A DNA stretch of 63,984 nt, the filler included. It is 6 parts of 6 records of this genome, joined end to end, with 100 filler letters (N's around TTAATTAATTAA, not from the genome) between each part and the next. Parts side by side here need not be neighbours in the genome. Positions count along the whole stretch, not along the records: positions 13,890 to 26,409 come from SRR31147125_12398; 5 more parts are not named here. The stretch is one strand, 5' to 3'. The position numbers were made by a program, and so were the translations under genes. Positions 1-63,984 of the stretch are shown one piece after another. How positions within the stretch are numbered: position 1 is the first letter of the stretch; the number at the start of each line of letters is the position of its first letter. Below the pieces are notes generated by a model, which was not told the DNA's origin, made no database searches, and saw only the letters and a program-made list of their open reading frames with translations.

Positions 1-2
1 CC

Positions 3-1406
3 CCCGTTTACCTGCAGGGTATTCCTGACAAAGAAAGAGTTGCCACAACTGTAGCCAATCCTTTAAGAATGCAAATCCTCTTAATTGAAACAAAAAACAG
101 CACAAAACTACTTTTAGTCAGTGCAGATTTGTACGGCTTTGGAAACGAAATGGTGGATCTTGTCAAGAAAGAGGCCGCAAAATGGGGAGTACCCCAAGAC
201 GGCATTATTCTGAATGCTTCCGGAACCTTAAACGCTCCGGGTACCCTGCCACACACTTTCGGGATGGGGCCTTATTTCCAGGCCTACTCTATGGAAGTTG
301 CCGGAATTATCAGCAGTACCTTGCAAACGCTTCATAATGGACTTGAAGAAACACATATTTATTCGAAACCTACGGACAATAAAAACGATACAGAACCACC
401 AATTCTTCTGCTAAAACTTCAAAAAAGCCGTAAACAAATCATCATAGTCAATCCGAGCCGACACGCTTTCAAAGAGAGCACTGACAATACCATTTCTGCA
501 GGTTTATCGGGATACTGCAGAGAAATGTTGCTTAATACCACTAAAGCAGACTGCGTTATGTTTCTCCAAGGGGCCGTTACAGAGCCTTTCTCCTATTGGA
601 ATACAGCTCAATCTGACCATGACAATATGCAAAATATCTGTCAATCTCTGGTGCACGATATTGCACTAAAAATAGACACCAATACCCTCACTCCCTTGAC
701 TGTATCAGACATTGCATACCACAGCAGAGAAATGTTTCTTCCACTTAAAAAGGCACCGTCAATTGAACATATCAACGGCTTAAAGAATAACAGTGCCGAA
801 AAACCAATTATTAGAGAATGGGCATCACGACTTTCAAATGCATACCCGGCAGGTGATTTTCCTAACGCCCTTTCCATGCCAGTGAACTTAATCCGCATTG
901 GAAACACCGTCACTTTTATCTGTTTTCCTGCTGGAATATTTCCGGATTTGGCGAGCCAATTGGAAACCGAGCTAAAACAGTCGTTAAATGAAAAAAATCC
1001 GACTCAAACGATTTTTATTCTCGGATATACCAACGGATTTTTATGTTATGTACCGGATGATCAAGCAATTACTAAAGGCGATTACGACGTTGAGGGATTA
1101 CCCTACCATTTCATGATACCTTATCTATTTGATCATGGGACTGAAAAGACTTTGCTCTCAAACACAATTAAGTATTTTTCCGAAATTGTTTCCCGGTCAT
1201 ATGAATCTAAAACAACCTTTCCGGTTCCCGACTTCAACTCAGAACTCGACAACAAGCATGATAACAAACAGAGAGGACATCCAAACAATGACCGGGGACT
1301 TAGAATCTCAGACGGTTTTCCTCAAAAAAAAGACGGTTCAGACACTCTTTCAACCAAACATTTGCATCTAACCCCTGCGCAAGACATTGTATCTTCAAAG
1401 GAGAGT
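3..1406 (+). CDS. Neutral/alkaline ceramidase-like domain protein, 5'-truncated; runs in frame into the downstream epimerase
   Basis: Frame is open from the contig start (PVYLQGIPDKERVATTVANPLRMQILLIE...LVSADL...GYTNGFLCYVP...GDYDVEG), which fits the ceramidase-like pattern. The usual xTHTH motif reads ASGTL. Confidence 0.5.
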
Positions 1407-2407
1407 ATGGATTTTCGCGGTAAAAAGTTCATTGTGATCGGCGGTGCCGGATTTATCGGCTCCCATTTAGTTGGCCTATTAACAAAAGAAGATGTTGCCG
1501 AAATTCGTATTTTTGACAACTTCACACGAGGATGTGAGGAGAACATTGCGCAAGCACTGAAAGATCCCCGTGTAAAAGTCTTCGAACTGGGGGGGATCTG
1601 CTCCATCGAGATATACTGGATACCGCCATGAAAGGTATGGATGGCGTTTTCCATCTGGCAGCGCTTTGGCTTTTACACTGTCATGACTTCCCCCGCTCTG
1701 CATTTGAGGTGAACATGGGCGGAACATTCAATGTTCTTGAAGCGATGTTGAATAACGGAGTTCGGCGTCTTGTCTACTCATCATCGGCAAGCGTTTATGG
1801 CGATGCCGTTGAAGAGCCCATGACGGAAGACCACCCTTACAACAACACTAATTTTTATGGGGCCACAAAAATTGCCGGTGAACAGATGTGCCGCGCACTC
1901 TATCACAGATACAAAGATACGGACAAATTTTTCAACTATACCGGATTGCGCTATATGAATGTATACGGCCCCAGACAGGATTACCAAGGTGCCTATATCG
2001 CTGTGATCATGAAAATATTGGATCGTTTGGATCAAGGCCTATCCCCGCTCGTTTATGGGGACGGTTCACAAGCATATGATTTCATCTATGTCGAAGATTG
2101 TGCTCAGGCCAACATCGATGCCATGAAATCCAACGCCACCGATGCATTTTACAATGTGGGAACCGGTATAAAGACATCCATCAAAGAGCTGACGGAACTG
2201 CTTATTGAAATCACCGGATCGGAAATGGAGATCCAATATGAACCGGCCGGGCTGACATTCGTTAAAAATCGTGTCGGTTCACCGGTCAAAGCGGAAAACG
2301 AAATCGCCTTTAAGTCCAAGAACGATCTGAGAGAGGGTCTCATACGTCTAATTGAGTGGCGTAATGCTCACAAAAAAAGTTTACAAAAACTTCGTACAAA
2401 CGCATAA
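1407..2407 (+). CDS. NAD-dependent epimerase/dehydratase (extended SDR), split by a frameshift in a G7 run at 1589-1595
   Basis: RBS AAGGAG before ATG 1407; GGAGFIGS Rossmann motif; SSSASVYG and YGATK motifs in ORF 1628-2407. Adding one G joins the halves (ELGGDLLHRDILDTAMKG). Confidence 0.9.
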
Positions 2408-2440
2408 AGAACAAAAATGACGCACTATAAGGTATGAAAA

Positions 2441-3553
2441 ATGACCATTGAAATCCCATTGATCAAGCCCTATCTCAATGACGAGATGAAAAAAGAGGTA
2501 CTTGATGTACTTGACAGCGGTTATTGGACGGAAGGCGAGGTTACTCGTCAATTTGAAAAAGCTGTAAAAGAATATTTGGGTGCAAAGAACGTACTTGCTG
2601 TATGTAATTGTACGGTAGGTCTTGAAATGGCACTACGAGCGCTGAATATCGGTCCGGGGGACGAAGTCATTGTACCGGATTACACCTATCCGGCCACAGC
2701 GGCTGTCGTCTGCATCGTCGGTGCAACCCCGGTGATTGTGGATGTCCGGAAGGACAGTATGCTTATAGATATGGAAGAGCTTGAAAGTGCCATCACCTCT
2801 AAGACTAAAGCGGTGATTCCGGTCTCTCTCTTTGGAAATCCTTTGGATTATGAACGTTTATTGGGCATAAAACAGAAATACGGTATTTGGATTATAGAAG
2901 ATGCCGCATGTTCCCTGGGTGCGGAATTTGATGGCGTCAAAATAGGGAATCAGGCGGATATCACTGTCTTCAGTCTCCACCCCCGAAAATTTATCACAAC
3001 GGGAGAAGGGGGACTTGTCACCACCAACGACGACGATCTTGCCCTTTGGATGAAGTCGTATAAACATTTTGGAATGGCTCTCCAGGATACCCAAGGTCAT
3101 CCAACTTTTGAACGAATCGGAACCAACTACAAACTGAGCAATCTTCAGGCTGCGTTGGGGCTTGTACAGATGAGGCATGTAGAGAAACTACTCTCTAAAA
3201 GACGCAAGTTTGCTTTTCAATATTATGACGCTTTAAAAACAGTTGAGGGAATTTCCATTCCCCAAACCGTTAAAAAAGGGAAACACTCATTTCAATCTTG
3301 CTGTATTTTCATTGAAAAGAGAGATCTCATTATTAAATCCCTTGCCAAAGCAGGAATACAAACTCAAATCGGGACATACTCTTTACACATGCAAAAAGCG
3401 TTTCGCCAACAATCAAATTGCATTATTTCTCGTACAATGGAGAAAAGCAAATTTGCTTACAATCACTGTCTAACTTTGCCTTTGTTCAATGAAATGACCT
3501 CAACCACACAAAATTATGTCATTAAAAAACTTATCGACATTACAAACGATTAA
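2441..3553 (+). CDS. DegT/DnrJ/EryC1/StrS PLP-dependent sugar aminotransferase
   Basis: IGPGDEVIVP, IEDAACSLG, FSLHPRKFITTGEGG and GTNYKLS motifs. Confidence 0.93.
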   Translation: MTIEIPLIKPYLNDEMKKEVLDVLDSGYWTEGEVTRQFEKAVKEYLGAKNVLAVCNCTVGLEMALRALNIGPGDEVIVPDYTYPATAAVVCIVGATPVIVDVRKDSMLIDMEELESAITSKTKAVIPVSLFGNPLDYERLLGIKQKYGIWIIEDAACSLGAEFDGVKIGNQADITVFSLHPRKFITTGEGGLVTTNDDDLALWMKSYKHFGMALQDTQGHPTFERIGTNYKLSNLQAALGLVQMRHVEKLLSKRRKFAFQYYDALKTVEGISIPQTVKKGKHSFQSCCIFIEKRDLIIKSLAKAGIQTQIGTYSLHMQKAFRQQSNCIISRTMEKSKFAYNHCLTLPLFNEMTSTTQNYVIKKLIDITND

Positions 3554-3558
3554 AACAT

Positions 3559-4629
3559 TTGATTCGCCATACAATACCGAAACTAATAACGAACGTATCA
3601 AGCCATCTGATGCAACAGAGAGGAGATGAATTCCCAACTTTGACTACCATGATAGAATTGCAAGCAGATGTTTTTCATTATTTAAATTTACAAGAGAAAA
3701 GGAACCAATCTCGTTGCTTTAAAGCACACTATCAAACGCCAATGGTATTCAGTGGCGTCTTAGGTTGGCAAGTCAGTCCAAACAGAACCATTTTCAACGA
3801 TAAAAAAACGGCCTGCGACTCTAGCCAACTCCATGCATATGGTGAAGATACAATCGGCTTGTTCGGAGGTTCCACTGCATGGGGCTGGGGATTACCCAAA
3901 CAATCAAATATGTTTGCTGATATTATTGCCCAAAAAAAAGGGATCACAATCAAAAATTACTCGCAGCCTGCATACAATTTGTACAAATGTTCATCTCAAA
4001 TACGCTTACTCTCCCTTTCCGGGACGCTTCCGAAAAAAAACATCATTTATTTTGGAATTAATGAAGCGTTTTGCTTTTCAAAAGGAATGCCTCTTTTCGA
4101 ATCTCCCAAAGATTGTTCAATCAAAAAGAACGCGGGATCATTTGAGATATTTTACTTTTCAAGAAAAATGACAATAAAAAAATGGTTACGCGTCATCAAA
4201 AACCATGCCTCACATGAGCAGCCATCAAAACCAATTCAGCCACCCATCGATTTCCTTGATCGGCAAATGGACTTTCTTTTCCGACTGATAGATGAAATTA
4301 TCTATTATTGTGGTGGAAAAAAAAACATTGCCTTTGTTCTTGAGCCGGCACTTTTTTTTAAACCTCTCCTTTCACCATCCGAAGCTCGATACATTAAAAA
4401 TTACACGGCATATGTGCCAAAGACTATCTATACCTACACCTATCTTTATGATAAATTACTAACCTATGCCTTACAAAAAAAATGGATAATGATTGATACA
4501 AGACCAATCCTCCACGGATTGCAGGAACCGTTATATTGGGATTATTGTCATCCGAGCGCCACTCTCAGCAAACTATTGGCAACCAACCTAAACAAAAATT
4601 TATCAATGTGGCTCTCGACTGAGGGATAA
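3559..4629 (+). CDS. SGNH/GDSL-like hydrolase domain protein
   Basis: FGGSTAWG (block I), YFGINE (block III) and DYCHP (block V). Start codon uncertain. Confidence 0.6.
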   Translation: MIRHTIPKLITNVSSHLMQQRGDEFPTLTTMIELQADVFHYLNLQEKRNQSRCFKAHYQTPMVFSGVLGWQVSPNRTIFNDKKTACDSSQLHAYGEDTIGLFGGSTAWGWGLPKQSNMFADIIAQKKGITIKNYSQPAYNLYKCSSQIRLLSLSGTLPKKNIIYFGINEAFCFSKGMPLFESPKDCSIKKNAGSFEIFYFSRKMTIKKWLRVIKNHASHEQPSKPIQPPIDFLDRQMDFLFRLIDEIIYYCGGKKNIAFVLEPALFFKPLLSPSEARYIKNYTAYVPKTIYTYTYLYDKLLTYALQKKWIMIDTRPILHGLQEPLYWDYCHPSATLSKLLATNLNKNLSMWLSTEG

Positions 4630-4888
4630 AATAGGTCCTTTACTCCATAAGAGCCCATTACACATTATAAACATTCTTTGAAAAACTGAGATATCAATAT
4701 TGCTCTGAAGAATATAAGAGCCTGAATTTCTAAACAGGCTCTAGTACAATCGGGCGTTAATTGTCATATGCCTTGGTTTCATTGAAAACGGGGGTTCAGC
4801 CCTCAAAAAGCACTCTGTAATTTACTCCAAACTGTACGAGAACATCATACAGCGCAGATTTGAATTCAACAAAATAGAGCAACTCATT

Positions 4889-5977
4889 ATGGCAGAACAA
4901 CTCACAATTTTAGTCACGGCTGTTTCAGGAACCAATACTGGAACCCAAATTCTTGAGGCTCTGGAAATGGCTAATAAACGCTATAACGTAATAACAGCGG
5001 ATATCAACCCCCAGGCATTCGCCTCGACCCTTCCCAATACGTTCTACACGTTGCCACCAGCCAAAGATAAAAGCTATCTCCATGCACTGCTTGAAGTGTG
5101 CCAAAAAGAACACGTACAAGCCGTAGCACCGGGATCTGAACCGGAATTGTCTCTTTTAGTACAAAAGAAAAAAGAACTTGAAGCACACTCGATAACACTC
5201 TTGGCAAACACTTCTGATGTGGTTAAGATCTGCCAAGATAAAATTGAGACCATTCAATTTCTTTCCGAGCACAATTTTCCATATTTACCGACGACCGTCA
5301 TTGATTTTTCACAGCCGCCTAAGGAAATGACCCATCGTGTTTTATCAACCCTTCGACTTCCCATTGTACTAAAACCATATCGAAATACAGGTGGATCAAA
5401 CAATGTCTACCTAATTCAAGAGCGCCATGAGTTACCCATTTATCATCAGCTTCTTAAACATATGAATATCCCGTTCATCGCTCAGGAATATGAAGGAAAT
5501 TCCGACAACGAATACACTGTCGGAGTGATGTCTGGACCGGATGGACACGCATTCAGCTCATTTGCGCTCAAACGAAAAATCGATACAACGTTGACACGCA
5601 AACTTCATGAAAAAAATCGTAATAAAAGTCGTATCAAAGACGATTACCTGACCATTTCATCCGGCATTTCTCAAGGATTTGTTGATGATTACCGCGACAT
5701 ACGCCTTTTTTGCCAAACTGTAGCCAATACACTGGGATCGACCGGCCCTTTGAATATCCAGTGCCGTAAAACCGACCGGGGGATCATGATTTTCGAAATC
5801 AACCCTCGTTTTTCAGGTACCACATCGATCCGTGCACTATGTGGTCACAACGATTTGGATTTGATCATCCGTCGCCATATTTACCATGAGAACATTTCTC
5901 AACCACGCTATAAACGCGGACTTGTCATCCGCTCTCTTCACAATAGACTTTTGGAGATTGACAATGAACAAACGTGA
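4889..5977 (+). CDS. ATP-grasp protein (carbamoyl-phosphate synthase large-chain-like)
   Basis: PGSEPEL, CQDK, PIVLKP...GGS, QEY...EYTV and NIQ...IFEINPRFSGT motifs. Confidence 0.88.
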   Translation: MAEQLTILVTAVSGTNTGTQILEALEMANKRYNVITADINPQAFASTLPNTFYTLPPAKDKSYLHALLEVCQKEHVQAVAPGSEPELSLLVQKKKELEAHSITLLANTSDVVKICQDKIETIQFLSEHNFPYLPTTVIDFSQPPKEMTHRVLSTLRLPIVLKPYRNTGGSNNVYLIQERHELPIYHQLLKHMNIPFIAQEYEGNSDNEYTVGVMSGPDGHAFSSFALKRKIDTTLTRKLHEKNRNKSRIKDDYLTISSGISQGFVDDYRDIRLFCQTVANTLGSTGPLNIQCRKTDRGIMIFEINPRFSGTTSIRALCGHNDLDLIIRRHIYHENISQPRYKRGLVIRSLHNRLLEIDNEQT

Positions 5978-7220
5978 CTCAACTATCACTCATCACAAGC
6001 GATTTAACAGCTTAGACTATCTGATTCGAGACCTTTGTACTCAGTTCCGTCGACTCTCTTTTGGGCATACCGTATGGAGAGGTTCAACATACTGTCCATA
6101 CCCACCTAGAAAAATTGCCATTGAACCCAGTTCATTTTGCAATCTCAATTGTATCCATTGCGCCCATGGAATCGGTTCGGATGGGAAAGAACGCTTTCGC
6201 CGTAAAAAGAGTTTATTAGACTTCGATTTATACAAAAAGATAACTGACGAAGCCTCCCAATTCAAATACTCCACCCGGTTTGTTTTCGCCCTCATGGGTG
6301 AGCCGTTGATGAACAAAAAATTTGTTGAAATGATTGCATATGCTCACAAAAAAGGTGTCTGGACACAACTGAACACCAATGCGGTATTATTGGATCCACA
6401 CACGGCTGAATTGCTTATTGATGCCGGTCTTGACATGATTTATCTTTCATTGGATGGGATAACCAAAGAAACCTATGAAAAAATCAGACAACGTAGTGAC
6501 TTCTCAAAAGTTTATGAAAATGTCATCAATTTTATTGAACTGAAATTTAAAAAAAACGCAAAAGATCTAATCATCCACGTTGGTATGACCGGTGAGGCTG
6601 AAAATAGTCATGAACTCGATATCTTTTTCCGAGAAATGCAGAAACTTCCAGTCAACGGTGTGTACAGCCCACTACTTTTCAATTGGAATGGCGAAATTGA
6701 ATGGGCCAACAGTGAATTGGAAAAATTAAACCGCCTCAATACAGGCCAACGCGCACCGGCATGCAACCCTACGTTCGATATGTGCGGTATACAGGCCAAT
6801 GGCAATTTTACAGCCTGCATATATGATCATGAAGGAAAACATATTTCCGGCAATGTAAAAGACAACACCATACTTGAACTATGGAACAACAAAAGAACCC
6901 GCCGACTCAGGAAAGCCGTTTTAGATGGCAAATATTCTGAGGTTGAAAAAAATGGTCCACTTTGTTCTATGTGCACTCTTAAATACAACCCTGTATATCA
7001 AATCGACAATCGGTTACTTGGAAATCTAAAAAACACCGCACAATGGAGTAGTAAGGCTTTAATAGAATTTTTCGACACCCCGCTTCGTCATCGCCGATTA
7101 AACAAAAAAGCAGCATGGTTGATGGCCAATAAAGAGGCATTTTTAAATGACTTGAATGCCAATCATTATTCTCAGAAAAAAATCGATATGATGAAGTCAG
7201 GGATCGCGGCGTCATATTGA
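5964..7220 (+). CDS. Radical SAM protein with SPASM/twitch domain
   Basis: CNLNCIHC motif, GEPL, LNTNA, SLDG...YEKIR, and C-terminal Cys (ACNPT...ACIYD...GNVK...CSMC). ATG 5964 follows GGAG. Confidence 0.9.
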   Translation: MNKRDSTITHHKRFNSLDYLIRDLCTQFRRLSFGHTVWRGSTYCPYPPRKIAIEPSSFCNLNCIHCAHGIGSDGKERFRRKKSLLDFDLYKKITDEASQFKYSTRFVFALMGEPLMNKKFVEMIAYAHKKGVWTQLNTNAVLLDPHTAELLIDAGLDMIYLSLDGITKETYEKIRQRSDFSKVYENVINFIELKFKKNAKDLIIHVGMTGEAENSHELDIFFREMQKLPVNGVYSPLLFNWNGEIEWANSELEKLNRLNTGQRAPACNPTFDMCGIQANGNFTACIYDHEGKHISGNVKDNTILELWNNKRTRRLRKAVLDGKYSEVEKNGPLCSMCTLKYNPVYQIDNRLLGNLKNTAQWSSKALIEFFDTPLRHRRLNKKAAWLMANKEAFLNDLNANHYSQKKIDMMKSGIAASY

Positions 7221-7245
7221 TCAAAAATTAAAACGACGGCATACT

Positions 7246-8178
7246 ATGAATATTTTAATCACAGGCGCCACGGGTTTTTTAGGAGAACATCTCACTCAAA
7301 AATTACTTTACAAAGGCCATCGACTCACTCTGGTTTCCTCACGTCCCGTTCAAAACAAAAGAGATGGGGTAAAATATCTGCAATTAGATCTCACTGAAAA
7401 CTCAAGTGTCATCCCATTGTCAAGGCAATTAATGTCGTGCGATAAAGCCTTTTTTTTAGCTGCCGTACTTCCGCCTCATATAAATCATGCTGAAAAAACC
7501 ATAAAAATCGACCAACACAGTGCCCACGCATTGGCCTTGTCATCATGCCCGGAAGCAACCTATCTTTCAGGGTTGACTGTATTTGAACAACATGATGATT
7601 TCACTGTAGATGAAGAGACCAGTCCCAGTCATGATCTTCCACCTTATTTTGAAGCGAAACGAAGAGGGGAAAGCCTTTTCTTAGCGCTTAACAAAAAAAA
7701 AAACGCCGTAAAAGTATTGCGAATCAATGCACCATACGGTCCCGGCATGACACAGAGGCATGTCATTCCCACTTTTTTATCTCAAGCACTTCAAAATACT
7801 CCCCTCACTGTTTATGGAAACGGGCAACGCGTGCAACAATTTACATGGATTGGAGACATCATCCACATCCTCGCCTCCATAGAAAAAATCCCGACCGGAA
7901 TATCCCATTTCTGCGGCCCGGATCGAGTGACAATGAAAGCGTTGGCCAACATCTCTGCTTCAATTTGTAACTCCAACGCCCCCATCACTCATATGGGTGA
8001 TGATACAAGCCCGAGTTGCCCGCGGATCAAGCCGGATCGTCTGGAAGCAATTTGGCCTAGAGCAAAACGAACCTCTTTGCTCAAAGGGCTGTCGTACTTT
8101 TCCAATTTCATTTCAAACGCACAATACCCACCGAATATTGATTTCAAGCTATACCCGGGGAGGAAGACGTCTGCATGA
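7246..8178 (+). CDS. NAD-dependent epimerase/dehydratase
   Basis: ILITGATGFLG, YFEAK (YxxxK) and LRINAPYGPG motifs. Confidence 0.88.
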   Translation: MNILITGATGFLGEHLTQKLLYKGHRLTLVSSRPVQNKRDGVKYLQLDLTENSSVIPLSRQLMSCDKAFFLAAVLPPHINHAEKTIKIDQHSAHALALSSCPEATYLSGLTVFEQHDDFTVDEETSPSHDLPPYFEAKRRGESLFLALNKKKNAVKVLRINAPYGPGMTQRHVIPTFLSQALQNTPLTVYGNGQRVQQFTWIGDIIHILASIEKIPTGISHFCGPDRVTMKALANISASICNSNAPITHMGDDTSPSCPRIKPDRLEAIWPRAKRTSLLKGLSYFSNFISNAQYPPNIDFKLYPGRKTSA

Positions 8179-8909
8179 ACTCGATAACCGATTTGATTAT
8201 AACACTGGATGTTGATTGGGCTCCTGATTTCATGATTGACCACGTGGCTCAAATATTGATCGATGCCCAAGTCAAAGCCACATGGTTTGTCACACACCCT
8301 TCCAAATCAATAGACAGGCTTAATACATTTAACGATTTATTTGAATTAGGAATTCATCCCAATCCACTTCATGGCTCAACACATGGAAAGACAGAAGATG
8401 AGGTATTAACATATACCCGGAACCTGCTACCCCACGCCTCCAGCATGAGAACTCATGGATTGTATCAAACTTCCAATTGGTTGATAAAAGCCGCTAAAAA
8501 TTACGACATTAAAATCGATGTATCCCTGTTCCTCCCTAGGGCAACGCATTTACAGATGCATCAAATCAAATGGTATGGTGCATCCATATGGAGAATTCCC
8601 TATTTCTGGGCTGATGACTCTGAAATGTTTGAAAATCAGCCGTTATGGACACCATCAGATTCCCTGATAAAAACCCCTGGACTAAAAGTGTTTGATTTTC
8701 ACCCCATTCATATTATGTTGAATACTGACCGCTTTGAAAAATATGAATATCTCAAACAAATCCGTCCACTAGCGCTTTGGGATGAAGAGTTTACTCAAAC
8801 ACATGTTTATCACGGTTATGGTCCCAGAGTAATGTTTTTAGAACTTATGGAAAAACTGTCAGGAAAAGGAACCCAGATCAATGAATTGGTGGGTATGGAG
8901 AGGATATGA
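8175..8909 (+). CDS. Polysaccharide deacetylase-like protein (WbmS-like)
   Basis: TLDVDWAPD, ATWFVTH, FELGIHPN, RTHGL and FDFHPIH motifs. Confidence 0.8.
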   Translation: MNSITDLIITLDVDWAPDFMIDHVAQILIDAQVKATWFVTHPSKSIDRLNTFNDLFELGIHPNPLHGSTHGKTEDEVLTYTRNLLPHASSMRTHGLYQTSNWLIKAAKNYDIKIDVSLFLPRATHLQMHQIKWYGASIWRIPYFWADDSEMFENQPLWTPSDSLIKTPGLKVFDFHPIHIMLNTDRFEKYEYLKQIRPLALWDEEFTQTHVYHGYGPRVMFLELMEKLSGKGTQINELVGMERI

Positions 8910-9898
8910 GAGTTGCAATCATCGGACGCAGTCAAATCCTTTACGAGACGGCACTGACACTTCGTGAAAACGGCCATCAAATTTGTGTAATTATTACGGC
9001 AAAAGCGGCACCGGAATATAACCGAAACGAAGAGGATTTTAAAAAACTTGCAAAAAAATGCAATGCTCAATTCTTTTTGACAACCACTTTACAAGAAAAA
9101 TCCATTCTAAAGGCTTGTAAAGGGCTGGATATCGGAATAAGCATCAACTGGATTTCAATCATCCGCCAGGAAATCATCAATTCATTTCATTTAGGCATTC
9201 TCAACGCCCATCATGGAGATTTACCAAGATATAGAGGGAATGCATGTTCAAACTGGGCGCTCATCAATAACGAAAAGCAAGTGACCAATACAATACATTT
9301 CGTAGAAAGTGATCAACTCGATTGTGGAAGAATCATCTGCCAAAAACACTATCCTGTTAATCAAGAAACAACAATAACCGATATCTATCAATGGACGGAA
9401 CGGATCACCCCTTTGCTTTTTATCAACGCGCTTGACGAATTACATAAGAATAATTCACATATGCTGAAGTACGCTTCTTTGGAGGATCCTACAGCCTTTC
9501 GATGCTACCCACGACGACCTGAAGACGGATTTATTGAATGGACATGGTCAGTAAAGAAGATTCACAATCTCATCCGCGCAGTTTGCCATCCTTTCTCCGG
9601 AGCCTATACCTTTCATTGGTGCAACAATGAAGTGAAAAAACTTTTCATCTTAAAAAGTCGAATTGCAACCCTGACAACTCAAGATCTCGCCATTCCGGGG
9701 CATGTTTTGAAAAACAACAAGGAGACCGGAGAAAGTTTTATACAGTGCGGCGATGGCGTACTCGCCTTGTTGCAATGTCGTTATGAAGAGAGTATGGAAG
9801 CGTTTTCTCCAGGTGAGAAATGGCGATCAATTCGGATGAGATTAGGAGTCCGAGTTGAAGATTGGCTCTGGGCAATTACAAAACAGCAAAAAAATTGA
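8906..9898 (+). CDS. Sugar N-formyltransferase (Fmt/ArnA-like)
   Basis: LNAHHGDLPRYRGNA and LDCGRII motifs; C-terminal domain DGFIEW...IRAVCHPFSGA. Confidence 0.88.
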   Translation: MRVAIIGRSQILYETALTLRENGHQICVIITAKAAPEYNRNEEDFKKLAKKCNAQFFLTTTLQEKSILKACKGLDIGISINWISIIRQEIINSFHLGILNAHHGDLPRYRGNACSNWALINNEKQVTNTIHFVESDQLDCGRIICQKHYPVNQETTITDIYQWTERITPLLFINALDELHKNNSHMLKYASLEDPTAFRCYPRRPEDGFIEWTWSVKKIHNLIRAVCHPFSGAYTFHWCNNEVKKLFILKSRIATLTTQDLAIPGHVLKNNKETGESFIQCGDGVLALLQCRYEESMEAFSPGEKWRSIRMRLGVRVEDWLWAITKQQKN

Positions 9899-9915
9899 CT
9901 ACTTCAAGGATAGCA

Positions 9916-10329
9916 ATGAACGACCGAATGACTCATGGAGAGCGCCTCTTTTCACAAGGTAAAATTGATCAAGCGCTGACAATATTTAAAAAGATCATAC
10001 AAGATCATCCCGATAATTCCCAAGCTTATAACAATTTGGGGGTCATATATTTCCATCTGGATCAAATTGAATCTGCCATCACCGCTTTTTATCAGGCACT
10101 CAACATCAATCCGACTTACAAATGTGCGATTCTCAATCTCTCAGATATTTTCAAGAAACAACACCAAATCACATTACTGCAACCTATTTTGCAAAAAGCA
10201 CTATTGAATTCTCCAAAAGATGTTGATTTTGTCCGGTTGATGCAAGAAATATCTTCACACATTCCAAATTCAGACACCAATACAATCTCTTCCAACGTAT
10301 CGTTCCCCTCCTTTCTCAAGTTGCTTTGA
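9916..10329 (+). CDS. TPR-repeat protein (possibly the N-terminus of the downstream glycosyltransferase)
   Basis: GKIDQALTIFKKII...AYNNLGVIYFHLDQIESAITAFYQALNINP TPR repeats. Confidence 0.8.
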   Translation: MNDRMTHGERLFSQGKIDQALTIFKKIIQDHPDNSQAYNNLGVIYFHLDQIESAITAFYQALNINPTYKCAILNLSDIFKKQHQITLLQPILQKALLNSPKDVDFVRLMQEISSHIPNSDTNTISSNVSFPSFLKLL

Positions 10330-11524
10330 GTGAGAAGACAATTCTCCACTGCCCTTTTGAAATTGCCGGGAACATGGCAAGAATCACCAAACATCTCAAA
10401 CGCAACGGTATCAATGCAACGAGTGTCAATTATTATGATTCATGGCTCCAGTATCAATGCGATACCAATCTACATATAAATCGGCACTCATCTGAAAAGC
10501 AGCAGGAAATAATCGCTCAATTTGCAGTCGAGGCCATTGAAAAATACGACATCTTCCATTTTCACTTTTCACACTCTCTTTATCCGGACTTTAGGGACCT
10601 TGAGGAGATCAAAAAAAGAGACAAAAATATTGTTTTCTCATTTTGGGGAAGTGACCAAAGAAGTCCGGAGTGGATTTTATACCAGCAAGCACGCTTTCTC
10701 GGTTATGCCCCCCTAAGCCTCATTTTATCACCTTAAACCAATATCATACCCATAAACTCATCAATCGATATGCCGATGTCATGCTGGGGACAACCTGTAT
10801 CCCGCGAGGCGTATTCATTCCGGGAATGGTCGATGCCCAAGAGTGGTGCATTGAAGAAAAGAATCGAATCATCGATAAAAATAAAATCACAAAAAAACCA
10901 GAAATCACATACTTTCTCCATGCACCGTCAAATAATTGGAAGAAAGGGTCTTCCATTATTCTGAATCTTTTTGATGAGCTAAAAACCGAAGGAGCCCCCA
11001 TTGAATTACTGCATGTCAATAAATTGCCCCCAAAAAAAGCCAAAGAAATTTATGCCTATGCCGACTATGCCATTGACCAAGTGGGTATCGGGACATTTGG
11101 CCTGTTTGGTTTAGAGATGATGTGCTGGGAAATTCCGGTGTTGGCCTATCATGTCCCCCTTTTTGACAAGATGAGAAACTATCCACCGGCTATACCAATC
11201 ACCAAAGAAAACTTTAAACGTCAAATGTTACGATGTATTGAGATGAAAAAAACAGAAGAGATAAAAACCCTTCAAAAACAATCACGTAATTGGATATTGA
11301 AAAATGCGGATATCTCTTCATCCATATCGCAATATATCCAAATATACCAAAATCTGGCAATCGGAAATTCGATCAAACAACATGCCAATAAATCATGGTA
11401 TGATCAAGAGTACAAACTACAGCAGGGGATCAAGTCGGATTTCTATAACTACATGATAGAACACAATGTATTTCAAAAGTTGAATCAACCCATTCCGGAA
11501 TATGACAAACGCCTTTACACTTGA
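10326..11524 (+). CDS. Glycosyltransferase-like protein (GT-B fold), frameshifted at C6 run 10708-10713
   Basis: YDIFHFHF...FWGSDQR in the first half; LHAPSNNWKKGS...ADYAIDQ...GLFGLEMMCWEIPV in the second. One extra C restores the frame. Confidence 0.75.
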
Positions 11525-11641
11525 ACGGCTGATGGATTAACTTAGGAACGAGAATCCGATATCACTTTCCGAACTTAAAAAAGAAATCACCTTCATTCAC
11601 CGATGGGGGACTTTCAATCATAAAAAGGTATCATCAATCAA

Positions 11642-13597
11642 ATGTGCGGCATTGCTGGTTTATATCATCTTTTGGGGAATAGTGTACCATCCCACTGCTT
11701 AAAATCAATGTGCAGTGCAATGCACCACCGTGGTCCTGAAGACGAAGGATATGTCTTTTTCAACATCCAAAACCCTCCTTTGAAAGACGAAAGCTACTGG
11801 GTGGAAAAAGGGTCGGAACTCCCCGAAACAACCAATCAAGAAGAGTGGAACGCGCTATTCAAATGGGGAGGGGACTTTAATCTTGCATTGGGGCATCGCC
11901 GTCTTTCCATCATCGATCTCTCCCCAGATGCCCATCAACCCATGTCAAACCGTGCCAATGGGATCTGGGTAACCTATAACGGTGAAATATATAACTACAA
12001 AGAGCTACGAAGCGAACTCCAAAGCAAAGGACATCGCTTCTTCTCGCAATCCGATACAGAAGTCATCATTCACCTTTATGAAGCGTATGGAGAAGATGCA
12101 TTGAGACTTTTAAACGGTATTTTCGCTTTTGCTTTATGGGACGGCAGAAACAATCGGTTACTCATTGCCAGAGACAGATATGGAGCAAAACCAATTTATT
12201 ACACCATGAAAAACGACACGCTCTGTTTTGCATCCGAAATAAAAGCGCTTCTACAAGTGGACGGCATCACCGCCAAGCTCAACAACAGAGCACTGGTCGA
12301 CTATTTTACCTTCCAAAACACCTATGGAGAGACAACCCTTTTTGACGACATTCACCTATTGAAACCGGGACATTTTCTTGTTGTTGAAAATGGGAAAATA
12401 AGAAAAAATCAATACTGGGATTTTGAATTTATCGACGAACAGGACAAAGGGGAAGCCCATTATATCGATCAAATCAAATCGATTTTTCCCCAAGTCATCA
12501 ACCGTCAAATGATTTCGGACGTTCCCGTCGGCAGTTATTTGAGCGGCGGTATGGACTCCGGCAGTATCACCGCCTATGCGTCTAAAAATATTCCCCGACT
12601 CATGACATTTACCGGTGGCTTTGATGTGGCAACAGCCGTAAGTATTGAAAACTTTTTTGATGAACGGGATAAGGCGGAATTGATGTCCCGAGCCTTCAAT
12701 ACCGAGCACTACCAAATGGTCATCCATGCCGGAGATCTGGAATGGGCGTTACCTCGTGTCATTTGGCATACCGAGGACTTACGCGTCGGGATGTCGTATC
12801 CACACTATTATTTGTCCCGCTTGGCGGGAAAATTTGTCAAAGTCGTATTGGCGGGAGCCGGAGGCGATGAAATATTGGCGGGATATCCATGGAGATACTC
12901 TCTTCTTGAAACATGCAATACGGATCGATCTTTTGAAAAAATACTTTATAAATATTGGTCCCGATTGATCAACGATGAAAATCGGACCCGGTTTTTCAAT
13001 GCTGAATTTTTTTCAAAAGTAAAAGATCACTCCCCTCTTGAGTCTATTCGAGAGGTTTTGTCAGGAAACACAAACAGCGGTTCCTATATCAAAAAAGCAC
13101 TCTATTTTGATGCCAAAACCTTTTTGCACGGTATTCTTGTAATCGAAGACAAGCTAAGCATGGCCCACTCCCTTGAATCCCGAGTGCCGTTTCTGGATAA
13201 TGAATTCGTTGATTTTGCCGTAAAAATTCCAACAAAATATCTACTCAACGCCTCATGGATACCAGATGCAACAAAAGACATTACCCTTTCCGGAAAATAC
13301 ATCTTCCGAAGAGCCATGGAAGACTATTTACCCCAAGAGATCATAAAAAACAGAAAACAAGGATTCAGTGCTCCAGATCAAACTTGGTACATGCAGAAAC
13401 TGGTTCGCTACATTAAAAGCATCATTCTTTCGGAAAGAGCGCTTTCACGGGGATACTTCAACCCAGTATTTCTGGAATCCATATTGGACGAACACATAAA
13501 AGGAAAACAGAATCATAGATTGTTGATATGGTCTCTGCTCAGCTTTGAATGGTGGAATCGGCTTTTTATCGACGGAGAATCCTATCCCTTATCTTGA
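11642..13597 (+). CDS. asnB: Asparagine synthase-like glutamine amidotransferase (probable uronate amidation)
   Basis: MCGIAG, HRGP, GHRRLSIIDL, NGEIYN, LSGGMDS, GAGGDE and ESRVPFLD motifs. Confidence 0.93.
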   Translation: MCGIAGLYHLLGNSVPSHCLKSMCSAMHHRGPEDEGYVFFNIQNPPLKDESYWVEKGSELPETTNQEEWNALFKWGGDFNLALGHRRLSIIDLSPDAHQPMSNRANGIWVTYNGEIYNYKELRSELQSKGHRFFSQSDTEVIIHLYEAYGEDALRLLNGIFAFALWDGRNNRLLIARDRYGAKPIYYTMKNDTLCFASEIKALLQVDGITAKLNNRALVDYFTFQNTYGETTLFDDIHLLKPGHFLVVENGKIRKNQYWDFEFIDEQDKGEAHYIDQIKSIFPQVINRQMISDVPVGSYLSGGMDSGSITAYASKNIPRLMTFTGGFDVATAVSIENFFDERDKAELMSRAFNTEHYQMVIHAGDLEWALPRVIWHTEDLRVGMSYPHYYLSRLAGKFVKVVLAGAGGDEILAGYPWRYSLLETCNTDRSFEKILYKYWSRLINDENRTRFFNAEFFSKVKDHSPLESIREVLSGNTNSGSYIKKALYFDAKTFLHGILVIEDKLSMAHSLESRVPFLDNEFVDFAVKIPTKYLLNASWIPDATKDITLSGKYIFRRAMEDYLPQEIIKNRKQGFSAPDQTWYMQKLVRYIKSIILSERALSRGYFNPVFLESILDEHIKGKQNHRLLIWSLLSFEWWNRLFIDGESYPLS

Positions 13598-13789
13598 AAG
13601 ACACATCCAACACGCGATCGGTCACAATGGACAAACATATTAAAAATATAGCAAAAAAATATAATCGCCAACTTGGCAGGAACTGCCTGATATTTTCACT
13701 TCAAAACAATCCTTACCCCCCCGTTCCCAACTTCAAAGAACATTCTCAAGAAATTACAGCCTCAGAGCCTCCCGCCTCAGCCTCCCCCC

Positions 13790-13889
13790 NNNNNNNNNNN
13801 NNNNNNNNNNNNNNNNNNNNNNNNNNNNNNNNNTTAATTAATTAANNNNNNNNNNNNNNNNNNNNNNNNNNNNNNNNNNNNNNNNNNNN
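13790..13889. other. Artificial contig spacer
   Basis: N-run with central TTAATTAATTAA; composition and gene content change abruptly across it. Confidence 0.98.
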
Positions 13890-14226
13890 GGCCTTCATAA
13901 GCAATAGAGGTAAACGCCTCATCCTCTTCGGTGACAAAGGTAGAGGCAATAACTGGAAAGTCGATATGTACTGTAGTCTCAGCACCCGGAATCTTATTAC
14001 CCAGAATCACTGCTCCCGGTGTGTGATGCTCGGTAGTGGTTCTACCGATCAGCGGAAAAGTGGTTGACTTACCGTGGGTAAGTGACTTGGACTGGTGCTT
14101 GCCGTCCATAACACAGAGTGTGTCACGGTATGCCATAACACCCGGCATGAATACATCTTTGAATAGCTCCATATCATCAGCTCCAAGGTTCTTGCTGCCG
14201 AGGTAGCTGATATTGAAATCTGTCAT
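13890..14226 (-). CDS. T7 gp10-like major capsid protein, N-terminal part (truncated by contig end)
   Basis: ELFKDVF...GKSTTFPLIGRT...TPG resembles T7 gp10 GKSAQFPVLGRT; follows the scaffold gene; RBS AGGAG. Confidence 0.85.
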
Positions 14227-14239
14227 AGTTTTCTCCTAT

Positions 14240-14282
14240 AAATAGAAAAGAGGCAGAACCGTGTATTCCGGTTCTGCCTCTT
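14240..14282 (-). terminator. Intrinsic terminator-like hairpin directly upstream of the capsid RBS
   Basis: Perfect 14-bp stem AAGAGGCAGAACCG/CGGTTCTGCCTCTT with a 7-nt loop, followed on the minus strand by TTCTATTT. Confidence 0.7.
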
Positions 14283-14320
14283 GCTTTGAAAATTTAAATA
14301 AATAAAACGTGTTTATGTTA

Positions 14321-15076
14321 TTACTGGAAGTTAATTTTGTTTGCTCTATTGTACCTGCTGGTACGAGCAACCTTCTCCATTGTCGCTTTCTTGAGTGCCG
14401 GATCATGACTCCGCTCTGCCTTGACATAAGCCGCAGACTGCTCCTGACGGGAGGCAAAGACATCACCACCTCCCGAACCACCTTTCATGCCGGTAATCAG
14501 ATTACCGCTTGTGCCATTTGCTGCTTCGTACATCTTCTGTACCTCCTGCATTGCGAGTTTACTCTGAGTCGGATTATCAAGAGTTATCATCTTCTCAAGG
14601 TCAGCCTTTCTCGACTGATCAAACCCCGGACTCTTCATAAACTCAACCAGATGATTCAGCTTATCCATACCACCGACCGATTCGGCAACATCATTCTTGA
14701 AACTCGTTACCTGCTGCTGTTCAGCCGTAACCACATTGTTACAGACCTGATCAATCACCTGACGGGGTAACCCCATCTGCTCAAACTTCTCGTAAGCATC
14801 TACGGGCAATTCACCCTTTTCATGCCACGCCGCAGAGAGAGTATCCATACTCAACCCTGCTGACTCTGCCACCTTCTCCATAGTCTCATTGGCTGGCTTC
14901 TCCTGAGGAGGCTGTTTATTTTCAGCTCCAGCTGGCGGCACCTGATTCTGCAACTGCTGCCCAACAGCTCCCTCCATACTATTACCGGCAGGCATATTAC
15001 CTGCTGGAATTTGATTCTGCACCGGTGTCTGCTGAGTCGCATCACCATTTATCTGATCCAATACCTGATTAGGCAT
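14321..15076 (-). CDS. T7 gp9-like capsid scaffolding protein
   Basis: Located between portal and capsid; GEL...YEKFEQMGLPRQVID...VGG and C-terminal FASRQE...DPA match the gp9 pattern. Confidence 0.8.
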   Translation of the reverse strand: MPNQVLDQINGDATQQTPVQNQIPAGNMPAGNSMEGAVGQQLQNQVPPAGAENKQPPQEKPANETMEKVAESAGLSMDTLSAAWHEKGELPVDAYEKFEQMGLPRQVIDQVCNNVVTAEQQQVTSFKNDVAESVGGMDKLNHLVEFMKSPGFDQSRKADLEKMITLDNPTQSKLAMQEVQKMYEAANGTSGNLITGMKGGSGGGDVFASRQEQSAAYVKAERSHDPALKKATMEKVARTSRYNRANKINFQ

Positions 15077-15105
15077 CTGTATTCTCCTTATCCTGAATTA
15101 CTTTT

Positions 15106-15498
15106 TTACTTGGCTTTTTTAGCACCTACAACAATATTCTTCTCCACCGCTGTCATAACCTTGAGCTTACGGGGAGATTTATCATTTTCTTTCTGATAGG
15201 TATACTCACGCTTGATAATATTCGCTCGCTCATCCCGGAGAGCATGCTGCTTCTCCAAGTCCATCTGCGCCTCAGTCTTGCTCTTATCAGACATCTCAGC
15301 CACCTGCTTCTGCAGACTTCTAATCGTCTCCTTATCCTCAGCGTTCTGCTGTGCCAGAGCATCCTCACGGGCGGCAAGTGTCTGTTCACGGTCACTCAGT
15401 TTCGTTTCCATATCCTGCATCTTAGCCCACATCTCAGCCATATCCGGCTGCTCTGCTGCTGTATCCTGTGTCTTTGTTGCTGTCTTAGCTGTTGCCAT
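15106..15498 (-). CDS. Phage coiled-coil protein of unknown function
   Basis: 130-aa Q/E/K-rich ORF with RBS, between portal and scaffold. Confidence 0.7.
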   Translation of the reverse strand: MATAKTATKTQDTAAEQPDMAEMWAKMQDMETKLSDREQTLAAREDALAQQNAEDKETIRSLQKQVAEMSDKSKTEAQMDLEKQHALRDERANIIKREYTYQKENDKSPRKLKVMTAVEKNIVVGAKKAK

Positions 15499-15544
15499 AT
15501 TATTTCCTTTATCAATATATAGTTTTAAAATTCATGCTTCATTA

Positions 15545-17197
15545 TTAAGCAGGCTGTGCTGCTGGTGCTGGAAGTTGTGGCTGTGCTGACGCACCCTGAC
15601 CACCCTGACCACCTTGAGGAATCATCTTCCCGATAAGTCCTGCTGCCGGCCCTGCCATTTTATTCATCATCTCCATCTCCTGAGCTTTCTGCATCTGTTC
15701 TTTTGCTTCTGCCTCCATCTGCTCATATTCCTCATCAGTAAGGAGGAAATCGTCATTCTCCAGCTGGAGAGCTGCTTGCATCATACGGAGAAGTTTGAGT
15801 GGTTTGATAAATTTGAGCATTGCATCCTTGCCGACCATCTTCTCACCCAGCTCAGCAAACTCGACAATCTTCTGCAAGTCCTGCCCTCTGCCGAGTGCTT
15901 CCAACCCGGTCACGATAGTAGTCTCGACCGTTCCCTCCGGCAGTCTATCAAGCTTCCCCAGAGCAATCATACGTTGTTCCAGCAGCCCGACCACCTGCGG
16001 CTGTAGCTCTGAGGCAAAGATTGCATAGACATTACCGATCTGCTCCTCCAGTGCCTGAATCATCATGCGAATTTCATACGAAGTAACCCGCTCACCCTTG
16101 CGCTGCACAGCGCTCCGCATCAGAAACGCCCGCTGCATCTTCTCTTCAAGAGCCGCAATCATCCTCTCAGCCACGCCGTAGTCAGCCCCTTTGTCAGCCC
16201 GGAGCATAGTCACGTCATTATGCAGATCACCGGGAATATACGACCCGTTCTTGGCTCTGACAAGATCACGCCGCTTGGTAGTGCCTCCCGGCTTGACTCC
16301 CATAATAGACAAGGACGCAATCTCTGCGCCCTCGGTTACCGCTCTCGTTAAAATATCAAGGACAATCAGCCCCCCGAGAATATCCTCGACATAGCCACGC
16401 CCCCAGTCCTCACCGTCAAGATGCGACCAACGAACCGGAACATACGGACACTTCTTAAACTTAGCCCATTTCCCGATCTTCTCCCTGCCGATACCATGCT
16501 CAGGCAAGACAACACCGTTGATCTCCTGCTTGACCGTCCAGAACTTGGTCTCACTGTCAAACTCAACGCTGGTATAGAGAGTCGCCTTTTTGTTGATATC
16601 TGTATCAGACTTATCATCTAGCAAACCACAATAAGCCAAGACCACATCATCAAGCATCGAGAGCAATAAATCCTCATTGATAATAACTTGCAGCAGCTCA
16701 CCTGCTGGAGTCCGACGCACAACATATCTATCCATACAGTAATACCGCAGGGGCTCGTCGGTCGGAGGAATATACATCAGCACATTACCACCGATTATCG
16801 AATGCTCACAGACCTTTCCCGTAATCACCCGCATCTTGATAGTCTCGCAGTACCGACGAATCTTTTTCTCACGCTCGGAGAGCATGACCTCGACCTTGGT
16901 CAGAGCGTCCTGATCGCTAGCGTTATCTCTGGCATCATCTGTCAGCACATAACGAAACCACGGACTCCCGACTGGAAAGAGGATAGTGTTGAGCCTGCTG
17001 GCAAAGTTATTGATACCCTCCGCCCCGGTTGTCTGGTACGGCACTGGATAGTCGGTACTCCCGTCAGCCCCTTCTGGAGGCATAGCGGTAGGCTTGGTCA
17101 AGACAGAACAGGCTCTTGCTCGGCGGAGAAACGGTTCACGTGAAGCTTTGAGTTTGATAAAATCCCTTGCAATATCGCCTTTATCACTCTTATTCAT
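15545..17197 (-). CDS. T7 gp8-like portal (head-to-tail connector) protein
   Basis: PYQTTGAEGINNFASRL, PWFR, CPYVPVRW..LDGEDWGRG, GERVTSYEIR and TGLEALGRGQDL motifs. Confidence 0.95.
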   Translation of the reverse strand: MNKSDKGDIARDFIKLKASREPFLRRARACSVLTKPTAMPPEGADGSTDYPVPYQTTGAEGINNFASRLNTILFPVGSPWFRYVLTDDARDNASDQDALTKVEVMLSEREKKIRRYCETIKMRVITGKVCEHSIIGGNVLMYIPPTDEPLRYYCMDRYVVRRTPAGELLQVIINEDLLLSMLDDVVLAYCGLLDDKSDTDINKKATLYTSVEFDSETKFWTVKQEINGVVLPEHGIGREKIGKWAKFKKCPYVPVRWSHLDGEDWGRGYVEDILGGLIVLDILTRAVTEGAEIASLSIMGVKPGGTTKRRDLVRAKNGSYIPGDLHNDVTMLRADKGADYGVAERMIAALEEKMQRAFLMRSAVQRKGERVTSYEIRMMIQALEEQIGNVYAIFASELQPQVVGLLEQRMIALGKLDRLPEGTVETTIVTGLEALGRGQDLQKIVEFAELGEKMVGKDAMLKFIKPLKLLRMMQAALQLENDDFLLTDEEYEQMEAEAKEQMQKAQEMEMMNKMAGPAAGLIGKMIPQGGQGGQGASAQPQLPAPAAQPA

Positions 17198-17206
17198 TGC
17201 CCCTCC

Positions 17207-17458
17207 TTAACTGAACAGGTTGAGACCTGTCTTCTTGGCTGTACCGCCAGTGCTGCCAGTACCGAGACCTAGAGGGTCGGATTTATCAATTCTGAGTGCA
17301 TCCTTACCTGACTTTTTCTTACTGTCATTATCATTGGTTACCAGATCGTCCTCCTCTTTCAGCTCAACTGCTTTCGCCGTCACAGGTGCTGGTGTCACTG
17401 GTGCTTGATAGATAGGAGCCGGTGTATCGCCGCCTCCACCTCCAAATAATCCGCACAT
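17207..17458 (-). CDS. T7 gp6.7-like small virion protein
   Basis: MC start, PAP motif and SGKDALRIDK resemble gp6.7; lies just upstream of the portal. Confidence 0.55.
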   Translation of the reverse strand: MCGLFGGGGGDTPAPIYQAPVTPAPVTAKAVELKEEDDLVTNDNDSKKKSGKDALRIDKSDPLGLGTGSTGGTAKKTGLNLFS

Positions 17459-17764
17459 TCACTCACCCTCCCCACTATACTTCGCCTTAAGTTCACCAAT
17501 CAGCTTCCGCCTACCGAGATATGCATAGAACTCCCACTCAGTCTCGCCAGTATGCCGCATACGCTCTGGATTATCCTTGTCAAGCTGCGCAACCAGCTCA
17601 CAGGCAAAATCCGGCATTTTATCCTCAGCAATCTCTGCCGGCGCTGTCTGCTCTGCCAGAAGAGTCTTCACCAGAGAACCGAGCTGATTCTCTACCGACT
17701 TCCCCAGCCCATCATTCTTGAGCTGACCCAGCGCATACTCAACAGCGCTTTGATTTTCGCTCAT
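17459..17764 (-). CDS. Phage hypothetical protein, first gene of the structural module
   Basis: 101-aa ORF with RBS AAGGAG; abuts the next gene. Confidence 0.7.
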   Translation of the reverse strand: MSENQSAVEYALGQLKNDGLGKSVENQLGSLVKTLLAEQTAPAEIAEDKMPDFACELVAQLDKDNPERMRHTGETEWEFYAYLGRRKLIGELKAKYSGEGE

Positions 17765-17815
17765 ATAATCTCCTTATCTAATACCTTTTATAAAAGACAA
17801 AACCGCTTCCGTCCT

Positions 17816-17861
17816 TCCCGTATTGAGCGGATAGACAAGTTGTACTATATTGAGCGGAATT
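17816..17861 (-). promoter_or_regulatory. Candidate phage-RNAP late promoter(s), tandem
   Basis: Minus-strand AATTCCGCTCAATATAG matches 13/17 positions of T7 AATACGACTCACTATAG. The core TCCGCTCAATA is repeated 27 bp downstream and followed by CGGGAAGG. Confidence 0.6.
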
Positions 17862-17911
17862 CATGAAACATTTGTTTTAATGAAAATTCATCAGTAATTT
17901 CACTAAAGGTA

Positions 17912-17939
17912 TTGACAAGTCAAAAGAAAAGGTTAATAT
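17912..17939 (+). promoter_or_regulatory. Candidate sigma70 promoter of the AT-rich cassette
   Basis: TTGACA-16nt-TAATAT. Confidence 0.5.
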
Positions 17940-18074
17940 GCATTAAATGATTTGATTTTTTAATTATATCTAAAGACTATAAATCCAAGTACCGATAAAC
18001 AATTATCGACACTTAGGTTATTTTTTTATGTGTGATAATTATATATAAATAAAATATAAAAATTTCGAAAAAAG

Positions 18075-18103
18075 TTGACTATTACAATAAAAGTTGATAT
18101 TAT
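18075..18103 (+). promoter_or_regulatory. Candidate sigma70 promoter of the AT-rich cassette
   Basis: TTGACT-17nt-TATTAT with a TGn extended -10. Confidence 0.6.
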
Positions 18104-18201
18104 AAATTTATTACTTGTTTCTAAAAAAGTCATTCTTATACACAATAAATAAGTAGAAGAAGATTTACACGAGATACCATTCGTGTATTGGAGATATAAA
18201 T

Positions 18202-18420
18202 ATGCTAGAGTCACTTAAAAACAGAATCCTAGAAAGAAGAAATTTGCCTGAAACTCATGCTCAAAAACCAATTTTTGAGATGTTATCTTCTCTCAGTTCA
18301 AGACCTAAATTCATCTCAAAATCTCCAATTATTGGAAGAGGGAACATCTTCTGTAAAAATCATACTATTTCTGAAGAGCAAGTAAATTCTGACTTTGCTA
18401 AAGCAGCAAAAGGCTTTTAA
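18202..18420 (+). CDS. Small basic hypothetical protein (72 aa), cassette gene 1
   Basis: RBS GGAG upstream; contains PIIGRGN...TISEEQVNSDF. Confidence 0.7.
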   Translation: MLESLKNRILERRNLPETHAQKPIFEMLSSLSSRPKFISKSPIIGRGNIFCKNHTISEEQVNSDFAKAAKGF

Positions 18421-18444
18421 TGCAGGCAAAGGCAACATATAGTA

Positions 18445-19151
18445 ATGGATATTGAAAACGATAAAGATAAAAAGGAATTTTTAAGTTTTACTCAGATGAA
18501 TTTTTTCCCATCTATTCTAAGCTTTCAGCAAACGCCGAGCTAAGTCAAAAAACACTTGAAGAAATTTCTGCTGCTTTTAGTCTTATTGCTGATTATGAAT
18601 TCTACAAATCTAAACCTGTTACAGAGTGCTTTGCATTAAAAATAAATGCTTATGAATATGGGATATCATGTCTTAAGCTAGCTTCTGCACATATGTTGAA
18701 ATACATTGTTATTCCTAAAATAACACTTGCAAAACAATACCTAAAACCAATCTATTCAAAATATTCAAACAAATCAAATAAAGCGCCTAAAGAAGCAAAA
18801 GAACTAATTAAATTATATCCAATTATCAAAAAATATCTTACTAATGAAGAACATTTATTGAAGGAATTAGAGAGCAAAACAAAAAAAGATAATAAAGAGG
18901 AAACAGATTATATTGAGATCAATAAACTAATAGAAAAAAGATACAAAAACATCTTGCATTTAAATAAATCATGTAATATATTTATTAATAGTTATTACTA
19001 TAATCCAGAATCAAAGTATTTATTTAAATTTCCACGTTTACTAAAAAGATTTAAACAAAAACTTAACAATCATACTAAGATTGAATGTATCATAGGAACT
19101 ATAGGGGGGTTAATAATAAGCTTTATTTTTCATTATTACTCAACACGATAA
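18445..19151 (+). CDS. Membrane-anchored helical protein, degenerate paralogue of the next gene; frameshift in T-runs near 18478-18489
   Basis: The frame of ORF 18693-19151 is open back to 18471 and ATG 18445 is one base out of frame. C-terminal hydrophobic helix IECIIGTIGGLIISFIFHYY. Confidence 0.65.
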
Positions 19152-19193
19152 CCTTTAAAATAATCTTAGCTCTCAATATGAAATGCAACTCAA

Positions 19194-19826
19194 ATGAATG
19201 AAATAGATAATTTCGAGAAAGTATATGAATTACATAATACAATAAAACTTGTAATAGATGAAGTACATGAAACTCTAAACTACCTGCCTCGTGAATGCCT
19301 TACAGAAATTCATTCTTGTCTATCACATTTAGCTAGACACCACAATGATCCTAAAAGCGATTCAGAAAAGCAAGCAAGTAAAAAAGCTGGCTCTCACCTC
19401 AAAAGATGTGCTTATGATCTTTATAAGATCATAAGCAGAGATACCATTGATAAGTTTAAACAACTTGAAAATAATGACATACAATATATTCTATCTGAAA
19501 GTAAATTTAACGAATTTCGAAAATTAAAAGACTCCATTATCAATAAAACTATTATTGCAAGAAAAGAAGAAGGACGTAGTTCTGAAAATTGGAAAAAAGC
19601 ATTTGATAAATGGGATGAAGTATTTATTGATTGCCAAAAAGCCAGAAATAATTATTTTACCAACAAAGAACTAAACAATAAAATGGACTTCGTTGATTCC
19701 ACTGAAAAACTAATCTTCAAAAAAAATTCTTGGGTAAATATAATAATAAGCCTAATAATAACAGTTATCACTGGTGCTGTTGTATATTTTTTTGGAACTA
19801 CAATAATAAAAATCATCACCCCATAA
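19194..19826 (+). CDS. Membrane-anchored helical protein with ExxxxxxHxxR and HxxRxxxD motifs
   Basis: TEIHSCLSHLAR and SHLKRCAYDLYK; C-terminal TM helix WVNIIISLIITVITGAVVYFFG. Confidence 0.8.
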   Translation: MNEIDNFEKVYELHNTIKLVIDEVHETLNYLPRECLTEIHSCLSHLARHHNDPKSDSEKQASKKAGSHLKRCAYDLYKIISRDTIDKFKQLENNDIQYILSESKFNEFRKLKDSIINKTIIARKEEGRSSENWKKAFDKWDEVFIDCQKARNNYFTNKELNNKMDFVDSTEKLIFKKNSWVNIIISLIITVITGAVVYFFGTTIIKIITP

Positions 19827-19847
19827 ACCAATAAACACAATAAATTA

Positions 19848-22562
19848 TCAACTAAAGATATACTCCGACTCCAACGCCTGCCGGACATCCAACTCACCCA
19901 TCTCTGGAACTTCCGGCAGCAGCATCCGTTGAGCCTCAGTCAAAGACTTAGAAACGTAATTCCTTAATTCTGTCAACTGGCAGGTACTGTATATCCTCAC
20001 AAACTCCTCCCTGAGAACCTTTGCCAGCAAGCCCGATCTGCTCGGTAATGTGCCGTAACTGTCATGAATCAGGCTGAGTGGCGCATTCCCCATCCGCAGA
20101 ACCACCATCCAGAGCATAGCAGCATCAAAAGAATGGGTGTAATTGGCTGCCATACCGGAGCGGATTTTCTTCTTATTGACCCGTCCGGTATCGGCGGTAA
20201 AGCTGGTCTGGATACGGTGAGAACCGACCACGGTATTTATCCGCATTACCTCGGTACACTCCTTCCGGTGCTGCACAGGAAAACCGAGCGGAGTCTGCCA
20301 CTCCATTCCCGAAACCCCAGTCTTACAAAAACAGCTCAACCGCCGTTCCTTCCGCTGGGATTCGGTCTTGAACTCACAGATACACCGGCAGAGCGATTGC
20401 CCGCATTTCTCACACCGTGAACACTTCGGTCTGATCGTCACCACGTCAGCGACATCCTTGAGCCAGTCGAGATAAACAAAAGCACCCGGAATAATGCTCA
20501 GAGTCGCCCGGTGGACAATCGGCTCAAGAAACATACTAGCCCGCCAACGCAAATCCTCAGTCAAGCAGTATTCAGCTCCCAACTTCTCAATATTCTTGAC
20601 AATAGCATCAGATATCTGCTCCTTACGGGTAAAACTACTGACATCATAGGTACAGGTCATTACTGGTCTCTTGGTCATACTCCGGTCGATCTGCCCGGCA
20701 AGCAGTCTGGAAAAGAGTGTCTGTTCAACCTTATTCCTCATCTCTGTCCAGTACTTGGTATCCTTCTCGTTCTTGTCGGAAATCCGCTTCCCGATCTCCG
20801 CCTCCAACTCTATAAGGTCTGCCGTATTCATGTCAGAATACAGCCCCAGTTTATCCGCGCTCTCCACCCAGTGAGCCAGCTCTTCATTCGCCCTGTCAGC
20901 AATATCCTGATAGAGATCATGGAGTCCAGGACTCTCCGCATCGTTGACAACCGAAGTCCTGACCGCAAGGTCTCTGTCCTTGAGCATCCCTGCTACATGC
21001 TGCAACGCATTCTGACAGCCATCCTGAGGTATACTAATATGACAGATATGCTCCTCACCGTTCTCCAACGCTCCAGCGACCTCGAAGCAGAACGCCAAAA
21101 ACTGCCACGGTTTATCTGCACCTGTCCAGAAATTCCGGTTCTCACTCCGGTACGGGTCTGCCGCACACTCTGCCATAATTGCTGCATGCTCCTCCGCCCA
21201 GACAATCCGTTCCTCCCGGCTGACCTTATCAATCCCGTAGACACTCGCCGCACCGTACAGCAGCCAGTCAATCCCCTCCGAGCTACCAAGGGGCTCGCCG
21301 TGAGCAAACTCCAGCATAGCCTTACTGATATCATCACCTTGAGGAGAGAGAAAGCGACCGCCATAGACCGGATATCCCTGACCTCTGGTGTCGACTGCGT
21401 ACCCGAAGTACAGCTCATCCTCATAATAATACTTCTCAGCCGTGGTGAGAACTCCCTGTAAATGGCTATAACGTGAGATCATTTCACTACGAAGCTTCTG
21501 CGCCTGCTGGAATGCTGCAGTATTGGGTGAGAGCTTACGCAGACTCGGCAGTTCAGCAGTATCGATAATCGGCAACGCCCATTTCTTACCACCACCAAGA
21601 CGGGTACACTCTTTGACGACCTCGCAAAGATTCTGATTGACCCTCCACGCCGTCCTCTGCGCCCTGTTGACCGCCGCAAACATCTGCGGATACTCTCCCT
21701 TCCGTTCCTCCATCTGCCGCAAATACGACCTATTCCACGACCTGATAAAACGGGTACGCTTGCGCAGCTCCGCTGTCTGGTAGACCCCTCCGGAAATACC
21801 CTTCCAGTCTACCGGCGGTACGATACTCGGTGGATACTGCGGTGCAAAGAGTGAGCGCAGCTCCTCCCGGCGGTTTGATTCTTCCATAAATTCTAGTGTG
21901 ATCTGCAGCCGGTGTGAAGTATGTCTCTTCGAGGCTGGCTTGAATGGTATGCGTTCAATCCACTTCGCAGAAACCTGACTCGCCATATGCAGCAGCATCA
22001 GCCCTGCCTTGACCTTCTCTTTATAGGAGAGAGTCTGCGGATTTATCTGGTCTTTGTACCAGCGTTCAAGGAATGATTTCTTGACCTTCTTCTTCTGGAA
22101 CTCACTCGGCGCACGTCTCATTCGCCGTTCCATTGCTTCAAAAGCCCCAGACTCATACTCCTTGAGAGAGTTGGCGTTGAACTGGTCGAGCAGATCGTCA
22201 CCAAGCATATTTGCACGCTTGGCGAGATTGTCCCCAGCGAGAGCGCCGTCGATAAGATTTTTGGCTGTGATAAAGGCTGTGATGTCGGCAGGCAGCTGAG
22301 CGATAAAACGGGTACAGAGCGCCAACCTCCCCGTTCTGTGCCTTTCAATCTCTGCCAGAATCCGTTCATGGAGAGGAGTAACTATCGAATAGATAAAGTC
22401 ACGCCCTGTACCTGTATTGCTGCCGTGTCCGTTCTTCTTGAGTCGCCGCAGATTACTGAAATACTCCAGCTGAGTCACCCCTATCGCTTCCAGCTCCAGC
22501 TCCCGCTGACGACTATATTTCTCTGCCCCGGTCTCCTGAGCAGTCAGTACTTCTGTTGTCAT
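19848..22562 (-). CDS. T7-like single-subunit DNA-directed RNA polymerase
   Basis: PPVDW, SPQGDDISKAML, YGIDKVS..ER, ADKPWQFLAFCFE; motif A DGCQNALQH, motif B RSMTKRPVMT, WQTPLGFPV, motif C IHDSYGT; C-terminal YIFS. Confidence 0.97.
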   Translation of the reverse strand: MTTEVLTAQETGAEKYSRQRELELEAIGVTQLEYFSNLRRLKKNGHGSNTGTGRDFIYSIVTPLHERILAEIERHRTGRLALCTRFIAQLPADITAFITAKNLIDGALAGDNLAKRANMLGDDLLDQFNANSLKEYESGAFEAMERRMRRAPSEFQKKKVKKSFLERWYKDQINPQTLSYKEKVKAGLMLLHMASQVSAKWIERIPFKPASKRHTSHRLQITLEFMEESNRREELRSLFAPQYPPSIVPPVDWKGISGGVYQTAELRKRTRFIRSWNRSYLRQMEERKGEYPQMFAAVNRAQRTAWRVNQNLCEVVKECTRLGGGKKWALPIIDTAELPSLRKLSPNTAAFQQAQKLRSEMISRYSHLQGVLTTAEKYYYEDELYFGYAVDTRGQGYPVYGGRFLSPQGDDISKAMLEFAHGEPLGSSEGIDWLLYGAASVYGIDKVSREERIVWAEEHAAIMAECAADPYRSENRNFWTGADKPWQFLAFCFEVAGALENGEEHICHISIPQDGCQNALQHVAGMLKDRDLAVRTSVVNDAESPGLHDLYQDIADRANEELAHWVESADKLGLYSDMNTADLIELEAEIGKRISDKNEKDTKYWTEMRNKVEQTLFSRLLAGQIDRSMTKRPVMTCTYDVSSFTRKEQISDAIVKNIEKLGAEYCLTEDLRWRASMFLEPIVHRATLSIIPGAFVYLDWLKDVADVVTIRPKCSRCEKCGQSLCRCICEFKTESQRKERRLSCFCKTGVSGMEWQTPLGFPVQHRKECTEVMRINTVVGSHRIQTSFTADTGRVNKKKIRSGMAANYTHSFDAAMLWMVVLRMGNAPLSLIHDSYGTLPSRSGLLAKVLREEFVRIYSTCQLTELRNYVSKSLTEAQRMLLPEVPEMGELDVRQALESEYIFS

Positions 22563-22599
22563 AGTTCCTCCTAAGTGAAGTTTGAAAAACTATGACTTA

Positions 22600-22620
22600 T
22601 CCCCTATATACTACGTATTA
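22600..22620 (-). promoter_or_regulatory. T7-promoter-like sequence upstream of the RNAP gene
   Basis: TAATACGTAGTATATAGGGGA versus T7 TAATACGACTCACTATAGGGAG; about 40 nt upstream of the RNAP start. Confidence 0.4.
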
Positions 22621-22624
22621 CTGC

Positions 22625-22918
22625 TTACTTCCTGTACAACTCAAAATCATTGACCTTTTCTGGATACATCAACAATTCTGCAAGTTCTTCTGTGGTATAC
22701 GAAGCATTACTGAAACGATCACTGCGATACCAGTGAATACATTTTTCATTATCTATCATTTTCGGTCTGTAACATTCTGCAGAAGAACTCGACAATAAAA
22801 CAACCCTACCTATACCACAAGTCTTACAGGTTATTTCAAGCCACTTGCGAATATCCTCCTTTGTCTCCTGCCTTACTTCCCAGTACTTTTCCACTGTATT
22901 AACAATTGGTTTTTCCAT
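22625..22918 (-). CDS. Phage hypothetical protein (CxxC)
   Basis: MEKPIV... start with RBS AAGGA; CKTC motif. Confidence 0.6.
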   Translation of the reverse strand: MEKPIVNTVEKYWEVRQETKEDIRKWLEITCKTCGIGRVVLLSSSSAECYRPKMIDNEKCIHWYRSDRFSNASYTTEELAELLMYPEKVNDFELYRK

Positions 22919-22946
22919 TTTAACTATCCTTATTAAATAAATTTTA

Positions 22947-23219
22947 TTAATCTTCTTGCTCGGGACGTATAAACTTCTCAATATCCTCTTTATCCAGTTT
23001 TTCCCAGTTAGTGATCTGCCCAGTATCAACATCAATATCCAGCTCAACATAATCCCCGTAATGCTCTCCCGGCATGATATCAGGAACATACCCATCATAA
23101 TCTTTCAACAACTCACCATCAGCATCATATAACTTACAGTAGAACTCATCACGCACTTTCAATAAAATTGAGAGCTTTTTAGCATTTACCTTAACTGTCT
23201 TTGTTGTATCTATTTCCAT
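22947..23219 (-). CDS. Conserved phage hypothetical protein
   Basis: GYVPDIMPGEHYGDYVELDIDVDTGQITNW, a pattern recognisable from small phage proteins; function unknown. Confidence 0.7.
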   Translation of the reverse strand: MEIDTTKTVKVNAKKLSILLKVRDEFYCKLYDADGELLKDYDGYVPDIMPGEHYGDYVELDIDVDTGQITNWEKLDKEDIEKFIRPEQED

Positions 23220-23238
23220 AATTATTAACCTTTCAAAA

Positions 23239-23478
23239 CTATTTATCATTTATCTGCCAGAAAAGTCTGTCAGCTTTCGCCTCCAGCTGTTCAAGATTCA
23301 TCGCTGCGACCAAAGCAGGTTTGCCTCTTGCACAATTTATCAAATGCCTGAACTGCTTAATCAGTCTTAACGATTTTGCCTTATGTTCCTTACTCACTAA
23401 ATCCTGTTGACAAAAACAATCAACCTGATTAGCATAATCATAAAGCGCATTTTTCAACACAAGTACAGTCTGATTCAT
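23239..23478 (-). CDS. Phage hypothetical protein
   Basis: ORF starting MNQTVLV, tightly packed with its neighbours. Confidence 0.5.
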   Translation of the reverse strand: MNQTVLVLKNALYDYANQVDCFCQQDLVSKEHKAKSLRLIKQFRHLINCARGKPALVAAMNLEQLEAKADRLFWQINDK

Positions 23479-23626
23479 CTTTATTCCACTCCTCAAGCGC
23501 TTCCTCCAGCGTCTCATGTTCTGCTGTCTTCCGACCACATACCGGGCAGAAAACAGTCAAAATCTTCTTTTTATAATTTGCCTTAACTTTCGCTGGCAGA
23601 CCACAACAACGCTTACTCTCACTCAT
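23438..23626 (-). CDS. Lar-like restriction-alleviation zinc-finger protein
   Basis: KRCCG...FCPVCG..T.....EEALEEWN pattern typical of the Lar family. Confidence 0.6.
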   Translation of the reverse strand: MSESKRCCGLPAKVKANYKKKILTVFCPVCGRKTAEHETLEEALEEWNKDESDCTCVEKCAL

Positions 23627-23642
23627 ATCAAAACCTTTAATA

Positions 23643-23702
23643 TAAAACAGAACTACACCGGGCTGGATGATTGGTTGTTTGTTAAACCCGGTGCAGCTCT
23701 GT
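23643..23702 (-). terminator. Long intergenic hairpin (terminator or RNase III-type processing site)
   Basis: 16-bp stem ACAGAGCTGCACCGGG/CCCGGTGTAGTTCTGT; both mismatches are G-U pairs only on the minus-strand RNA; followed by TTTA. Confidence 0.6.
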
Positions 23703-23710
23703 ACGGGAAA

Positions 23711-24133
23711 TCATCGTCCACTGCTGCCAAACCCACTCACGCCACGCTCCGACTCGCCCAGCTCATACACAGAAATCAAACGTGCCGGTTCATGTTTTGT
23801 AATAATCATCTGCGCCACTCTGTCACCCTGCTTAATTCTGTAAGGCAGTAATCTTGAGTTATAAAGAATAGCCATGACCTGCCCCCGGTAATCAGAGTCG
23901 ACAGTACCGACATGCGCAAAAATACCTTTCTTACCTGCCAGCCCGGAACGCCCTTTGATCTCAGCGTAATACCCTTCCTCCAGCTCAATCGCAAACCCCA
24001 GCGGAATTACTGCTCTCATAAATGGCAAAACCCACATGCTCTTTACCGCATAACAATCATGCCCCGCATCACTCTCATGCGCCTGAGTCGGACGTTTGCC
24101 GTTTTTAAATAATTTCAATTTCAGTGTTTTCAT
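23711..24133 (-). CDS. dut: Trimeric dUTPase
   Basis: DAGHD, GRSGLA, GTVDSDYRG, RVAQ and RGVSGFGSSG (motifs 1-5). Confidence 0.95.
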   Translation of the reverse strand: MKTLKLKLFKNGKRPTQAHESDAGHDCYAVKSMWVLPFMRAVIPLGFAIELEEGYYAEIKGRSGLAGKKGIFAHVGTVDSDYRGQVMAILYNSRLLPYRIKQGDRVAQMIITKHEPARLISVYELGESERGVSGFGSSGR

Positions 24134-24135
24134 TA

Positions 24136-24345
24136 TTACCACGTATTATCCTCTATAATTAAATATTCTTCTCTACACTTTTCACATACAATATAATTAC
24201 CTGCATCGTTAAATTTTGATTCGTTGCCCTTATTACCACAGTCAGGACAATCCCAAAGATAAGTACTCCTGTTCCATAACATCACCTTTACATCTACTTT
24301 ATTAATAGTCTTAGGAGCATTACTATTTGCCATATTAAAGTGCAT
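24136..24345 (-). CDS. Small zinc-ribbon protein
   Basis: WDCPDCG...VCEKC. Confidence 0.6.
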   Translation of the reverse strand: MHFNMANSNAPKTINKVDVKVMLWNRSTYLWDCPDCGNKGNESKFNDAGNYIVCEKCREEYLIIEDNTW

Positions 24346-24649
24346 TTACGATCCCTCTCATATCCTCTAAACCATTCTTATACACTTTGCTCAACTTATA
24401 TATATGATTCCCTTGACTCTCTCCGAGCTTCTCAAATTCTCTTAAATAGACATCCTCAAGTCTTCTTGCATACTCTTCAAACGACCGTGAATATATCCCC
24501 TCAAGCTTCTCTGAATACTCTTCGAAATCCGAAGCTAATGGAGGCGGAGGATTACTCATTCTGCAATCAGGACAAACACTTCCTCCATTAATCAGAGCAG
24601 CCACCAGCACCCTCCTCAAGCCTGTACCATCCTTTACCATTGCCGACAA
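24335..24649 (-). CDS. Phage hypothetical protein (start uncertain)
   Basis: ORF fills the gap between co-oriented neighbours. Confidence 0.45.
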   Translation of the reverse strand: MSAMVKDGTGLRRVLVAALINGGSVCPDCRMSNPPPPLASDFEEYSEKLEGIYSRSFEEYARRLEDVYLREFEKLGESQGNHIYKLSKVYKNGLEDMRGIVNAL

Positions 24650-25109
24650 TCACCTTTTCTTCAACCAGCTTATCAAAAGCCTCAGAAGCAAAACAATTGT
24701 TATACAGATAATCATAAGGAATATTTTCAATCGCTTTTAAAAGCTGTGCTTTGCGATAACTCTTCCCTGCTTTCAGCCCCTGCTCTTCAAAAAGTTCTAT
24801 AACAGAATACTTCTTATCTTCTGCGGCAAACCCCTTTGGAGTATCAGCAGTATTATCAACCTGCTCCGGCTCTGCGGCTCTCTTGACCGAACCCTCCAGC
24901 AGTATCGGTTCACTGATCCCAGATTCTTTCAGCTTGCTATTAGCTTCCTCCAGCCTGTCAGCTTCTGCTCTCAAAGTATGTATCTGCGAATTGTTTCCCA
25001 GCTCCCTCAGATTAGCGTCAGTCCTGATCTTATCAACAAGCTCAACCAGCTGCTCGTCAGTCATATAATCCAGTGAGTCACATATTTCTTTAAATCTTTC
25101 CTGTCTCAT
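24588..25109 (-). CDS. Phage hypothetical protein (coiled coil plus possible winged-helix C-terminus)
   Basis: 173-aa ORF with RBS; ends FDKLVEEKVIVGNGKGWYRL. Confidence 0.65.
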   Translation of the reverse strand: MRQERFKEICDSLDYMTDEQLVELVDKIRTDANLRELGNNSQIHTLRAEADRLEEANSKLKESGISEPILLEGSVKRAAEPEQVDNTADTPKGFAAEDKKYSVIELFEEQGLKAGKSYRKAQLLKAIENIPYDYLYNNCFASEAFDKLVEEKVIVGNGKGWYRLEEGAGGCSD

Positions 25110-25126
25110 CTATCAAATCCTTTATC

Positions 25127-25195
25127 TTAAATCATCCCTAATAGCCATAGGACAATTACTGTCAATATGAATGCATCAACAATATGTATTTTCAA
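25127..25195 (-). CDS. Putative 22-aa hydrophobic micropeptide
   Basis: AGGAGG 7 nt before TTG; (M)KIHIVDAFILTVIVLWLLGMI*. Confidence 0.5.
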   Translation of the reverse strand: MKIHIVDAFILTVIVLWLLGMI

Positions 25196-25280
25196 AACAA
25201 ATCCTCCTTATACAATTTCTTCATCAGCAATCTCAAAGTAATACAGCAGAAGAATCAGTACCCTTTATGCTCAGCAATTA

Positions 25281-25660
25281 TTACAGTTCCTCCAGTATTA
25301 CCTCAACCTTGCCACCCTCAACAACCTCGCACATTGTCGCATCGATATGTTTGATCTGGCTATCATCAACATAAAACTCAGCTTTCATCATCGCATCGAG
25401 CAGACACTTAAAAACATTGTCGAGATCTCGCTTACCATTCTTTGGCGGATACAAGTGAATTTTGTTTTGATTGTCCCTGTCAGTGGCAACTCGACCTTAT
25501 TCTCCTGCGGTGTCACCTTATACTTGATAGCCTCCAGCTTGACCGCCTTGCGGTACTGCATTACCTTTGACTTAAGAAACATTCCACCGCTCTTACTTCG
25601 ACCGTAATAGTTATTGACACTCAGCGGATACGGCAATGTCAGTTTTAATACTTTACTCAA
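25281..25660 (-). CDS. rusA: RusA-family Holliday junction resolvase, frameshifted near 25460
   Basis: N-terminus LPYPLSVNNYY; the alternative frame continues IHLYPPKNGKRDLDNVFKCLLDAM...DDSQI...GKVEV, the RusA catalytic motif. Confidence 0.88.
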
Positions 25661-25672
25661 TTTATCTCCTTA

Positions 25673-25888
25673 CTAATTATCAAACATACTTCCAAAAGGT
25701 GAACCGGTCGACATAAAGTTAAAAGTAGCGATATCCTCAGCTACACCCCCAATCGGCTCTGCCCTGCCTGTTTCTCGCCTTATACTGGGAGAATCTTCTG
25801 ACCGACCATAAACTGCTGCAGACTCTGACTCAGGCTGCTTGGCTATTATCGGCGCTCTATAGACACTTGCTGGCAGTACACCACACAT
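25673..25888 (-). CDS. Phage hypothetical protein
   Basis: 71-aa ORF packed between neighbours. Confidence 0.5.
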   Translation of the reverse strand: MCGVLPASVYRAPIIAKQPESESAAVYGRSEDSPSIRRETGRAEPIGGVAEDIATFNFMSTGSPFGSMFDN

Positions 25889-26143
25889 TTAATTATCCTC
25901 CTCAAACTCAAGATCATCTTCATTCAACATATTCTCAGCCGTAACCGCAGCATTACCGAGCTTCTTAACCAATTCCTCAGTAACCGTCTGCAGCATAATA
26001 ACAGCACCAACAATCCTCAAACTGTCATAGGTAGCCTTGTCAGCTTTTTTTGTTAAGTAAATAGTGACCTTACCACCACCAAGCTCTGCAGTAAGATATT
26101 CAACAAATTCTTTCTTATCTGTGTTTTCCTGTTCATCGCTCAT
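25889..26143 (-). CDS. Phage hypothetical protein, acidic C-terminus
   Basis: 84-aa ORF, co-oriented and abutting the next gene. Confidence 0.6.
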   Translation of the reverse strand: MSDEQENTDKKEFVEYLTAELGGGKVTIYLTKKADKATYDSLRIVGAVIMLQTVTEELVKKLGNAAVTAENMLNEDDLEFEEDN

Positions 26144-26409
26144 AATCTTTTCTTTCTATAATTAATTTTACTCTCAGACTTCTTGCGAAGTCCTCGACTT
26201 CCCTTTGGAAAAGTGAAGCCAAACACAGTCAACGTTTTGACTGCGTGGCTGCAGAAGCAGCCTTTGACTTCCGTCATAAAATATTCCCAATCTGCTTCAT
26301 TCCACCACCGGCAAGCTGCTTACCTCTTTCGTGTATCCCTTCAAGGCTCACCCGTGGTACTTCCTGCTGCTCACTCAAAATTTGGTACGCCTCAACAAAC
26401 GCCTTGCGG

Positions 26410-26509
26410 NNNNNNNNNNNNNNNNNNNNNNNNNNNNNNNNNNNNNNNNNNNNTTAATTAATTAANNNNNNNNNNNNNNNNNNNNNNNNNNNNNNNNNNN
26501 NNNNNNNNN
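26410..26509. other. Artificial contig spacer
   Basis: N-run with TTAATTAATTAA. Confidence 0.98.
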
Positions 26510-28040
26510 GGACCAATCCGACCAAAGCAGATTTTGATCCCGATATCTGGCGCGCCAATAATAGGTGCCAGGCCAAACGATCGATTCCAGATCCAGTTCA
26601 TACTGAGTGATATCTATACCATAATGCTGGTTTATCGGTTCCCACAAAGGGGCTCCGGTATCAAGAAAATAATGTTCAAAGTCACGATAATCATCCACCA
26701 CAGGATTCGAATAGTTACCCTGCTCACCCGTAACTTGAAATTGGGAGCTTTGCATGGGTTCATCGCCCGCATAGGAGCCTGCATCTAAAATAAAGGGTAA
26801 ATCAATGGAATCAGAAGAGGCTATCACCTCAGGTATGTGCGGTGGACTATTGGAATCCAGTTTTCTGTAAAAAGAGTCTATTTTAACACTATTGAGCCAT
26901 TTATCAGGAGTACCTAAACTCCATGTTTGGATTGTATATGACCTGTCAGCAATATCCACATCTACAATCACAAAATGATGATGATCAAAAGATCGTTGAA
27001 TTTCCGGATAATCGATCCAGACATTATGAAACCACCTGTCCAAAGAACCTGCGGCACCACCAACACACATTGTTCTTAATGTAGATTCAGGATGAGCCCC
27101 TCGTTCATAGTCATGTGAATGCCCATAAGCCAAAAGCTCTGTTTTATCATATTTGGTCAATGTCGGTATAATTCTATCCTGCACATAAGTGGTGTTTCCC
27201 GGACTCCATATGGAGCTACGGCCAGGATGATGACAAAATGCAAAAATCCAGTCAATTGTATCATCATCCTGGGCGTTTCTCAATGTTTCATCCAGCCAGG
27301 ATATCTGCGTATCATTTCTCCAGGAGGAATTAGAATTTAAAGCAATAAAAAGAACACGACCTATTTGAAATGTGTAATAGGCTTCGCCCTGAGGACCGGC
27401 CAACTCTTCATATTTCATATAATTATAATAATTCGGGCTCTCGGCTTCATGATTTCCAATGGACACCATAGAAGGCATCGACGGTGATAATGGATATAAA
27501 GGTTGAAAATACTCTGTTTTATAGGAAGGGAGATTAGAACCTGTTCCGACAATATCTCCGGTTGTAAAAATCAAATCTATCTCGGATGCCAAATCATCAC
27601 CATATAGTTCTTTCGCCTTTTCCTCAAGGGCATTAAAAACTTTAATCCCTGTTTGGAAATGGCTTTGGTTGTCACTTCGCAAGAGAAATCTCACGTGTCC
27701 CTGGTTGTAACCTTTTTTCAGGAATGGATTGAAAATGATAGACTTCTGTTTCAACTTTTTCAGTTTTAATTTGATAATAATAGAGAGTATTAGGAATCAA
27801 ATCCGTCAACTTCACAGAGTGCCATATAATGTCATCACCGAGTTTTTGCCAGTCACCCTGTGCCACACTTCCCATACCAGCTGTTTCACCATATTGAAGT
27901 GTTGAAACAGTATCTTCTGTCGTTTCCCAACAAATATAAATGGAGGTTGGTGTTGGAGATTGCAGATAAGGTACAACATCCGCAGCAATGGCATTCAAGC
28001 ACAGAGACAAAAATCCGTATAAAAATAAAACAATCCTCAT
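26510..28040 (-). CDS. Secreted purple-acid-phosphatase-type metallophosphoesterase with N-terminal FN3-like domain; frameshift at T6 27713-27718; 3'-truncated
   Basis: Signal peptide; PYLQSPTPTSIYICWET; SDNQ, TGDIV, GNHE, HHP and GHSHDYER metal motifs. Confidence 0.88.
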
Positions 28041-28111
28041 ATCAACCTTTTGTTATGGTAATAATAGTACAGTATAAAAAGGTATAAAAATATTTGAATT
28101 TTCAAAGTTTT

Positions 28112-28145
28112 AAAAAAAAGCCGCCAAAAAAGCGTGGCGGCTTTT
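28112..28145 (-). terminator. Intrinsic terminator
   Basis: AAAAGCCGCCA/TGGCGGCTTTT stem followed by a T-run on the minus strand. Confidence 0.8.
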
Positions 28146-28169
28146 CGTCATAACAACTCCTCAATTCAA

Positions 28170-31163
28170 TTATTTGAGAAGTATCATCTTGTTTATTGCA
28201 ACAAAATCTTCAGCTTCTATTTTGTAGAAATAGATACCGGAAGGTTTATTAACAGCATTCCAGACAACTTTATACTGGCCTGCCGGAGTTGACTTTAGGT
28301 CAACAATCGTATCAACCAACTGACCCAATGAATTGAAAACAGAGATTTTGACATCCGCTGTTTTAGCAATAGAATATTCAATGGTTGTCTGCGGGTTGAA
28401 TGGATTTGGATAGGCATTTTCCAGAGCAAAAGTAAAAGGTACATTACCCAAAGATTCGACATTGGTCAGAGTACCCAATGGAGAAGCTGTTTCGTCTGTG
28501 GTACCTAAAGTATAATACATACCATCTTCAACAGCAACACCCATAAAGCTTACTACAGGACCTTCAACACCAGAAGCAGTTGCAATTGCCTCAAAGTTGG
28601 CAGTCATATCTGAACGTGCCAGTAATACATAATTATCTGCTACACCGGCATCGCTTGTCATCTCAAATGAGAAATCAACTGCCTGGTCCCATGTTTCAGT
28701 AACATCCATATACCATTCGCGGTCATATCGTGCTGCAACACCACCAGCCAGATTATCAGCAGTCTGGGATTTACCATCGTTATGGCCAAATACGGCGAAC
28801 ATTTCTTCGTTAAAGGCCAGAATGCTTGCCAAACCCTGAGATAAAAGACTGGCATCTTGTGGTAACATTTTACCAAGAGCCATACCAAAATCAAAATGGG
28901 AATTCAGTGTCAAACCACCTGACTCGCCCATATGTCCGGAGCCACCTTCTGTGTCAGCACCCCAAAGACCAGCCACGTCTACCAGTGCTGCTACAGTGGC
29001 ATCACCAACAGGCGCATAGGATACTTTAAATGAAGCAGCATTAACCAATTCAGCATCCCGGCCTTTACCACTGATATCCGCAACTTTGCCGTCGACAACT
29101 TCGTCAAAGTTCCAGTAACCAACCAATTTGTCATAGTATGGATGATCGGGAGTAACCGATTTATGACGCCATTCTTTTAATGTCTCCTTATCCAGCGCAG
29201 CATGCCAAATACGGACTTCATCAATACTTCCCGGGAATTTGGCAGGATAATTTTCGGTTCCATCCTGACCAAAAGCCAATGGGTAATTGTCCTTGTTAAC
29301 GACTGGTCCAAGCTCATTACCAGCCGTAAAGCCACCGGCAAAAAGAAGGTTTACAGAGAAATTATTATCTGTCCAGACAAAGATAGAATCATTTAGGATC
29401 CCTTCTTTTTCTCTTGTTAATGAGAATCCGACATGGTGCCAGAAACCATCATTTAATGTTGGGGGATCAAAATCGATACGTGTACGGCTTGTATCGGCAA
29501 TATTAATGTCCCATGTACCGCTCTTTCCGGCCAGGTTCCAGCCGTTGTTGCCGCCGCTATCCCAATCTTTATTAGAGAGGAAGGATGGATCACTGCTAAT
29601 ACCGGCACCGATCTGAACCCAACATTCAACCGTAAAATTCCTGTCAACAGGAATATCAAAATCATCTGAATACGGAGCTTTGGCATATTGTGTTGCTTCT
29701 GCTAATTTGAAAACGATTGTTTCTTTGGCGGGTGTATCTTCTGTGCTGAAAACATGCTCGTAACCACCAAGATTTTCGAGCTCACTAGTAGAGAGGGTAC
29801 GATTATACAGACTCAGATTTGCCACAGAAAGTTGATTATCTTCTGCGTTATCATCAGCGAAAAAGAGAACGGCATTACCCTCCGCTTTGGGAGATAAGGA
29901 CAAATCATCGTTAAATGTCAGAGCATCTTTACTCAGGAATTCATCCGTATCAGCATAAAGCAAAGCATTTGGAAGCGTATCGCCTTGAGAAACAGCCAGG
30001 GAGATTCGGTACCACTCTCCGGCTTTAACAAAGGCAGAATCAGACCATCCAATTAAAGAGGAACCGACTCTTCCTTCAGGGTTAATAAACAGATCCGCAT
30101 CATCCAGATTATCAGGATCTGTTTGGAATAGGGCGTAGAATTTTCCCAATTCGTCAACTTTAACATCCATTGAAATAGTGTAACTGTTAACTTTTGTGGC
30201 TTCCCCTGCTGCTTCGAAACCATTAGGAATGATGTTATGAGTTGCTTTGTAGTGGCTTCCGGGACCGATTGTTACAGCCGGATCCTCAGGAACCGGACCA
30301 TTCGTAGTCGAATGCTCACCAACGAGCTCCAGAGGAAAACCATTGGTGGCAGCCAAAAGATCACCAGCATCATCAAATGTCCAGTTTCCTACAGCATTTC
30401 CAAATGGAATAAAATGTCCATAGCCGCCCATAGCTTCCACTTCTTCGACAGTTAATGGACGGTCATAAATGGCCAACTGAGCAATATCAATGGCACCATC
30501 TTCGCCATCATTATCTCCGAAAAACATAACGGTATTGGTACCATCCGGAGAATCCAAAGAAAAACGATCATCAAGACTTCTTGGAGAGCCATCCTGTGTT
30601 AATTGGCCATCCAGATAGTATTTGTACTGGACACCGAGATCGGAAACAATAACCAGACGATACCAGTTTTCTGTATCTTTCACAGCATAATAAGAGTATC
30701 CGGTTGAGCCGACTCCTAAAACACCACTTGATCGCAAAAAGGATTCCCAATCATGAGCGACCGGATCACCCTGATTTCTGGCGGAATGAAAAGAATACCA
30801 CACACCTGTTACAGGGATACGAAAATCGATCACAAAAGTAAACTGATTGACTCTTGATGGAAGGGAATCCGGATGTGCCGGATCAAAACCATTGGCTTCG
30901 ATATCATGAAAACAGTTGTAATAGCTTCCGGTGGCAACATTTACAGCGCCATTACCAGCTTCTGGTCCGGGAACAGACACAAATGTTGGAGTAAGCCCTG
31001 CTAAGGCACCCTCTTCAAGATCATTACCAATTGCAGCACCAGTCAGATTAGCGGCATCATCAAAAGACCACAATCCAACAAGTCCATCTGCAGGTAATTC
31101 GCCCTGGGCAAAGGCCAGACAAGATAATAACAATAGAATTGGTAGTAGTTTCAGAACCTTCAT
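28170..31163 (-). CDS. Secreted multi-LamG (ConA-like) protein with T9SS type-A-like C-terminal sorting domain
   Basis: Signal peptide; repeated GxWxFDD...IYDRPLT, LYNRTLS and GSIDEVRIW LamG motifs; C-terminal NAYPNPFNP...SGIYFYKI...KMILLK. Confidence 0.88.
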   Translation of the reverse strand: MKVLKLLPILLLLSCLAFAQGELPADGLVGLWSFDDAANLTGAAIGNDLEEGALAGLTPTFVSVPGPEAGNGAVNVATGSYYNCFHDIEANGFDPAHPDSLPSRVNQFTFVIDFRIPVTGVWYSFHSARNQGDPVAHDWESFLRSSGVLGVGSTGYSYYAVKDTENWYRLVIVSDLGVQYKYYLDGQLTQDGSPRSLDDRFSLDSPDGTNTVMFFGDNDGEDGAIDIAQLAIYDRPLTVEEVEAMGGYGHFIPFGNAVGNWTFDDAGDLLAATNGFPLELVGEHSTTNGPVPEDPAVTIGPGSHYKATHNIIPNGFEAAGEATKVNSYTISMDVKVDELGKFYALFQTDPDNLDDADLFINPEGRVGSSLIGWSDSAFVKAGEWYRISLAVSQGDTLPNALLYADTDEFLSKDALTFNDDLSLSPKAEGNAVLFFADDNAEDNQLSVANLSLYNRTLSTSELENLGGYEHVFSTEDTPAKETIVFKLAEATQYAKAPYSDDFDIPVDRNFTVECWVQIGAGISSDPSFLSNKDWDSGGNNGWNLAGKSGTWDINIADTSRTRIDFDPPTLNDGFWHHVGFSLTREKEGILNDSIFVWTDNNFSVNLLFAGGFTAGNELGPVVNKDNYPLAFGQDGTENYPAKFPGSIDEVRIWHAALDKETLKEWRHKSVTPDHPYYDKLVGYWNFDEVVDGKVADISGKGRDAELVNAASFKVSYAPVGDATVAALVDVAGLWGADTEGGSGHMGESGGLTLNSHFDFGMALGKMLPQDASLLSQGLASILAFNEEMFAVFGHNDGKSQTADNLAGGVAARYDREWYMDVTETWDQAVDFSFEMTSDAGVADNYVLLARSDMTANFEAIATASGVEGPVVSFMGVAVEDGMYYTLGTTDETASPLGTLTNVESLGNVPFTFALENAYPNPFNPQTTIEYSIAKTADVKISVFNSLGQLVDTIVDLKSTPAGQYKVVWNAVNKPSGIYFYKIEAEDFVAINKMILLK

Positions 31164-31377
31164 TTTTGTTCTCCTAATTTAAATTTTTGTTAGTGCGAAC
31201 TAGAAAACTACTGAAAAACCTACTTTTACCCTCCTTTCTTTAAAAATATTCATGAACAAGAATTGAAATTTTATAAATCATTACTTTCAGGATTTACAAT
31301 GGATTTTACTGAAAGTAATGATTGTTGTGTTTCGGTTGTCTCAATTCTTACAAAATGACGCTTCTTTTTAAATGCAG

Positions 31378-32433
31378 CTAAAATACAAATCCAATGGAAA
31401 ATCGATGGCTATTTTCTAAAATGCCCCAATCAGTAAAGGCATAATCTATTCGATAGCCAATACTACCGGGTTTTTGATAATCAACACCGCCGCCAAAGGT
31501 GACTCCGTTGATATGGTCTTTTTCAAACATATTTTCATAACCGCCGCGAATAAAGAATGTACCTCCCAAACCATATTCGGCGCCAACATTGACACTTTCT
31601 GTCGAATTACTTGGGTGATTTAAATCCATTGTGACAAGAGCGCTTCCCAATCTGCCCAGCCTGGCTTCATAACTGATACCAAATCGAAATAACAATGGAA
31701 GAGGATAAGTACCGGTTTTATAACTAACCGGTACTCTATCCACATTTTCGTGATCTATATCAGGATCGACAGTCGTATCCAGATTTCTTCCATATAAACC
31801 AATTTCATTACCAAAATTACTCATACTTATACCAACTTTTAAGCCCTTGACCATGGTATTATAAAAAATGCCTAAATCCAGAGCGAGTGCATGACCCGTC
31901 TCACTCCAGATTCGCTGGCTTATATATTTACCACTCATACCAAAAGAAAATCGATCGGTCAAAGCCAGGGCATAAGTTAAAGCCACTTCGTAATCCCGGG
32001 CGCTGTATGTTTCTCCTGTTCCTTCCGGTCTTTCAACAGTCCGAACCGGTTGCTCACCGTATTCCAGATTATTGAAACTGATACCGAATGAAGAGGTAAA
32101 CAGAGGTAAAGGAAACACAACGGCCACAAAATCATGTTTTGTGTCGACCAGCCATTCGTTGTGCATAACTTCAACCTGCATTCCATTTAACCAAACAATA
32201 CCTGCAGGATTATAATAAACAGCTGTAGGATCATTCGCCACAGCTGCATAGGCGCCACCCATGGCCATAGCCCGGGCTCCAACGCCTATTTCCAAAAATG
32301 TTGCGGCATTCGTACCGATTCCGGATACTTCTGTCTCGTATTGCGCAGAGAGTGTACCTGATAAACACAGAACCAGCCCCAAAACGAGAATTATTTTCAC
32401 ACTTTTCATATTTTTACCTATCATTGTTTTCAT
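31378..32433 (-). CDS. PorV/PorQ-family (UPF0164-like) outer-membrane beta-barrel
   Basis: FLEIGVGARAMAMGGAYAAVANDPTAVYYNPAG; terminal HRFSIGFVF. Confidence 0.85.
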   Translation of the reverse strand: MKTMIGKNMKSVKIILVLGLVLCLSGTLSAQYETEVSGIGTNAATFLEIGVGARAMAMGGAYAAVANDPTAVYYNPAGIVWLNGMQVEVMHNEWLVDTKHDFVAVVFPLPLFTSSFGISFNNLEYGEQPVRTVERPEGTGETYSARDYEVALTYALALTDRFSFGMSGKYISQRIWSETGHALALDLGIFYNTMVKGLKVGISMSNFGNEIGLYGRNLDTTVDPDIDHENVDRVPVSYKTGTYPLPLLFRFGISYEARLGRLGSALVTMDLNHPSNSTESVNVGAEYGLGGTFFIRGGYENMFEKDHINGVTFGGGVDYQKPGSIGYRIDYAFTDWGILENSHRFSIGFVF

Positions 32434-32436
32434 TCA

Positions 32437-32880
32437 CTATTTAATGACAGCTAACTTGCCTCTTTTTGTTCCGATACCTGGAGCATCCACAACCCAGAAA
32501 TAGATGCCATGAGTAATTTCAAGGCCATCTTTGGTTCGCAGATCCCAGACTTCTCTGGCATTATTTTCTACCGAATCGTGCTCTAATTCACGAACAAATC
32601 GTCCGGAAGCAGTAAAGATGCTAATCGTACATTTTTGTGGCAGATTGACAAAATCGATCCGGCGATCTCCCCGCCCTTCATCTAAATTAACAACCTTGCG
32701 TTCAAGTCCGCTGACAGCAATGTATGGATCCGGCACGGTATAAATATTATCCAGATCATTTACAGCTTGCTCAATGGATATCTCATTACCGGTCATAGTA
32801 AATTCAAAGACATCATTTCTATCAAACGCTTTTTTATTGATGACCTTCATGACATCACCTTCTTCCGGCAACACCATTCG
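32437..32880 (-). CDS. C-terminus of a large secreted FCB-type protein (5'-truncated)
   Basis: VPDPY...IDFVNLP..CTISIFT.SG..V...WDL.TKDG.....GIY.......GKLAVIK sorting-domain pattern. Confidence 0.75.
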   Translation of the reverse strand, partial: RMVLPEEGDVMKVINKKAFDRNDVFEFTMTGNEISIEQAVNDLDNIYTVPDPYIAVSGLERKVVNLDEGRGDRRIDFVNLPQKCTISIFTASGRFVRELEHDSVENNAREVWDLRTKDGLEITHGIYFWVVDAPGIGTKRGKLAVIK

Positions 32881-32980
32881 NNNNNNNNNNNNNNNNNNNN
32901 NNNNNNNNNNNNNNNNNNNNNNNNTTAATTAATTAANNNNNNNNNNNNNNNNNNNNNNNNNNNNNNNNNNNNNNNNNNNN
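32881..32980. other. Artificial contig spacer
   Basis: N-run with TTAATTAATTAA. Confidence 0.98.
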
Positions 32981-33131
32981 AAAAAAGCACGATTGCTTTA
33001 GCATTTTTTTTCGGTGGTTGCAATCAATCTCAAATTTTTCCACGTAGTGGCGGCAAATGTAATAGCTTTATTTCGAATAAAAAAGAACTTATTTGAAATT
33101 GTTCTTAATAACCTCGCAAGTTTATTTTTGC

Positions 33132-34125
33132 TTAACCCATTAAGATAAAGTCTGCTCCTTCTTTGTATGCTTTATCTGTAAGAAAAGCTTTGATTTGTTC
33201 TCCTGCACCGCTGTTGGTTACCATAGAAACAATAAAAAAGGTGCCGGGTTTGGGAATGTCCCGGTAAAACATCGTGTTTTTTATTGCGAACGATATCAAT
33301 TCTGCCTTCAACCTGTAATCCTTCCTTTTCGAGAAAAATGCTTCGTTGACGAGTTTTTCTTCCGGCTCCCCAAATCCAAATATTCGGATGAAAGGGATTA
33401 TGTTGTTCCGACCATTTTTTGAAATATTCTGCCTTGGTTTTAAAAAATGCATCAGTAGAATAACGTTGGTCCGTTCGGGTTAAGCGGGTAGAATAATCGT
33501 GCCATTCGAGCAGTTGTTCTGGTAGTTTGGCCATTTTAACTCCTGCATCAAGATAACGCAGTTGCATCTCGTAATCTTCCGGGAAGTCGCCATCGAAACA
33601 AGTGCCCAAAGTTTCAAAAAGTTCGCGCCGAAACATGATGGTGGGATTTACAATCGGGATTTCAATAAATCGCTGCAGTTCAATTTCTTCGGGAGAATGA
33701 AAGGAGTTTACCCAATCAACAAAGCGTTTAAAGCCGGCTGTGTTTTCGTTGTGAGGAACGTATTTTACTTCGGAGCCCACAAAAGAGATTTCAGGATTTT
33801 CTTTCAGGAAAAGAAGCTGTTTTTTTAATCGTTCCGGGTGAGCAATATCGTCGGCATCCATTCGGGCAATAAATTCGCCATTGGCATTAGCAAGTCCGCA
33901 GTTCATCGCATTGGCAACACCTTTTTGTTTTTCATTTAAAATTCGAATTCGTTTATCTGTTTTTGCAAGTTTCGTGGCAATTTTTAAGCTCTTGTCGTTA
34001 GAATTGTTGTTTACCAAAAGCAGTTCATAGTTGGTGAAGCTTTGAGTTAAAATGCTTTGAGCCGCTCTTTGCAGCGTTGGTTCTGCATTGTAAAAAGGTA
34101 GTATAACTGATACTTCTATACTCAT
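33132..34125 (-). CDS. Glycosyltransferase family 2, frameshift at T6 33277-33282
   Basis: VSVILPFYN, ARMDADD and EDY motifs; true C-terminus NTMFYRDIPKPG...DFILMG lies in the adjacent frame. Confidence 0.88.
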
Positions 34126-34203
34126 TTCCCGGATCCATTAGAAATGACACTACTAAATATGTTATTGTTAGCTTGTCAGATGAGAAACTGCGGAATAATT
34201 CCC

Positions 34204-35115
34204 CTATTGTTGCTGTGTTAGTTGATGGAATACACTTTCCAGGTTTCGTTGCTTTTCTTTCAGTGTTAAAAGAATGAGCTGGCTTTTTATCGCAAAATCA
34301 AATATTGCAGGGCGAATATCCCCGTTCGTTTCGCTTTCAATTTCCCAGGTTTGGCCGTTGAATGTAGCATTTGCCACACCTTCAATGCTCATAATACTTT
34401 CTTTGCCAACTGCTCGGTTAAACTCTACCTCAACAATTTGGTTACGGGCAAGTGTTCCTGCTTTAACTTCCGATATTCCTCCGTCGGCAACAATTTTCCC
34501 TTGGTTAATTATTATCACCCGGTTGCAAACTGCCTCCACTTCCTGCATAATGTGCGATGAAAGAATTACGGTTTTTTCTTTGCTGATTTCTTTTATTAAA
34601 GCTCGTATTTCTTCCAGCTGATTCGGGTCGAGACCGGTTGTTGGTTCGTCTAAAATTAAAATAGATGGATTGTGGATAAGTGCCTGTGCCAAACCAACGC
34701 GCTGGCGATATCCTTTCGATAGTGCCCTGATTTTTTTGTGTTGCTCGCGCCCCAGACCCACCAGTTCAATCATTTCGTTAACACGCTGCTTTTTATTTTT
34801 TAGTTTATAAAAGCCGGCGGTTATTTCCAGAAATTCTTTTATGTACAAATCGGTATAAAGCGGATTGTGCTCGGGTAAATAGCCAATTTCATTTTTATAA
34901 TTTAAGTCTCCTCCCGAAACAAGTGAGCCATTTAATAAAATTTCGCCCGAAGTTTGTGGCAAGAAGCCGGTAATAATTTTCATCATGGTTGATTTTCCCG
35001 CCCCATTAGGCCCCAAAAAACCTACCAATTCGCCTTTGTTTATCGAAAAGCTAACTTCGTCTAAAGCTTTTTGTGTCCCAAATAACTTACTTATCTTCTT
35101 GGTCTCTACTGTCAT
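34204..35115 (-). CDS. gldA: Gliding-motility-associated ABC transporter ATP-binding protein
   Basis: GPNGAGKST, LSKGYRQRVGLAQA and LILDEPTTGLDPNQ motifs. Confidence 0.8.
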   Translation of the reverse strand: MTVETKKISKLFGTQKALDEVSFSINKGELVGFLGPNGAGKSTMMKIITGFLPQTSGEILLNGSLVSGGDLNYKNEIGYLPEHNPLYTDLYIKEFLEITAGFYKLKNKKQRVNEMIELVGLGREQHKKIRALSKGYRQRVGLAQALIHNPSILILDEPTTGLDPNQLEEIRALIKEISKEKTVILSSHIMQEVEAVCNRVIIINQGKIVADGGISEVKAGTLARNQIVEVEFNRAVGKESIMSIEGVANATFNGQTWEIESETNGDIRPAIFDFAIKSQLILLTLKEKQRNLESVFHQLTQQQ

Positions 35116-35173
35116 TGCAACTTTTTAGTGAAAACAAAAATAGCTGATTCTTTTTATTTTAGAAGCATAACGT

Positions 35174-35181
35174 TAAATTTG
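35174..35181 (+). promoter_or_regulatory. Bacteroidota sigmaA -7 element
   Basis: TAAATTTG (TAnnTTTG) 25 nt before ispG ATG 35206; similar elements at 33054-33061(-), 37228-37235(+), 60580-60587(-) and 63571-63578(-). Confidence 0.65.
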
Positions 35182-35205
35182 CAACTCAGCTTAACAGATA
35201 CATTC

Positions 35206-37065
35206 ATGAAAGACCGTCATTTTAATTATATCAAAGACTTAACTCAGCACCAAAGACAAGAGACAACCGAGGTAATGATTGGTGATGTGCCTGTTGGCGG
35301 TAATAATCCAATTCGGATTCAAACCATGACCGATACTAGCACGAAAGATACCGAAGCTACGGTAGAACAGGTTATTCGGGTTGTAAAGGCTGGTGCTGAT
35401 TATGTTCGTGTTACGGTAAAAAGTAATCAAGATGCTGAGAACCTGAAGAATATCAAAAAGGAATTGGTTGATCGTGGTTATAACACTCCGCTAATTGCTG
35501 ATATTCATTTTAATCCGAAACAAGCAGAACTTGCTGCAAAGTACGTTTCAAAAGTTCGGATTAATCCGGGTAATTTTTACGATAAAAGAGCTCAGTTTAA
35601 AAACAAAATATATACCGACGAAGAATATAGAAATGAGTTGGAAAATATAGAAGAGCAGTTTGTTCCATTTTTAAAAATGTTGAAGAAAACAAAAACTGCA
35701 CTTCGTATTGGTGCCAACCATGGATCGCTTTCCGACAGGGTAATGAGTCGCTATGGCGATACCCCGGCAGGAATTGCAGAGTCGGTAATGGAGTTTCTTC
35801 GGATTTGTAAGAAAGAAAATTTTAACAACGTGGTTGTTTCGATTAAATCGAGCAATACGCGTGTTATGGTTTATACCACAAGGTTGCTGAATTTTAAAAT
35901 GCGTCTCGAAGAAATGAGTTATCCTTTCCATCTTGGTGTTACCGAGGCCGGAGAAGGAGAAGACGGGCGTATTAAATCGGCTGTGGGTATTGGCGCTTTG
36001 CTTGCCGACGGAATAGGAGATACCGTTCGTGTTTCGCTTACAGAAATGCCTATTAACGAGATTCCGGTGGCAACCAAATTGGTAAATCATTTTAGAAGTT
36101 ACCAAAATCACGAGCCAATTACAGCTCCAATGATTGCACAAACAAATCCTTTTGAATACGAGCGTCGCGATACTCGCCCGGTTTTAGACATGGGCGAAAA
36201 GCAATTGCCGGTAGTTGTTGCCGACCTGGGAGAACGTAGTATGCGCGAGATGATTCCTATCAGAGGAAAACTTGTTCCTGATTATTTCTTATCGGGGAGT
36301 AAAATTCTCGATATTGAAGGTGAAGAATACCCGGTAATTACACTTGGTGAGTACTTGTTTGAGAGTACACGTTGGGGACGGATGAAGTTTATTCGTACCA
36401 GCAAAGCGGAGTTTGACCGTTTTATGGATTTGCATCCTGAAATTATTATGAAACTGAAGCAAACCCGTAAAACGGTATTGATACTCGAAAGTTTTAATGC
36501 AAATCCAATGGCCGAATTACGTGCTTTCTTTATGGCACTGGAAACTCACATCTGGAAAGTTCCTGTAATTCTGCATAGAAAATATAGCGAAGGCCGTTTA
36601 GAAGATTTGCAAATTAAAGCTTCGGCTGATTTGGGAGGTTTACTTATAGATGGTTACGGCGATGGCGTTTGTTTGTCGAACGATAACGAAAATATTACTT
36701 TCACCGAACTGAAAGACCTTAGTTTTGGTATTCTTCAGGCGAGTAGAATGCGTGTTTCAAAAACCGAATTTATTTCTTGTCCGGGCTGTGGCCGTACTTT
36801 ATTTAATTTGCACGAAACAACAAAGGCTATAAAAGAACATTTTAAACATCTCGACCATTTGAAAATTGGTATAATGGGCTGTGTGGTTAACGGGCCTGGC
36901 GAGATGGGCGATGTTGATTATGGTTTTGTAGGTACAGGAAACAATAAGGTGGTGCTTTATAAAGGATTAAAGCCCGTTAAGCGCCATATTCCGTACGAAA
37001 ATGCAGTTGAAGAGTTGGAGCAACTTCTTCGCGAAAATGGCGATTGGAAAGATCCGGTTGATTAA
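35206..37065 (+). CDS. ispG: (E)-4-hydroxy-3-methylbut-2-enyl-diphosphate synthase, long form
   Basis: PLIADIHF, RINPGN, RIGANHGSLS, HLGVTEAG, ISCPGCGRT and MGCVVNGPGE motifs. Confidence 0.97.
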   Translation: MKDRHFNYIKDLTQHQRQETTEVMIGDVPVGGNNPIRIQTMTDTSTKDTEATVEQVIRVVKAGADYVRVTVKSNQDAENLKNIKKELVDRGYNTPLIADIHFNPKQAELAAKYVSKVRINPGNFYDKRAQFKNKIYTDEEYRNELENIEEQFVPFLKMLKKTKTALRIGANHGSLSDRVMSRYGDTPAGIAESVMEFLRICKKENFNNVVVSIKSSNTRVMVYTTRLLNFKMRLEEMSYPFHLGVTEAGEGEDGRIKSAVGIGALLADGIGDTVRVSLTEMPINEIPVATKLVNHFRSYQNHEPITAPMIAQTNPFEYERRDTRPVLDMGEKQLPVVVADLGERSMREMIPIRGKLVPDYFLSGSKILDIEGEEYPVITLGEYLFESTRWGRMKFIRTSKAEFDRFMDLHPEIIMKLKQTRKTVLILESFNANPMAELRAFFMALETHIWKVPVILHRKYSEGRLEDLQIKASADLGGLLIDGYGDGVCLSNDNENITFTELKDLSFGILQASRMRVSKTEFISCPGCGRTLFNLHETTKAIKEHFKHLDHLKIGIMGCVVNGPGEMGDVDYGFVGTGNNKVVLYKGLKPVKRHIPYENAVEELEQLLRENGDWKDPVD

Positions 37066-37268
37066 GCCATTATTTTCAATTCGTTTCGGTAATTTTTCCT
37101 GTATAAGGAATGAATTATATTCAATACCTTATCTTTTCTACTAAAGAAATTATTGTGTTCATACGTTTAACTGCAGTATGGTTTCAATTGCGTATTTATT
37201 TTTCAATTTTCTTCCAAAAGCATTTTTTATCTTTGGGCTTGGTTTAAGTATAATTTAAAACAAAAATC

Positions 37269-37844
37269 ATGGCACGAACGTATTGGAAACCCGGAACTAT
37301 AATCTACCCACTTCCTGCTGTAATGGTAAGTTGCGGTGAAAATCCTGACGAGTATAATATTATAACAATTGCATGGACCGGTACCATAAACAGCGATCCG
37401 CCAATGTGTTACATTTCAGTTCGCCCCGGCCGCCATTCGTACGATATTATTAAACGTACCGGCGAGTATGTTATTAACCTTACAACCGAGAAACTGGCAA
37501 AGGCTACCGATTGGTGTGGTTGCCGCTCGGGCAGTAAATTCAATAAATGGAAGGAGATGAACCTAACTCCGGCTTCCGCAAAGTTTGTGAAAGCTCCAAT
37601 TATTGAAGAGTCGCCGGTTAATATCGAGTGTCGTGTAAAAGATATTGTTGAATTGGGTACGCACCACATGTTTATTTCCGATGTGGTTGGCGTTTCGGTT
37701 GACGATACATATTTGAATGAAAACAATGCGTTTAGTTTTTCTAAAGCTAATCCGTTGGTTTACAGTCATGGGCACTACTTTGGGATGGGGCGAAAAATCG
37801 GCAAATTCGGATGGTCGGTAGAAAAGAAAAAGCGGAAGAAATAG
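37269..37844 (+). CDS. Flavin reductase-like (flavoredoxin) protein
   Basis: YPLPAVMVSC, NIITIAWTG and ESPVNIEC...LGTHHMFI motifs. Confidence 0.9.
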   Translation: MARTYWKPGTIIYPLPAVMVSCGENPDEYNIITIAWTGTINSDPPMCYISVRPGRHSYDIIKRTGEYVINLTTEKLAKATDWCGCRSGSKFNKWKEMNLTPASAKFVKAPIIEESPVNIECRVKDIVELGTHHMFISDVVGVSVDDTYLNENNAFSFSKANPLVYSHGHYFGMGRKIGKFGWSVEKKKRKK

Positions 37845-37926
37845 TCTTCTGTCGACCAAATAGAACGGAACTTATTTGAAATAGATATTCTGGATACCTT
37901 TTCAGAACAGATAAACATGTGAGTAT

Positions 37927-38526
37927 ATGAAGAGAATTAATTTAGTATTTGTAGTAATTTTTTTAATTAATTTAGGAATGGTAAATGCACAAAATAACCC
38001 GCTGTTAGGAGAGTTTAAAACTCCGCACGAAGCAGCACCATTTGATCAGATTGAAAATGAACATTTCATGCCGGCTTTTAAAGAAACGATAAAACAGGCT
38101 GAAGCAGAAGTTGAAGGCATAAAAAACAATTCGGAAGCACCGTCGTTCGAAAATACAGTGGTGGCTCTCGATAATGTTGGTCGTTTGTTGGGCCGAACTT
38201 CGGGTGTATTTTTTAACCTGTTAAGTTCCGAAACTAACGACGAGCTACAGAAAATTGCCCAGGAAGTTTCTCCTTTGTTAACGAAGTTTCAGAACGATAT
38301 CTCGTTAGATCCTGTTCTTTTCGAAAAAGTAAAAGCAGTTTATGAAGAAAAAGAGAAGTTGACTTTAACAACAGAGCAAAAAACTTTGCTCGAAAATAGT
38401 TATGTAGGTTTTGTTCGCAAGGGAGCCAATCTTTCTGAAGCTGATAAGGAGAAATTTCGCGAAATAAGTACTGAACTATCGAAGCTTACTTTAACTTTTG
38501 GCGAGAATGTTTTGAAAGAAACAAAC
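37927..38526 (+). CDS. dcp: M3 family metallopeptidase (peptidyl-dipeptidase Dcp-like), N-terminal part
   Basis: Signal peptide; NPLL...PFDQI...PSFENT...F.R.GANL N-terminal pattern. Confidence 0.8.
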
Positions 38527-38626
38527 NNNNNNNNNNNNNNNNNNNNNNNNNNNNNNNNNNNNNNNNNNNNTTAATTAATTAANNNNNNNNNNNNNNNNNN
38601 NNNNNNNNNNNNNNNNNNNNNNNNNN
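38527..38626. other. Artificial contig spacer
   Basis: N-run with TTAATTAATTAA. Confidence 0.98.
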
Positions 38627-38742
38627 CAAAGGAGGGTTAGGGAGGATTTTATAATTATATAATAAAACCTTCCCCATCCCCTCTTTTTCTAAGAGGGGAG
38701 ATTATAATATCGTTCGAGTGAAGCGAAGCTGAATCGAGAACC
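38627..38742. repeat. REP-like palindromic elements
   Basis: GGAGGGTTAGGGAGG...CCTTCCCCATCCCCTCTTTTTCTAAGAGGGG hairpins, plus GTTCGAGTGAAGCGAAGCTGAATCGAGAAC. Confidence 0.5.
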
Positions 38743-38747
38743 TGTAA

Positions 38748-39497
38748 ATGCGAAACATTAAACTTACAATTTCATATGATGGCTCAAACTACTCTGGTTG
38801 GCAAATTCAACCAAACGGCATAACCATTCAGGAGCTAATTCAAAATGCCGTTCGCAAGATGACTGGAGAAGAGAATAATGTTGTTGCCTCAGGAAGAACT
38901 GATGCGGGAGTTCATGCGTTAGGTCAAGTTGCTTCTTTCAGAACAGAAAAAGATATTTCTCTAGATGGATTCAAAATGGGACTTAATTCAAGTCTTCCAA
39001 AAGATATCAGGATTCTAAATACTGAAGTAGTCTCAGAGAGCTTTCATCCCATAAGAGATTCAAAGTCAAAACATTATCGATATGTTATTGCAAAAGGGAA
39101 TATCGAGGACCCAATAAACGTAAATAGAGCCTGGTTGGTGGCTGGTAATCTTAATCTCCCAGAGATGAATAAAGCTCTGAGCACTTTGGTAGGAAAGCAT
39201 GATTATACATCATTTAGAGCGGCAGATGCCTCTGATGAGAATGCTGTCCGAGAGATCTATAAGGCAGAGTGTCATGAGATGAGTGATTCATTTTATGGAA
39301 AGCGATTTGAGATTGATATTGTTGGAAGTGGTTTCTTAAAAAATATGGTTAGAAATATTGTTGGGACTCTTCTTGATGTTGGAAAAGGCAAAATAACTTC
39401 AGAAGATTTCGGGACAATATTAGAAGCAAAAGATAGAAAAAAGGCCGGGGTTTGTGCCCCAGCCTCTGGTTTGTATTTGGTTAGTGTTGAGTATTAG
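38748..39497 (+). CDS. truA: tRNA pseudouridine(38-40) synthase
   Basis: YDGSNYSGWQ, SGRTDAGVHA, GKHDYTSF and FLKNMVRNIVG motifs. Confidence 0.97.
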   Translation: MRNIKLTISYDGSNYSGWQIQPNGITIQELIQNAVRKMTGEENNVVASGRTDAGVHALGQVASFRTEKDISLDGFKMGLNSSLPKDIRILNTEVVSESFHPIRDSKSKHYRYVIAKGNIEDPINVNRAWLVAGNLNLPEMNKALSTLVGKHDYTSFRAADASDENAVREIYKAECHEMSDSFYGKRFEIDIVGSGFLKNMVRNIVGTLLDVGKGKITSEDFGTILEAKDRKKAGVCAPASGLYLVSVEY

Positions 39498-41680
39498 AGG
39501 TCGTCACCTGTTACAGGATCTTTCTCTTCCTTGAACCTCATTTCATAAACGGTTAAGCCTTCTTCACTGCCAGGAGCTTCGTCATCCCAATCTAGAGCTG
39601 TACCATCTTCTGTTGCATATCCTGAATCAACGCCACACATATCTTCAGGAACAGTGCTTGAGCTTTGACTAATTTCATCATCATTTTGATCTACATAAGG
39701 ATTCGATGGTGCCATAAATCCATCGACCTTAGAATCGTTAGGATCTTCTGTACCCCAGTCAATTACGCTTCCTTTACTTCCAAAGAGAAGGTCTGAGCCT
39801 GTTGCGCCGTCAATGGATGTGTATCCCATTGGTGTTGCTGTAATTGCTTCGCCACTTTCGTTTGTGACTTTAATTTTATCAAGATCAAAAGCCTCAGCTC
39901 CATCTTTAATTCTAATTTTAATTCTATCGTGGCTTCCATCCTCGTGGACATCGATCATGTAGACTATTAGGTCGCCTTCTGGAGTTGTTTCATAGAATAC
40001 TGCATCAACATCAAAACCATCTGGAGCTGTGAAGTTTAATTCTTCATTAGAAGTGCCATCTAATGTATCTAGTACGATTTCACCGTTTGCAGCAGTTGCA
40101 TCGCCGTGCCAGTAATCTCCACCCCAAGTGCAATCTCCATCTACTGTCTTGTCTTCAATAATTCCATCCAGCTTAGTGTCGCTCAAACTGCTTCCTTCAT
40201 CCAGTTCGTCTGCCTCGATCATATACTTGTCCAAGTTCGTCTGAGGACCTAGGATTGAATCATCACCACTATTGCCAAGTAGGGTTATGTGATTACCATT
40301 TGTATAGCAATTTCTCCAATCTATGATTGTTGATTTTGAATTAGCTTTCATAATAATTTCTGACTGATTGCTTGAGTCAGCTGCACCTCTGATTCTGAGT
40401 GTTAAATAGACAGGATCTTTTGGATTTCCGTCAGCATCATATTCAGTTTTTACGAAAGTAACAACGATGTCATCTCCATCGTTCTTGGCATATGCCATTG
40501 AGTAGCCTTCTGGAGTGTTTATTTCTATTGTATTGTCTGAGCTTCCCGCTGTTTTTTCAATTGTGTATTCACCAGTTTCAGCATCATATCCAGCGCTTTC
40601 CCAGCCATACATGTTTACTGCACCAGTGATTTCGCTCTCTGAACCAACATTGTAATCTGCAGATTTCTCTTCTTCATAAACCATTGTAGCTTCATTTGGA
40701 TTGTGAACATCAGTAACGACCGTATCATCAGCTCCGCCACCTGCAAAGACTACATCATTATCTAAACCACCATCGATGAAATCATTTCCGCCGACTCCTG
40801 GAGAATATGATGGGTCTATGTAATATTGATCACCATTGATATGATCCATTCCAGCAGATCCATAAAGTTTGTCATCGCCTAGGTTTCCTACGATATGGTC
40901 ATCAGATTGTGAACCGATGATGATATCATTACCGCTTCCGCCGATTAGCCACATTCCATTTGCTGAGCTTCCAAAAGGATTATAAGTACTGTTATCACCA
41001 CTTGCACGAATAACTCTGCTCATATCCATGATTAAATCTTGTTCACATTCACCACCATAGATATAGATCTGAACATCTGTTCTTGTGGCCAGACCTTTAA
41101 GTACGTAAGTCTTCTTTTCACCATCTTTGTCAGTTGTTGTAATCCAGATGTCATCACCAACGGTCTTACCTTCAACTTTAACAATATCGTCACCGACCTT
41201 AAAGCCGATTGCTGAATCATAAAGAGAGTCGTATGACTGAACGCCACTATTTGGAACCATAATAACGCCTTCAAGAGTTCCTGTGTCTTGACCTGGTTCA
41301 TTTACTTTTGAATAGTATTCTTGATAAGCTTCTGAACTTTCATCCATCCATTCCATATCACCGTTCCAACCATCTTCAATGTCTGGTAGGTTTTCGTAAA
41401 AGTCACCACTTTCCCCAACGCCGCCGTTCCAAACGCCGGTTTCAAGGAATGTTTCTAGAAGCGCAATTTGACCGTCGATCCTGGCCTTCATTGATTCGAT
41501 CTTGGCCTGTTCTTCGAGGCTTAAATATTCATAGTATTCAGAACTGCTATTGAGGTTTTGTTTTGCTTCTGAGAGTTCCTCAATTAAAGACTGTGCATAG
41601 GCCTCTTGCTCAGCAGTTACGCCAGTTGACCCGGTTGCCTCAGTTCCAAATTTTACTGTATTCATTTTAATACTACTCAT
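39494..41680 (-). CDS. Acidic RTX-repeat (Ca2+-binding) protein with three internal modules
   Basis: GGSGNDIIIG, GNLGDDKLYG, GGNDFIDGGLDND, GNSGDDSILG and GATGSDLLFG repeats; no signal peptide. Confidence 0.8.
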   Translation of the reverse strand: MSSIKMNTVKFGTEATGSTGVTAEQEAYAQSLIEELSEAKQNLNSSSEYYEYLSLEEQAKIESMKARIDGQIALLETFLETGVWNGGVGESGDFYENLPDIEDGWNGDMEWMDESSEAYQEYYSKVNEPGQDTGTLEGVIMVPNSGVQSYDSLYDSAIGFKVGDDIVKVEGKTVGDDIWITTTDKDGEKKTYVLKGLATRTDVQIYIYGGECEQDLIMDMSRVIRASGDNSTYNPFGSSANGMWLIGGSGNDIIIGSQSDDHIVGNLGDDKLYGSAGMDHINGDQYYIDPSYSPGVGGNDFIDGGLDNDVVFAGGGADDTVVTDVHNPNEATMVYEEEKSADYNVGSESEITGAVNMYGWESAGYDAETGEYTIEKTAGSSDNTIEINTPEGYSMAYAKNDGDDIVVTFVKTEYDADGNPKDPVYLTLRIRGAADSSNQSEIIMKANSKSTIIDWRNCYTNGNHITLLGNSGDDSILGPQTNLDKYMIEADELDEGSSLSDTKLDGIIEDKTVDGDCTWGGDYWHGDATAANGEIVLDTLDGTSNEELNFTAPDGFDVDAVFYETTPEGDLIVYMIDVHEDGSHDRIKIRIKDGAEAFDLDKIKVTNESGEAITATPMGYTSIDGATGSDLLFGSKGSVIDWGTEDPNDSKVDGFMAPSNPYVDQNDDEISQSSSTVPEDMCGVDSGYATEDGTALDWDDEAPGSEEGLTVYEMRFKEEKDPVTGDDL

Positions 41681-41689
41681 AATTCACTC

Positions 41690-44050
41690 CTAAATATCAA
41701 TATCTGCAAATGGATCTTCTGAACCTTCACTGGTTAAGCTTGACCAATCTTCATCTTCTTCACCAAAACCGCCGGTCCAAGCACTCCATCCACCAAAGAA
41801 ATCGTCTAAAAATTCTTGATCTTTTTCAAATTCTCCACCCCAGTCAATGTTAGAATAGTCTGTCAAAGGATTCCCTTCCAATTCATCCTTGTTAACCTGA
41901 TTTCGAATAGCTTCTTTATGGGCCTTTATCTGATTCGGTATCAGATCATTTTGGATATCATCTATGCTGCACATATGGTCTAGCTGAATTTCCCATTCTT
42001 CACCTGTGTTTTTATCTGTTGCAGGTTTTGAACTAAAGCCCCATAGTTCATCATTATAATTGTCGTAAACATCTGGTTCTAGGAATCCAAAGAAGGATAC
42101 ATCATTTGTTGAAATGATATAGGCATCATCACCTGCTTTTCCAAAATCTTCACTTTCGTGGTTTGGAAATTGTTGGTTGGCTATAGAAACGCTGCCATTA
42201 GTGTTGTTTAGTTCAATATAGATAGCGTCGTCTTTATCCTCCGTTCCCCAAGGTGGAACTACATATATCTCTTCGTCATTTTTTCCGCCCCTGACTAAAC
42301 CAAATCCATCAGCCATTAAATGGCCGCCCTTTTGGAAGACAGCGTTAAAACCAGTTCCTCCCTTTAGAACATTAGTTTGCAGGGCTTCTGTCTTTTCACC
42401 TTCAACATCCATAAAGTCAGTAAATTCACTACTGGGCTCACCTAAAAGGAAAAAATCGCTTGCGTTTGTGCCTATAGCACTTATTGTTGAAAAACCATCA
42501 ACTAATAGGCCGCCGGCGTCATCATTGAAGTCCTGAACTGCATTTGCGTAGACACCTTCCTCGCCTGCACTTATGAAATTATATGCTGCTTCAATCTTGC
42601 TTAGAACGGTGGAGTCTAGGGTATATTCTGCATTTGCTTCCATATTTGAAGCATCTATGTGAAGACCGCTTGTTCGTTTGTACTCATCATCCTCATAACC
42701 GTCAATTAAAGATACAGCAAAGTTTTCAGCAGCTTCGTCACCTATTCCAGCAAGCTGGATCTTGACCTTTTCTTCCATATCGCCATTTTGATATGTTATC
42801 TCTAATCTATGATCATCACCTTCACCCGTTATAGAAGGAGTTGTTACAACTTTGACACTTAAAACTCTTTTTAGTTCCCATCCACTTGGACTATCTACTG
42901 CACCCATTACAATCTCATTCTGGCCATATTCGTTCATTACATTTTCAAGGCCGACAATATTTCCATCTTCATCAATTCTTAAATATTCAGGTATTGCAAT
43001 TTCAAAAGGTGCTTGAAATAGATTATCCTCACTTGAACCGTGTCTCTCTACACCAGTTTTTTGACTACTTGTTAGCTGAAAGACATAATCTACTTGTGAG
43101 TTGATTGTATCTGGCCACTCTTCCTTTGGAAGTAGGGCGGTATTGCCATGTGAAAATGTAACGTTGTAGTTGCAATCCTTCATTGAGCCAACATCAAGAG
43201 GATTTCCCTCAGCATCGAATGAAAAGGCCATACCAGTCTCGACATTGATTATATCTGTGATTTCTACTGTATCGCCTGTATGCTCACAGTCAGCCTTTTT
43301 TGTTGCAATACATTTTAATGAACTCTCTGGATTTCCGATATAACCATCATTATTTTGGACTAAACCAAAATCGTCGACACTTGGCTTATTATGTAGCGTT
43401 GCTGGTTCACCATCAATATAATTTCCGCCGCCTTCTTTCTGGTATTCCAGCTGCCATTTGTAATATTCTTTACCGTATTCGGTTAATGCCGCTTCTTCCA
43501 TTTCCCAAAAAGCCTGAATTTCTTGTCTTAGATCTGGGATTTTTTCTAGTTGATCTTCAATTATTCTCGAAGCACATTCCCTTTCTTCAATTACTTGAAA
43601 AAGAATTCCTTTGGTAGCGGCCGGAACAATTTCTAAAGCTTCTTTGATATCGGCAATTGATCGCTTAACCTTACTTCTGAGGTCGAGATACTTAGTCTCT
43701 AAGAGATCAATAAATTCTCTTTTTCTTGTCATATCGATTTCGAGATCTGGATTACCAGTAATTTGTTCTACAAGAGGAACGATAACTTCTTTCCAGTCTC
43801 TTATTGAAGCACCAGTTGTCTGAGATTCCCAGAATGTTCTCCAATCTGAAAATTCTTCCTGAGCTTCTAATGCAGCTTGTTCTTCTTCGGTAAGTTCAGA
43901 ATCTTCTTGCACAAATTCATCTTCAAGAAACTTGTTGATATCAGTTGTGCTCTCAGTAGATTCACTTGACTCAGTAAATTTTTCACTGTTTTCAGTCTTT
44001 GGATCGACTACCGAAGTCTTGCCTGCATTTTGTGTTGTTGAAACTTTCAT
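41690..44050 (-). CDS. Large highly acidic orphan protein with N-terminal coiled coil
   Basis: 786-aa D/E-rich ORF with RBS GGAG; one RTX-like LKGGTGFN. Confidence 0.8.
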   Translation of the reverse strand: MKVSTTQNAGKTSVVDPKTENSEKFTESSESTESTTDINKFLEDEFVQEDSELTEEEQAALEAQEEFSDWRTFWESQTTGASIRDWKEVIVPLVEQITGNPDLEIDMTRKREFIDLLETKYLDLRSKVKRSIADIKEALEIVPAATKGILFQVIEERECASRIIEDQLEKIPDLRQEIQAFWEMEEAALTEYGKEYYKWQLEYQKEGGGNYIDGEPATLHNKPSVDDFGLVQNNDGYIGNPESSLKCIATKKADCEHTGDTVEITDIINVETGMAFSFDAEGNPLDVGSMKDCNYNVTFSHGNTALLPKEEWPDTINSQVDYVFQLTSSQKTGVERHGSSEDNLFQAPFEIAIPEYLRIDEDGNIVGLENVMNEYGQNEIVMGAVDSPSGWELKRVLSVKVVTTPSITGEGDDHRLEITYQNGDMEEKVKIQLAGIGDEAAENFAVSLIDGYEDDEYKRTSGLHIDASNMEANAEYTLDSTVLSKIEAAYNFISAGEEGVYANAVQDFNDDAGGLLVDGFSTISAIGTNASDFFLLGEPSSEFTDFMDVEGEKTEALQTNVLKGGTGFNAVFQKGGHLMADGFGLVRGGKNDEEIYVVPPWGTEDKDDAIYIELNNTNGSVSIANQQFPNHESEDFGKAGDDAYIISTNDVSFFGFLEPDVYDNYNDELWGFSSKPATDKNTGEEWEIQLDHMCSIDDIQNDLIPNQIKAHKEAIRNQVNKDELEGNPLTDYSNIDWGGEFEKDQEFLDDFFGGWSAWTGGFGEEDEDWSSLTSEGSEDPFADIDI

Positions 44051-44090
44051 AAATCTCCATTAAATATAAAAATATCGCTACCTGTTGTTA

Positions 44091-44106
44091 AGCAAGAAGC
44101 TTGCCA
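44091..44106 (-). promoter_or_regulatory. sigma54 (-24/-12) promoter
   Basis: TGGCAAGCTTCTTGCT (GG-N10-GC), 40 nt upstream of ATG 44050. Confidence 0.8.
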
Positions 44107-44231
44107 ATTCTTAAGGATATCCTGTTTTTTAACTATTGGTAATTATTGGGTATTTTGATTTGGTCTCTGTTATGTGGTGGGGTTTTTGGGATTCAATTCT
44201 AAAATTTGGGACTTTAGTCATCACCTTGTTT

Positions 44232-44855
44232 TTACAAAGTTTTTGTCATTTCAGACTCAACAAATTTGAGTTGCTGATCTAGAAATTCGAGATACTTCTG
44301 TCTAGCTTGAATGATTCTTACATCGCCTTGCGTGTTAAGTATCGAATGAGTATGCTTAATTTCGAGCTTAATTATTTTTCGCTTCTCCTTATAGAAACTA
44401 TGTCGAAGCGCAGGATCTGAAACATTAGAGCTTAGCTCTGCATTTGTAGGTATATCGCGGATATCCGGGACGTTGTCCTTTAGTTCACCATAAAATTTAA
44501 CAGGGTCAAGATATTCAAATTGTTGCCTAAGTAGATCAAATTTTGTTTGTGGTGTCATTGGGCCGCGTACAAGGGCATTTGAGCTTGCTTCGGTTGCTTG
44601 ATCTATCTCCTCACACATAGGGGCTAAGCATTCCATTAGACCATCATACTCAACTCCGGGAATAATCATTCCGCCACTTTGTGTCAATTTCCACTGATCT
44701 AGTTGTGGATCTGAAGAAGAAAAACCGGAACTACCAGAGGTTGGAGCAGTAGATAACTTACTGTTATTATTGGACTTCTGGTACGAATCCTTTCCTCCAT
44801 CTTGCACAGGTGGAGCTACTTGGGAAGATTTCAATTTTACATTTTGGTCACTCAT
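44232..44855 (-). CDS. Orphan protein with S/G-rich N-terminus and helical C-terminus
   Basis: 207-aa ORF whose start overlaps the stop of the upstream gene. Confidence 0.7.
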   Translation of the reverse strand: MSDQNVKLKSSQVAPPVQDGGKDSYQKSNNNSKLSTAPTSGSSGFSSSDPQLDQWKLTQSGGMIIPGVEYDGLMECLAPMCEEIDQATEASSNALVRGPMTPQTKFDLLRQQFEYLDPVKFYGELKDNVPDIRDIPTNAELSSNVSDPALRHSFYKEKRKIIKLEIKHTHSILNTQGDVRIIQARQKYLEFLDQQLKFVESEMTKTL

Positions 44856-45133
44856 TCTATTTCCTCTGCAAAATCATCAAGTTCTGGATTGAATCTAATT
44901 TCATCAAGCTCAGCTAAGAGATTTGTTACTGATTCCTTAAGCTCAACAATATTAGCTGGTGCATTACCACCCTTTACAATTTTCTCTAGACGACTTTTTC
45001 TTGAAAGAAGGTCTGAGTAAATCGAATCCAACTGTTCCTTATCAACATTGATAGGCTTATCATTCGATTGAACAATTTCAGCTGGTTTGTTGCCTATATT
45101 TCTCGTAGTTTTGTTTAGCATATTAATCACCAT
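44852..45133 (-). CDS. Small orphan coiled-coil protein
   Basis: ATG 45133 lies downstream of a sigma54 promoter; the ORF-track start at 45178 abuts the promoter and is unlikely. Confidence 0.65.
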   Translation of the reverse strand: MVINMLNKTTRNIGNKPAEIVQSNDKPINVDKEQLDSIYSDLLSRKSRLEKIVKGGNAPANIVELKESVTNLLAELDEIRFNPELDDFAEEIE

Positions 45134-45178
45134 AGTTTTGTTTCTCAAATAAGTTAGAGAAACTTCCACTAGGATCAA

Positions 45179-45194
45179 AGCAAGAAGTTTGCCA
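45179..45194 (-). promoter_or_regulatory. sigma54 (-24/-12) promoter
   Basis: TGGCAAACTTCTTGCT, 15/16 identical to the site at 44091-44106. Confidence 0.8.
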
Positions 45195-45330
45195 GAATTG
45201 TTGAAAATAACATTTTATGAAAAGTTAAACTATTTTATGGGTTTAGGTGTTTAGGTGTTCACTTAGTATTAAGAGGAATTGCCGAGAAAATGGGAAGAGT
45301 AGGGCTTTTGTGGGTAGTAAGGTCACCAAA

Positions 45331-45914
45331 TTACTTATCCATCATTTTTGAAGCTAGATCTTTTAAACGCTGAATTTGATCTAAGAGAGATTCGAGTTGT
45401 TTAATGTCTGGGATTCTGCTTCCTGACGTTGATGAGACCCTTTTGCTTGGCGATTAATTGATGAAACTTCATCGAGAATCTTTTCTTCAAGGTTGGTTGC
45501 TTCTTTCTTTGGGGTGATCGGAGTGTGCTTTTTGGACCCCTTTGTATATTTGCTGATTAGTGGAGCTATTTGTTCAATCGAGTCTCTTGTTTTTACAAGA
45601 TATTCAGTTCCGCCTTTTTTGATAACTTCAGCTGCCGCACTTTCATCACCGCTACCAGTAAGGACAATAAGAGGAACGTTCCCTAGTTTGCTTCTTAATT
45701 GCGGTATTTCTGATATGATTGAGGAATTATTAATATATAAATCTGTGAATACGAGATTGTAATCTGTCTGTTCTATGAAATCTAGGGCGTCATCAACTGT
45801 CTCTACGCTGTGTAGATCAACCGGAGCGAAGTTTCTCTCAATTACTTGGGAAAGTAGGTCGGCATGATCAATGTTGTCTTCTATGATAAGTATTCTGAGT
45901 AATTTTTTCTTCAT
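45331..45914 (-). CDS. Response regulator receiver protein, probable frameshift near 45440
   Basis: ILIIEDN, FTDLYI, IVLTGSG and EYLVK receiver motifs; the alternative frame gives a helical end IPDIKQLESLLDQIQRLKDLASKMMDK*. Confidence 0.8.
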
Positions 45915-45951
45915 GAAAAGAGGTTTAGCATCAATTATACAATTTTTAAAT

Positions 45952-46000
45952 AAAAAACGGATGTATACAGGCTGATTTTTCGTCAAGCTGTATACATCCG
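45952..46000 (-). terminator. Intrinsic terminator after metK
   Basis: 13-bp stem CGGATGTATACAG/CTGTATACATCCG followed by T6. Confidence 0.75.
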
Positions 46001-46009
46001 GGTTAATAG

Positions 46010-47185
46010 TTAGATATTAAGAAAGCTCTTTATCGCATCGACTTTGTCAGTCTTTTCCCAAGCAAAATCATCTTCTTCGCGTCCAAAATGACCGTAAGCT
46101 GCTGTGTTTTTATAGATAGGTCTCAAAAGCTTTAAATGAGAGATGATCTCAGCAGGTCTTAGTGGAAAGATCTCTCTGACTGCTTCATCAATCTTTTCAG
46201 GTTCAACTTTTGATGTCCCAAAGCCATTGACGAGAAGAGAGACAGGATCTGGGTAACCAATTGCGTATGCAATCTGGACTTCACATCGATCAACGGCACC
46301 AGAAGCAACAAGGTTTTTGGCAATATATCTAGCCATGTAGGAAGCGCTTCTGTCAACTTTAGAAGGGTCTTTCCCTGAGAATGCGCCGCCACCATGTGAA
46401 CCCATGCCGCCATATGTATCTGCGATGATTTTTCTTCCGGTTAATCCACAATCTGCATGTGGTCCACCAAGAACAAATCTGCCGGTTGGGTTGATTAACA
46501 AGTTGGTATTTGAATCAATCAAGTCTGTTGGTATGGTTGGTTTAATAACCTTTTCAATCAAGCCTTCTTTAAGAGCTTCATGGCTTACTTCAGGACTATG
46601 CTGAGTTGATAAAACTATTGTATCGATATGAATTGGTTTATTGCCTTCGTATTTAATAGTAACCTGAGATTTTCCATCTGGTCTAAGGAAATCGAGTTCA
46701 TTACTCTTTCTGCATTGAGCCATTTTGTAGGTCAATTGATGGGAAAGATGTATAGGGAGAGGCATAAAGACATCTGTATCGTTACAAGCATAACCAAACA
46801 TGATACCTTGATCTCCAGCTCCCTGAGCCTTATAAAGACCTTCACCATCATTAACACCTTGTGCGATGTCTGTAGACTGTTTGTCGAGAGAGACTAAAAC
46901 TGCACATGTTTCCCAGTCAAAACCCATTGAATGGTGATTATATCCGATCTCTTTAATAGTGTTTCTGACTATTTCAGGGTAATTAAGGACAGCATTTGTT
47001 GTGATTTCACCAGCTATCAGAGCCATTCCTGTTGTGACCAAAGTCTCACAAGCTACTCTTGAATTTTTATCCTGAGTTAATATTTCGTCTAAAATTGCAT
47101 CTGAAATCTGATCAGCTACCTTATCTGGGTGGCCTTCAGTGATTGATTCAGATGAGAATAGATATGTTCTGTTTCCTGATCTCAT
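46010..47185 (-). CDS. metK: S-adenosylmethionine synthetase
   Basis: [17 protein letters not shown] and [16 protein letters not shown] motifs. Confidence 0.98.
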
Positions 47186-47366
47186 GTAACCTCCTAGGAA
47201 GAATTATTAATACCAAGCTCCTGTTACTAGCTTGGTATTACGACTTTTCAATTAATATTATTAGCTAAATTTAATAGCATATGACCTATTAAAAAATTCT
47301 AGGGGATATTATTTATGGAGGCTTAATATGTCAAGTTTATAAGGGAGAAAAAGCCAGTAATATTGG

Positions 47367-49160
47367 TTATTTCTTGCGTTTTGAACGTTTAGAACTGTTA
47401 TCAAGGGTTGGTAATAGAAGAGGTTCGATCGTCTCATTAACTAGTTTTTCTATTTCCTCAGAAGTTTTTAATTTCATAAGCTTGCTTACGAGTTTCTTAG
47501 CATCCTCAAATTTAATGCTACGAATGATTTTTTTGACCCTTGGAATCGATATTGGGTTCATGCTCAAGGCATCAAGGCCCAAACCTATTAATATCATTAT
47601 GTATAATGGGTCGCCCGCCATCTCCCCACAGATTGTTACGTTAATATTGTTATCTCGTGCAGCCTTTACAGTTTGTAAAATCATTCGAATGATCGAAGGG
47701 TGCAGTGGTTTGTAGAGGTATGAGACGCTTTCATTTGTTCTGTCGATGGCTAGAGTATACTGGATTAGGTCATTTGTTCCTATGCTGAAGAAATCGACTT
47801 CGCTAGCTAAAATATCTGCTGTTAAAGCGGCTGATGGAACTTCGATCATTACACCAAGCTGATAATTGTCGTTGTAAGCAATTTTCTTCCTTTTTAGTTC
47901 CAAAGCCGTCTTTTTTAAGATGTCTTTAACTTGGCGAAGTTCGCCGATATCGGAAATCATAGGAATCATGATTCTTAAGTTCCCATGTGAGTTGGCTCTA
48001 AGTAGAGCTCTTAGCTGTGCTGTAAACATGTCGAGCTCAGTAAGTGAAAAACGGACTGCTCTTAGACCCAATGCTGGGTTGGTGTGCTCAGCATATTCTC
48101 CAGAAAAGAAGAGTTTATCTCCACCGATATCAAGAGTTCTTATAGTTACTGGTTTTGGATACATTCTCTCCAAAATGCATGAATAGTTTTCAAAGAGTTC
48201 TTCTTCAGTAGGATAGTCGATTCGATTTGCATAGAGAAATTCAGTTCTGTAGAGCCCAACGCCTTCAGCTCCATGCTCCAAAGCGGATGGAATCTCCTCG
48301 ATCATTTCGATATTAGCCACAACGTTAATTTTTCGATCATCCTCTGTCTTTGCTGGAAGGTGAGATGTTTTTATCAATCTTTGCTCAAGTCGTTTATACT
48401 TTAATTGTTGTTTTTGATAAGAAGCCAAAGAGTTTTTTGTTGGATTAATAATAACCTGGCCAGATGATCCATCAATAATCAATTGATCTCCCAAAGATAT
48501 TGCACTAACAATTTCCGGCCTTCCTAGGACTGAAGGGATTTCAAGAGATCTAGCTATGATTGCAGTATGAGACGTATCTCCACCCATTGCAGTTATAAAA
48601 CCTTCAACGCGATCGCGTGGCAAGGATGCAACTTCGGCAGGTGAAAGATCGTTTGTTACGATGATAAAATTTCCCTGTTCAAGTGTATCTAAAGAAAATT
48701 CAGCACTTCCTTGAAGGTTTTGTAGGATTCTTCGACCAACGTACTCAATATCATCCTTTCTTTCTTGAAAATAGCTTTCACCCATATCTGAAAAGACAAG
48801 TTTAAGTTCGTTCAAAGTTTTTTCAAGAGCCCATTCGGCATTTATTTTTTGAGATGTAAGATATTGAATTGTGTGAGTCAGGAGCATTTCATCTTGAAGA
48901 AGCATAGAATGAGACTCAAGGATGTTGAATTGTTCCTCTCCCCTGAATTTACACATCTTGTTTTTGATTTTCTGGAGTTGTTCTTTAGATTTTTGAATGG
49001 CTTGTTTAAAGCGCATGATCTCTGATGTGATTTCTTTGTCATTGACCCAGTATTTGGGGTAGCGCTCAGAGCTTGGAGCAACAACATAAGCCTCGCCCAT
49101 AACTATCCCTGGGATAAGAGACTTGTACTCGAAAACTTTAGTTTTGCTTGATCCTGCCAT
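47367..49160 (-). CDS. ptsI: PTS enzyme I
   Basis: GGDTSHTAIIARS, GLYRTEFL, RTLDIGGDK, FFSIGTNDLIQY and CGEMAGD motifs. Confidence 0.96.
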   Translation of the reverse strand: MAGSSKTKVFEYKSLIPGIVMGEAYVVAPSSERYPKYWVNDKEITSEIMRFKQAIQKSKEQLQKIKNKMCKFRGEEQFNILESHSMLLQDEMLLTHTIQYLTSQKINAEWALEKTLNELKLVFSDMGESYFQERKDDIEYVGRRILQNLQGSAEFSLDTLEQGNFIIVTNDLSPAEVASLPRDRVEGFITAMGGDTSHTAIIARSLEIPSVLGRPEIVSAISLGDQLIIDGSSGQVIINPTKNSLASYQKQQLKYKRLEQRLIKTSHLPAKTEDDRKINVVANIEMIEEIPSALEHGAEGVGLYRTEFLYANRIDYPTEEELFENYSCILERMYPKPVTIRTLDIGGDKLFFSGEYAEHTNPALGLRAVRFSLTELDMFTAQLRALLRANSHGNLRIMIPMISDIGELRQVKDILKKTALELKRKKIAYNDNYQLGVMIEVPSAALTADILASEVDFFSIGTNDLIQYTLAIDRTNESVSYLYKPLHPSIIRMILQTVKAARDNNINVTICGEMAGDPLYIMILIGLGLDALSMNPISIPRVKKIIRSIKFEDAKKLVSKLMKLKTSEEIEKLVNETIEPLLLPTLDNSSKRSKRKK

Positions 49161-49163
49161 ATA

Positions 49164-49442
49164 TTAATTTTCTTCTCCAAACTTATCGTTAATGAGATTA
49201 CCTATTTCGCCTATTGCATCTTCTGCATCGGGACCCTTGGCTAAAATATCGATTTCACTTCCTTTGGCAGCTGCGAGCATTAAAATTCCCATTATACTTT
49301 TACCATTAACAGTGATCGAGTCTTTAGTTACATGGATTTCGCTGCGAAACTTGTTAGAAATTTTGACAAATGTCGCCGCTGCTCTTGCATGTAGTCCCAA
49401 TTCATTAATTATTGTAAATGTTCCTATTGCTTCGTTGCTCAT
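49164..49442 (-). CDS. ptsH: Phosphocarrier HPr
   Basis: GLHARAA and NGKSIMG motifs. Confidence 0.95.
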   Translation of the reverse strand: MSNEAIGTFTIINELGLHARAAATFVKISNKFRSEIHVTKDSITVNGKSIMGILMLAAAKGSEIDILAKGPDAEDAIGEIGNLINDKFGEEN

Positions 49443-49446
49443 AAAG

Positions 49447-49857
49447 TTAATAATCTACCTTTCCTTCGAGTACTTCGCTTGCAATTACAATATTCTTTTG
49501 ACCATAATTTTTAATAAAAGCTGTCAGCTCATCAAAGCTGTCTGTTTTACCTATGCTGGCAAGTTTGATTAACATCGGCAGGTTAAAACCACTAATAACT
49601 TCTACTTTTTCTTTTTCGAGAAATGAGAGGCAAAGATTTGAAGGCGTGCCTCCAAACATATCTGTTAGCAGGATTATACCATCGCCAGTATCAACCTGTT
49701 TTATAGCTTCACGGATTTTGTTTCTATTTGCTTCAGCGGATAGGTCTGATTCAATAGCCAAGCCAGTCAAGTTTTTATTCTCAGGAATGATCTTTTTGAC
49801 AGCAGAGACCATCTCCTTGCCTATTTTGTGATGTGAGACAGCAACAACCCCAACCAT
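49447..49857 (-). CDS. PTS EIIA, mannose/fructose type
   Basis: VSHH, LTDMFGGTPSN and GFNLPML motifs. Confidence 0.92.
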   Translation of the reverse strand: MVGVVAVSHHKIGKEMVSAVKKIIPENKNLTGLAIESDLSAEANRNKIREAIKQVDTGDGIILLTDMFGGTPSNLCLSFLEKEKVEVISGFNLPMLIKLASIGKTDSFDELTAFIKNYGQKNIVIASEVLEGKVDY

Positions 49858-49860
49858 TTT

Positions 49861-50828
49861 TTACTCCAAAAGTTCCCAAACAGATTTTTGGGCTTCTGTT
49901 CGAGACAATATTTCATTATTTAGTTGTTCTTGAAATTCCCGAGCCGAATAGTGTCCACCCAATTTCAACAATTGGTTTCTTGCTGCAATTTCAATAATTG
50001 CTGCAATATTTCTTCCGGGTCTTACGGGTATTTTGATAAACGGAATATGAACTCCGAGTAGCGTATAACGTCTTTCATCAACACCAAGTCTGTCATAGGT
50101 CGAATTAGGATCCCATTCCTCAAGCTCAACAACGAGCTCAACTAATTTTTTATCCCTTATAGCTGCGATTCCAAAGAGATCTTTAATATTAATTATACCT
50201 AAGCCTCTGATTTCCATGTGATACTTAATGATTTCTGAGCAGGTTCCATAGAGAGTCGCAGGGGGACGTTTTTTAATGTTAATGATGTCGTCAGCTATAA
50301 GTCGGTGGCCTCTTAGAATGAGATCAAGGGCAAGTTCGCTTTTACCAATTCCACTTCTTCCAATAATCAAAATGCCTACACCAAAAACATCAACGAGAAC
50401 ACCGTGAACACAAGTCGATGCTGTAAGGTGGTCTTCAAGAAATCTGTTTACTCTGTTGATAAATGTGAATGTTAGTAGGTTTGTTGAGAAGAGGGGGATG
50501 CCATGTTTTTCGCAAATTTCCATCATTAATTTTGGTGGTTTTAGACCGCATGTGAAAATAAAACATGATAATTCCGGTTTGCACATTGAAGTTATAACTG
50601 CAGTTTTTTCTTTCTTTGAAAGGCCCTCAAGATGTTTGATTTCAGGTTTGCCAAAGACCTGAATGCGGCCAGTGTGCAAGTGGACAGGATCTCCCGTTAA
50701 TGCCAAACCAGGTTTTTGAATTCTAGGGATAACTATCTTTTCCCTAGACCTTCTTCACCTGACACTAGCTCAAGCTTAAGTTGATGTTCCTTGTCCTTCA
50801 ATAATTGAATTACAGGTATTGCTAGCAT
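49861..50828 (-). CDS. hprK: HPr kinase/phosphorylase, frameshift at T4 50738-50741
   Basis: N-terminus MLAIPV...LELVSGEEGL joins IQKPGLALTG; GRSGIGKSE, LIADD and EIRGLGI motifs. Confidence 0.95.
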
Positions 50829-51289
50829 GGCAATAAATCATCCTCTGTTTTAAGAACGTTATAGATTTCGTCTTTAGATTCGGCTCCCATCAATTTACTT
50901 CTTAAGCTTTCATCCTTTAAGAGTCTCGATAATCTGGCTAGAGTTTTAAGGTGAATGCCTGCGGAGCTGTTTGGTGCAAGAAGAACAAAGAATAGGTGCG
51001 ATGATTTTCCATCATGAGCTTGAAAATCGACTCCTCCTTTACTTCTTCCAATAGCTATTATGATATTTTTCAAATTTTGTATCTTTGCATGTGGAATAGC
51101 TATTCCATTTTCGATTCCAGTGGAGCCAAGTTTTTCACGTTCGATTAATGATGCTGTTACAACATCTTTATTAAGTGATGGGTTGTTCTCCGTTAGAGTG
51201 GATGAAATTTCATCTAGCACACCTTCTTTGGTGACGCTTTGAAGGTTTGGCAAAATGAGCTCTTTTGATAGCAGGTCTATAAGTTTCAT
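50822..51289 (-). CDS. ptsN: PTS EIIA(Ntr)
   Basis: REKLGSTGIENGIAIPHAK motif; position in the rpoN operon. Confidence 0.92.
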   Translation of the reverse strand: MKLIDLLSKELILPNLQSVTKEGVLDEISSTLTENNPSLNKDVVTASLIEREKLGSTGIENGIAIPHAKIQNLKNIIIAIGRSKGGVDFQAHDGKSSHLFFVLLAPNSSAGIHLKTLARLSRLLKDESLRSKLMGAESKDEIYNVLKTEDDLLPC

Positions 51290-51406
51290 AACTGTTTTTA
51301 ATAAGTAAAATCAAATATTTACATTAAGTTCACAAGACGAGGAATGCTACTCTATACTTGCGTAAAATGCAATAGGAATTTGGGTAAGGCTAAAAAATGA
51401 AAAATG

Positions 51407-51709
51407 TTATATTTGACCAGCTTTATGGGTCTGGACACGATCTTTATGCTTTTTAAGCTGCTTTTCTATTTTCGCAATAGCTTTGTCGATTGATTGATAC
51501 ATATCTGTTGTACTTTCACTTCCAACATATTCCTGGCCATCCTCGATTATTGTTAATTCACAATTTTGTCTGAATTTATCTAGTGTGAAAATGAAATGAG
51601 CTGAAATAGGCTTTAATAGATATTTCTTAATCTTATCAAATCTTTGTAGTGCGTGGTCTTTAATTCCATCAGTTGGTTCAAGGTTTCTGAAAGTAAAATT
51701 TGTTTCCAT
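51407..51709 (-). CDS. hpf: Ribosome hibernation promoting factor (short HPF/RaiA)
   Basis: TFRNLEPTD...DMYQSID..I.KIEKQLKK.K; immediately after rpoN. Confidence 0.9.
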   Translation of the reverse strand: METNFTFRNLEPTDGIKDHALQRFDKIKKYLLKPISAHFIFTLDKFRQNCELTIIEDGQEYVGSESTTDMYQSIDKAIAKIEKQLKKHKDRVQTHKAGQI

Positions 51710-51722
51710 AGTTTTCCTCCGT

Positions 51723-53197
51723 TTACTCGTATCTTCTTCTCTTAGATGAAGAGGGGATTCTTAATGCATCTCTGTATTTTGCAACTGTTCTTCTGGCTAT
51801 TTCGATTCCTTGATCTTTAAGTTGGTTTGCTATTTCCTGATCGCTCAAAGGTTTCTTTGCATCTTCATTTTCGACAAGTTTCTTTATAGCGCTTCTGACA
51901 GCTTCAGAGGCAATGTCCTCACCCTCGGTTTTTCTTATTCCAGAGCTGAAGAAGTACTTAAGTTCAAAAATTCCACGCGGTGTATGCATGTACTTATTTG
52001 TAGTCACTCGGCTTATTGTCGATTCGTGCATATCTATGTCTTCAGCAACATCTTTTAAAACCATCGGTTTGAGTTCTTCTATGCCTTTATCGAGAAAGGC
52101 TTTTTGAAACTTGATAATACTCTTAGTTACTTTAAAAGTGTTTGCTGTCTTTGGTGGATACTCTTGATTAGCCACATGGCTTGGCGCATCTTATCGTTTA
52201 TGTAGTCACGTGTTTTGCCGGCTACTTGATCGCCTTTCAACATCGTCTGACGATAGAATCTACTGACTTGCAGTTTAGGCATTCCATCTTCGTTTAGAGT
52301 GACAATGTATTCCTCTCCAAGCTTGTGAACATATACATCAGGCGTTATATATTGAGCGCTTTCCTGACTGTAGGCTCTACCAGGTTTTGGATCAAGGTGT
52401 TGGATAATGTTCGCAACTTTTTTGACCTCTTCAACAGGAAGCTTGAGTTTTTTTGCTATAAAAGAGAAATTGCGAAGTTCGAGTTCATTTAGATAGTTTT
52501 CGATTATTTCAATTGTTAATTTCGATTCTTGATCAAGGTGACGCGCTTGACAGATAAGACACTCTTTTAGATTGAGTGAAACAACTCCAACTGGATCAAA
52601 TTCCTGAATCTTACGACGCATTTTATCTGTGTCTTCGACAGATTCATTTACTTTAGCTGCAATTTCTTCCACTGTTGCAGTCAGATAGCCATCATCATTC
52701 ATATTTCCAATGATTTCATCGCCAATTGTACTTTCTTTTTCAGTGAAGTTTCCCAAGTGAAGCTGCCACTCGAGGTGTTCTTGCAAATTCTCCGATCTTG
52801 TTAATGTGGCTTCATAAGTTGGGAGGTCTGCTGGTGGCTTTTCTGTGGTCGGAATTCCAGGAGCGTTGTAGATGCCTAAATAGTTTTCCCATTCAAAATT
52901 GAAGGGCTCCTTTTGAAGATCTTGGCTTTCTGACCCTACTTCATCAACTGAATGGTCGTGGCCCTTGTCTTCATCCTTAGCCTTTTGGACCTCTTCAGCA
53001 TGTGACTTGTTGTCATTCTGCTTTTCTTCATCTTCACCGGATTTCTCTTCAAGAATTGGATTTTCCAATAGCTCCTGTTGAACTAGATCAGAGAGCTCTA
53101 ATCTTGAGAGCTGAAGAAGTTTGATAGCTTGTTGTAGTTGTGGTGTTATCACCAGTTGTTGGGATAACTTGAGATTTTGTTTAAGTTCTATAGCCAT
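51723..53197 (-). CDS. rpoN: RNA polymerase sigma-54 factor, frameshift at 52134-52137
   Basis: [22 protein letters not shown] and RpoN box ARRTVAKYR. Confidence 0.96.
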
Positions 53198-53296
53198 AAT
53201 TATTTACAATGATAGATGGACTTATAAAAAAAGTCAACAGATTCGGTGTATGTGTTTTTAAAAAGTTTGACTATTTGAAAAGAGTTGATCTAGAGA

Positions 53297-55006
<1,710 letters not shown>

Positions 55007-55100
55007 TTAGGTTTAATCACCTATATATATCTTGTTCAGAAGAGTCAATGATTCATCGAAAAAATATTTAGAAAATTTGGTATTAGTTTTTATAAAAAAT

Positions 55101-55134
55101 AAAAAACCCCGCCAAGCTATACTTGACGGGGTTT
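55101..55134 (-). terminator. Intrinsic terminator after rpsI
   Basis: AAACCCCGTCAAG-loop-CTTGGCGGGGTTTTTT on the minus strand. Confidence 0.8.
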
Positions 55135-55155
55135 GAAAGTGTAACCACTGTAGAA

Positions 55156-55518
55156 TTAACGTTTTGAGAACTGATGTGATCTTCTTGCTTTGTGTCTTCC
55201 GTATTTCTTTCTTTCAACGATTCTTGCGTCTCTAGTTAAGAAACCAGCTTTCTTTAAAGGCTTCCTGTAGTCTGGGTTCATGCTTAGCAAGGCTTTCGCG
55301 ATACCATACTTTAGAGCATCAGCCTGTCCTGCAATTCCGCCACCATTAAGGTTGGCTTTGATATCAAATTTACCTTCTGTGCCTGTTACTGCAAATGGCT
55401 GTTTGACAATCATTTGTAAGGCAGCTCTTCCAAAGTAATCTTCGAATTCACGCTTGTTGATAATCATAGCTCCGTTGCCTGGAGTCATTATAACTCTAGC
55501 AATTGAACTTTTTCTTTT
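55156..55518 (-). CDS. rpsI: 30S ribosomal protein S9 (5'-truncated)
   Basis: GGGIAGQA and [14 protein letters not shown]...QFSKR motifs. Confidence 0.97.
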
Positions 55519-55618
55519 NNNNNNNNNNNNNNNNNNNNNNNNNNNNNNNNNNNNNNNNNNNNTTAATTAATTAANNNNNNNNNNNNNNNNNNNNNNNNNN
55601 NNNNNNNNNNNNNNNNNN
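55519..55618. other. Artificial contig spacer
   Basis: N-run with TTAATTAATTAA. Confidence 0.98.
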
Positions 55619-56197
55619 GAAGACGCAATCAATACAAAAGATGAATTGAGTAAACAGTTTTTGTCGCTACTGGTTATAAATAGCTTTATGATGGATCAAA
55701 ATTGGGGGCAGCCTAATGAGAGCCAAACTGGAGGAGCTGGCGCAATTGGCGTTACAACAAGCGAATTGCTTTCTAACCAGGTTAGCAACTGGCTGTCTCA
55801 GATTAGTAACGATATTGATGTTGGAGTCAACTATAGACCTGACGACGGAATGAGCAGCGAAGAGCTTGAATTAGCATTATCAACCAAAATATTAAACGAC
55901 AGGGTAAGCATTAGGGGAAACCTTGAAGTCGGTGGTCAATATAAAACTGCAGAAGAACAGCAGAGAACAAATAATATTGTGGGCGATTTCGACGTTGATG
56001 TTAAAATCAGTAAAAATGGTAAACTAAGGGTGAAGGCGTTTAATAAACCAAATGATAATTTATTCTTCGAATCGGCAGATTATACGCAGGGAGTTGGTGT
56101 TTTTTATCGAGAAGAGTTCGATTCTTTAGAAGAATTGTTTGCAAAATATTTTGCTAAATCAGAAAAAAAGAAAGAAGAAACCGTTGTTGTTGAATAA
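55619..56197 (+). CDS. TamB/DUF490-like protein C-terminus (5'-truncated)
   Basis: KQFLSLLVINSF, DVGVNYRP, IVGDFDV and YTQGVGVFYREEFD Bacteroidota TamB pattern. Confidence 0.8.
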   Translation, partial: EDAINTKDELSKQFLSLLVINSFMMDQNWGQPNESQTGGAGAIGVTTSELLSNQVSNWLSQISNDIDVGVNYRPDDGMSSEELELALSTKILNDRVSIRGNLEVGGQYKTAEEQQRTNNIVGDFDVDVKISKNGKLRVKAFNKPNDNLFFESADYTQGVGVFYREEFDSLEELFAKYFAKSEKKKEETVVVE

Positions 56198-56356
56198 CAT
56201 AAATTTTTGCTTAAGAGGAATATAAGCGTGTTAATTCGAATAAATTTTAAACAGAATAATTAATCCTTATTTTTACAATTCTATTTTTATAATTTAGATG
56301 TTCGTTAGTTTAATCAAATAAAAAAAGAAAATACGTTATAAAACAAAAAATAGATT

Positions 56357-57043
56357 ATGTTAACATTATTACAGGTAAATATTGCCGATACTACAGCAGT
56401 TGCAGAAGAGGCAGGAGAAGTTACGTTAAGTGTTATTGACCTGGCCCTTAAAGGTGGCTGGATGATGGTACCCATCGTTTTATTATCAATTGTGGCTGTT
56501 TATATTTTCTTTAATAGATATTCTGCAATCGGAAAAGCATCAAAAGAAGACGAATTATTCATGAATCGCATAAAGGATTACATTCATGATGGAAAAATAG
56601 AATCTGCTCTTACTCTTTGCCAAAGTAATGATTCACCGGAAGCTAAGATGATTGAAAAGGGGATTCAACGTATTGGACGACCTTTAAATGATGTAAACGC
56701 AGCAATTGAAAATGTGGGTAAACTCGAAATATATAAACTGGAAAAAGGTTTGGCATTATTAGCAACAGTAGCCGGTGGTGCACCCATGCTAGGTTTTCTT
56801 GGAACGGTAATGGGTATGATTAGGGCATTCTATGATATGTCTATGGCAGGAAATAATATTGATGTTGGTTTGCTTTCAAATGGTATTTACACAGCCATGG
56901 TGACAACTGTTGCCGGATTAGTTGTCGGTGTAATTGCATACTTCGCATATAACATACTAGTAGCAAATATGGAGAAGGTAGTAAACAAATTAGAAGTTCA
57001 TACCTCTGATTTTATGGATTTATTAAACGAACCTGCAAGCTAA
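56357..57043 (+). CDS. exbB: MotA/TolQ/ExbB proton channel protein
   Basis: APMLGFLGTVMGMI and AMVTTVAGL motifs. Confidence 0.92.
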   Translation: MLTLLQVNIADTTAVAEEAGEVTLSVIDLALKGGWMMVPIVLLSIVAVYIFFNRYSAIGKASKEDELFMNRIKDYIHDGKIESALTLCQSNDSPEAKMIEKGIQRIGRPLNDVNAAIENVGKLEIYKLEKGLALLATVAGGAPMLGFLGTVMGMIRAFYDMSMAGNNIDVGLLSNGIYTAMVTTVAGLVVGVIAYFAYNILVANMEKVVNKLEVHTSDFMDLLNEPAS

Positions 57044-57050
57044 TTAGATT

Positions 57051-57446
57051 ATGGCATTACGATCATCAAATAAAGTTAGTTTAGCGTTTAGCATGTCATC
57101 AATGACAGACATTGTGTTTTTGTTATTGATATTCTTCATGCTTACATCAACGCTGGTTGCACCCAATGCGCTTAAATTATTGCTGCCGCAGAGTAACAGT
57201 CAAACTGCTGCAAAACCAATAACAACAGTTTCTATTACACGAGACTTTGAATATTATATTGAAAGAGACCGCGTAAGTTTTGAGGAGTTGGAACCACTTC
57301 TTGTGTCAAGACTTCAAAATGAGCGAGAGCCAGCTATTTCTTTGCATGTGGATAAATCTGTTCCTGTTGAAGAAGTAGTGAAAGTGATGAATATCGCAAA
57401 AGAAAACGGTTATAAATTAATTTTAGCAACAAGTCCGGTAAGATAA
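57051..57446 (+). CDS. exbD: Biopolymer transport protein ExbD
   Basis: MTDIVFLLLIFFML motif. Confidence 0.92.
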   Translation: MALRSSNKVSLAFSMSSMTDIVFLLLIFFMLTSTLVAPNALKLLLPQSNSQTAAKPITTVSITRDFEYYIERDRVSFEELEPLLVSRLQNEREPAISLHVDKSVPVEEVVKVMNIAKENGYKLILATSPVR

Positions 57447-58255
57447 TGGAGTTTAAACGTAAAGGCATATTAGGTACAACAGTTTTCCATGTAATTTTAT
57501 TACTGGCATTCCTGTATTTTGGATTTTCTACACCATTGCCTTTACCTGCAGAAGAAGGTATTCTAATAAATTTCGGCGATTCACCAAATGGTAGGGGTTC
57601 AGTAGAACCACGACAAAATACCCGGGTTGAAAAGAAAGTGACATCGCCGCCTGTTAGACAAACAGAAAGTGTAAATAAACCGGAAGTTTTAACGCAAGAT
57701 TTTGAAGAAGCTCCATCAATAAATGTAACAAAAAAAGCAACAGAAAAGACTAAAAAGAAAACCGAGGAAGTTGCTGAAAAAACAACTCCAAAGAAAGTAG
57801 AAGAGCAACCCAAAGAAGAACCAAAACGAGAAGTTAACACAAGAGCACTGTTTAAAGGTAAAAGTACGACTTCAACTACAAGTCAGAGCGAAGGACGAAC
57901 TTACCAGGGGGGCAATCAGGGTAGCCAGACAGGAGATCCAAATTCGCAAAATAGAACGTTGGGGCAAAGCCTGGGAGGAAATGGTATATCATTTTCATTA
58001 ACCGGACGATCGCCACAAAGCCTCCCGCCTCCAAGCTATACGCAGCAGGTTGAAGGAAAAGTTGTGGTTGAAATTACTGTGGATAGAAATGGAAATGTTG
58101 TGAATGCTGTGCCAGGAAAGAAAGGTTCTACAACTACTAATAGCTATTTGCTTAGTGCAGCAAAAGCCGCTGCCATGCGGGCAAAGTTTGATACTAAGTC
58201 AGATGCCGCAGCTTTCCAGAAAGGAACAATTACTTACAATTTTGTGCTTAACTAA
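57446..58255 (+). CDS. TonB/TolA-like energy transducer
   Basis: N-terminal TM helix, K/E/P-rich linker and C-terminal EGKVVVEITVDRNGNV...GTITYNF. Confidence 0.88.
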   Translation: MEFKRKGILGTTVFHVILLLAFLYFGFSTPLPLPAEEGILINFGDSPNGRGSVEPRQNTRVEKKVTSPPVRQTESVNKPEVLTQDFEEAPSINVTKKATEKTKKKTEEVAEKTTPKKVEEQPKEEPKREVNTRALFKGKSTTSTTSQSEGRTYQGGNQGSQTGDPNSQNRTLGQSLGGNGISFSLTGRSPQSLPPPSYTQQVEGKVVVEITVDRNGNVVNAVPGKKGSTTTNSYLLSAAKAAAMRAKFDTKSDAAAFQKGTITYNFVLN

Positions 58256-58312
58256 GAAAGAAATAATAAAGAAAATCTCTGCGTTTCTCAGAGTCCTCAG
58301 CGGTTATTTAAT

Positions 58313-59058
58313 TTAAAACACTCCCAATAATTTAATAGCTGAGACAAACAATGCAACAATCAAAAACCATCTGATAAATTTTGCACCTTTTTTAACAGCC
58401 ATTTTCGAGGCTACATAAGCACCGCTCATATTTCCAATGGCAAGTATAAATCCAAGAAGATAATCAACCTGGTCGTTAATAATAAAGATGAATAAGGCAA
58501 AGGGTGTATAAAGAAGTACTAATAGTAGTTTTAGCGCATTGGCTTTTACGAGTTCAAAGCCACACCCTAAAACCAATCCGGCAAGAAGAAAAATCCTACA
58601 CCAGCCTGAATGAAACCTCCATAACCTCCGATTATAAAAAATATAATGTATTGTAAATATTTTGGAAGATTTTTATGTTCATCTCCTTCCAGCCATCGTT
58701 TTGGCTTTACAAAAATCAGGATTATCATAAATATGAGTAATCCACCAATAACAGTTTCGAATATCTTTTCATTTATCTCTACGGCAAGCTTGGCACCGAC
58801 TAAAGAACCCAGGATAGCGAAAATTCCTATGCCTATTCCATCTCGAAACTCAAATATTTTTTGCTTTTTAAAGCTGCTAACACCAACTATGTTTTGCATT
58901 AAAATAGCTATTCGGTTTGTTCCGTTGGCCACGTTTGGTGGCAGGCCTAAAAATATAAGAAGGGGGAGGGTTAATAAAGAGCCACTTCCAGCCAATGTGT
59001 TAATAAACCCGGCTACAAACCCTACAAGAATTATGGCAATAATTTCGTACCAATACAT
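58313..59058 (-). CDS. TauE/SafE (TSUP) family membrane transporter, frameshift at A5 58589-58593
   Basis: GFINTLAGSGSLLTLP, ANGTNR and YGGFIQAGVG motifs; one extra base joins to LVLGCG...ANALK. Confidence 0.9.
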
Positions 59059-59198
59059 TATTCTATCATTTTAAAAATATCGTTTTTTGATATGCCAATT
59101 TCATAAATAGCTTCGGTAGTATAATAAAATGCGTGTTCAATATTAAGTGTGATAATTGTCAAAGGTGAGTCAGTATAAACAAATACAAGTCTATTCTT

Positions 59199-59262
59199 TC
59201 AGGTTCTTCGAACCCTGACAGGTCTTGATAAAACCTGTCAGAGCCGTTAGACCTGTAAGAGT
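59199..59262. repeat. REP-like CTGACAGGT...ACCTGTCAG palindrome cluster
   Basis: Inverted repeat 59215-59241 with degenerate flanking copies, just downstream of glyA. Confidence 0.55.
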
Positions 59263-59274
59263 TAACCTCAAGAA

Positions 59275-60555
59275 TTAATAAGCAAATAGTGGATAACCAT
59301 TCATTAACTTATTTACTTTTTCTTTAGTAGCAGCAATTTTCGCATCATTATCAATATTCATAATTACTTCGTCGATTAACTCAACAACTTGATCGATGAT
59401 ATCTTCTTTAACTCCTCTTGAAGTAATTGCTGAAGTACCTACCCTAAATCCACTTGTCTGGAATGGAGAACGGGAATCAAAAGGAACCATGTTTTTATTG
59501 ATAGTAATATCTGCTTTTATAAGTGTATTTTCAACTTGTTTACCAGTAACATCCGGCACCTTCGTCCTTAAGTCGATTAACATGCTGTGATTATCAGTTC
59601 CGCCAGAAATTACTTTGTAGCCCCTGTCAATAAATGAAGTGGCCATTTGTTTTGCATTCTTAATAACCTGTCCAATATATTCTTTATACGAATCAGTTAA
59701 TGCTTCACCAAAAGAAACAGCTTTTGCAGCTATTACATGTTCAAGCGGTCCACCTTGTGTTCCAGGGAAAACAGCAGAATCTAGTAATTGAGACATTTTC
59801 TTAACAACACCTTTTGGAGTAGTTAATCCCCAGGGATTATCAAAATCTTCTCCCATTAGAATCAATCCACCTCTTGGTCCACGTAAAGTTTTATGAGTAG
59901 TAGTTGTAACAATATGACAATGTGGGAACGGATGATTTAAATACCCCGTTGCAATTAATCCTGCAGGGTGTGCAATATCGGCCATTAATAGAGCGCCAAC
60001 TTTATCAGCTATCTCACGCATGCGTTTGAAGTCCCAGTCTCTAGAGTAAGCAGATGCACCGGCTACAATTAATTTTGGCTTTTCTTTAATTGCAAGTTCT
60101 TCCATTGCATCATAATTGATTAATCCTGTTTCTTCGTCAACTTTATAGGCAACCGGATTGTAAAGAATACCTGAATAGTTAACGTGCGAACCATGTGTTA
60201 GGTGACCACCATGAGATAGGTCGAGACCTAAAAATGTATCTCCAGGTTTTAACACAGCTAACATAACCGCTGAATTAGCCTGAGCACCAGAATGCGGTTG
60301 GACATTTGCCCATGCAGCATTAAAAAGTTTTTTTGCGCGCTCAATAGCAATATTTTCAACTTCGTCAACTACCTCACAACCTCCGTAATAACGCTTTCCG
60401 GGGAGTCCTTCGGCATATTTGTTTGTTAAACAGGAACCCATAGCTTCCATTACCTGGTCGCTTACAAAATTCTCAGATGCAATTAACTCTATGCCATTTA
60501 ATTGGCGTTCGTTTTCTTTTTTTATTAAATCGAAAATCTGACTGTCTCTGTTCAT
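59275..60555 (-). CDS. glyA: Serine hydroxymethyltransferase
   Basis: LIASEN, NKYAEG, GGHLTHG and [13 protein letters not shown] motifs. Confidence 0.98.
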
Positions 60556-60812
60556 TTTTTATACTGTTTTTTCGAGTTGCAAACTTAAAGTAATTCATTG
60601 TATTAGCCTAACTATTTTTTTGAACAGCTTTTGAACGGGAGAGGTGGATGGACAGGTAGAAATGTTATTTTGGTATGCGGATTACAGTGAAATGCTGAAT
60701 TTCCAACATATTCTCTTTAGAGAGGAATAATTTTTGGTATCTGGGGAATGAATTAACACGCAACTTTTTATCGATTAAAAACATCATTAGAACATTATTT
60801 AATTTTACAATT

Positions 60813-61694
60813 ATGAAAACGTACAATTTATTTCTACTAATTTCATCTTCTATATGTGCCATTTTATATTCATGTGAATCAGATACTAACAAAGAAACTG
60901 ATGATTTCGCACTAACATTCGAATTATCTGACGGTAACATGTTGACAGAAAATGATATTGAGTTTTATGACAGTTCTACTTATACTTATTTTTTTAAATC
61001 AGATGTATTATCAGAAACTCCAATAACCGATTTTAAAATTTTAGTTAATGGCGATAGTGTTTTGGGAGGAGCTTTACATTTATGTATTCTATCATCAATG
61101 CCGCCAACACCATATTTTATAACCGATTGTTTCTTTTCCGGGTCGAATATCCTTACAATTGGATTTTATGGAGATGGCAACAATATGTTAAATAATTCAC
61201 GAATAATAAATTCATTAGCAGAAAATAATAAATTTCGTAGAGGGTTAAGCTGTAATATTGATAGCATAGAAATAATCAAATCAGACAGTCAGACGGATAT
61301 TATTACTACCATTACCATTACAAATCATGACAATATTTTTTATTATATCCCGGATTTAAATAAAATGGGTGAACGTTTTTATACTGATTACACAGGTAGC
61401 ATATCATTATTTAATCTAAATACTGGTTTGGGGTCATTTATTAAAGAAGCAAATAGTAACAGGCAGAGAGATGATATAAAATTGGCTGATTTATCAAAAC
61501 TTGCTCCAAACTCAAAAGTAGTTTATACTTACAAATCAAGAAATTATTATGAAATACCAAAAGGTGAATATAAGGTAAGAGCAAATTTTATGGGTGTTGT
61601 ATATACAGCATCGGAGTTTGAGCTATATCAAGATAATGGGCGGATTTGGGTTGGACAAATACATACTTATAAAGATGGAATAATTGTAGAATAA
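60813..61694 (+). CDS. Hypothetical lipoprotein
   Basis: Signal peptide ending LYSC; AT-rich 293-aa ORF. Confidence 0.7.
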   Translation: MKTYNLFLLISSSICAILYSCESDTNKETDDFALTFELSDGNMLTENDIEFYDSSTYTYFFKSDVLSETPITDFKILVNGDSVLGGALHLCILSSMPPTPYFITDCFFSGSNILTIGFYGDGNNMLNNSRIINSLAENNKFRRGLSCNIDSIEIIKSDSQTDIITTITITNHDNIFYYIPDLNKMGERFYTDYTGSISLFNLNTGLGSFIKEANSNRQRDDIKLADLSKLAPNSKVVYTYKSRNYYEIPKGEYKVRANFMGVVYTASEFELYQDNGRIWVGQIHTYKDGIIVE

Positions 61695-61742
61695 TAAAGA
61701 CTTAAATATCCAATGTAAATAGGGTATTAGAAATCTTTTCAT

Positions 61743-63524
61743 TTAAGCCATCGAAATGTCCTGCAGCCATTTCCTGTAAATTGAAAATAGTTTCGACTTA
61801 GAAATAAATCCAACATAATTATTATTCTTGTCTACAACCGGTAAATTCCACGCGTCGGTATCCTGGAATTTAGCAACCACAGTTTCCATAGAGTCTTTCA
61901 TGTAAATAAATGCCGGAGGTGCAATCATTACATTTGAGACCTTTATTTCTTCGTACATATTGCTGTTGAACATAATATCTCTTATGTTATCCAGGAGAAC
62001 AATCCCGATTAGAACATTGTCTGCCTCAAGCACCGGGAATATATTTCTTTTCGATTTTGAAATTACTTTTATTAATTCACCCAATGTAGCATCCGGGTGG
62101 ATGGATTTAAAATCTTTTTCAATTACTTTTTTAATATCGATCAATTGAAGAATTGATTTGTCTTTGTTATGTGTTAGAAGTTCACCCCTGTCAGCAAGTC
62201 TTTTGGTGTAAATTGAGTGAGCATCAAAATAGTGTACCGTTAGATATGCAATGGTAGATGTAATAATTAAGGGGATAAATAATTGGTAACCACCTGTAAT
62301 CTCTGCGATTAAGAATATTGCGGTTAATGGTGCATGCATTATACCTGCCATTACACCAGCCATACCAACAAGGGCAAAGTTCTTTTCAGAAACAGAAACA
62401 AAATTTGTCACATTAATTATGCGAGCCGTTAAAAATCCTGTTATCCCACCCATAAATAGAGCAGGCGCAAAGATTCCCCCAACACCACCACTTCCTGAAG
62501 TTATGGAGCTGGCAAAAACCTTAAACAGAAGTACAAGTGTTAAAAACCCAATGATTACCCAGGAGTTTAACTCTATGGATTCTATTAGACTACCGTTTGT
62601 GATTTCGTGGGTGTGATTATTGAGTAATGCTCTTAGAATTTCGTAACCTTCACCGTATAATGGTGGGAATAAGAAGATAAGTAACCCAAGGACGCTGCCG
62701 CCAAGAATGACTTTTAAGAATGGTTTTTTAATTTTCCCTACCTGAGTTTCAATAAACAAAGTTCCTTTGGTGAAATAGGTTGAAACTAAACCTGCAAGAA
62801 TTCCCAGGACTATAAAAAATGGGATGTCGCTAAGAATGAATTGCTCACTGAGTGTGAAACTAAATATTACTTCTTTTCCTATAAAAAAATAGGATACCAT
62901 GGCGCCAGTTACGGCTGAGATTAAAAGAGGAACGAGAGACGATAAAGTTAAATCGAGTAATAAAACTTCAAGTCCGAATATTACAGCTGCGATGGGTGCC
63001 TTAAAAATACCTGCAATGGCTCCGGCAGCACCGCATCCAATAAGTAGGGTAGTGGTTTTGTAGTTTTGCTTAAATAACCTGCCAACATTCGAACCGATTG
63101 AAGAACCGGTTAGAACAATGGGGGCCTCTAGACCCACAGAACCACCAAATCCAACAGTTAGTGTGCTGGCAATAAGTGATGAATAATTGTTGTGCGATTT
63201 TATTAAACTGCTTTGTTTCGAGATTGAATATAGTATGCGACTTACACCATGTCCCAGATTATCCTTTACCACGTATTTTACAAATAATACGGTCAAAAGT
63301 ATCCCAATAAAAGGATACATAATAAACAGGTAATGGGCATTGCTTTCATCTAAACTTTTAACTAATTCTGTACTTACAAAATGGACAGTATTTTTGAGCA
63401 AAACGGCTGCCAGTCCACTTAACAAACCAATAAGAAGACTGAGCATAAGCACAAACTGTCTGTGTTTAATGTGTCTTAAACGCCAAATATAAAATTGCTT
63501 TAATAAAATAGAAACACGTGACAT
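61743..63524 (-). CDS. ClC chloride channel/antiporter with CBS pair
   Basis: GGSVGLEAP, GGVGGIFAP and C-terminal CBS domains. Confidence 0.93.
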   Translation of the reverse strand: MSRVSILLKQFYIWRLRHIKHRQFVLMLSLLIGLLSGLAAVLLKNTVHFVSTELVKSLDESNAHYLFIMYPFIGILLTVLFVKYVVKDNLGHGVSRILYSISKQSSLIKSHNNYSSLIASTLTVGFGGSVGLEAPIVLTGSSIGSNVGRLFKQNYKTTTLLIGCGAAGAIAGIFKAPIAAVIFGLEVLLLDLTLSSLVPLLISAVTGAMVSYFFIGKEVIFSFTLSEQFILSDIPFFIVLGILAGLVSTYFTKGTLFIETQVGKIKKPFLKVILGGSVLGLLIFLFPPLYGEGYEILRALLNNHTHEITNGSLIESIELNSWVIIGFLTLVLLFKVFASSITSGSGGVGGIFAPALFMGGITGFLTARIINVTNFVSVSEKNFALVGMAGVMAGIMHAPLTAIFLIAEITGGYQLFIPLIITSTIAYLTVHYFDAHSIYTKRLADRGELLTHNKDKSILQLIDIKKVIEKDFKSIHPDATLGELIKVISKSKRNIFPVLEADNVLIGIVLLDNIRDIMFNSNMYEEIKVSNVMIAPPAFIYMKDSMETVVAKFQDTDAWNLPVVDKNNNYVGFISKSKLFSIYRKWLQDISMA

Positions 63525-63611
63525 TGACTGAAAATGATTACAATAAATTTACGGCTAACAAAATAAGCTGCAAATGTATAATTTCTTTGATTAAATGAGG
63601 TTTCGAATAAA

Positions 63612-63984
63612 TTAATCTTCTGAAAAATCTTTTAATAATTTTCTATAAGCAGAAAATAATTTTGCCCGCGAAATAAATCCAATATATTTTCCCTGTTTGA
63701 GTACAGCAATATTGTATCTCCCACTAACCTGGAATTTCATGGCCACATCCTCAACAGATTCATTTTTTTCAATAACATAGTCTGGCATAAACATAAGATC
63801 GCGTACGTGTATTTTATCGTACATTTCATGGTTAAACATAATGTGGCGGATGTCATCCATTTTCACAATTCCGCGAAAAGTGCCATCATTTTCAACTACC
63901 GGGAAAATATTTCTGTTGGCACGGGTAATTATTTTCACCAAATCGCCAAGGGTATCATTTGGATTTATAATGCTGAAATCTTTT
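63612..63984 (-). CDS. CBS-pair C-terminus of a second ClC paralogue (5'-truncated)
   Basis: RNIFPVV...DDIRHIMFN...GFISRAKLFSAYRK parallels the downstream gene's RNIFPVL...DNIRDIMFN...GFISKSKLFSIYRK. Confidence 0.85.
   Translation of the reverse strand, partial: KDFSIINPNDTLGDLVKIITRANRNIFPVVENDGTFRGIVKMDDIRHIMFNHEMYDKIHVRDLMFMPDYVIEKNESVEDVAMKFQVSGRYNIAVLKQGKYIGFISRAKLFSAYRKLLKDFSED

Follow-up and report, generated by a model that had tools for sequence, protein, structure and literature searches.

Counter-oriented cargo is unusual in T7-like phages, and the moron concept was defined for lambdoid temperate phages. Morons are characterized as "acquired horizontally and transcribed independently" (PMC6469090). 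The cassette described here shares with morons its position between genes that are adjacent in relatives, a foreign composition, promoter-like sites of its own and absence from the closest relatives; it differs from them in that no terminator-like site was found and in being carried by a T7-like phage. Temperate T7-like phages are the subject of reports on LUZ100 (PMC10134795), integrating pelagiphages (10.1101/410191) and cyanophage P-SSP7 (PMC1079782). The phage studied here resembles them as a single-subunit RNA polymerase (RNAP) lineage with signs of lysogeny, in our case seen through three relatives (L001-L003), and is unlike them in that its nearest relatives lie in Planctomycetota records and its RNAP gene directly precedes the structural module.

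The module carried by the cassette, with its two genes on a prophage, one for a soluble and one for a putative inner-membrane protein, can also be compared with the RexA/RexB exclusion system of phage lambda. RexB crosses the membrane with several helices and is smaller than RexA. In contrast, the membrane protein of our module is predicted to have a single C-terminal anchor and a large cytoplasmic domain, and its soluble partner is only ca. 70 aa long; no sequence similarity was detected with any library. A mechanism of the RexA/RexB type would be the kind that we consider most likely for the module. Type II toxin-antitoxin (TA) systems are similar in their tightly spaced or overlapping genes, patchy mobile distribution and location among TA genes, but neither toxin or antitoxin families nor known toxin or antitoxin domains were found in ORF1, ORF2 or ORF3 with Pfam and NCBIfam.

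A counter-oriented AT-rich cassette behind the RNAP gene

The window, i.e., the whole stretch of 63,984 nucleotides that was analyzed, consists of six contigs joined by N44-TTAATTAATTAA-N44 spacers, and the T7-like phage is therefore seen only as a 12.5 kb contig fragment (13890-26409) with a capsid gene cut off at the contig end. The remaining contigs have a GC content of 35-42%, one of them encodes a type IX secretion sorting domain, and membership of the phage contig in the same bin is uncertain. The phage is classified as T7-like by its single-subunit RNAP and its co-oriented connector, scaffold and capsid module, which includes a head assembly gene (phrog_1052, 7.7e-22) and the capsid N-terminus (phrog_27239, 2.5e-12), both on the minus strand. 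The RNAP, which also matches PF14700 (1.1e-9), can be aligned with phage and prophage RNAPs up to residue 904. Its identity to RNAPs of deposited phages is 27-28% (maximum 28%), and that of the portal is at most 39%. Neither the phage fragment nor the cassette showed DNA similarity to any of 50,697 phage records, and scans of viral and metagenome contigs with the portal gave no match. Coordinates of the features are collected in Table 1.

Table 1. Features of the cassette and of the phage genes that border it (positions in the window)
Feature	Coordinates	Strand	Remarks
Portal / head-to-tail connector	15545-17197	-	PF12236, 1.1e-49; phrog_449, 1.3e-127; syntenic with L001-L003
MC-GGG protein, 83 aa	17207-17458	-	Start of structural module; syntenic with L001-L003
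Conserved 101-aa gene	17459-17764	-	Left slot border; counterpart of the 84-95-aa gene before the portal module in L001-L003
AT-rich leader	17765-18201	+	Two σ70-like sites, palindrome, hairpin
10-nt direct repeat	17822-17831, 17849-17858		In leader
σ70-like site 1	17912-17939	+	TTGACA-16-TAATAT
14-pair palindrome	17985-18016		In leader
σ70-like site 2	18075-18103	+	TTGACT-17-TATTAT with TG
7-pair hairpin	18166-18187		Just ahead of GGAG and ATG of ORF1
ORF1, 72 aa, pI 9.9	18202-18420	+	No hydrophobic segment; small-protein family (alignment A5)
ORF2, ca. 236 aa if read through	18445-19151	+	Helical; frame broken at T5 run 18478-18482
ORF3, 210 aa	19194-19826	+	Canonical member of an unnamed tail-anchored helical family (alignment A3)
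Single-subunit RNAP, 904 aa, full length	19848-22562	-	Right slot border; PF00940, 1e-72; phrog_414, 1.9e-161

The slot between the RNAP gene and the conserved ca. 90-aa gene ahead of the portal (17765-19847) has a GC content of 27.4% vs. 47.0% in the rest of the phage contig. In 500-nt windows between 18001 and 19500 the values are 26-29%, while the flanks have 50-54%; the genes of RNAP and portal reach 52.1% and 51.4%, respectively. All other credible genes of the contig are on the minus strand and the three cassette ORFs are on the plus strand, so that an earlier note on this DNA was right to describe a self-contained, AT-rich and strand-switched block between RNAP and structural genes; no other block of the contig is counter-oriented. 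The longest stop-free run, 226 codons, exceeds both the mean (74) and the maximum (135) obtained in 500 shuffles of the slot, i.e., the cassette ORFs are longer than expected by chance. No integrase, transposase or homing-endonuclease domains were found in the cassette with Pfam, repeats in the flanks that might hint at how the block was inserted are limited to weak 32-mers with 72% identity, and Rfam had no match over 17400-20000.

The closest relatives of the phage, L001-L003, are prophages inside Planctomycetota chromosome records of 3.4-3.9 Mb, each with a tyrosine integrase located 11.5-14.3 kb upstream of the RNAP gene. The RNAP (40-41% identity), the ca. 90-aa gene, the MC-GGG protein and the portal (35-37% identity) are syntenic in all three; the 101-aa gene occupies the same position as its counterparts and shares 22-25% identity and 12 invariant columns with them. 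The slot after the RNAP gene, in contrast, is filled with unrelated genes in each relative: DNA-methylase-like genes and DUF551 in L001, small Cys-rich ORFs in L002, and in L003 a partly counter-oriented 3.4 kb block with a GC content of 24-31% in 250-nt windows (three windows are higher, at 32-38%) that carries, on the opposite strand, a staphylococcal-nuclease homologue and a pentapeptide-repeat/ion-channel protein. The three cassette ORFs matched nothing in 31 RNAP-bearing loci. Since the relatives are integrated near integrases, a temperate lifestyle, which the earlier note had read from the cassette, fits the phage; the cassette itself is uninformative on this point.

Given that the slot is differently filled in relatives and that its base composition is unlike that of the surrounding phage, region 17765-19847 is very probably horizontally acquired cargo, a moron, placed immediately downstream of the RNAP gene where the phages are hypervariable, and forms a single operon directed against phage transcription. 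In the four phages compared, the T7-like lineage tied to Planctomycetota prophages has a hypervariable slot for cargo at a fixed place behind the RNAP gene, and such a slot is useful for finding accessory genes in a phage type that is usually considered lytic and streamlined.

The AT-rich block could also have entered the phage contig through chimeric assembly. The source contig comes from a binned metagenome assembly, and a single public DNA run (X1) contains parts of it, in pieces 17300-17437 and 18467-19211 at a depth of only 2.4-3.8; no public contig spans 17870 or 19830. We consider a chimera very improbable, for it needs two false joins, both exactly intergenic and between complete genes that are neighbors by synteny in L001-L003, and L003, a chromosome-level record, has AT-rich counter-oriented cargo in the same slot. 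The depth in X1 is also alike for cassette pieces (2.4-3.8) and the flank piece (2.5), though this argues weakly. No RNA run was listed among the public runs with parts of the contig.

The cargo is preceded by a leader in which the two σ70-like sites reported in the earlier note are present; each agrees at 10 of 12 positions with the σ70 consensus, which may not be that of the host. Over 17400-20100, the number of σ70-like sites (15) is not above that in shuffles (11.8 +/- 3.4), while at least two plus-strand sites with 10 of 12 matches occurred in the 437-nt leader in 4% of 2000 first-order Markov simulations. The promoter-like sites of the leader are thus only mildly enriched. The first ca. 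100 nt of the leader (17765-17870) are not AT-rich and contain the direct repeat, which probably belongs to the minus-strand phage gene. No terminator-like site that would close the operon was found after ORF3, whose stop codon is 21 nt from that of the convergent RNAP gene. Host polymerase would transcribe the operon from the cassette's own promoter-like sites, in which case the operon would probably be expressed in the lysogen.

A small protein paired with a tail-anchored protein

The basic ORF noted earlier at the start of the cassette, ORF1, belongs to a family of small proteins with a P-[LI]-I-G-R-G-[NS]-[VI] core, in which R46 and G47 are invariant in 32 sequences. The ORF1 version of the core is PIIGRGNI, and the protein scores 23.2 bits (E 2.7e-6) against a profile of the 31 other members, while the highest score among 1000 shuffles is 6.2 bits. 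It is located directly upstream of a large gene, ORF2, with a gap of 24 nt. ORF1 and two other members of the small family have no Pfam or NCBIfam family.

ORF3 has all nine residues (E38, H45, L46, A65, H68, R71, D75, K78 and E126, ORF3 numbering) that are invariant in 48 sequences of its family. Its only strongly hydrophobic region is C-terminal (19-residue Kyte-Doolittle windows above 1.6 start at 178-191, with a maximum of 2.45) and corresponds to a membrane helix at ca. residues 180-205. Since a lysine-rich stretch precedes this helix and no signal peptide is present, the helical domain is predicted to be cytoplasmic and anchored in the inner membrane. The invariant E/H/H/R/D/K/E cluster would form a putative active or binding site.

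When used alone, ORF3 matched two Planctomycetota genes (E 8e-17 and 6e-11; 2 of 301 genomes), and no match was obtained in a word-based protein search or in scans of viral, metagenome and genome contigs. A four-sequence profile retrieved 114 protein clusters (best E 1e-76) of ca. 190-200 aa, none of which has a Pfam domain and all of whose given names are "hypothetical". Members of the family occur patchily and in few genomes (4 of 401 in Bacteroidota, 3 of 401 in Planctomycetota) and, going by source-given names, in several phyla. Degradation is seen in two of the four copies from Bacteroidota, and the copies in L046, L047 and L052 are locally AT-rich. A tblastn search of plasmids with P0044, a typical member, gave no match, and the family profile had no match at E <= 1 among PDB sequences. 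The ESM Atlas contains only unnamed "hypothetical protein" clusters, one of them with 1,334 members. Judged by Pfam, NCBIfam, PHROGs, PADLOC and PDB sequences, both the small and the large family appear to be undescribed, in line with the earlier failure to assign the proteins to a named family; matches in Pfam, NCBIfam and PADLOC were either absent or unconvincing.

An ORF1 homologue is found directly upstream of the ORF3-family gene in six of six other directly read loci with an intact large gene (L033, L039, L040, L050, L051 and L052), or seven of seven when the window is included. The two genes are separated by 0-10 nt or overlap in these six loci, and the locus tags of the pair are consecutive in the Planctomycetota record that corresponds to L040 and in a Chlorobium record. 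The order ORF1-ORF2-ORF3 recurs nowhere. Thus, the proposed system of a peptide and two membrane proteins stands as far as the pairing of a small with a membrane protein is concerned, but the conserved unit consists of two genes.

As had been noted, both larger cassette proteins are helical with one C-terminal hydrophobic helix, and the frame of ORF2 is broken. From the ATG at 18445, one frame stays open for 32 codons, and the long frame (18471-19151) contains the 226 codons mentioned above. The single C-terminal hydrophobic stretch of ORF2 reaches a maximum of 1.72 near residue 200 of 222. A phmmer search with ORF2 against 1.84 billion representatives gave no match, and its similarity to ORF3 is not significant by BLASTP (E 1.7); the relation becomes visible only at the profile level. 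hhalign aligned ORF2 with the ORF3 family with 95.6% probability and a score of 58.5, while 60 shuffles in which the membrane helix was kept did not exceed 43.7; for the soluble part alone, the score was 38.8 vs. 13.8 +/- 2.7 (maximum 22.8) in 80 shuffles. ORF2 keeps E38 and the helix, has L, Y, P, T and D at positions 45, 71, 75, 78 and 126, respectively, and is aligned differently by two alignments at positions 65-69. Because several invariant residues are missing, it is a divergent relative rather than a canonical member of the family. ORF2 is best read, from sequence comparison, as a divergent local duplicate (paralogue) of an ORF3-type gene, which would have diverged while occupying the canonical position beside ORF1, with ORF3 staying canonical. 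Without H45, R71, D75 and K78, and with D in place of E126, ORF2 may be inactive. AlphaFold2 models built without an alignment were all-helical and too uncertain to use (pLDDT 50.3 for ORF3 and 58.5 for ORF2), so that the absence of Foldseek matches at E <= 0.001 for these low-confidence models in BFVD and PDB is uninformative.

The broken frame and the lost residues of ORF2, the RusA gene of the same contig, which is likewise split over two overlapping frames, and the degraded family copies in other genomes may together be taken to mean that the cassette is decaying, non-functional cargo of a defective or poorly assembled phage fragment. We find this quite unlikely. ORF1 and ORF3 are intact, the latter with its full set of invariant residues, and, in DNA with a GC content of 27%, their 210 codons and the 226 codons of ORF2 without a stop are far above the runs in shuffles. 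Moreover, the ORF2 break falls in a homopolymer: a public contig with a depth of 2.4 has T6 where ORF2 has T5, and with this additional T the frame that starts at the ATG at 18445 is restored.

Given the pairing of the ORF1 and ORF3 families and the paralogy of ORF2, the cassette is best described as a moron that contains a conserved two-gene module, the membrane component of which is duplicated. The operon would encode a soluble protein of ca. 70 aa followed by a helical-domain protein with a C-terminal membrane helix, the latter present twice; we regard this anatomy, and the description of the cassette as a moron made of a conserved two-gene module, as highly probable. The tight spacing in relatives suggests that the two proteins act together, and the small protein would partner or restrain the membrane protein.

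Gene neighborhoods and possible functions of the module

TA, abortive infection (Abi) or restriction-modification (RM) genes are found near the pair or its large gene at five of nine other loci. The neighbors, which were partly picked by eye (the Pfam scan covered 20 selected neighbors), are HepT/MntA and ParE in L045, BrnT/CopG and a transposase-like ORF (by eye) in L046, ToxN and YafQ in L039, a TaqI_C specificity protein in L051 and AbiU2 in L052. The last locus is a second, unrelated prophage with lambda-family portal and capsid, where the pair is located in an AT-rich counter-oriented island beside the portal (GC 33-43% vs. ca. 52%), 0.5 kb from the AbiU2 gene. AbiU2 was also considered as a possible relative of the ORF3 family and proved unrelated (hhalign probability 0.5%). 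No conflict gene is present at the other four loci (L040, L047, L050 and L033), the last three of which have little flank. The presence of a TA gene within 6 kb carries little weight, as such genes occur commonly across many genomes.

In PADLOC-DB 2.0.0, ORF1 and ORF2 had no match and ORF3 matched only C3a223 (18.9 bits over 36 residues). At most two of 48 family members match any one model; with models summed, ca. five members match PDC-S05 and three match PDC-M08B, all with E between 5e-4 and 0.02. PDC-S05 is described as a RhuM-domain protein (10.1101/2024.09.26.614923); with Pfam, the ORF3 family had no RhuM match. The claim that the cassette is a defence or exclusion system thus found no PADLOC family behind it, and its support comes from the gene neighborhood. 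Such a role is plausible on circumstantial grounds, namely the neighbors, the second prophage instance and the patchy cross-phylum spread.

Of the functions considered, the module would most likely serve phage-bacterium conflict, in a TA-like manner, by abortive infection or by superinfection exclusion, an assignment that we make tentatively. More tentative still is the fuller proposal that the pair is a new, widely scattered two-gene conflict system with a membrane-anchored cytoplasmic effector, expressed in lysogens as cargo of unrelated temperate phages, and, held with the same reserve as part of that proposal, that the place behind the RNAP gene is maintained in the T7-like lineage as a slot reserved for cargo. 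Moron cargo combined with the proposed conflict function is our best explanation overall, one to which we give slightly less than even confidence. Should the module have a conflict function, the catalogue of phage-borne defence and exclusion modules would gain a new pair of protein families. The module also lends itself to mutational tests, having nine invariant residues, a natural degenerate copy in ORF2 and a small partner.

The pair could instead be accessory cargo unrelated to conflict, e.g., a membrane-anchored stress, ribosome-association, signalling or envelope lysogenic-conversion factor. C-tail-anchored helical proteins of the ElaB/YqjD group serve stress physiology, the neighbors of the pair in L040 are housekeeping genes (ABC ATPase, DksA-like and panB-like, named by eye), and no defence model is matched convincingly. 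We judge this somewhat unlikely in view of the rare, patchy and cross-phylum distribution with degraded copies, the two independent prophage instances in AT-rich islands (the window and L052) and the TA, Abi or RM genes at the five loci listed above; the ORF3 family also has no DUF883-type Pfam match. If the module turns out to serve everyday physiology of the membrane, what remains of the finding is a moron that is well documented.

An alternative to both conflict and physiology, which appears unlikely to us, is a role in the phage's own cycle, such as lysis timing (holin/antiholin-like), host takeover or counter-defence. The direction of the cassette opposes phage transcription, and most taxon-named family members are in bacterial records; tblastn searches of 50,697 deposited phage records found no match for ORF2, ORF3 or P0044. 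The module is also absent from the three closest relatives, which argues against a core phage function. A role of this kind would nevertheless agree with the location of the module next to the structural and late genes in two prophages (the window and L052) and with the partial match of ORF3 to a phage family, phrog_9168. In this match (E 1.8e-10), residues 17-143 of the ORF3 helical domain align with positions 128-256 of the 267-position profile, i.e., with its C-terminal half; the membrane anchor is left out, and phrog_9168 carries no annotated function. The same profile also matches the Bacteroidota family member in L033 (E 1.2e-7).

Anatomy of the AT-rich cassette

The slot at 17765-19847 of the 12.5-kb phage contig (13890-26409, the second of six) has a GC content of 27.4%, compared with 52.1% in the neighbouring RNAP gene and 51.4% in the portal gene. 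It carries three ORFs on the plus strand, while every other credible gene of the contig lies on the minus strand. An earlier note had described a counter-oriented three-gene cassette here as a candidate defence or exclusion system; when base composition, ORFs and sites were recomputed, its account of composition, strand, ORFs and promoter-like positions proved accurate. Stop-free runs of 210 and 226 codons are far beyond chance in DNA this AT-rich (mean 74, maximum 135 in 500 shuffles). Promoter-like sites over the whole region were not commoner than in shuffled DNA (15 vs 11.8 +/- 3.4). The two plus-strand sites, recovered at the positions first reported, match 10/12 in a 437-nt leader, as seen in 4% of simulations. 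No terminator-like site was found after ORF3, and no Rfam family matches the cassette region.

Features of the window and of related loci (L001-L003, related Planctomycetota prophages; other L numbers, loci with relatives of the cassette genes)
Feature	Position	Strand	Remarks
Contig joins (spacers)	13790-13889, 26410-26509, 32881-32980, 38527-38626, 55519-55618		
Small early genes	phage contig	-	include dUTPase (PF00692), split RusA, Lar-like zinc ribbons
RusA-type resolvase	25281-25660	-	two overlapping frames
Single-subunit RNAP	19848-22562	-	904 aa; PF00940 1e-72; phrog_414 1.9e-161
Cassette	between RNAP gene and 101-aa gene	+	
ORF1	18202-18420	+	72 aa, pI 9.9
ORF2	ATG 18445 (32 codons); long frame 18471-19151	+	frame-broken; one C-terminal hydrophobic stretch
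ORF3	19194-19826	+	210 aa; single strongly hydrophobic stretch, C-terminal
10-nt direct repeat	17822-17831, 17849-17858		
101-aa gene, then 83-aa gene	phage contig, between cassette and portal	-	
MC(x)GGG protein	17207-17458	-	the 83-aa gene above; also L001:14551-14814, L002:14045-14305, L003:16842-17120
Portal	phage contig	-	PF12236 1.1e-49
Two scaffold-like genes	after portal	-	
T7-type capsid gene, N-terminus		-	rest lost at contig end
L001 slot	L001:12738-13982		C5- and N6-methylase-like genes, DUF551; 35-44% GC
L002 slot			two small Cys-rich ORFs
L003 slot	L003:12793-16083		3.4 kb; 24-31% GC in most 250-nt windows, 32-38% in three; 408-aa ORF without family; on opposite strand, staphylococcal-nuclease homologue and 512-aa protein
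L052 island	L052:7944-12293, beside portal		two-gene module, AbiU2 (PF18734 5.8e-12), DUF2188, 484-aa protein without family, BRO-N
L045 neighbours	1.3 kb; 5.4 kb		HepT/MntA; ParE
L046 neighbours	~1 kb (BrnT/CopG)		BrnT/CopG; transposase-like ORF (by eye)
L039 neighbours	3.6 kb; 6 kb		ToxN; YafQ
L051 neighbour	adjacent		TaqI_C specificity protein
162-aa membrane protein	L050:2070-2558 (after the pair)		multi-helix

One public contig (depth 2.4) has an extra T in the T5 run at 18478-18482, which puts ATG 18445 in frame with the long ORF and gives an ORF2 of ca. 236 aa. At this depth either T5 or T6 could be the error, and since the public run may be the window's own source, it is not independent evidence. 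That the cassette is decaying cargo appears quite improbable to us.

An assembly chimera would be another origin for the AT-rich block. One public DNA run covers parts of the flank (17300-17437, at depth 2.5) and of the cassette (18467-19211, at 2.4-3.8), and none of its contigs spans 17870 or 19830; what speaks against a chimera is the gene layout. The two shifts in composition sit in intergenic gaps with complete genes on either side, and the stops of ORF3 and the RNAP gene are 21 nt apart. The phage genes bordering the cassette are those bordering the same slot in relatives, and a chromosome-level relative carries AT-rich, partly counter-oriented cargo there. A chimera is thus extremely improbable.

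A conserved pair of small and large genes

Direct searches with ORF3 retrieved no relatives, and its match to phrog_9168 (function unknown) was weak (E 1.8e-10). Six-frame HMMER searches of 301 Planctomycetota genomes with ORF3 revealed two genes (E 8e-17 and 6e-11), and the phrog profile found one Bacteroidota gene. With these four sequences combined into a profile, 114 protein clusters were recovered (best E 1e-76, mostly 188-201 aa). They have no Pfam domain, all names given are "hypothetical", and their source names include Planctomycetota, Treponema, Chlorobium, Bacteroidia, Paludibacteraceae and Desulfogranum. Every sequence of this large family that was shown ends in one hydrophobic helix, and E38, H45, L46, A65, H68, R71, D75, K78 and E126 (ORF3 numbering) are invariant in 48 aligned sequences. 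The family has no match in Pfam or PDB sequences and none convincing in PADLOC; the PADLOC candidate PDC-S05, weakly matched by a few members, is unrelated, being described as a RhuM-domain protein (10.1101/2024.09.26.614923).

The partner of the large gene is ORF1. In tblastn searches, ORF1 matched the ORF immediately preceding the large gene in L039 (E 0.002) and L040. When the upstream frames were read in L033, L050, L051 and the prophage L052, they too encoded this small protein, whose core is P-[LI]-I-G-R-G-[NS]-[VI]. The small gene thus precedes an intact large gene at all six other loci read directly (seven of seven with the window), with a spacing from overlap to 10 nt, and of 24 nt in the window. 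A profile of the small proteins retrieved 28 clusters, none with a Pfam domain; against a profile built without it, ORF1 scored 23.2 bits (best of 1000 shuffles, 6.2). Small and large locus tags are consecutive in a Planctomycetota record, which corresponds to L040, and in a Chlorobium record.

ORF2 had no match among 1.84 billion representatives, and its BLASTP comparison with ORF3 was not significant. Alignment to the large-family profile by hhalign gave 95.6% probability and a score of 58.5 over the whole length. Because composition and a hydrophobic tail inflate such scores, shuffle controls were run: 60 tail-keeping shuffles reached at most 43.7, and the soluble part alone scored 38.8 vs 13.8 +/- 2.7 (maximum 22.8, 80 shuffles). 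The similarity is clear in the first ~70 residues; E38 is retained, and other residues occupy H45, R71, D75, K78 and E126. From these profile comparisons, we read ORF2 as a probable diverged duplicate that occupies the canonical place beside ORF1, and ORF3, which follows, as the canonical copy. In the cassette, a conserved operon of two genes has its large gene duplicated; the whole is foreign in composition and lies counter-oriented in a cargo slot. We hold this anatomy with high confidence.

The phage contig and its cargo slot

The 63,984 bases of the window comprise six contigs separated by N44-TTAATTAATTAA-N44, and neighbourhood across these joins is not biological. Polysaccharide-synthesis genes are found on the remaining contigs, as is a type IX secretion sorting domain. 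Since the GC content of the phage contig is 47% and that of its bin-mates 35-42%, its place in the bin is doubtful.

Similarity to deposited phages is low, with identities of at most 28% for the RNAP and 39% for the portal. When species-representative genomes were scanned with the RNAP, 31 loci were retrieved; the best three (L001-L003) share 40-41% identity with it and belong to Planctomycetota records of 3.4-3.9 Mb with the title "chromosome: 1". In all three, the RNAP gene is followed by the slot, a ~90-aa gene, in two cases a membrane protein, then an ~86-aa MC-GGG protein and the portal. A tyrosine integrase, putatively that of the prophage, lies 11.5-14.3 kb ahead of the RNAP start in each, which fits integrated temperate phages. 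Temperate T7-like phages have been reported, namely LUZ100 (PMC10134795), pelagiphages (10.1101/410191) and P-SSP7 (PMC1079782), so lysogeny in this lineage is not itself new.

The slot content differs in all four phages, and none of the cassette ORFs has a match in the 31 RNAP-bearing loci. This makes the slot a cargo hotspot and the cassette a moron by position and composition, and perhaps in independence as well. The L003 block, with its nuclease homologue (PF00565 8.7e-27) and a 512-aa protein in which pentapeptide repeats accompany a potassium-channel-like membrane domain (PF07885 3.5e-7), may be further conflict cargo. The L001 genes, all co-oriented with the phage, may serve anti-restriction; the C5-cytosine-methylase-like ORF (128 aa) matches only the C-terminal end of PF00145, and beside it lie an N6/N4-methylase-like ORF and a DUF551 protein.

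Several other features of the phage contig were observed. The RusA gene seems broken: a 57-aa ORF matches only profile positions 78-122 of 124 (E 2.1e-9), and the overlapping 90-aa ORF, the N-terminal part by eye, has no Pfam match. This second frame break on the low-coverage contig fits either sequencing errors or decay. RNAP residues ~706-745 form a Cys-rich stretch of ~40 residues with several CxxC-like pairs that resembles a zinc-binding insertion; none such is known from T7 RNAP. Just upstream of the 101-aa gene, an exact repeat (TCCGCTCAAT on the strand of that gene) occurs twice, 27 nt apart, with no further copy in the window, and may serve the structural genes as an operator or as part of a phage promoter. 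Directly before the portal, all four phages encode a ~85-aa Pro/Thr/Gly-rich protein with an MC(x)GGG start, lipoprotein-like by eye, that weakly matches phrog_1391 (function unknown).

Distribution and possible role of the module

Of 401 Bacteroidota genomes, 4 were found to carry the large family (one copy intact, one cut by a contig end, two degraded), as were 3 of 401 Planctomycetota genomes, one of them with two copies. A tblastn search with one typical member found none among deposited phages and plasmids; in IMG/VR, one contig (L052) carries the family. In this contig an AT-rich island (33-43% vs ~52% GC) holds the pair, encoded on the strand opposing that of a lambda-family portal and capsid; an AbiU2 gene is 0.5 kb away and a BRO-N gene also lies nearby. 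L052 shows the module carried in like manner by another prophage, unrelated to the first. TA, Abi or RM genes lie within 6 kb of 5 of 9 other loci, a count that comes from 20 neighbouring proteins picked by eye, has no background rate and is suggestive only. Housekeeping genes surround the L040 pair, and L033, L047 and L050 have little flanking sequence.

The host polymerase would transcribe the operon from the leader. Since the large protein has no N-terminal signal and has lysines before the C-terminal helix, its helical domain would be cytoplasmic and held at the inner membrane; tight gene spacing suggests that the small and large proteins act jointly. The module may function in conflict (by a TA-like mechanism, abortive infection or exclusion), its putative working site being the invariant polar residues, a tentative reading from sequence that we put somewhat short of even. 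A non-conflict membrane or stress function is unlikely, though to be reckoned with, and involvement in the phage's own cycle or in counter-defence is improbable. In architecture, the module resembles lambda RexAB, a prophage two-gene exclusion system, and type II TA pairs, but it shares the sequence hallmarks of neither and is therefore not a member of either. In L050, a Planctomycetota locus, the pair is followed, with stop/start overlap, by the 162-aa protein, which belongs to no Pfam family and is a possible third component of the module in that lineage.

Follow-up and report, generated by a model that had tools for sequence, protein, structure and literature searches.

An AT-rich cassette in a phage-type block carries a widespread two-gene module and a putative inactive paralogue

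The cassette described here raises two questions: whether its two larger proteins, one of them with a broken reading frame, are related to each other, and what a unit made of them and of a small upstream protein could do. The window, i.e., the whole stretch of DNA that was analysed (63,984 nucleotides), contains an island at about 17800-19840 where the GC profile falls to 20-34% per 200 nt, compared with about 50% GC in the surrounding DNA. Inside this island three plus-strand ORFs, named S, A and B, follow each other in this order. A sequence-only reading of the locus had taken B for an enzyme and A for its pseudo-enzyme partner. The features of the region are the following.

15545-17764, minus strand: small ORFs and a portal-type head-tail adaptor, on one flank
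17800..19840: AT-rich island (GC profile) with the cassette, whose strand is opposite to that of the phage-type genes on either side
17866..18201, plus strand: non-coding leader with sigma-70-like promoter candidates and a GGAG 8 nt 5′ of the S start codon
17912-17939 and 18075-18103: sigma-70-like promoter candidates in the leader, the second with a TG extension
18202-18420, plus strand: S, 72 aa, soluble, member of an "IGRGN" small-protein family, upstream partner of the B family
18445-19151, plus strand: A, diverged paralogue of B placed between S and B, about 235 aa in read-through form, with a broken frame and a predicted C-terminal membrane helix
18478-18482, plus strand: T5 homopolymer, probable frame break of A, with a one-base length difference
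19194-19826, plus strand: B, 210 aa, of an unnamed family, with a predicted five-helix bundle and C-terminal membrane helix
19848-22562, minus strand: RNA polymerase, on the other flank

The promoter candidates have to be read against the number of such sites, which is at chance level because 15 were found and shuffles gave 11.7 ± 3.7. A candidate direct repeat flanking the cassette (18137-18168 and 19832-19863) was rejected, its 72% over 32 nt being within the level of chance.

B proved to be a member of a large family. Full-length sequence matching identified 96 representatives at E ≤ 0.001 (best 1.7e-17), and B has both this significant full-length match and the five residues, E38, H45, H68, R71 and D75, that are present in 79 of the 79 family sequences of alignment A1. 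R48 is found in 75 of the 79 and is, together with D44 and K78, near-invariant; the window B has Ser in place of D44. The conservation of the motifs E-x6-H-x2-R and H-x2-R-x3-D, which the sequence-only reading had set beforehand as a test, was thus clearly observed, and the two motifs form charged stripes on two neighbouring helices of B. The predicted fold is a five-helix bundle followed by a C-terminal membrane helix (AF2 with alignment, pLDDT 94.8; this model replaced a single-sequence AlphaFold model with pLDDT 50.3). The hydrophobic helix reaches a KD19 of 2.45 at residue 183, and a C-terminal hydrophobic segment occurs in 71 of the 79 family members.

Database searches gave no name to this family. 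Neither B nor A matched Pfam at E ≤ 1, the S and B families are absent from Pfam, NCBIfam and PADLOC, and PADLOC-DB v2 gave S, A, B and another 21 homologues chance-level matches only. No close homologues of B were found by word-index searches and no close relatives of it in viral contigs; DNA 17000-20800 and the B protein were without match in INPHARED phages, and a DNA search of E. coli genomes gave none either. B did match phrog_9168, of unknown function (E 1.8e-10 over B residues 17-143), so that relatives of B are already catalogued in phage genomes; it covers positions 128-256 of the 267-position profile, and A does not match it. At the structural level, Foldseek of B against PDB and BFVD gave generic helical bundles and no match at E ≤ 0.001, and VIA-align found bundles of the same generic kind, whose Z values, 11.5 at most, lie under the value of about 13 expected by chance for helical models. 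Nothing in the fold or family searches pointed to any function of B, and the claim of an enzyme, in particular, found no support for catalysis or metal binding in them.

The charged residues nevertheless invite a reading in which B would be a membrane-anchored enzyme (a metal-binding bundle or a HEPN-like nuclease), A its dead partner in a heteromer, and S a substrate, ligand or antitoxin. The five invariant residues, with D44, R48 and K78, lie on adjacent helices with i, i+3/4 and i+7 spacing, like catalytic or metal clusters, and it is just these residues that A, with the scaffold kept, has for the most part lost. On the other hand, the structural matches listed include no enzyme fold. The HEPN version, which shares with HEPN toxins and Abi proteins (AbiU2, PF18734) a small all-helical domain, Arg and His on a helix and mobile or defence contexts, including one family locus (L047) beside an AbiU2 gene, was not supported by the comparison. 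The Arg of R-x4-6-H is not conserved: the position five before H45 is Asn in 29, His in 21 and Arg in 15 of the 79 members, so that R-x4-H is present at the H45 site in 15 of 79, and the window B has His there. The B family is characterized instead by its invariant E, H ... H, R, D on two helices, and none of the 79 members matches any HEPN Pfam model at E ≤ 0.01. No HEPN entry is found among the listed Foldseek and VIA-align matches, lists of generic helical bundles that are weak grounds for exclusion. Overall we consider the enzyme reading unlikely. Invariant His, Glu, Asp and Arg residues could, however, just as well belong to a catalytic or metal site, and this would speak for an enzyme.

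The relationship between A and B cannot be demonstrated from the two sequences alone, because pairwise BLASTP gave E 1.1, and in a different register. Family profiles were more sensitive. Against an HMM of 78 homologues, from which B itself had been excluded, A scored 26.0 bits (E 3e-10, single comparison); read through with X at the break, it scored 25.2 bits (E about 5e-10), matching HMM positions 4-56 from residue 2, and the part from 18501 (216 residues) scored 15.3 bits, a value reached by none of 2000 shuffles (maximum 10.7). Profile alignment with hhalign gave a probability of 94.7% (E 6e-8, 45 columns), and MAFFT --add placed A in the family alignment collinearly through to the membrane helix. 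One might think of a chance likeness of two AT-rich, Lys/Ile/Asn-rich helical ORFs, in keeping with the BLASTP value and with composition bias terms of 5-9 bits in the HMM scores. However, composition-preserving shuffles never matched the real score (0 of 2000), the reversed A sequence scored 0.5 bits, and when the window was cut into 284 segments in six frames, B (147.6 bits) and A (26.0 bits) alone stood out, the next best having 3.5 bits; moreover, the match of A begins at the N-terminus of the family. Chance is thus highly improbable, and the homology that had been claimed is borne out: at the level of sequence profiles, A and B are confirmed as distant members of one protein family. As for the two segments that had been aligned to support it, the first falls inside the significant HMM stretch, whereas the second (GISCLK... 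with AGSHLK...) is reproduced exactly by MAFFT --add and, since HMMER does not report it alone, is not independently significant.

The divergence of A is deep. A and B share 36 identities over 181 aligned columns (20%), and in the N-terminal part identity is 29% between A and the family, 27% between B and the family and 18% between A and B; the duplication is therefore not recent, each N-terminal part being nearer to the family than to the other. The profile match and the collinear layout are present in A and the invariant charged signature is absent: five of the six conserved residues are substituted (H45L, R48D, H68C, R71L and D75H), just as had been proposed for the His, Arg and Asp residues of B, while E38 and, besides it, K78 are retained. 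A hydrophobic helix is predicted also in A (KD19 of 1.72 at residues 204-222, numbered in the 18471 frame), so that the membrane anchoring suggested by the sequence-only reading extends, as a prediction, to both proteins.

The frame of A from ATG-18445 meets a stop at 18541-18543, and its long frame begins after a stop at 18468-18470. The break had been assigned to the T6 run at 18501-18506; this assignment had to be moved upstream, because the match to the family N-terminus already includes frame-0 residues 5′ of it, which puts the break in or before the T5 run at 18478-18482. A slippery site or programmed frameshift at the T6 run was dropped for the same reason, and a break at the A5 run 18469-18473 was also considered and set aside, the alignment to family positions 4-56 and a contig of the public run X1 both favouring the T5 run. 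This single contig, of depth 2.4 and possibly from the window's own source sample, carries one extra T (T6) that restores the frame; run X1 leaves 17484-17967, 18089-18451 and 19299-20600 uncovered. The frame of A is open over 226 codons at 25.6% GC, a length not reached in any of 20000 shuffles (maximum 133 codons), and this argues that A is not an old pseudogene. The "frameshifted" A is probably best annotated as an intact gene with a homopolymer length difference.

Recent decay would give a different picture, in which A is a dying duplicate without a role and the working unit consists of S and B, as it does elsewhere. The frameshift in the window sequence and the loss of the conserved residues are in line with it, as is the lack of detectable relatives of A's own, none having been found by word-index searches with the 216 aa from 18501, nor any close ones in metagenome and viral contigs; B genes are also broken in other genomes (L028, L038/L198, L199). 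Yet a gene that had died long ago would have filled with stops, and A has remained open in spite of its 20% identity to B; its sole break is the one-base homopolymer difference, for which the frame-restoring length exists in one public contig, and A still has its membrane helix and, at the N-terminus, the pattern of the family. We hold a pseudogene without role to be decidedly unlikely.

S turned out to be the constant companion of B. In phmmer searches S matches ORFs directly upstream of B homologues, and its family (about 80 aa) has invariant G45, R46 and G47 in alignment A3, in a context that reads I-G-R-G-N in the window S. The protein has no hydrophobic segment and no recognisable DNA-binding or antitoxin domain. 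S lies upstream of B at 48 of 49 genome loci and at all 77 assessable metagenome or viral loci; the adjacent, co-oriented gene pair expected of a toxin-antitoxin module is thus kept at 125 of 126 assessable loci overall, in agreement with the partner role that the small upstream protein had been given. A model of S in complex with residues 1-182 of B scored 0.00, with alignments unused and S poorly folded, and is evidence neither for nor against binding.

The role of A as a partner, in contrast, does not generalize. A second family copy was found at 0 of the 131 other loci, which were fetched with patterns requiring the conserved motifs, so that divergent subfamilies, a possible site of tandem copies, lie outside this sample. 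The family being single-copy there, an A-B heteromer cannot be its normal state, which weakens the enzyme reading further, and the pseudo-enzyme partner proposed before is not something that the family regularly has.

The module is spread patchily, with changing neighbours, over Verrucomicrobiota, Planctomycetota, Armatimonadota, Desulfobacterota, Leptospiraceae, Margulisbacteria and others. Among 128 neighbour ORFs at 47 loci there is no recurrent third gene. Genes for restriction-modification, recombinase, integrase, transposase, PIN, GmrSD, AbiU2, phage portal or DUF1156 adjoin 12 of the 47 loci, and the other 35 have housekeeping or unannotated neighbours only; the defence-island signal is therefore modest, 12 of 47 being a raw count without a background rate.

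The position of the cassette, which RNA polymerase and portal genes flank in a phage-type block, could suggest a phage device for lysis timing or superinfection exclusion, with A and B as a holin/antiholin-like membrane pair or as Sie proteins and S as regulator. Two related proteins with a single predicted membrane pass, one "active" and one altered, would suit it, as would the phrog_9168 match and the two family loci on IMG/VR viral contigs. Against this, the module is overwhelmingly chromosomal and non-phage (49 genome loci), neither S nor B was found at any of 80 loci of distantly related RNA-polymerase phages, and no endolysin, lysozyme, amidase or spanin family is present among the 128 neighbour ORFs or in the cassette. 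A and B, at about 200 aa, are predicted to be tail-anchored with a large cytoplasmic domain, and typical holins differ from such proteins. We regard this alternative as very unlikely.

The C-terminal membrane helix is not the only partner of the B-family domain. In L036 and P0015 the domain is fused to an HD-CE domain (PF24391, E about 2e-16) and the membrane helix is missing; L036 also has no S upstream. The window proteins differ from these HD-CE proteins in having no such domain. Two alternative outputs on the same helical domain are more typical of a regulatory domain than of an enzyme, with which they would still be compatible. A lead, and no more than that, is a marginal match of the family profile, in PDB sequences, to the colicin Ib pore-forming domain (PDB 8iom; E 0.049, 16.3 bits), which covers the hydrophobic segment and amphipathic helices and leaves out the conserved motifs; unlike the colicin domain, B has one hydrophobic helix and no buried hairpin, and no colicin pore domain is present in the listed structural matches.

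Two-gene toxin-antitoxin and abortive-infection modules with a membrane-acting component form a general class of bacterial systems. The S-B pair resembles them in linking a small and an effector-sized gene on one strand, and in its patchy spread, variable neighbours, occasional phage or prophage carriage and occasional decay; the order with the small gene first fits toxin-antitoxin modules and is not diagnostic. It is plausible, somewhat short of an even balance, that the module works like such a pair. In literature listings on HD-CE/PF24391 and on tail-anchored abortive-infection or toxin-antitoxin proteins we found nothing on the S-B module.

Our best explanation, which taken as a whole we see as evenly poised between right and wrong, is that the cassette represents an AT-rich accessory insert that came into a phage-derived block by horizontal transfer, that its core is a widespread, unnamed two-gene module, and that A would be a "dead" paralogue with a maintained open frame, and not a long-decayed pseudogene. 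The core pair would consist of soluble S (about 80 aa, with the Gly-Arg-Gly turn) and of B (about 200 aa), whose cytoplasmic five-helix bundle may serve as a sensor or switch that S restrains or that responds to S, and whose C-terminal membrane helix may be the output, the HD-CE domain taking its place in one fused form. A would be a second, anciently diverged member, in which the helix pattern of the N-terminal part has survived along with the collinear layout and the membrane anchor; it might, speculatively, act as a non-responsive subunit or decoy modulating B. More ambitiously, and only tentatively, S and the tail-anchored helical protein could form a new widespread conflict system for defence or addiction, with an undescribed sensor or switch fold and either HD-CE or membrane-helix output, of which the window would hold a rare three-gene form with the dead paralogue recruited as regulator or decoy.

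If the pair is indeed of toxin-antitoxin or defence type, the bacterial conflict systems would gain two unannotated families, which comprise at least 96 clusters at 50% identity and are found at 131 loci in many phyla, together with a new helical domain that bears an invariant charge cluster, and the three-gene form would offer a natural experiment, with the same scaffold in versions with and without the conserved residues beside the partner S. Even otherwise, the S-B pairing is strict enough to justify naming both families. In the ESM Atlas, A and B matched unnamed clusters only, and the best match of A agrees in size, member count and taxa line with the second match of B (0.85 and 0.94, respectively), which we record as a lead.

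Between the small upstream protein S and the larger protein B, the window holds A, an extra paralogue of B that is residue-dead yet open. The three genes form a cassette in an AT-rich island at 17800-19840 (20-34% GC per 200 nt, surrounding DNA ~50% GC), flanked by phage-type genes on the opposite strand:

13834-14226, - strand, piece of a major head protein, 130 aa only (phrog_27239 and phrog_267, partial)
15545-17197, - strand, portal-type head-tail adaptor (phrog_449, E 1e-127)
18202-18420, + strand, S, 72-aa ORF in the AT-rich island
18445-19151, + strand, A, ORF in the AT-rich island, frame broken
19194-19826, + strand, B, 210-aa ORF in the AT-rich island
19848-22562, - strand, single-subunit RNA polymerase (phrog_414, E 2e-161)

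The flank opposite the polymerase also holds two small ORFs and a head-assembly protein, besides the adaptor and the head protein piece. No PHROG match to a terminase or DNA polymerase was seen in the phage-type block (13.8-31 kb), and further out in the window the matches were to a nucleotide-sugar epimerase, an aminotransferase, a radical-SAM protein, an ABC transporter and a ribosome-hibernation factor. Because of these non-phage matches, the block has the look of an incomplete, phage-derived segment, possibly a remnant. It is flanked by bacterial-type polysaccharide, ABC transporter and ribosome-hibernation genes, and the adjoining positions 1-11521 (+ strand) carry a sugar-nucleotide/polysaccharide-type run with two epimerase-like genes, an aminotransferase, a radical-SAM gene and a formyltransferase-like gene. 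No close DNA relatives of the region were found in phage or E. coli collections. S and B were absent from all 80 loci around distantly related phage RNA polymerases, and therefore the cassette is an accessory insert in this block. An imperfect 32-nt direct repeat (18137-18168 and 19832-19863; 72%, 11-nt exact core), with one copy just upstream of S and the other just past the B stop codon, could mark the ends of the insert or be due to chance in AT-rich DNA.

Searched exhaustively with B by HMMER, 1.84 billion representatives yielded 96 proteins at E <= 0.001 (14 at <= 1e-10), of which 78 were aligned with B; the 18 omitted were fragments, long multi-stretch matches and the two longest fusion forms. 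In this alignment E38, H45, H68, R71 and D75 (numbering of B) are invariant, each in 79/79 sequences, and D44 (75/79), R48 (75/79) and K78 (77/79) nearly so. The motifs E-x6-H-x2-R and H-x2-R-x3-D, whose conservation across homologues the sequence-only reading had set as its own test, are thus family features. B also matched phrog_9168, whose function is not annotated (E 1.8e-10); the B and S families are absent from Pfam, NCBIfam and PADLOC. Inside B, a perfect 13-bp inverted repeat with a 3-nt loop (19409-19437) spans the codons of the second motif and was flagged by a scan as terminator-like on the - strand.

The AlphaFold model of B, built with the family alignment (pLDDT 94.8, pTM 0.80), has helices at 7-28, 33-51, 58-93, 102-128 and 133-155 and a long last helix, 158-208, ending in a hydrophobic segment. 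Helix 2 carries E38, H45 and R48, and helix 3 carries H68, R71, D75 and K78; judging from the helix limits, the conserved residues would form two polar stripes on neighbouring helices, with i, i+3/4, i+7 spacing. The C-terminal hydrophobic segment, typically starting ~29 residues before the end, was found in 71/79 members (the other eight are mostly short and probably partial) and in A (KD 1.72), and none was found in S. Foldseek gave no match for the model in PDB or BFVD at E <= 0.001, and VIA-align against 48161 chains returned generic helical bundles only (Z up to 11.5, mostly over residues 70-160). Among PDB sequences the family profile had a single, marginal match, to the colicin Ib pore-forming domain (E 0.049), which we take as a lead only. 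The sequences gave no support for the HEPN-like fold suggested earlier: the arginine of R-x4-6-H, the hallmark of HEPN, is not conserved (five residues before H45 there is N in 29/79, H in 21/79 and R in 15/79, with His in B itself), and HEPN Pfam models match 0/79 members. The generic bundles from the fold searches point neither way, and we did not file the B family under HEPN.

Loci were fetched on the basis of a sub-alignment of 20 closer B homologues: 49 from species-representative genomes, 80 from metagenomes and two from IMG/VR, one of the latter coinciding with the prophage region of genome locus L047. The fetch patterns demanded the conserved motifs, so that these 131 loci cover the motif-bearing subfamilies. 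The ORF immediately 5′ of the B homologues is homologous to S; aligned from 36 genome loci together with S, this family shows invariant G45, R46 and G47 within a P-x-I-G-R-G-N-V stretch. HMM searches of six-frame translations place S immediately upstream of B in 48/49 genome loci and in 77/77 metagenome or viral loci with at least 260 nt upstream (five of 82 were too short for scoring); 12 of these genome loci and all 77 others are independent of the S model. S and B form a strict gene pair, mobile between distant lineages. The genome loci span Verrucomicrobiota, Planctomycetota, Armatimonadota, Sumerlaeota, Desulfobacterota, Leptospiraceae, Margulisbacteria, a few Proteobacteria and others. 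Frameshift-split B-family pieces occurred only in L028, L038 (= L198) and L199, where B is in two or three pieces in different frames while S is unbroken, the result either of decay or of assembly error. The S-B module, built of two unnamed families, is new as far as the library searched goes, in which we found nothing on it; papers outside that library may describe it.

The sole scored locus with no S upstream, L036, encodes at 4140-5492 a protein in which an N-terminal HD-CE domain (PF24391, E about 2e-16) is fused to the B domain and the membrane helix is absent; the library protein P0015 has the same fusion. The helical domain thus occurs with either a membrane helix or an HD-CE domain, and for this reason it may serve in sensing or switching, the helix or the HD domain providing the output. 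The invariant His/Glu/Asp/Arg cluster would fit a catalytic or metal site equally well, and B could be an enzyme, as first proposed; given that the domain pairs with two alternative outputs, we regard an enzyme as the less likely reading and a sensing or switch role as the likelier one. L036 has a DUF1156 protein downstream and, upstream, a 313-aa ORF with no Pfam match, which presumably resembles NucS/DUF91-type nucleases.

A Pfam scan of 128 neighbour ORFs at 47 loci found no recurrent third gene. Mobile or defence-type neighbours were present at 12/47 loci, as a raw count: HsdM/N6 methylases (L002, L044), an MmeI-type enzyme (L019), an IS66 transposase (L005), PIN (L007), serine recombinases (L011, L021), integrases (L015, L024), DUF1156 (L036), GmrSD (L039) and a lambda-type portal with AbiU2 (L047). 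At the other 35 the neighbours are housekeeping or unannotated. In Desulfogranum japonicum (L047/L131) the pair lies inside a 42-kb IMG/VR-predicted prophage, between the lambda-type portal gene and the AbiU2 (HEPN) gene. Because the two-gene linkage is tight, the distribution patchy and the neighbourhoods variable and partly of mobile or defence type, with occasional decay and occasional phage carriage, the module would behave like a toxin-antitoxin, addiction or abortive-infection pair.

Compared directly by BLASTP, A and B show no significant similarity (E 1.1). Against a family HMM built with B left out, the long frame of A (18471-19148) scored 26.0 bits (E 3e-10, single comparison). The part from 18501 onward scored 15.3 bits, which 0/2000 shuffles reached (maximum 10.7), and 0.5 bits when reversed. 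Of the window's 284 six-frame segments, B (147.6 bits) and A alone scored; the runner-up had 3.5 bits. By hhalign A matched the family over 45 columns (probability 94.7%, E 6e-8), a stretch that contains the first A-B segment of the sequence-only reading; the second was reproduced exactly by MAFFT addition of A and, since HMMER does not report it alone, is without independent significance. That reading was right about the A-B relationship; none of the tests lent support to its further labels of HEPN-like fold, enzyme and heteromer. The MAFFT alignment is collinear from the N-terminus through the membrane helix, and in it the charged residues are replaced in A as had been claimed (H45L, R48D, H68C, R71L, D75H), with E38 and K78 retained. 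A is 20% identical to B (36/181 columns) and on average 18% to the family; in the N-terminal part, A-family (29%) and B-family (27%) identities are similar and A-B identity is only 18%, which indicates that A and B are old, separately diverged members and not a recent duplicate. No second family copy was found in the 131 motif-selected loci, where one scoring like A would have shown, and the three-gene form, unique to the window among them, is new.

With 226 codons at 25.6% GC, the open frame of A is longer than any in 20000 shuffles, where the longest stretch free of stops had a mean of 48 codons and a maximum of 133. That it is open despite deep divergence from B argues for selection on A. 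A word-index search for close homologues and searches of metagenome and viral contigs found no relatives of A itself, so that dN/dS was not computable.

The frame from ATG 18445 meets a stop at 18541-18543, and the long frame opens past a stop at 18468-18470. Since the family N-terminus is already matched by long-frame residues ahead of the T6 run (18501-18506), which raise the score from 15.3 to 26.0 bits, the break must lie between 18471 and about 18482, which corrects its position. Contigs of public run X1 (depth 2-4; the run may itself be the source of the window) agree with 18467-19211 and with parts of 17000-17437 without substitutions; their sole difference is an additional T in the T5 run 18478-18482, which fuses the two frames. 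This allele, on one contig of depth 2.4, is suggestive of a true frame-restoring allele and not proof: an insertion restoring the frame is allowed in ~70 of the ~1000 nt covered, a chance coincidence of ~7%. Read through with X at the T5 run, A has 235 residues and aligns to HMM positions 4-56 from its second residue (25.2 bits), which makes ATG 18445 the natural start. The frameshift is probably trivial.

From its residues, A cannot be expected to perform the charge-cluster function of the family. Its scaffold and membrane helix could still let it assemble and so modulate B, or draw S away from B. The cassette makes a good candidate for a new module of the conflict type with an active/dead pair built in. 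Within A, 18507-18527 and 18747-18767 are 76% identical over 21 nt and both encode P-I-Y-S-K, at a spacing of 80 codons. The second of them weakly matches HMM positions 19-38, and the repeat may reflect a short duplication inside the gene or be due to chance. Within the island, two short AT-rich stretches (18041-18062 and 18976-18993) also match one 8245-nt X1 contig of depth about 2400 that is otherwise unlike the window; this contig probably belongs to an unrelated, abundant replicon, also AT-rich, with short words in common.

Follow-up and report, generated by a model that had tools for sequence, protein, structure and literature searches.

T7-type RNA polymerases (RNAPs) are the textbook self-sufficient, single-chain transcription enzymes and a workhorse of biotechnology. 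To our knowledge, T7 RNAP needs no zinc and the T7 RNAP family is otherwise cofactor-free. The window (the whole stretch of DNA analysed, 63,984 nucleotides including filler) holds a gene for an enzyme of this type with eight cysteines packed into a short insert. This locus raises the question of whether such an insert is real and, if so, what it does for the polymerase that carries it.

An intact T7-type RNA polymerase with a cysteine-rich insert

The RNAP gene is intact and lies on the minus strand at positions 19848..22562, an open reading frame (ORF) of 904 amino acids whose product we call P0001. P0001 exceeds the curated cut-offs of two Pfam domains, RNA_pol (PF00940; E = 1e-72, 245.9 bits against a cut-off of 22) and RPOL_N (PF14700; E = 1.1e-9, 38.6 bits against 30.1), and aligns in HMMER with T7 RNAP chains at an E value of about 7e-72. 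The full-length AF2 model has a mean pLDDT of 91.4. Its top Foldseek matches are T7 RNAP elongation complexes (TM 0.75–0.85, E = 5e-43 to 1e-39), and the right-hand fold, the N-terminal domain and the specificity hairpin are all found in it. P0001 has equivalents of T7 D537, R627, K631, Y639, H811 and D812, and none of these residues varies among the 104 aligned sequences; judged by its residues, the catalytic core of P0001 is intact. We conclude that P0001 is a T7-type single-subunit DNA-dependent RNAP. It shares family, fold, catalytic residues and O-helix residues with T7 RNAP (1CEZ, 1QLN, 1MSW and 1S76), but is only about 22–24% identical to T7 chains over the Foldseek alignments.

Residues 711–747 form a 37-residue insert, RPKCSRCEKCGQSLCRCICEFKTESQRKERRLSCFCK, encoded on the minus strand at 20322..20432 and containing eight cysteines and 11 Lys or Arg against 4 Asp or Glu. 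The cysteines are C714, C717, C720, C725, C727, C729, C744 and C746, from a protein total of 19. Taking the Cys frequency outside the insert (1.27%) as background, the probability of at least eight in 37 residues is 1.9e-8, and the chance of such a density over all 37-residue windows of P0001 is about 1.6e-5. DVADVVTI (residues 703–710) is followed by the insert, by the four residues TGVS and then by GMEWQTPLGFPV. The original prediction gave the start of the insert correctly and placed its end one base too far, at 20433; it rightly set DVADVVTI against the insert and omitted TGVS on the other side.

We delimited the insert in alignment A2, which comprises 104 rows (nine insert-group members and 95 homologues outside the group). 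Exactly residues 711–747 are present in all nine group members and show gaps in at least 90% of the non-group homologues. The distance between two flanking conserved Trp anchors is 55–58 residues in the nine group members, 29 in T7 and 14–33 in the 217 non-group homologues that have both anchors. An apparent distance of 63 in one homologue proved to be a false anchor. Compared with that of P0001, the T7 loop is 26 residues shorter, Lys-rich and without the set of candidate ligands, having a single cysteine (C723). Two more group-specific insertions lie in the fingers (residues 574–580 and 607–621; minus strand, 20700..20843); they are likewise gapped in at least 90% of non-group homologues in A2 and are helical in the AF2 model.

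The insert has three parts. An N-terminal cluster of candidate ligands, C714-x2-C717-x2-C720-x4-C725-x-C727-x-C729 with a G721 that is invariant across the group sequences, is encoded at 20376..20423 (minus strand). Between the sixth and seventh candidate ligands, DSSP assigns a basic helix to residues 734–743 of the AF2 model (ESQRKERRLS; minus strand, 20334..20363). This helix recurs when the insert is folded in isolation with low confidence, and the stretch is rich in Lys and Arg in every group member. The C-terminal pair C744-x-C746 (minus strand, 20325..20333) is invariant in all group sequences and lies 13–14 residues after the sixth candidate ligand. Over the 40-residue insert segment, net charge is +4 to +10 in nine of nine group proteins. 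In the full-length model the insert has pLDDT values of 78, 81, 81 and 65 per block of ten residues, against a mean of 48.3 when folded alone (49 amino acids, nine-row alignment), a difference consistent with the module packing on the polymerase body in the predicted structure. The C-x2-C-x2-C start of the insert also recalls Fe–S motifs.

Conservation and origin of the insert

All 14 distinct sequences, 39–65% identical overall to P0001, share the motif [C/H]-x2-C-x2-C-x4-C-x-C-x-C-x13/14-C-x-C, so the close homologues retain the Cys spacing and do not refute the insertion. C717, C720, G721, C725, C727, C729, C744 and C746 are invariant in the group. The first position (C714) is Cys in nine of the 14 sequences and His in five, always three residues before the next Cys, and the five sequences that start with His make up the whole of one sub-branch. 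Such an exchange of Cys for His at unchanged spacing is typical of zinc ligands. Because seven cysteines are invariant and the eighth swaps only with His in place, the insert cysteines behave as metal ligands, as had been proposed. Cys codons swap between TGT and TGC among four DNA sequences while the residue is retained, which at the codon level marks the insert cysteines as being under purifying selection.

An artefact, in which compensating frameshifts or an assembly error created a cysteine-rich stretch by chance, has next to no probability. Fourteen distinct, independently assembled sequences carry this insert, three complete MAG chromosomes among their sources, and the low chance probability given above stands against it as well. 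Since these sequences also differ by synonymous TGT/TGC changes, a frameshift artefact, which the original prediction had named as a possible refutation, is excluded, and the eight-cysteine insertion that it reported is real and conserved in a lineage.

In a FastTree phylogeny of the 104 rows, the nine insert-bearing rows lie on one side of a single branch of length 1.01 with SH-like support of 100. From this well-supported long branch we conclude that, as far as the tree reaches, the insert arose a single time, within one lineage of T7-type RNAPs. It is absent from all other sampled homologues outside this long-branched group. A scan of IMG/VR gave 215 relatives, and among the best 80 of the 215 none exceeded 30% identity; the best of 2732 matching records of INPHARED phages reached only 28.3%. 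T7-type RNAPs with the conserved 37-residue, eight-ligand, strongly basic insert are a rare group. Scanning JGI metagenomes with CG[KQ]xxC[KRA]C[EI]C matched 241 stretches, four of which passed tblastn (L112–L115). L112 and L114 were rejected: they are not RNAPs, and their match ORFs overlap longer ORFs on the opposite strand, that of L114 being class-I aminoacyl-tRNA-synthetase-like on visual inspection (HMGH and KMSKS motifs). L113 and L115 have the same match lengths and identities as these two inspected matches.

Site of the insert relative to T7 RNAP

The HMMER alignment pairs residues 710–715 of P0001 with T7 708–713 and resumes at residue 752 with T7 724. By this alignment, the insert replaces T7 residues from about 711 to 723 or 724, in the fingers loop that runs from the W698 helix to W727. 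By the same alignment, it occupies the fingers-loop position of the T7 K711/K713/K714 patch, for which Nayak et al. 2007 is said to be the primary paper. Two sources describe these lysines as a downstream-DNA and promoter-opening patch (PMC11617373, PMC5524818). Lys-rich loops are found in T7 and also in P0200, the other long-loop homologue at this site. Since the loop is very short (anchor distance 17) and without the Lys patch in 210 of the 217 homologues, DNA contact at this site is not general to the family.

The specificity β-hairpin spans residues 768–795 (minus strand, 20178..20261), with strands 768–779 and 782–795 in the AF2 model. P0001 R774, N776, R783 and Q785 align in HMMER with T7 R746, N748, R756 and Q758, so that all four contact residues of the T7 specificity loop are kept. 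The original prediction put the insert next to this loop. That holds in sequence only: the hairpin starts about 20 residues after the insert and the replaced segment corresponds to T7 ~711–724; the insert is not part of the specificity loop.

Comparison with known metal-binding families

We searched for known families with the insert itself. A 50-residue insert piece matched 0 Pfam families at E ≤ 10, and thus no zinc-finger or Fe–S family. Matches in a PDB profile search had E values of about 6 and were confined to the generic C-x2-C-G-K knuckle of C2H2 fingers. Protein atlas features for the insert scored 0.78, below lead level, and came from RNAP fragments only. A word-based module search of proteins of 30–496 amino acids gave two candidates, none at E ≤ 10; the same kind of search with residues 696–766 at near lengths gave no candidate sharing three words, though group members exist. 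In the literature searched, largely that outside subscription journals, we found no Cys-rich or metal-binding insert in a single-subunit RNAP.

The insert has the marks of a zinc-finger or zinc-ribbon family, namely four-ligand Cys/His sets, conserved spacing and Cys/His interchange, at eight positions in 14 of 14 sequences. The ferredoxin-type 4Fe–4S motif is C-x2-C-x2-C-x3-C-P, whereas the insert reads C-x2-C-x2-C-x4-C followed by Arg, Lys or Ala, never Pro, and its first Cys is His in five of the 14. The Gal4-type Zn2Cys6 binuclear cluster (C-x2-C-x6-C-x5-12-C-x2-C-x6-8-C) differs from it in spacing throughout. Bacterial multisubunit RNAPs have in β′ a short, nucleic-acid-facing Cys4 zinc-binding domain with C-x-C and C-x2-C pairs. 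The insert resembles this domain in being short, in its C-x-C and C-x2-C spacings and in its place on an RNA polymerase, a functional analogy only, but it has eight ligands instead of four, belongs to an unrelated polymerase family and shares no sequence similarity with it. Zinc-thiolate cluster modules (metallothionein-like, CXC and pre-SET types) have dense C-x-C-x-C and C-x2-C motifs and surplus ligands. The insert shares this density and has ligands beyond those that one tetrahedral site requires, but it matched none of these families in the Pfam and PDB profile searches.

A putative metal-held module on the fingers loop

The reading that we favour, with a probability of roughly one half, is that the insert is a small metal-chelating, likely two-zinc module that would give the polymerase a sequence-unspecific grip on downstream DNA, without promoter-base reading. 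We infer that the insert binds metal, that this metal is zinc and that the module touches DNA, the last from positional equivalence to T7 and the two secondary sources cited above. Two zinc ions would most likely be bound by the eight ligands, which are Cys8 except in one sub-branch with Cys7His. The insert would enlarge the fingers-subdomain loop that in T7 carries the K711/K713/K714 patch, and the metal sites would rigidify the knuckle and thereby present the conserved Lys/Arg-rich helix. As an enlarged, sequence-independent grip on the downstream duplex, the module could aid in opening the promoter and keep the elongation complex together while leaving promoter bases unread. If such a metal-thiolate, DNA-facing module exists, it would be a new way for this scaffold to tune promoter opening, processivity or regulation, and an engineering handle, for example for metal- or redox-controlled transcription.

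Foremost among the alternatives, although still unlikely, is a purely structural brace for the fingers subdomain that contacts neither a ligand nor nucleic acid. Zinc knuckles often have no role beyond bracing, the model of the insert is confident only within the whole protein, and the extra fingers insertions at 574–580 and 607–621 might need support; a brace would leave the conserved net charge and the Lys/Arg-rich helix unexplained. Next comes a surface on which a regulator of phage or host origin would dock, which we also think improbable. A temperate phage needs tight RNAP control, and T7 R720–A724, within the replaced segment, make non-bonded contacts with lysozyme in the T7 RNAP–lysozyme complex 1ARO, according to PMC5524818. 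Against docking, no partner was found, neither a lysozyme nor an amidase turned up in the examined stretches of the loci, outside which the lysis regions lie, and strong positive charge would rather suit a surface that meets nucleic acid. We are more doubtful still of an Fe–S cluster or redox-labile zinc-thiolate sensor tying late-gene transcription to the redox or iron state of the host. Eight closely spaced thiols that start as C-x2-C-x2-C would suit such a sensor, as would the place of the RNAP gene at a switch point before the virion genes of integrase- and repressor-bearing prophages, and Fe–S clusters are known in other nucleic-acid enzymes. The x4 spacing after the third Cys and the missing Pro depart from the ferredoxin motif, a His as first ligand in five of 14 sequences is more usual for zinc, no Fe–S family was matched in Pfam, and eight ligands in 33 residues with C-x-C-x-C are easier to fit to zinc-thiolate knuckles or clusters than to a single cubane. 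A built-in switch, in which a redox- or metal-labile cluster on a DNA-facing loop gates the RNAP and virion genes by host state, is equally doubtful; if it existed, the T7 RNAP family would gain its first cofactor-regulated member.

Least probable of the functional roles is an extension of promoter recognition, by added base-specific contacts or a repositioned specificity loop, as the original prediction suggested. The insert does precede the specificity hairpin closely in sequence, but PMC11617373 and PMC5524818 describe the T7 loop that it replaces as contacting downstream DNA, not promoter bases. Among the nine group members, the four specificity-contact positions vary (R/N/R/Q, R/Y/K/S, Q/Y/K/T, E/K/N/C and others), whereas the candidate metal ligands stay fixed and the basic helix is constant, which argues against a promoter-reading role. 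No promoter motif was found for testing co-variation: there was no convincing repeated motif in the RNAP-bearing phage piece and none in L001, L002 or L004, and a search for the T7 promoter core with up to three mismatches gave 5 matches against 3.1 expected.

Phage context and relatives

The contig piece that bears the RNAP gene comprises 12,520 bases (13890..26409, no strand assigned), bounded by N44-TTAATTAATTAA-N44 linkers; the window as a whole is a pseudomolecule joined by such linkers. Because the flanking N blocks are contig linkers, we no longer read the piece as what is left of a decayed prophage within a chromosome. Gene calls from PHROG and Pfam matches give, in minus-strand reading, a RusA-like fragment, dUTPase, small ORFs, the RNAP, AT-rich cargo, portal, scaffold and the start of the capsid gene. 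The portal (phrog_449, E = 1e-127), scaffold (phrog_1052) and capsid start are the virion genes by the RNAP in the window; relatives additionally have tail tube A/B and internal virion proteins, and between them the window and the relatives show, beside the RNAP, the T7-type portal, scaffold, capsid and tail-tube genes of an Autographiviridae-like phage. PADLOC gave weak matches only for the cargo ORFs (E = 3e-4 and 4e-3).

The relatives are encoded by prophages in Planctomycetota MAGs, and these prophages bear an integrase and a repressor together with T7-like virion genes. Three complete Planctomycetota MAG chromosomes carry the insert, and one genome has three copies. Besides a tyrosine integrase, the relatives have a CI-like repressor, RecT/exonuclease and DnaD/O-like loader, or Ant, Gam, Sak4 and RusA; no T7-type DNA polymerase was seen in the stretches of them that were examined. 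Autographiviridae are usually described, as in PMC10134795, as strictly lytic with their own T7-type DNA polymerase, and the relatives are not strictly lytic. The same source describes temperate T7-like phages with a single-subunit RNAP, such as Pseudomonas phage LUZ100 (PMC10134795). The LUZ100 RNAP aligns over 99% of P0001, and Rhizobium and Agrobacterium prophage proteins also match, but all are only 26–29% identical to P0001 and lack the insert. Unlike LUZ100-type temperate phages, the insert group has early genes of the lambdoid type (CI-like repressor, RecT/exonuclease, DnaD/O-like loader and RusA). In our searches, the insert marks a rare group of temperate phages, with lambdoid early genes and T7-like virion genes, that is undescribed in the literature covered.

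CTP synthase and SHMT encoded in the window share only 56–57% identity with their counterparts in the three Planctomycetota genomes, so the other pieces of the window do not come from a close relative of these genomes.

A cysteine-rich insert in an intact T7-type RNA polymerase

The RNA polymerase ORF (window 19848-22562, minus strand) translates into a 904-aa protein, P0001, with Pfam matches to RNA_pol (E = 1e-72) and RPOL_N, and T7 RNA polymerase (RNAP) chains are its closest solved structures (E about 7e-72). Its AlphaFold2 model, computed from an input alignment of 104 rows, has a mean pLDDT of 91.4 and superposes on T7 RNAP elongation complexes with TM 0.75-0.85, and equivalents of T7 D537, R627, K631, Y639, H811 and D812 are all kept. 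Every defining feature of the T7-type family that we tested was found. We therefore conclude that the gene encodes an intact T7-type single-subunit RNAP. The nearest named phage enzyme in INPHARED is only 28% identical, and all 2732 INPHARED records matching P0001 stay below 60% identity.

The peptide singled out in the original prediction spans residues 711-747 (20322-20432, minus strand), between DVADVVTI and TGVS-GMEWQTPLGFPV, and holds 8 of the 19 cysteines of P0001; at the Cys rate of the remaining protein, the chance of such a Cys-rich 37-residue window anywhere in P0001 is about 1.6e-5. About 20 residues after it begins the specificity hairpin (residues 768-795), in which T7's four base-contact residues are kept as R774, N776, R783 and Q785. 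Two more insertions specific to the group of insert-bearing RNAPs (residues 574-580 and 607-621; 20700-20843, minus strand) lengthen a helical hairpin in the fingers subdomain.

The insert is rare and its ligand pattern is conserved

Searching 5.8 billion proteins by word index returned seven relatives, P0002-P0008, at 39-65% identity, the next match being at 29%. We also ran HMMER exhaustively against 1.84 billion cluster representatives; of the 6455 matches, only P0004 (1319 bits) and a further homologue, P0122 (768 bits), scored above 331 bits. We counted cysteines in the 60 residues preceding the W-x-T-P-x-G-F type motif in the 253 of 266 collected proteins that have it, leaving out 13 without the pattern: nine have 7-8 and the other 244 have 0-4. 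In an alignment of the nine group members with 95 outside homologues, the columns gapped in at least 90% of outsiders and filled in 9/9 group members are exactly residues 711-747. In the group, the two Trp anchors on either side lie 55-58 residues apart; elsewhere they lie 14-33 apart (17 in 210 of 217), one apparent outside spacing of 63 being a false anchor.

Adding cluster members and genome loci gave 19 sequences with 14 distinct inserts, all of which fit [C/H]-x2-C-x2-C-x4-C-x-C-x-C-x13/14-C-x-C. Ligand 1 is Cys in nine and His in five of these; the His always lies three residues ahead of the next Cys, exactly as the Cys it replaces. Across four DNA sequences the insert Cys codons alternate between TGT and TGC. 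This conserved pattern, together with the synonymous codon changes, excludes a frameshift or assembly artefact; the original prediction would have been refuted by close homologues lacking a conserved Cys spacing or by compensating frameshifts, and neither was found. In a FastTree phylogeny of 104 rows, a branch of length 1.01 (SH-like support 100) separates the nine insert-bearing rows from all others, with His-first and Cys-first inserts as two sub-branches. The simplest history is a single gain, followed by purifying selection at the eight ligand positions. In the literature we searched, no single-subunit RNAP was described as carrying a cysteine-rich or metal-binding insert. We conclude that the predicted insertion is real, and that it is a rare and unexpected extension of a textbook enzyme.

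The insert as a putative zinc module

No Pfam family matched the insert at E <= 10, a PDB profile search went no further than E about 6, where it matched the generic C-x2-C-G-K knuckle found in C2H2 fingers, and protein atlas features stayed below lead level. A word-based search found no match to the module among proteins of 30-496 aa. A pattern scan of JGI metagenome contigs gave no true insert match among candidates passing tblastn (two of four inspected), and in IMG/VR no locus among the best 80 of 215 relatives exceeded 30% identity to P0001. The full-length model gives the insert pLDDT values of 78, 81, 81 and 65 per block of ten, with a single helix at 734-743; folded in isolation, it drops to 48. 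Judged by its sequence, the insert fits none of the described zinc or Fe-S families. Zinc is the putative metal, as indicated by the Cys-to-His exchange, the C-x-C pairs and a Gly that invariably follows ligand 3; with eight ligands, the module may form two tetrahedral sites or a small thiolate cluster. The spacing matches neither the ferredoxin 4Fe-4S motif nor the Gal4 Zn2Cys6 motif. An Fe-S cluster is a less likely alternative.

A role in gripping DNA is favoured over promoter reading

The HMMER alignment of P0001 with T7 RNAP breaks at query 715/T7 713 and resumes at query 752/T7 724; the insert therefore replaces T7 residues ~711-723. Two papers that cite Nayak et al. 2007 for this T7 loop, PMC11617373 and PMC5524818, describe K711, K713 and K714 as a patch that contacts downstream DNA and serves promoter opening; the second states that they "are important for promoter opening" and that R720-A724 make contacts in the T7 RNAP-lysozyme complex 1ARO. 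The insert carries a net charge of +4 to +10 in 9/9 group proteins, and its single helix is K/R-rich throughout the group. The original prediction had suggested that the insert could alter promoter recognition. Equivalents of the T7 base-contact residues in the specificity hairpin vary widely across the group, whereas the insert ligands never vary, which makes a promoter-reading role less favoured. Together with the roles of the replaced loop and the basic charge, this leads us to favour a role in which the insert, stiffened by metal, would grip downstream DNA without regard to sequence. Most homologues have a minimal loop at this position, so not all T7-type enzymes contact DNA there.

Temperate phages with a T7-like virion module

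Five identical N44-TTAATTAATTAA-N44 linkers (13790-13889, 26410-26509, 32881-32980, 38527-38626 and 55519-55618), which we take to be the six-frame-stop spacer usual for joining contigs, split the window into six pieces; the window is thus a pseudomolecule in which gene neighbourhood across pieces is meaningless. On the RNAP-bearing piece (13890-26409; 12,520 bases), the minus-strand order is a RusA-like fragment, dUTPase, small ORFs and RNAP, followed by an AT-rich block on the opposite strand, a phrog_1391 protein, portal, scaffold and the start of the capsid gene. Between scaffold and capsid, at 14248-14282, a perfect inverted repeat of 14 bp encloses a 7-nt loop and resembles a terminator or RNA-processing hairpin. 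Without the AT-rich block this piece has 46.6% GC (RNAP gene, 52%), and the remaining pieces, which bear housekeeping genes, lie at 35-42% GC; the phage's host is therefore known by binning alone. For CTP synthase and SHMT, the window's copies share just 56-57% identity with their counterparts in the Planctomycetota genomes that hold the relatives. A separate piece holds a sugar-modification cluster (1628-13597) with epimerases, a DegT-type aminotransferase, an ATP-grasp protein, a radical SAM/SPASM enzyme, a WbmS-like deacetylase, a formyltransferase and asparagine synthase.

Insert-bearing relatives reside in three Planctomycetota MAG chromosomes. One of 3.9 Mb, G001, carries three full-length copies on C1 (L119, 173726-176428; L116, 2060384-2063026; L120, 2321607-2324300), a Cys-first one at 64% identity and two His-first, which suggests three related prophages. 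Around the 64% relative lie a tyrosine integrase, CI-like repressor, RecT/exonuclease, DnaD/O-like loader and resolvase, and after its RNAP come portal, scaffold, capsid, tail tube A/B and internal virion proteins. This hybrid architecture, early genes and then RNAP with a T7-like virion module, spans L121:4411-17973 and L122:370-15249, a stretch in which we found no T7-type DNA polymerase. In another relative's locus, L001, Ant, Gam, Sak4, SSB, RusA, helicase and primase precede the RNAP; an 18-nt tandem repeat occurs there fourteen times (978-1375) within ORF 850-1554 (phrog_5070/7964, function unknown). In the relatives' phages the RNAP sits at the early/late gene boundary. We conclude that the group is temperate and combines lambdoid early genes with T7-like virion genes; it departs from Autographiviridae as usually described, which are strictly lytic.

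The AT-rich block between RNAP and the portal module (17991-19847) has 27% GC, against 47% elsewhere on the piece, and contains three opposite-strand ORFs at 18202-18420, 18693-19151 and 19194-19826, the last matching phrog_9168 (function unknown). Near each end lies a 32-nt stretch (18137-18168 and 19832-19863), the two being 72% identical, and the block looks like recently acquired cargo. The content of this position differs among relatives: in G001 it is an antisense ORF of 26% GC unlike the window's (L122:3068-3814, minus strand), in L001 two DNA methyltransferase fragments (12738-13605), and in a third locus, L002, an AT-rich stretch (about 13000-15700) with 30-nt tandem repeats at 15354-15651. 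It seems that a moron slot is conserved just after the RNAP gene.
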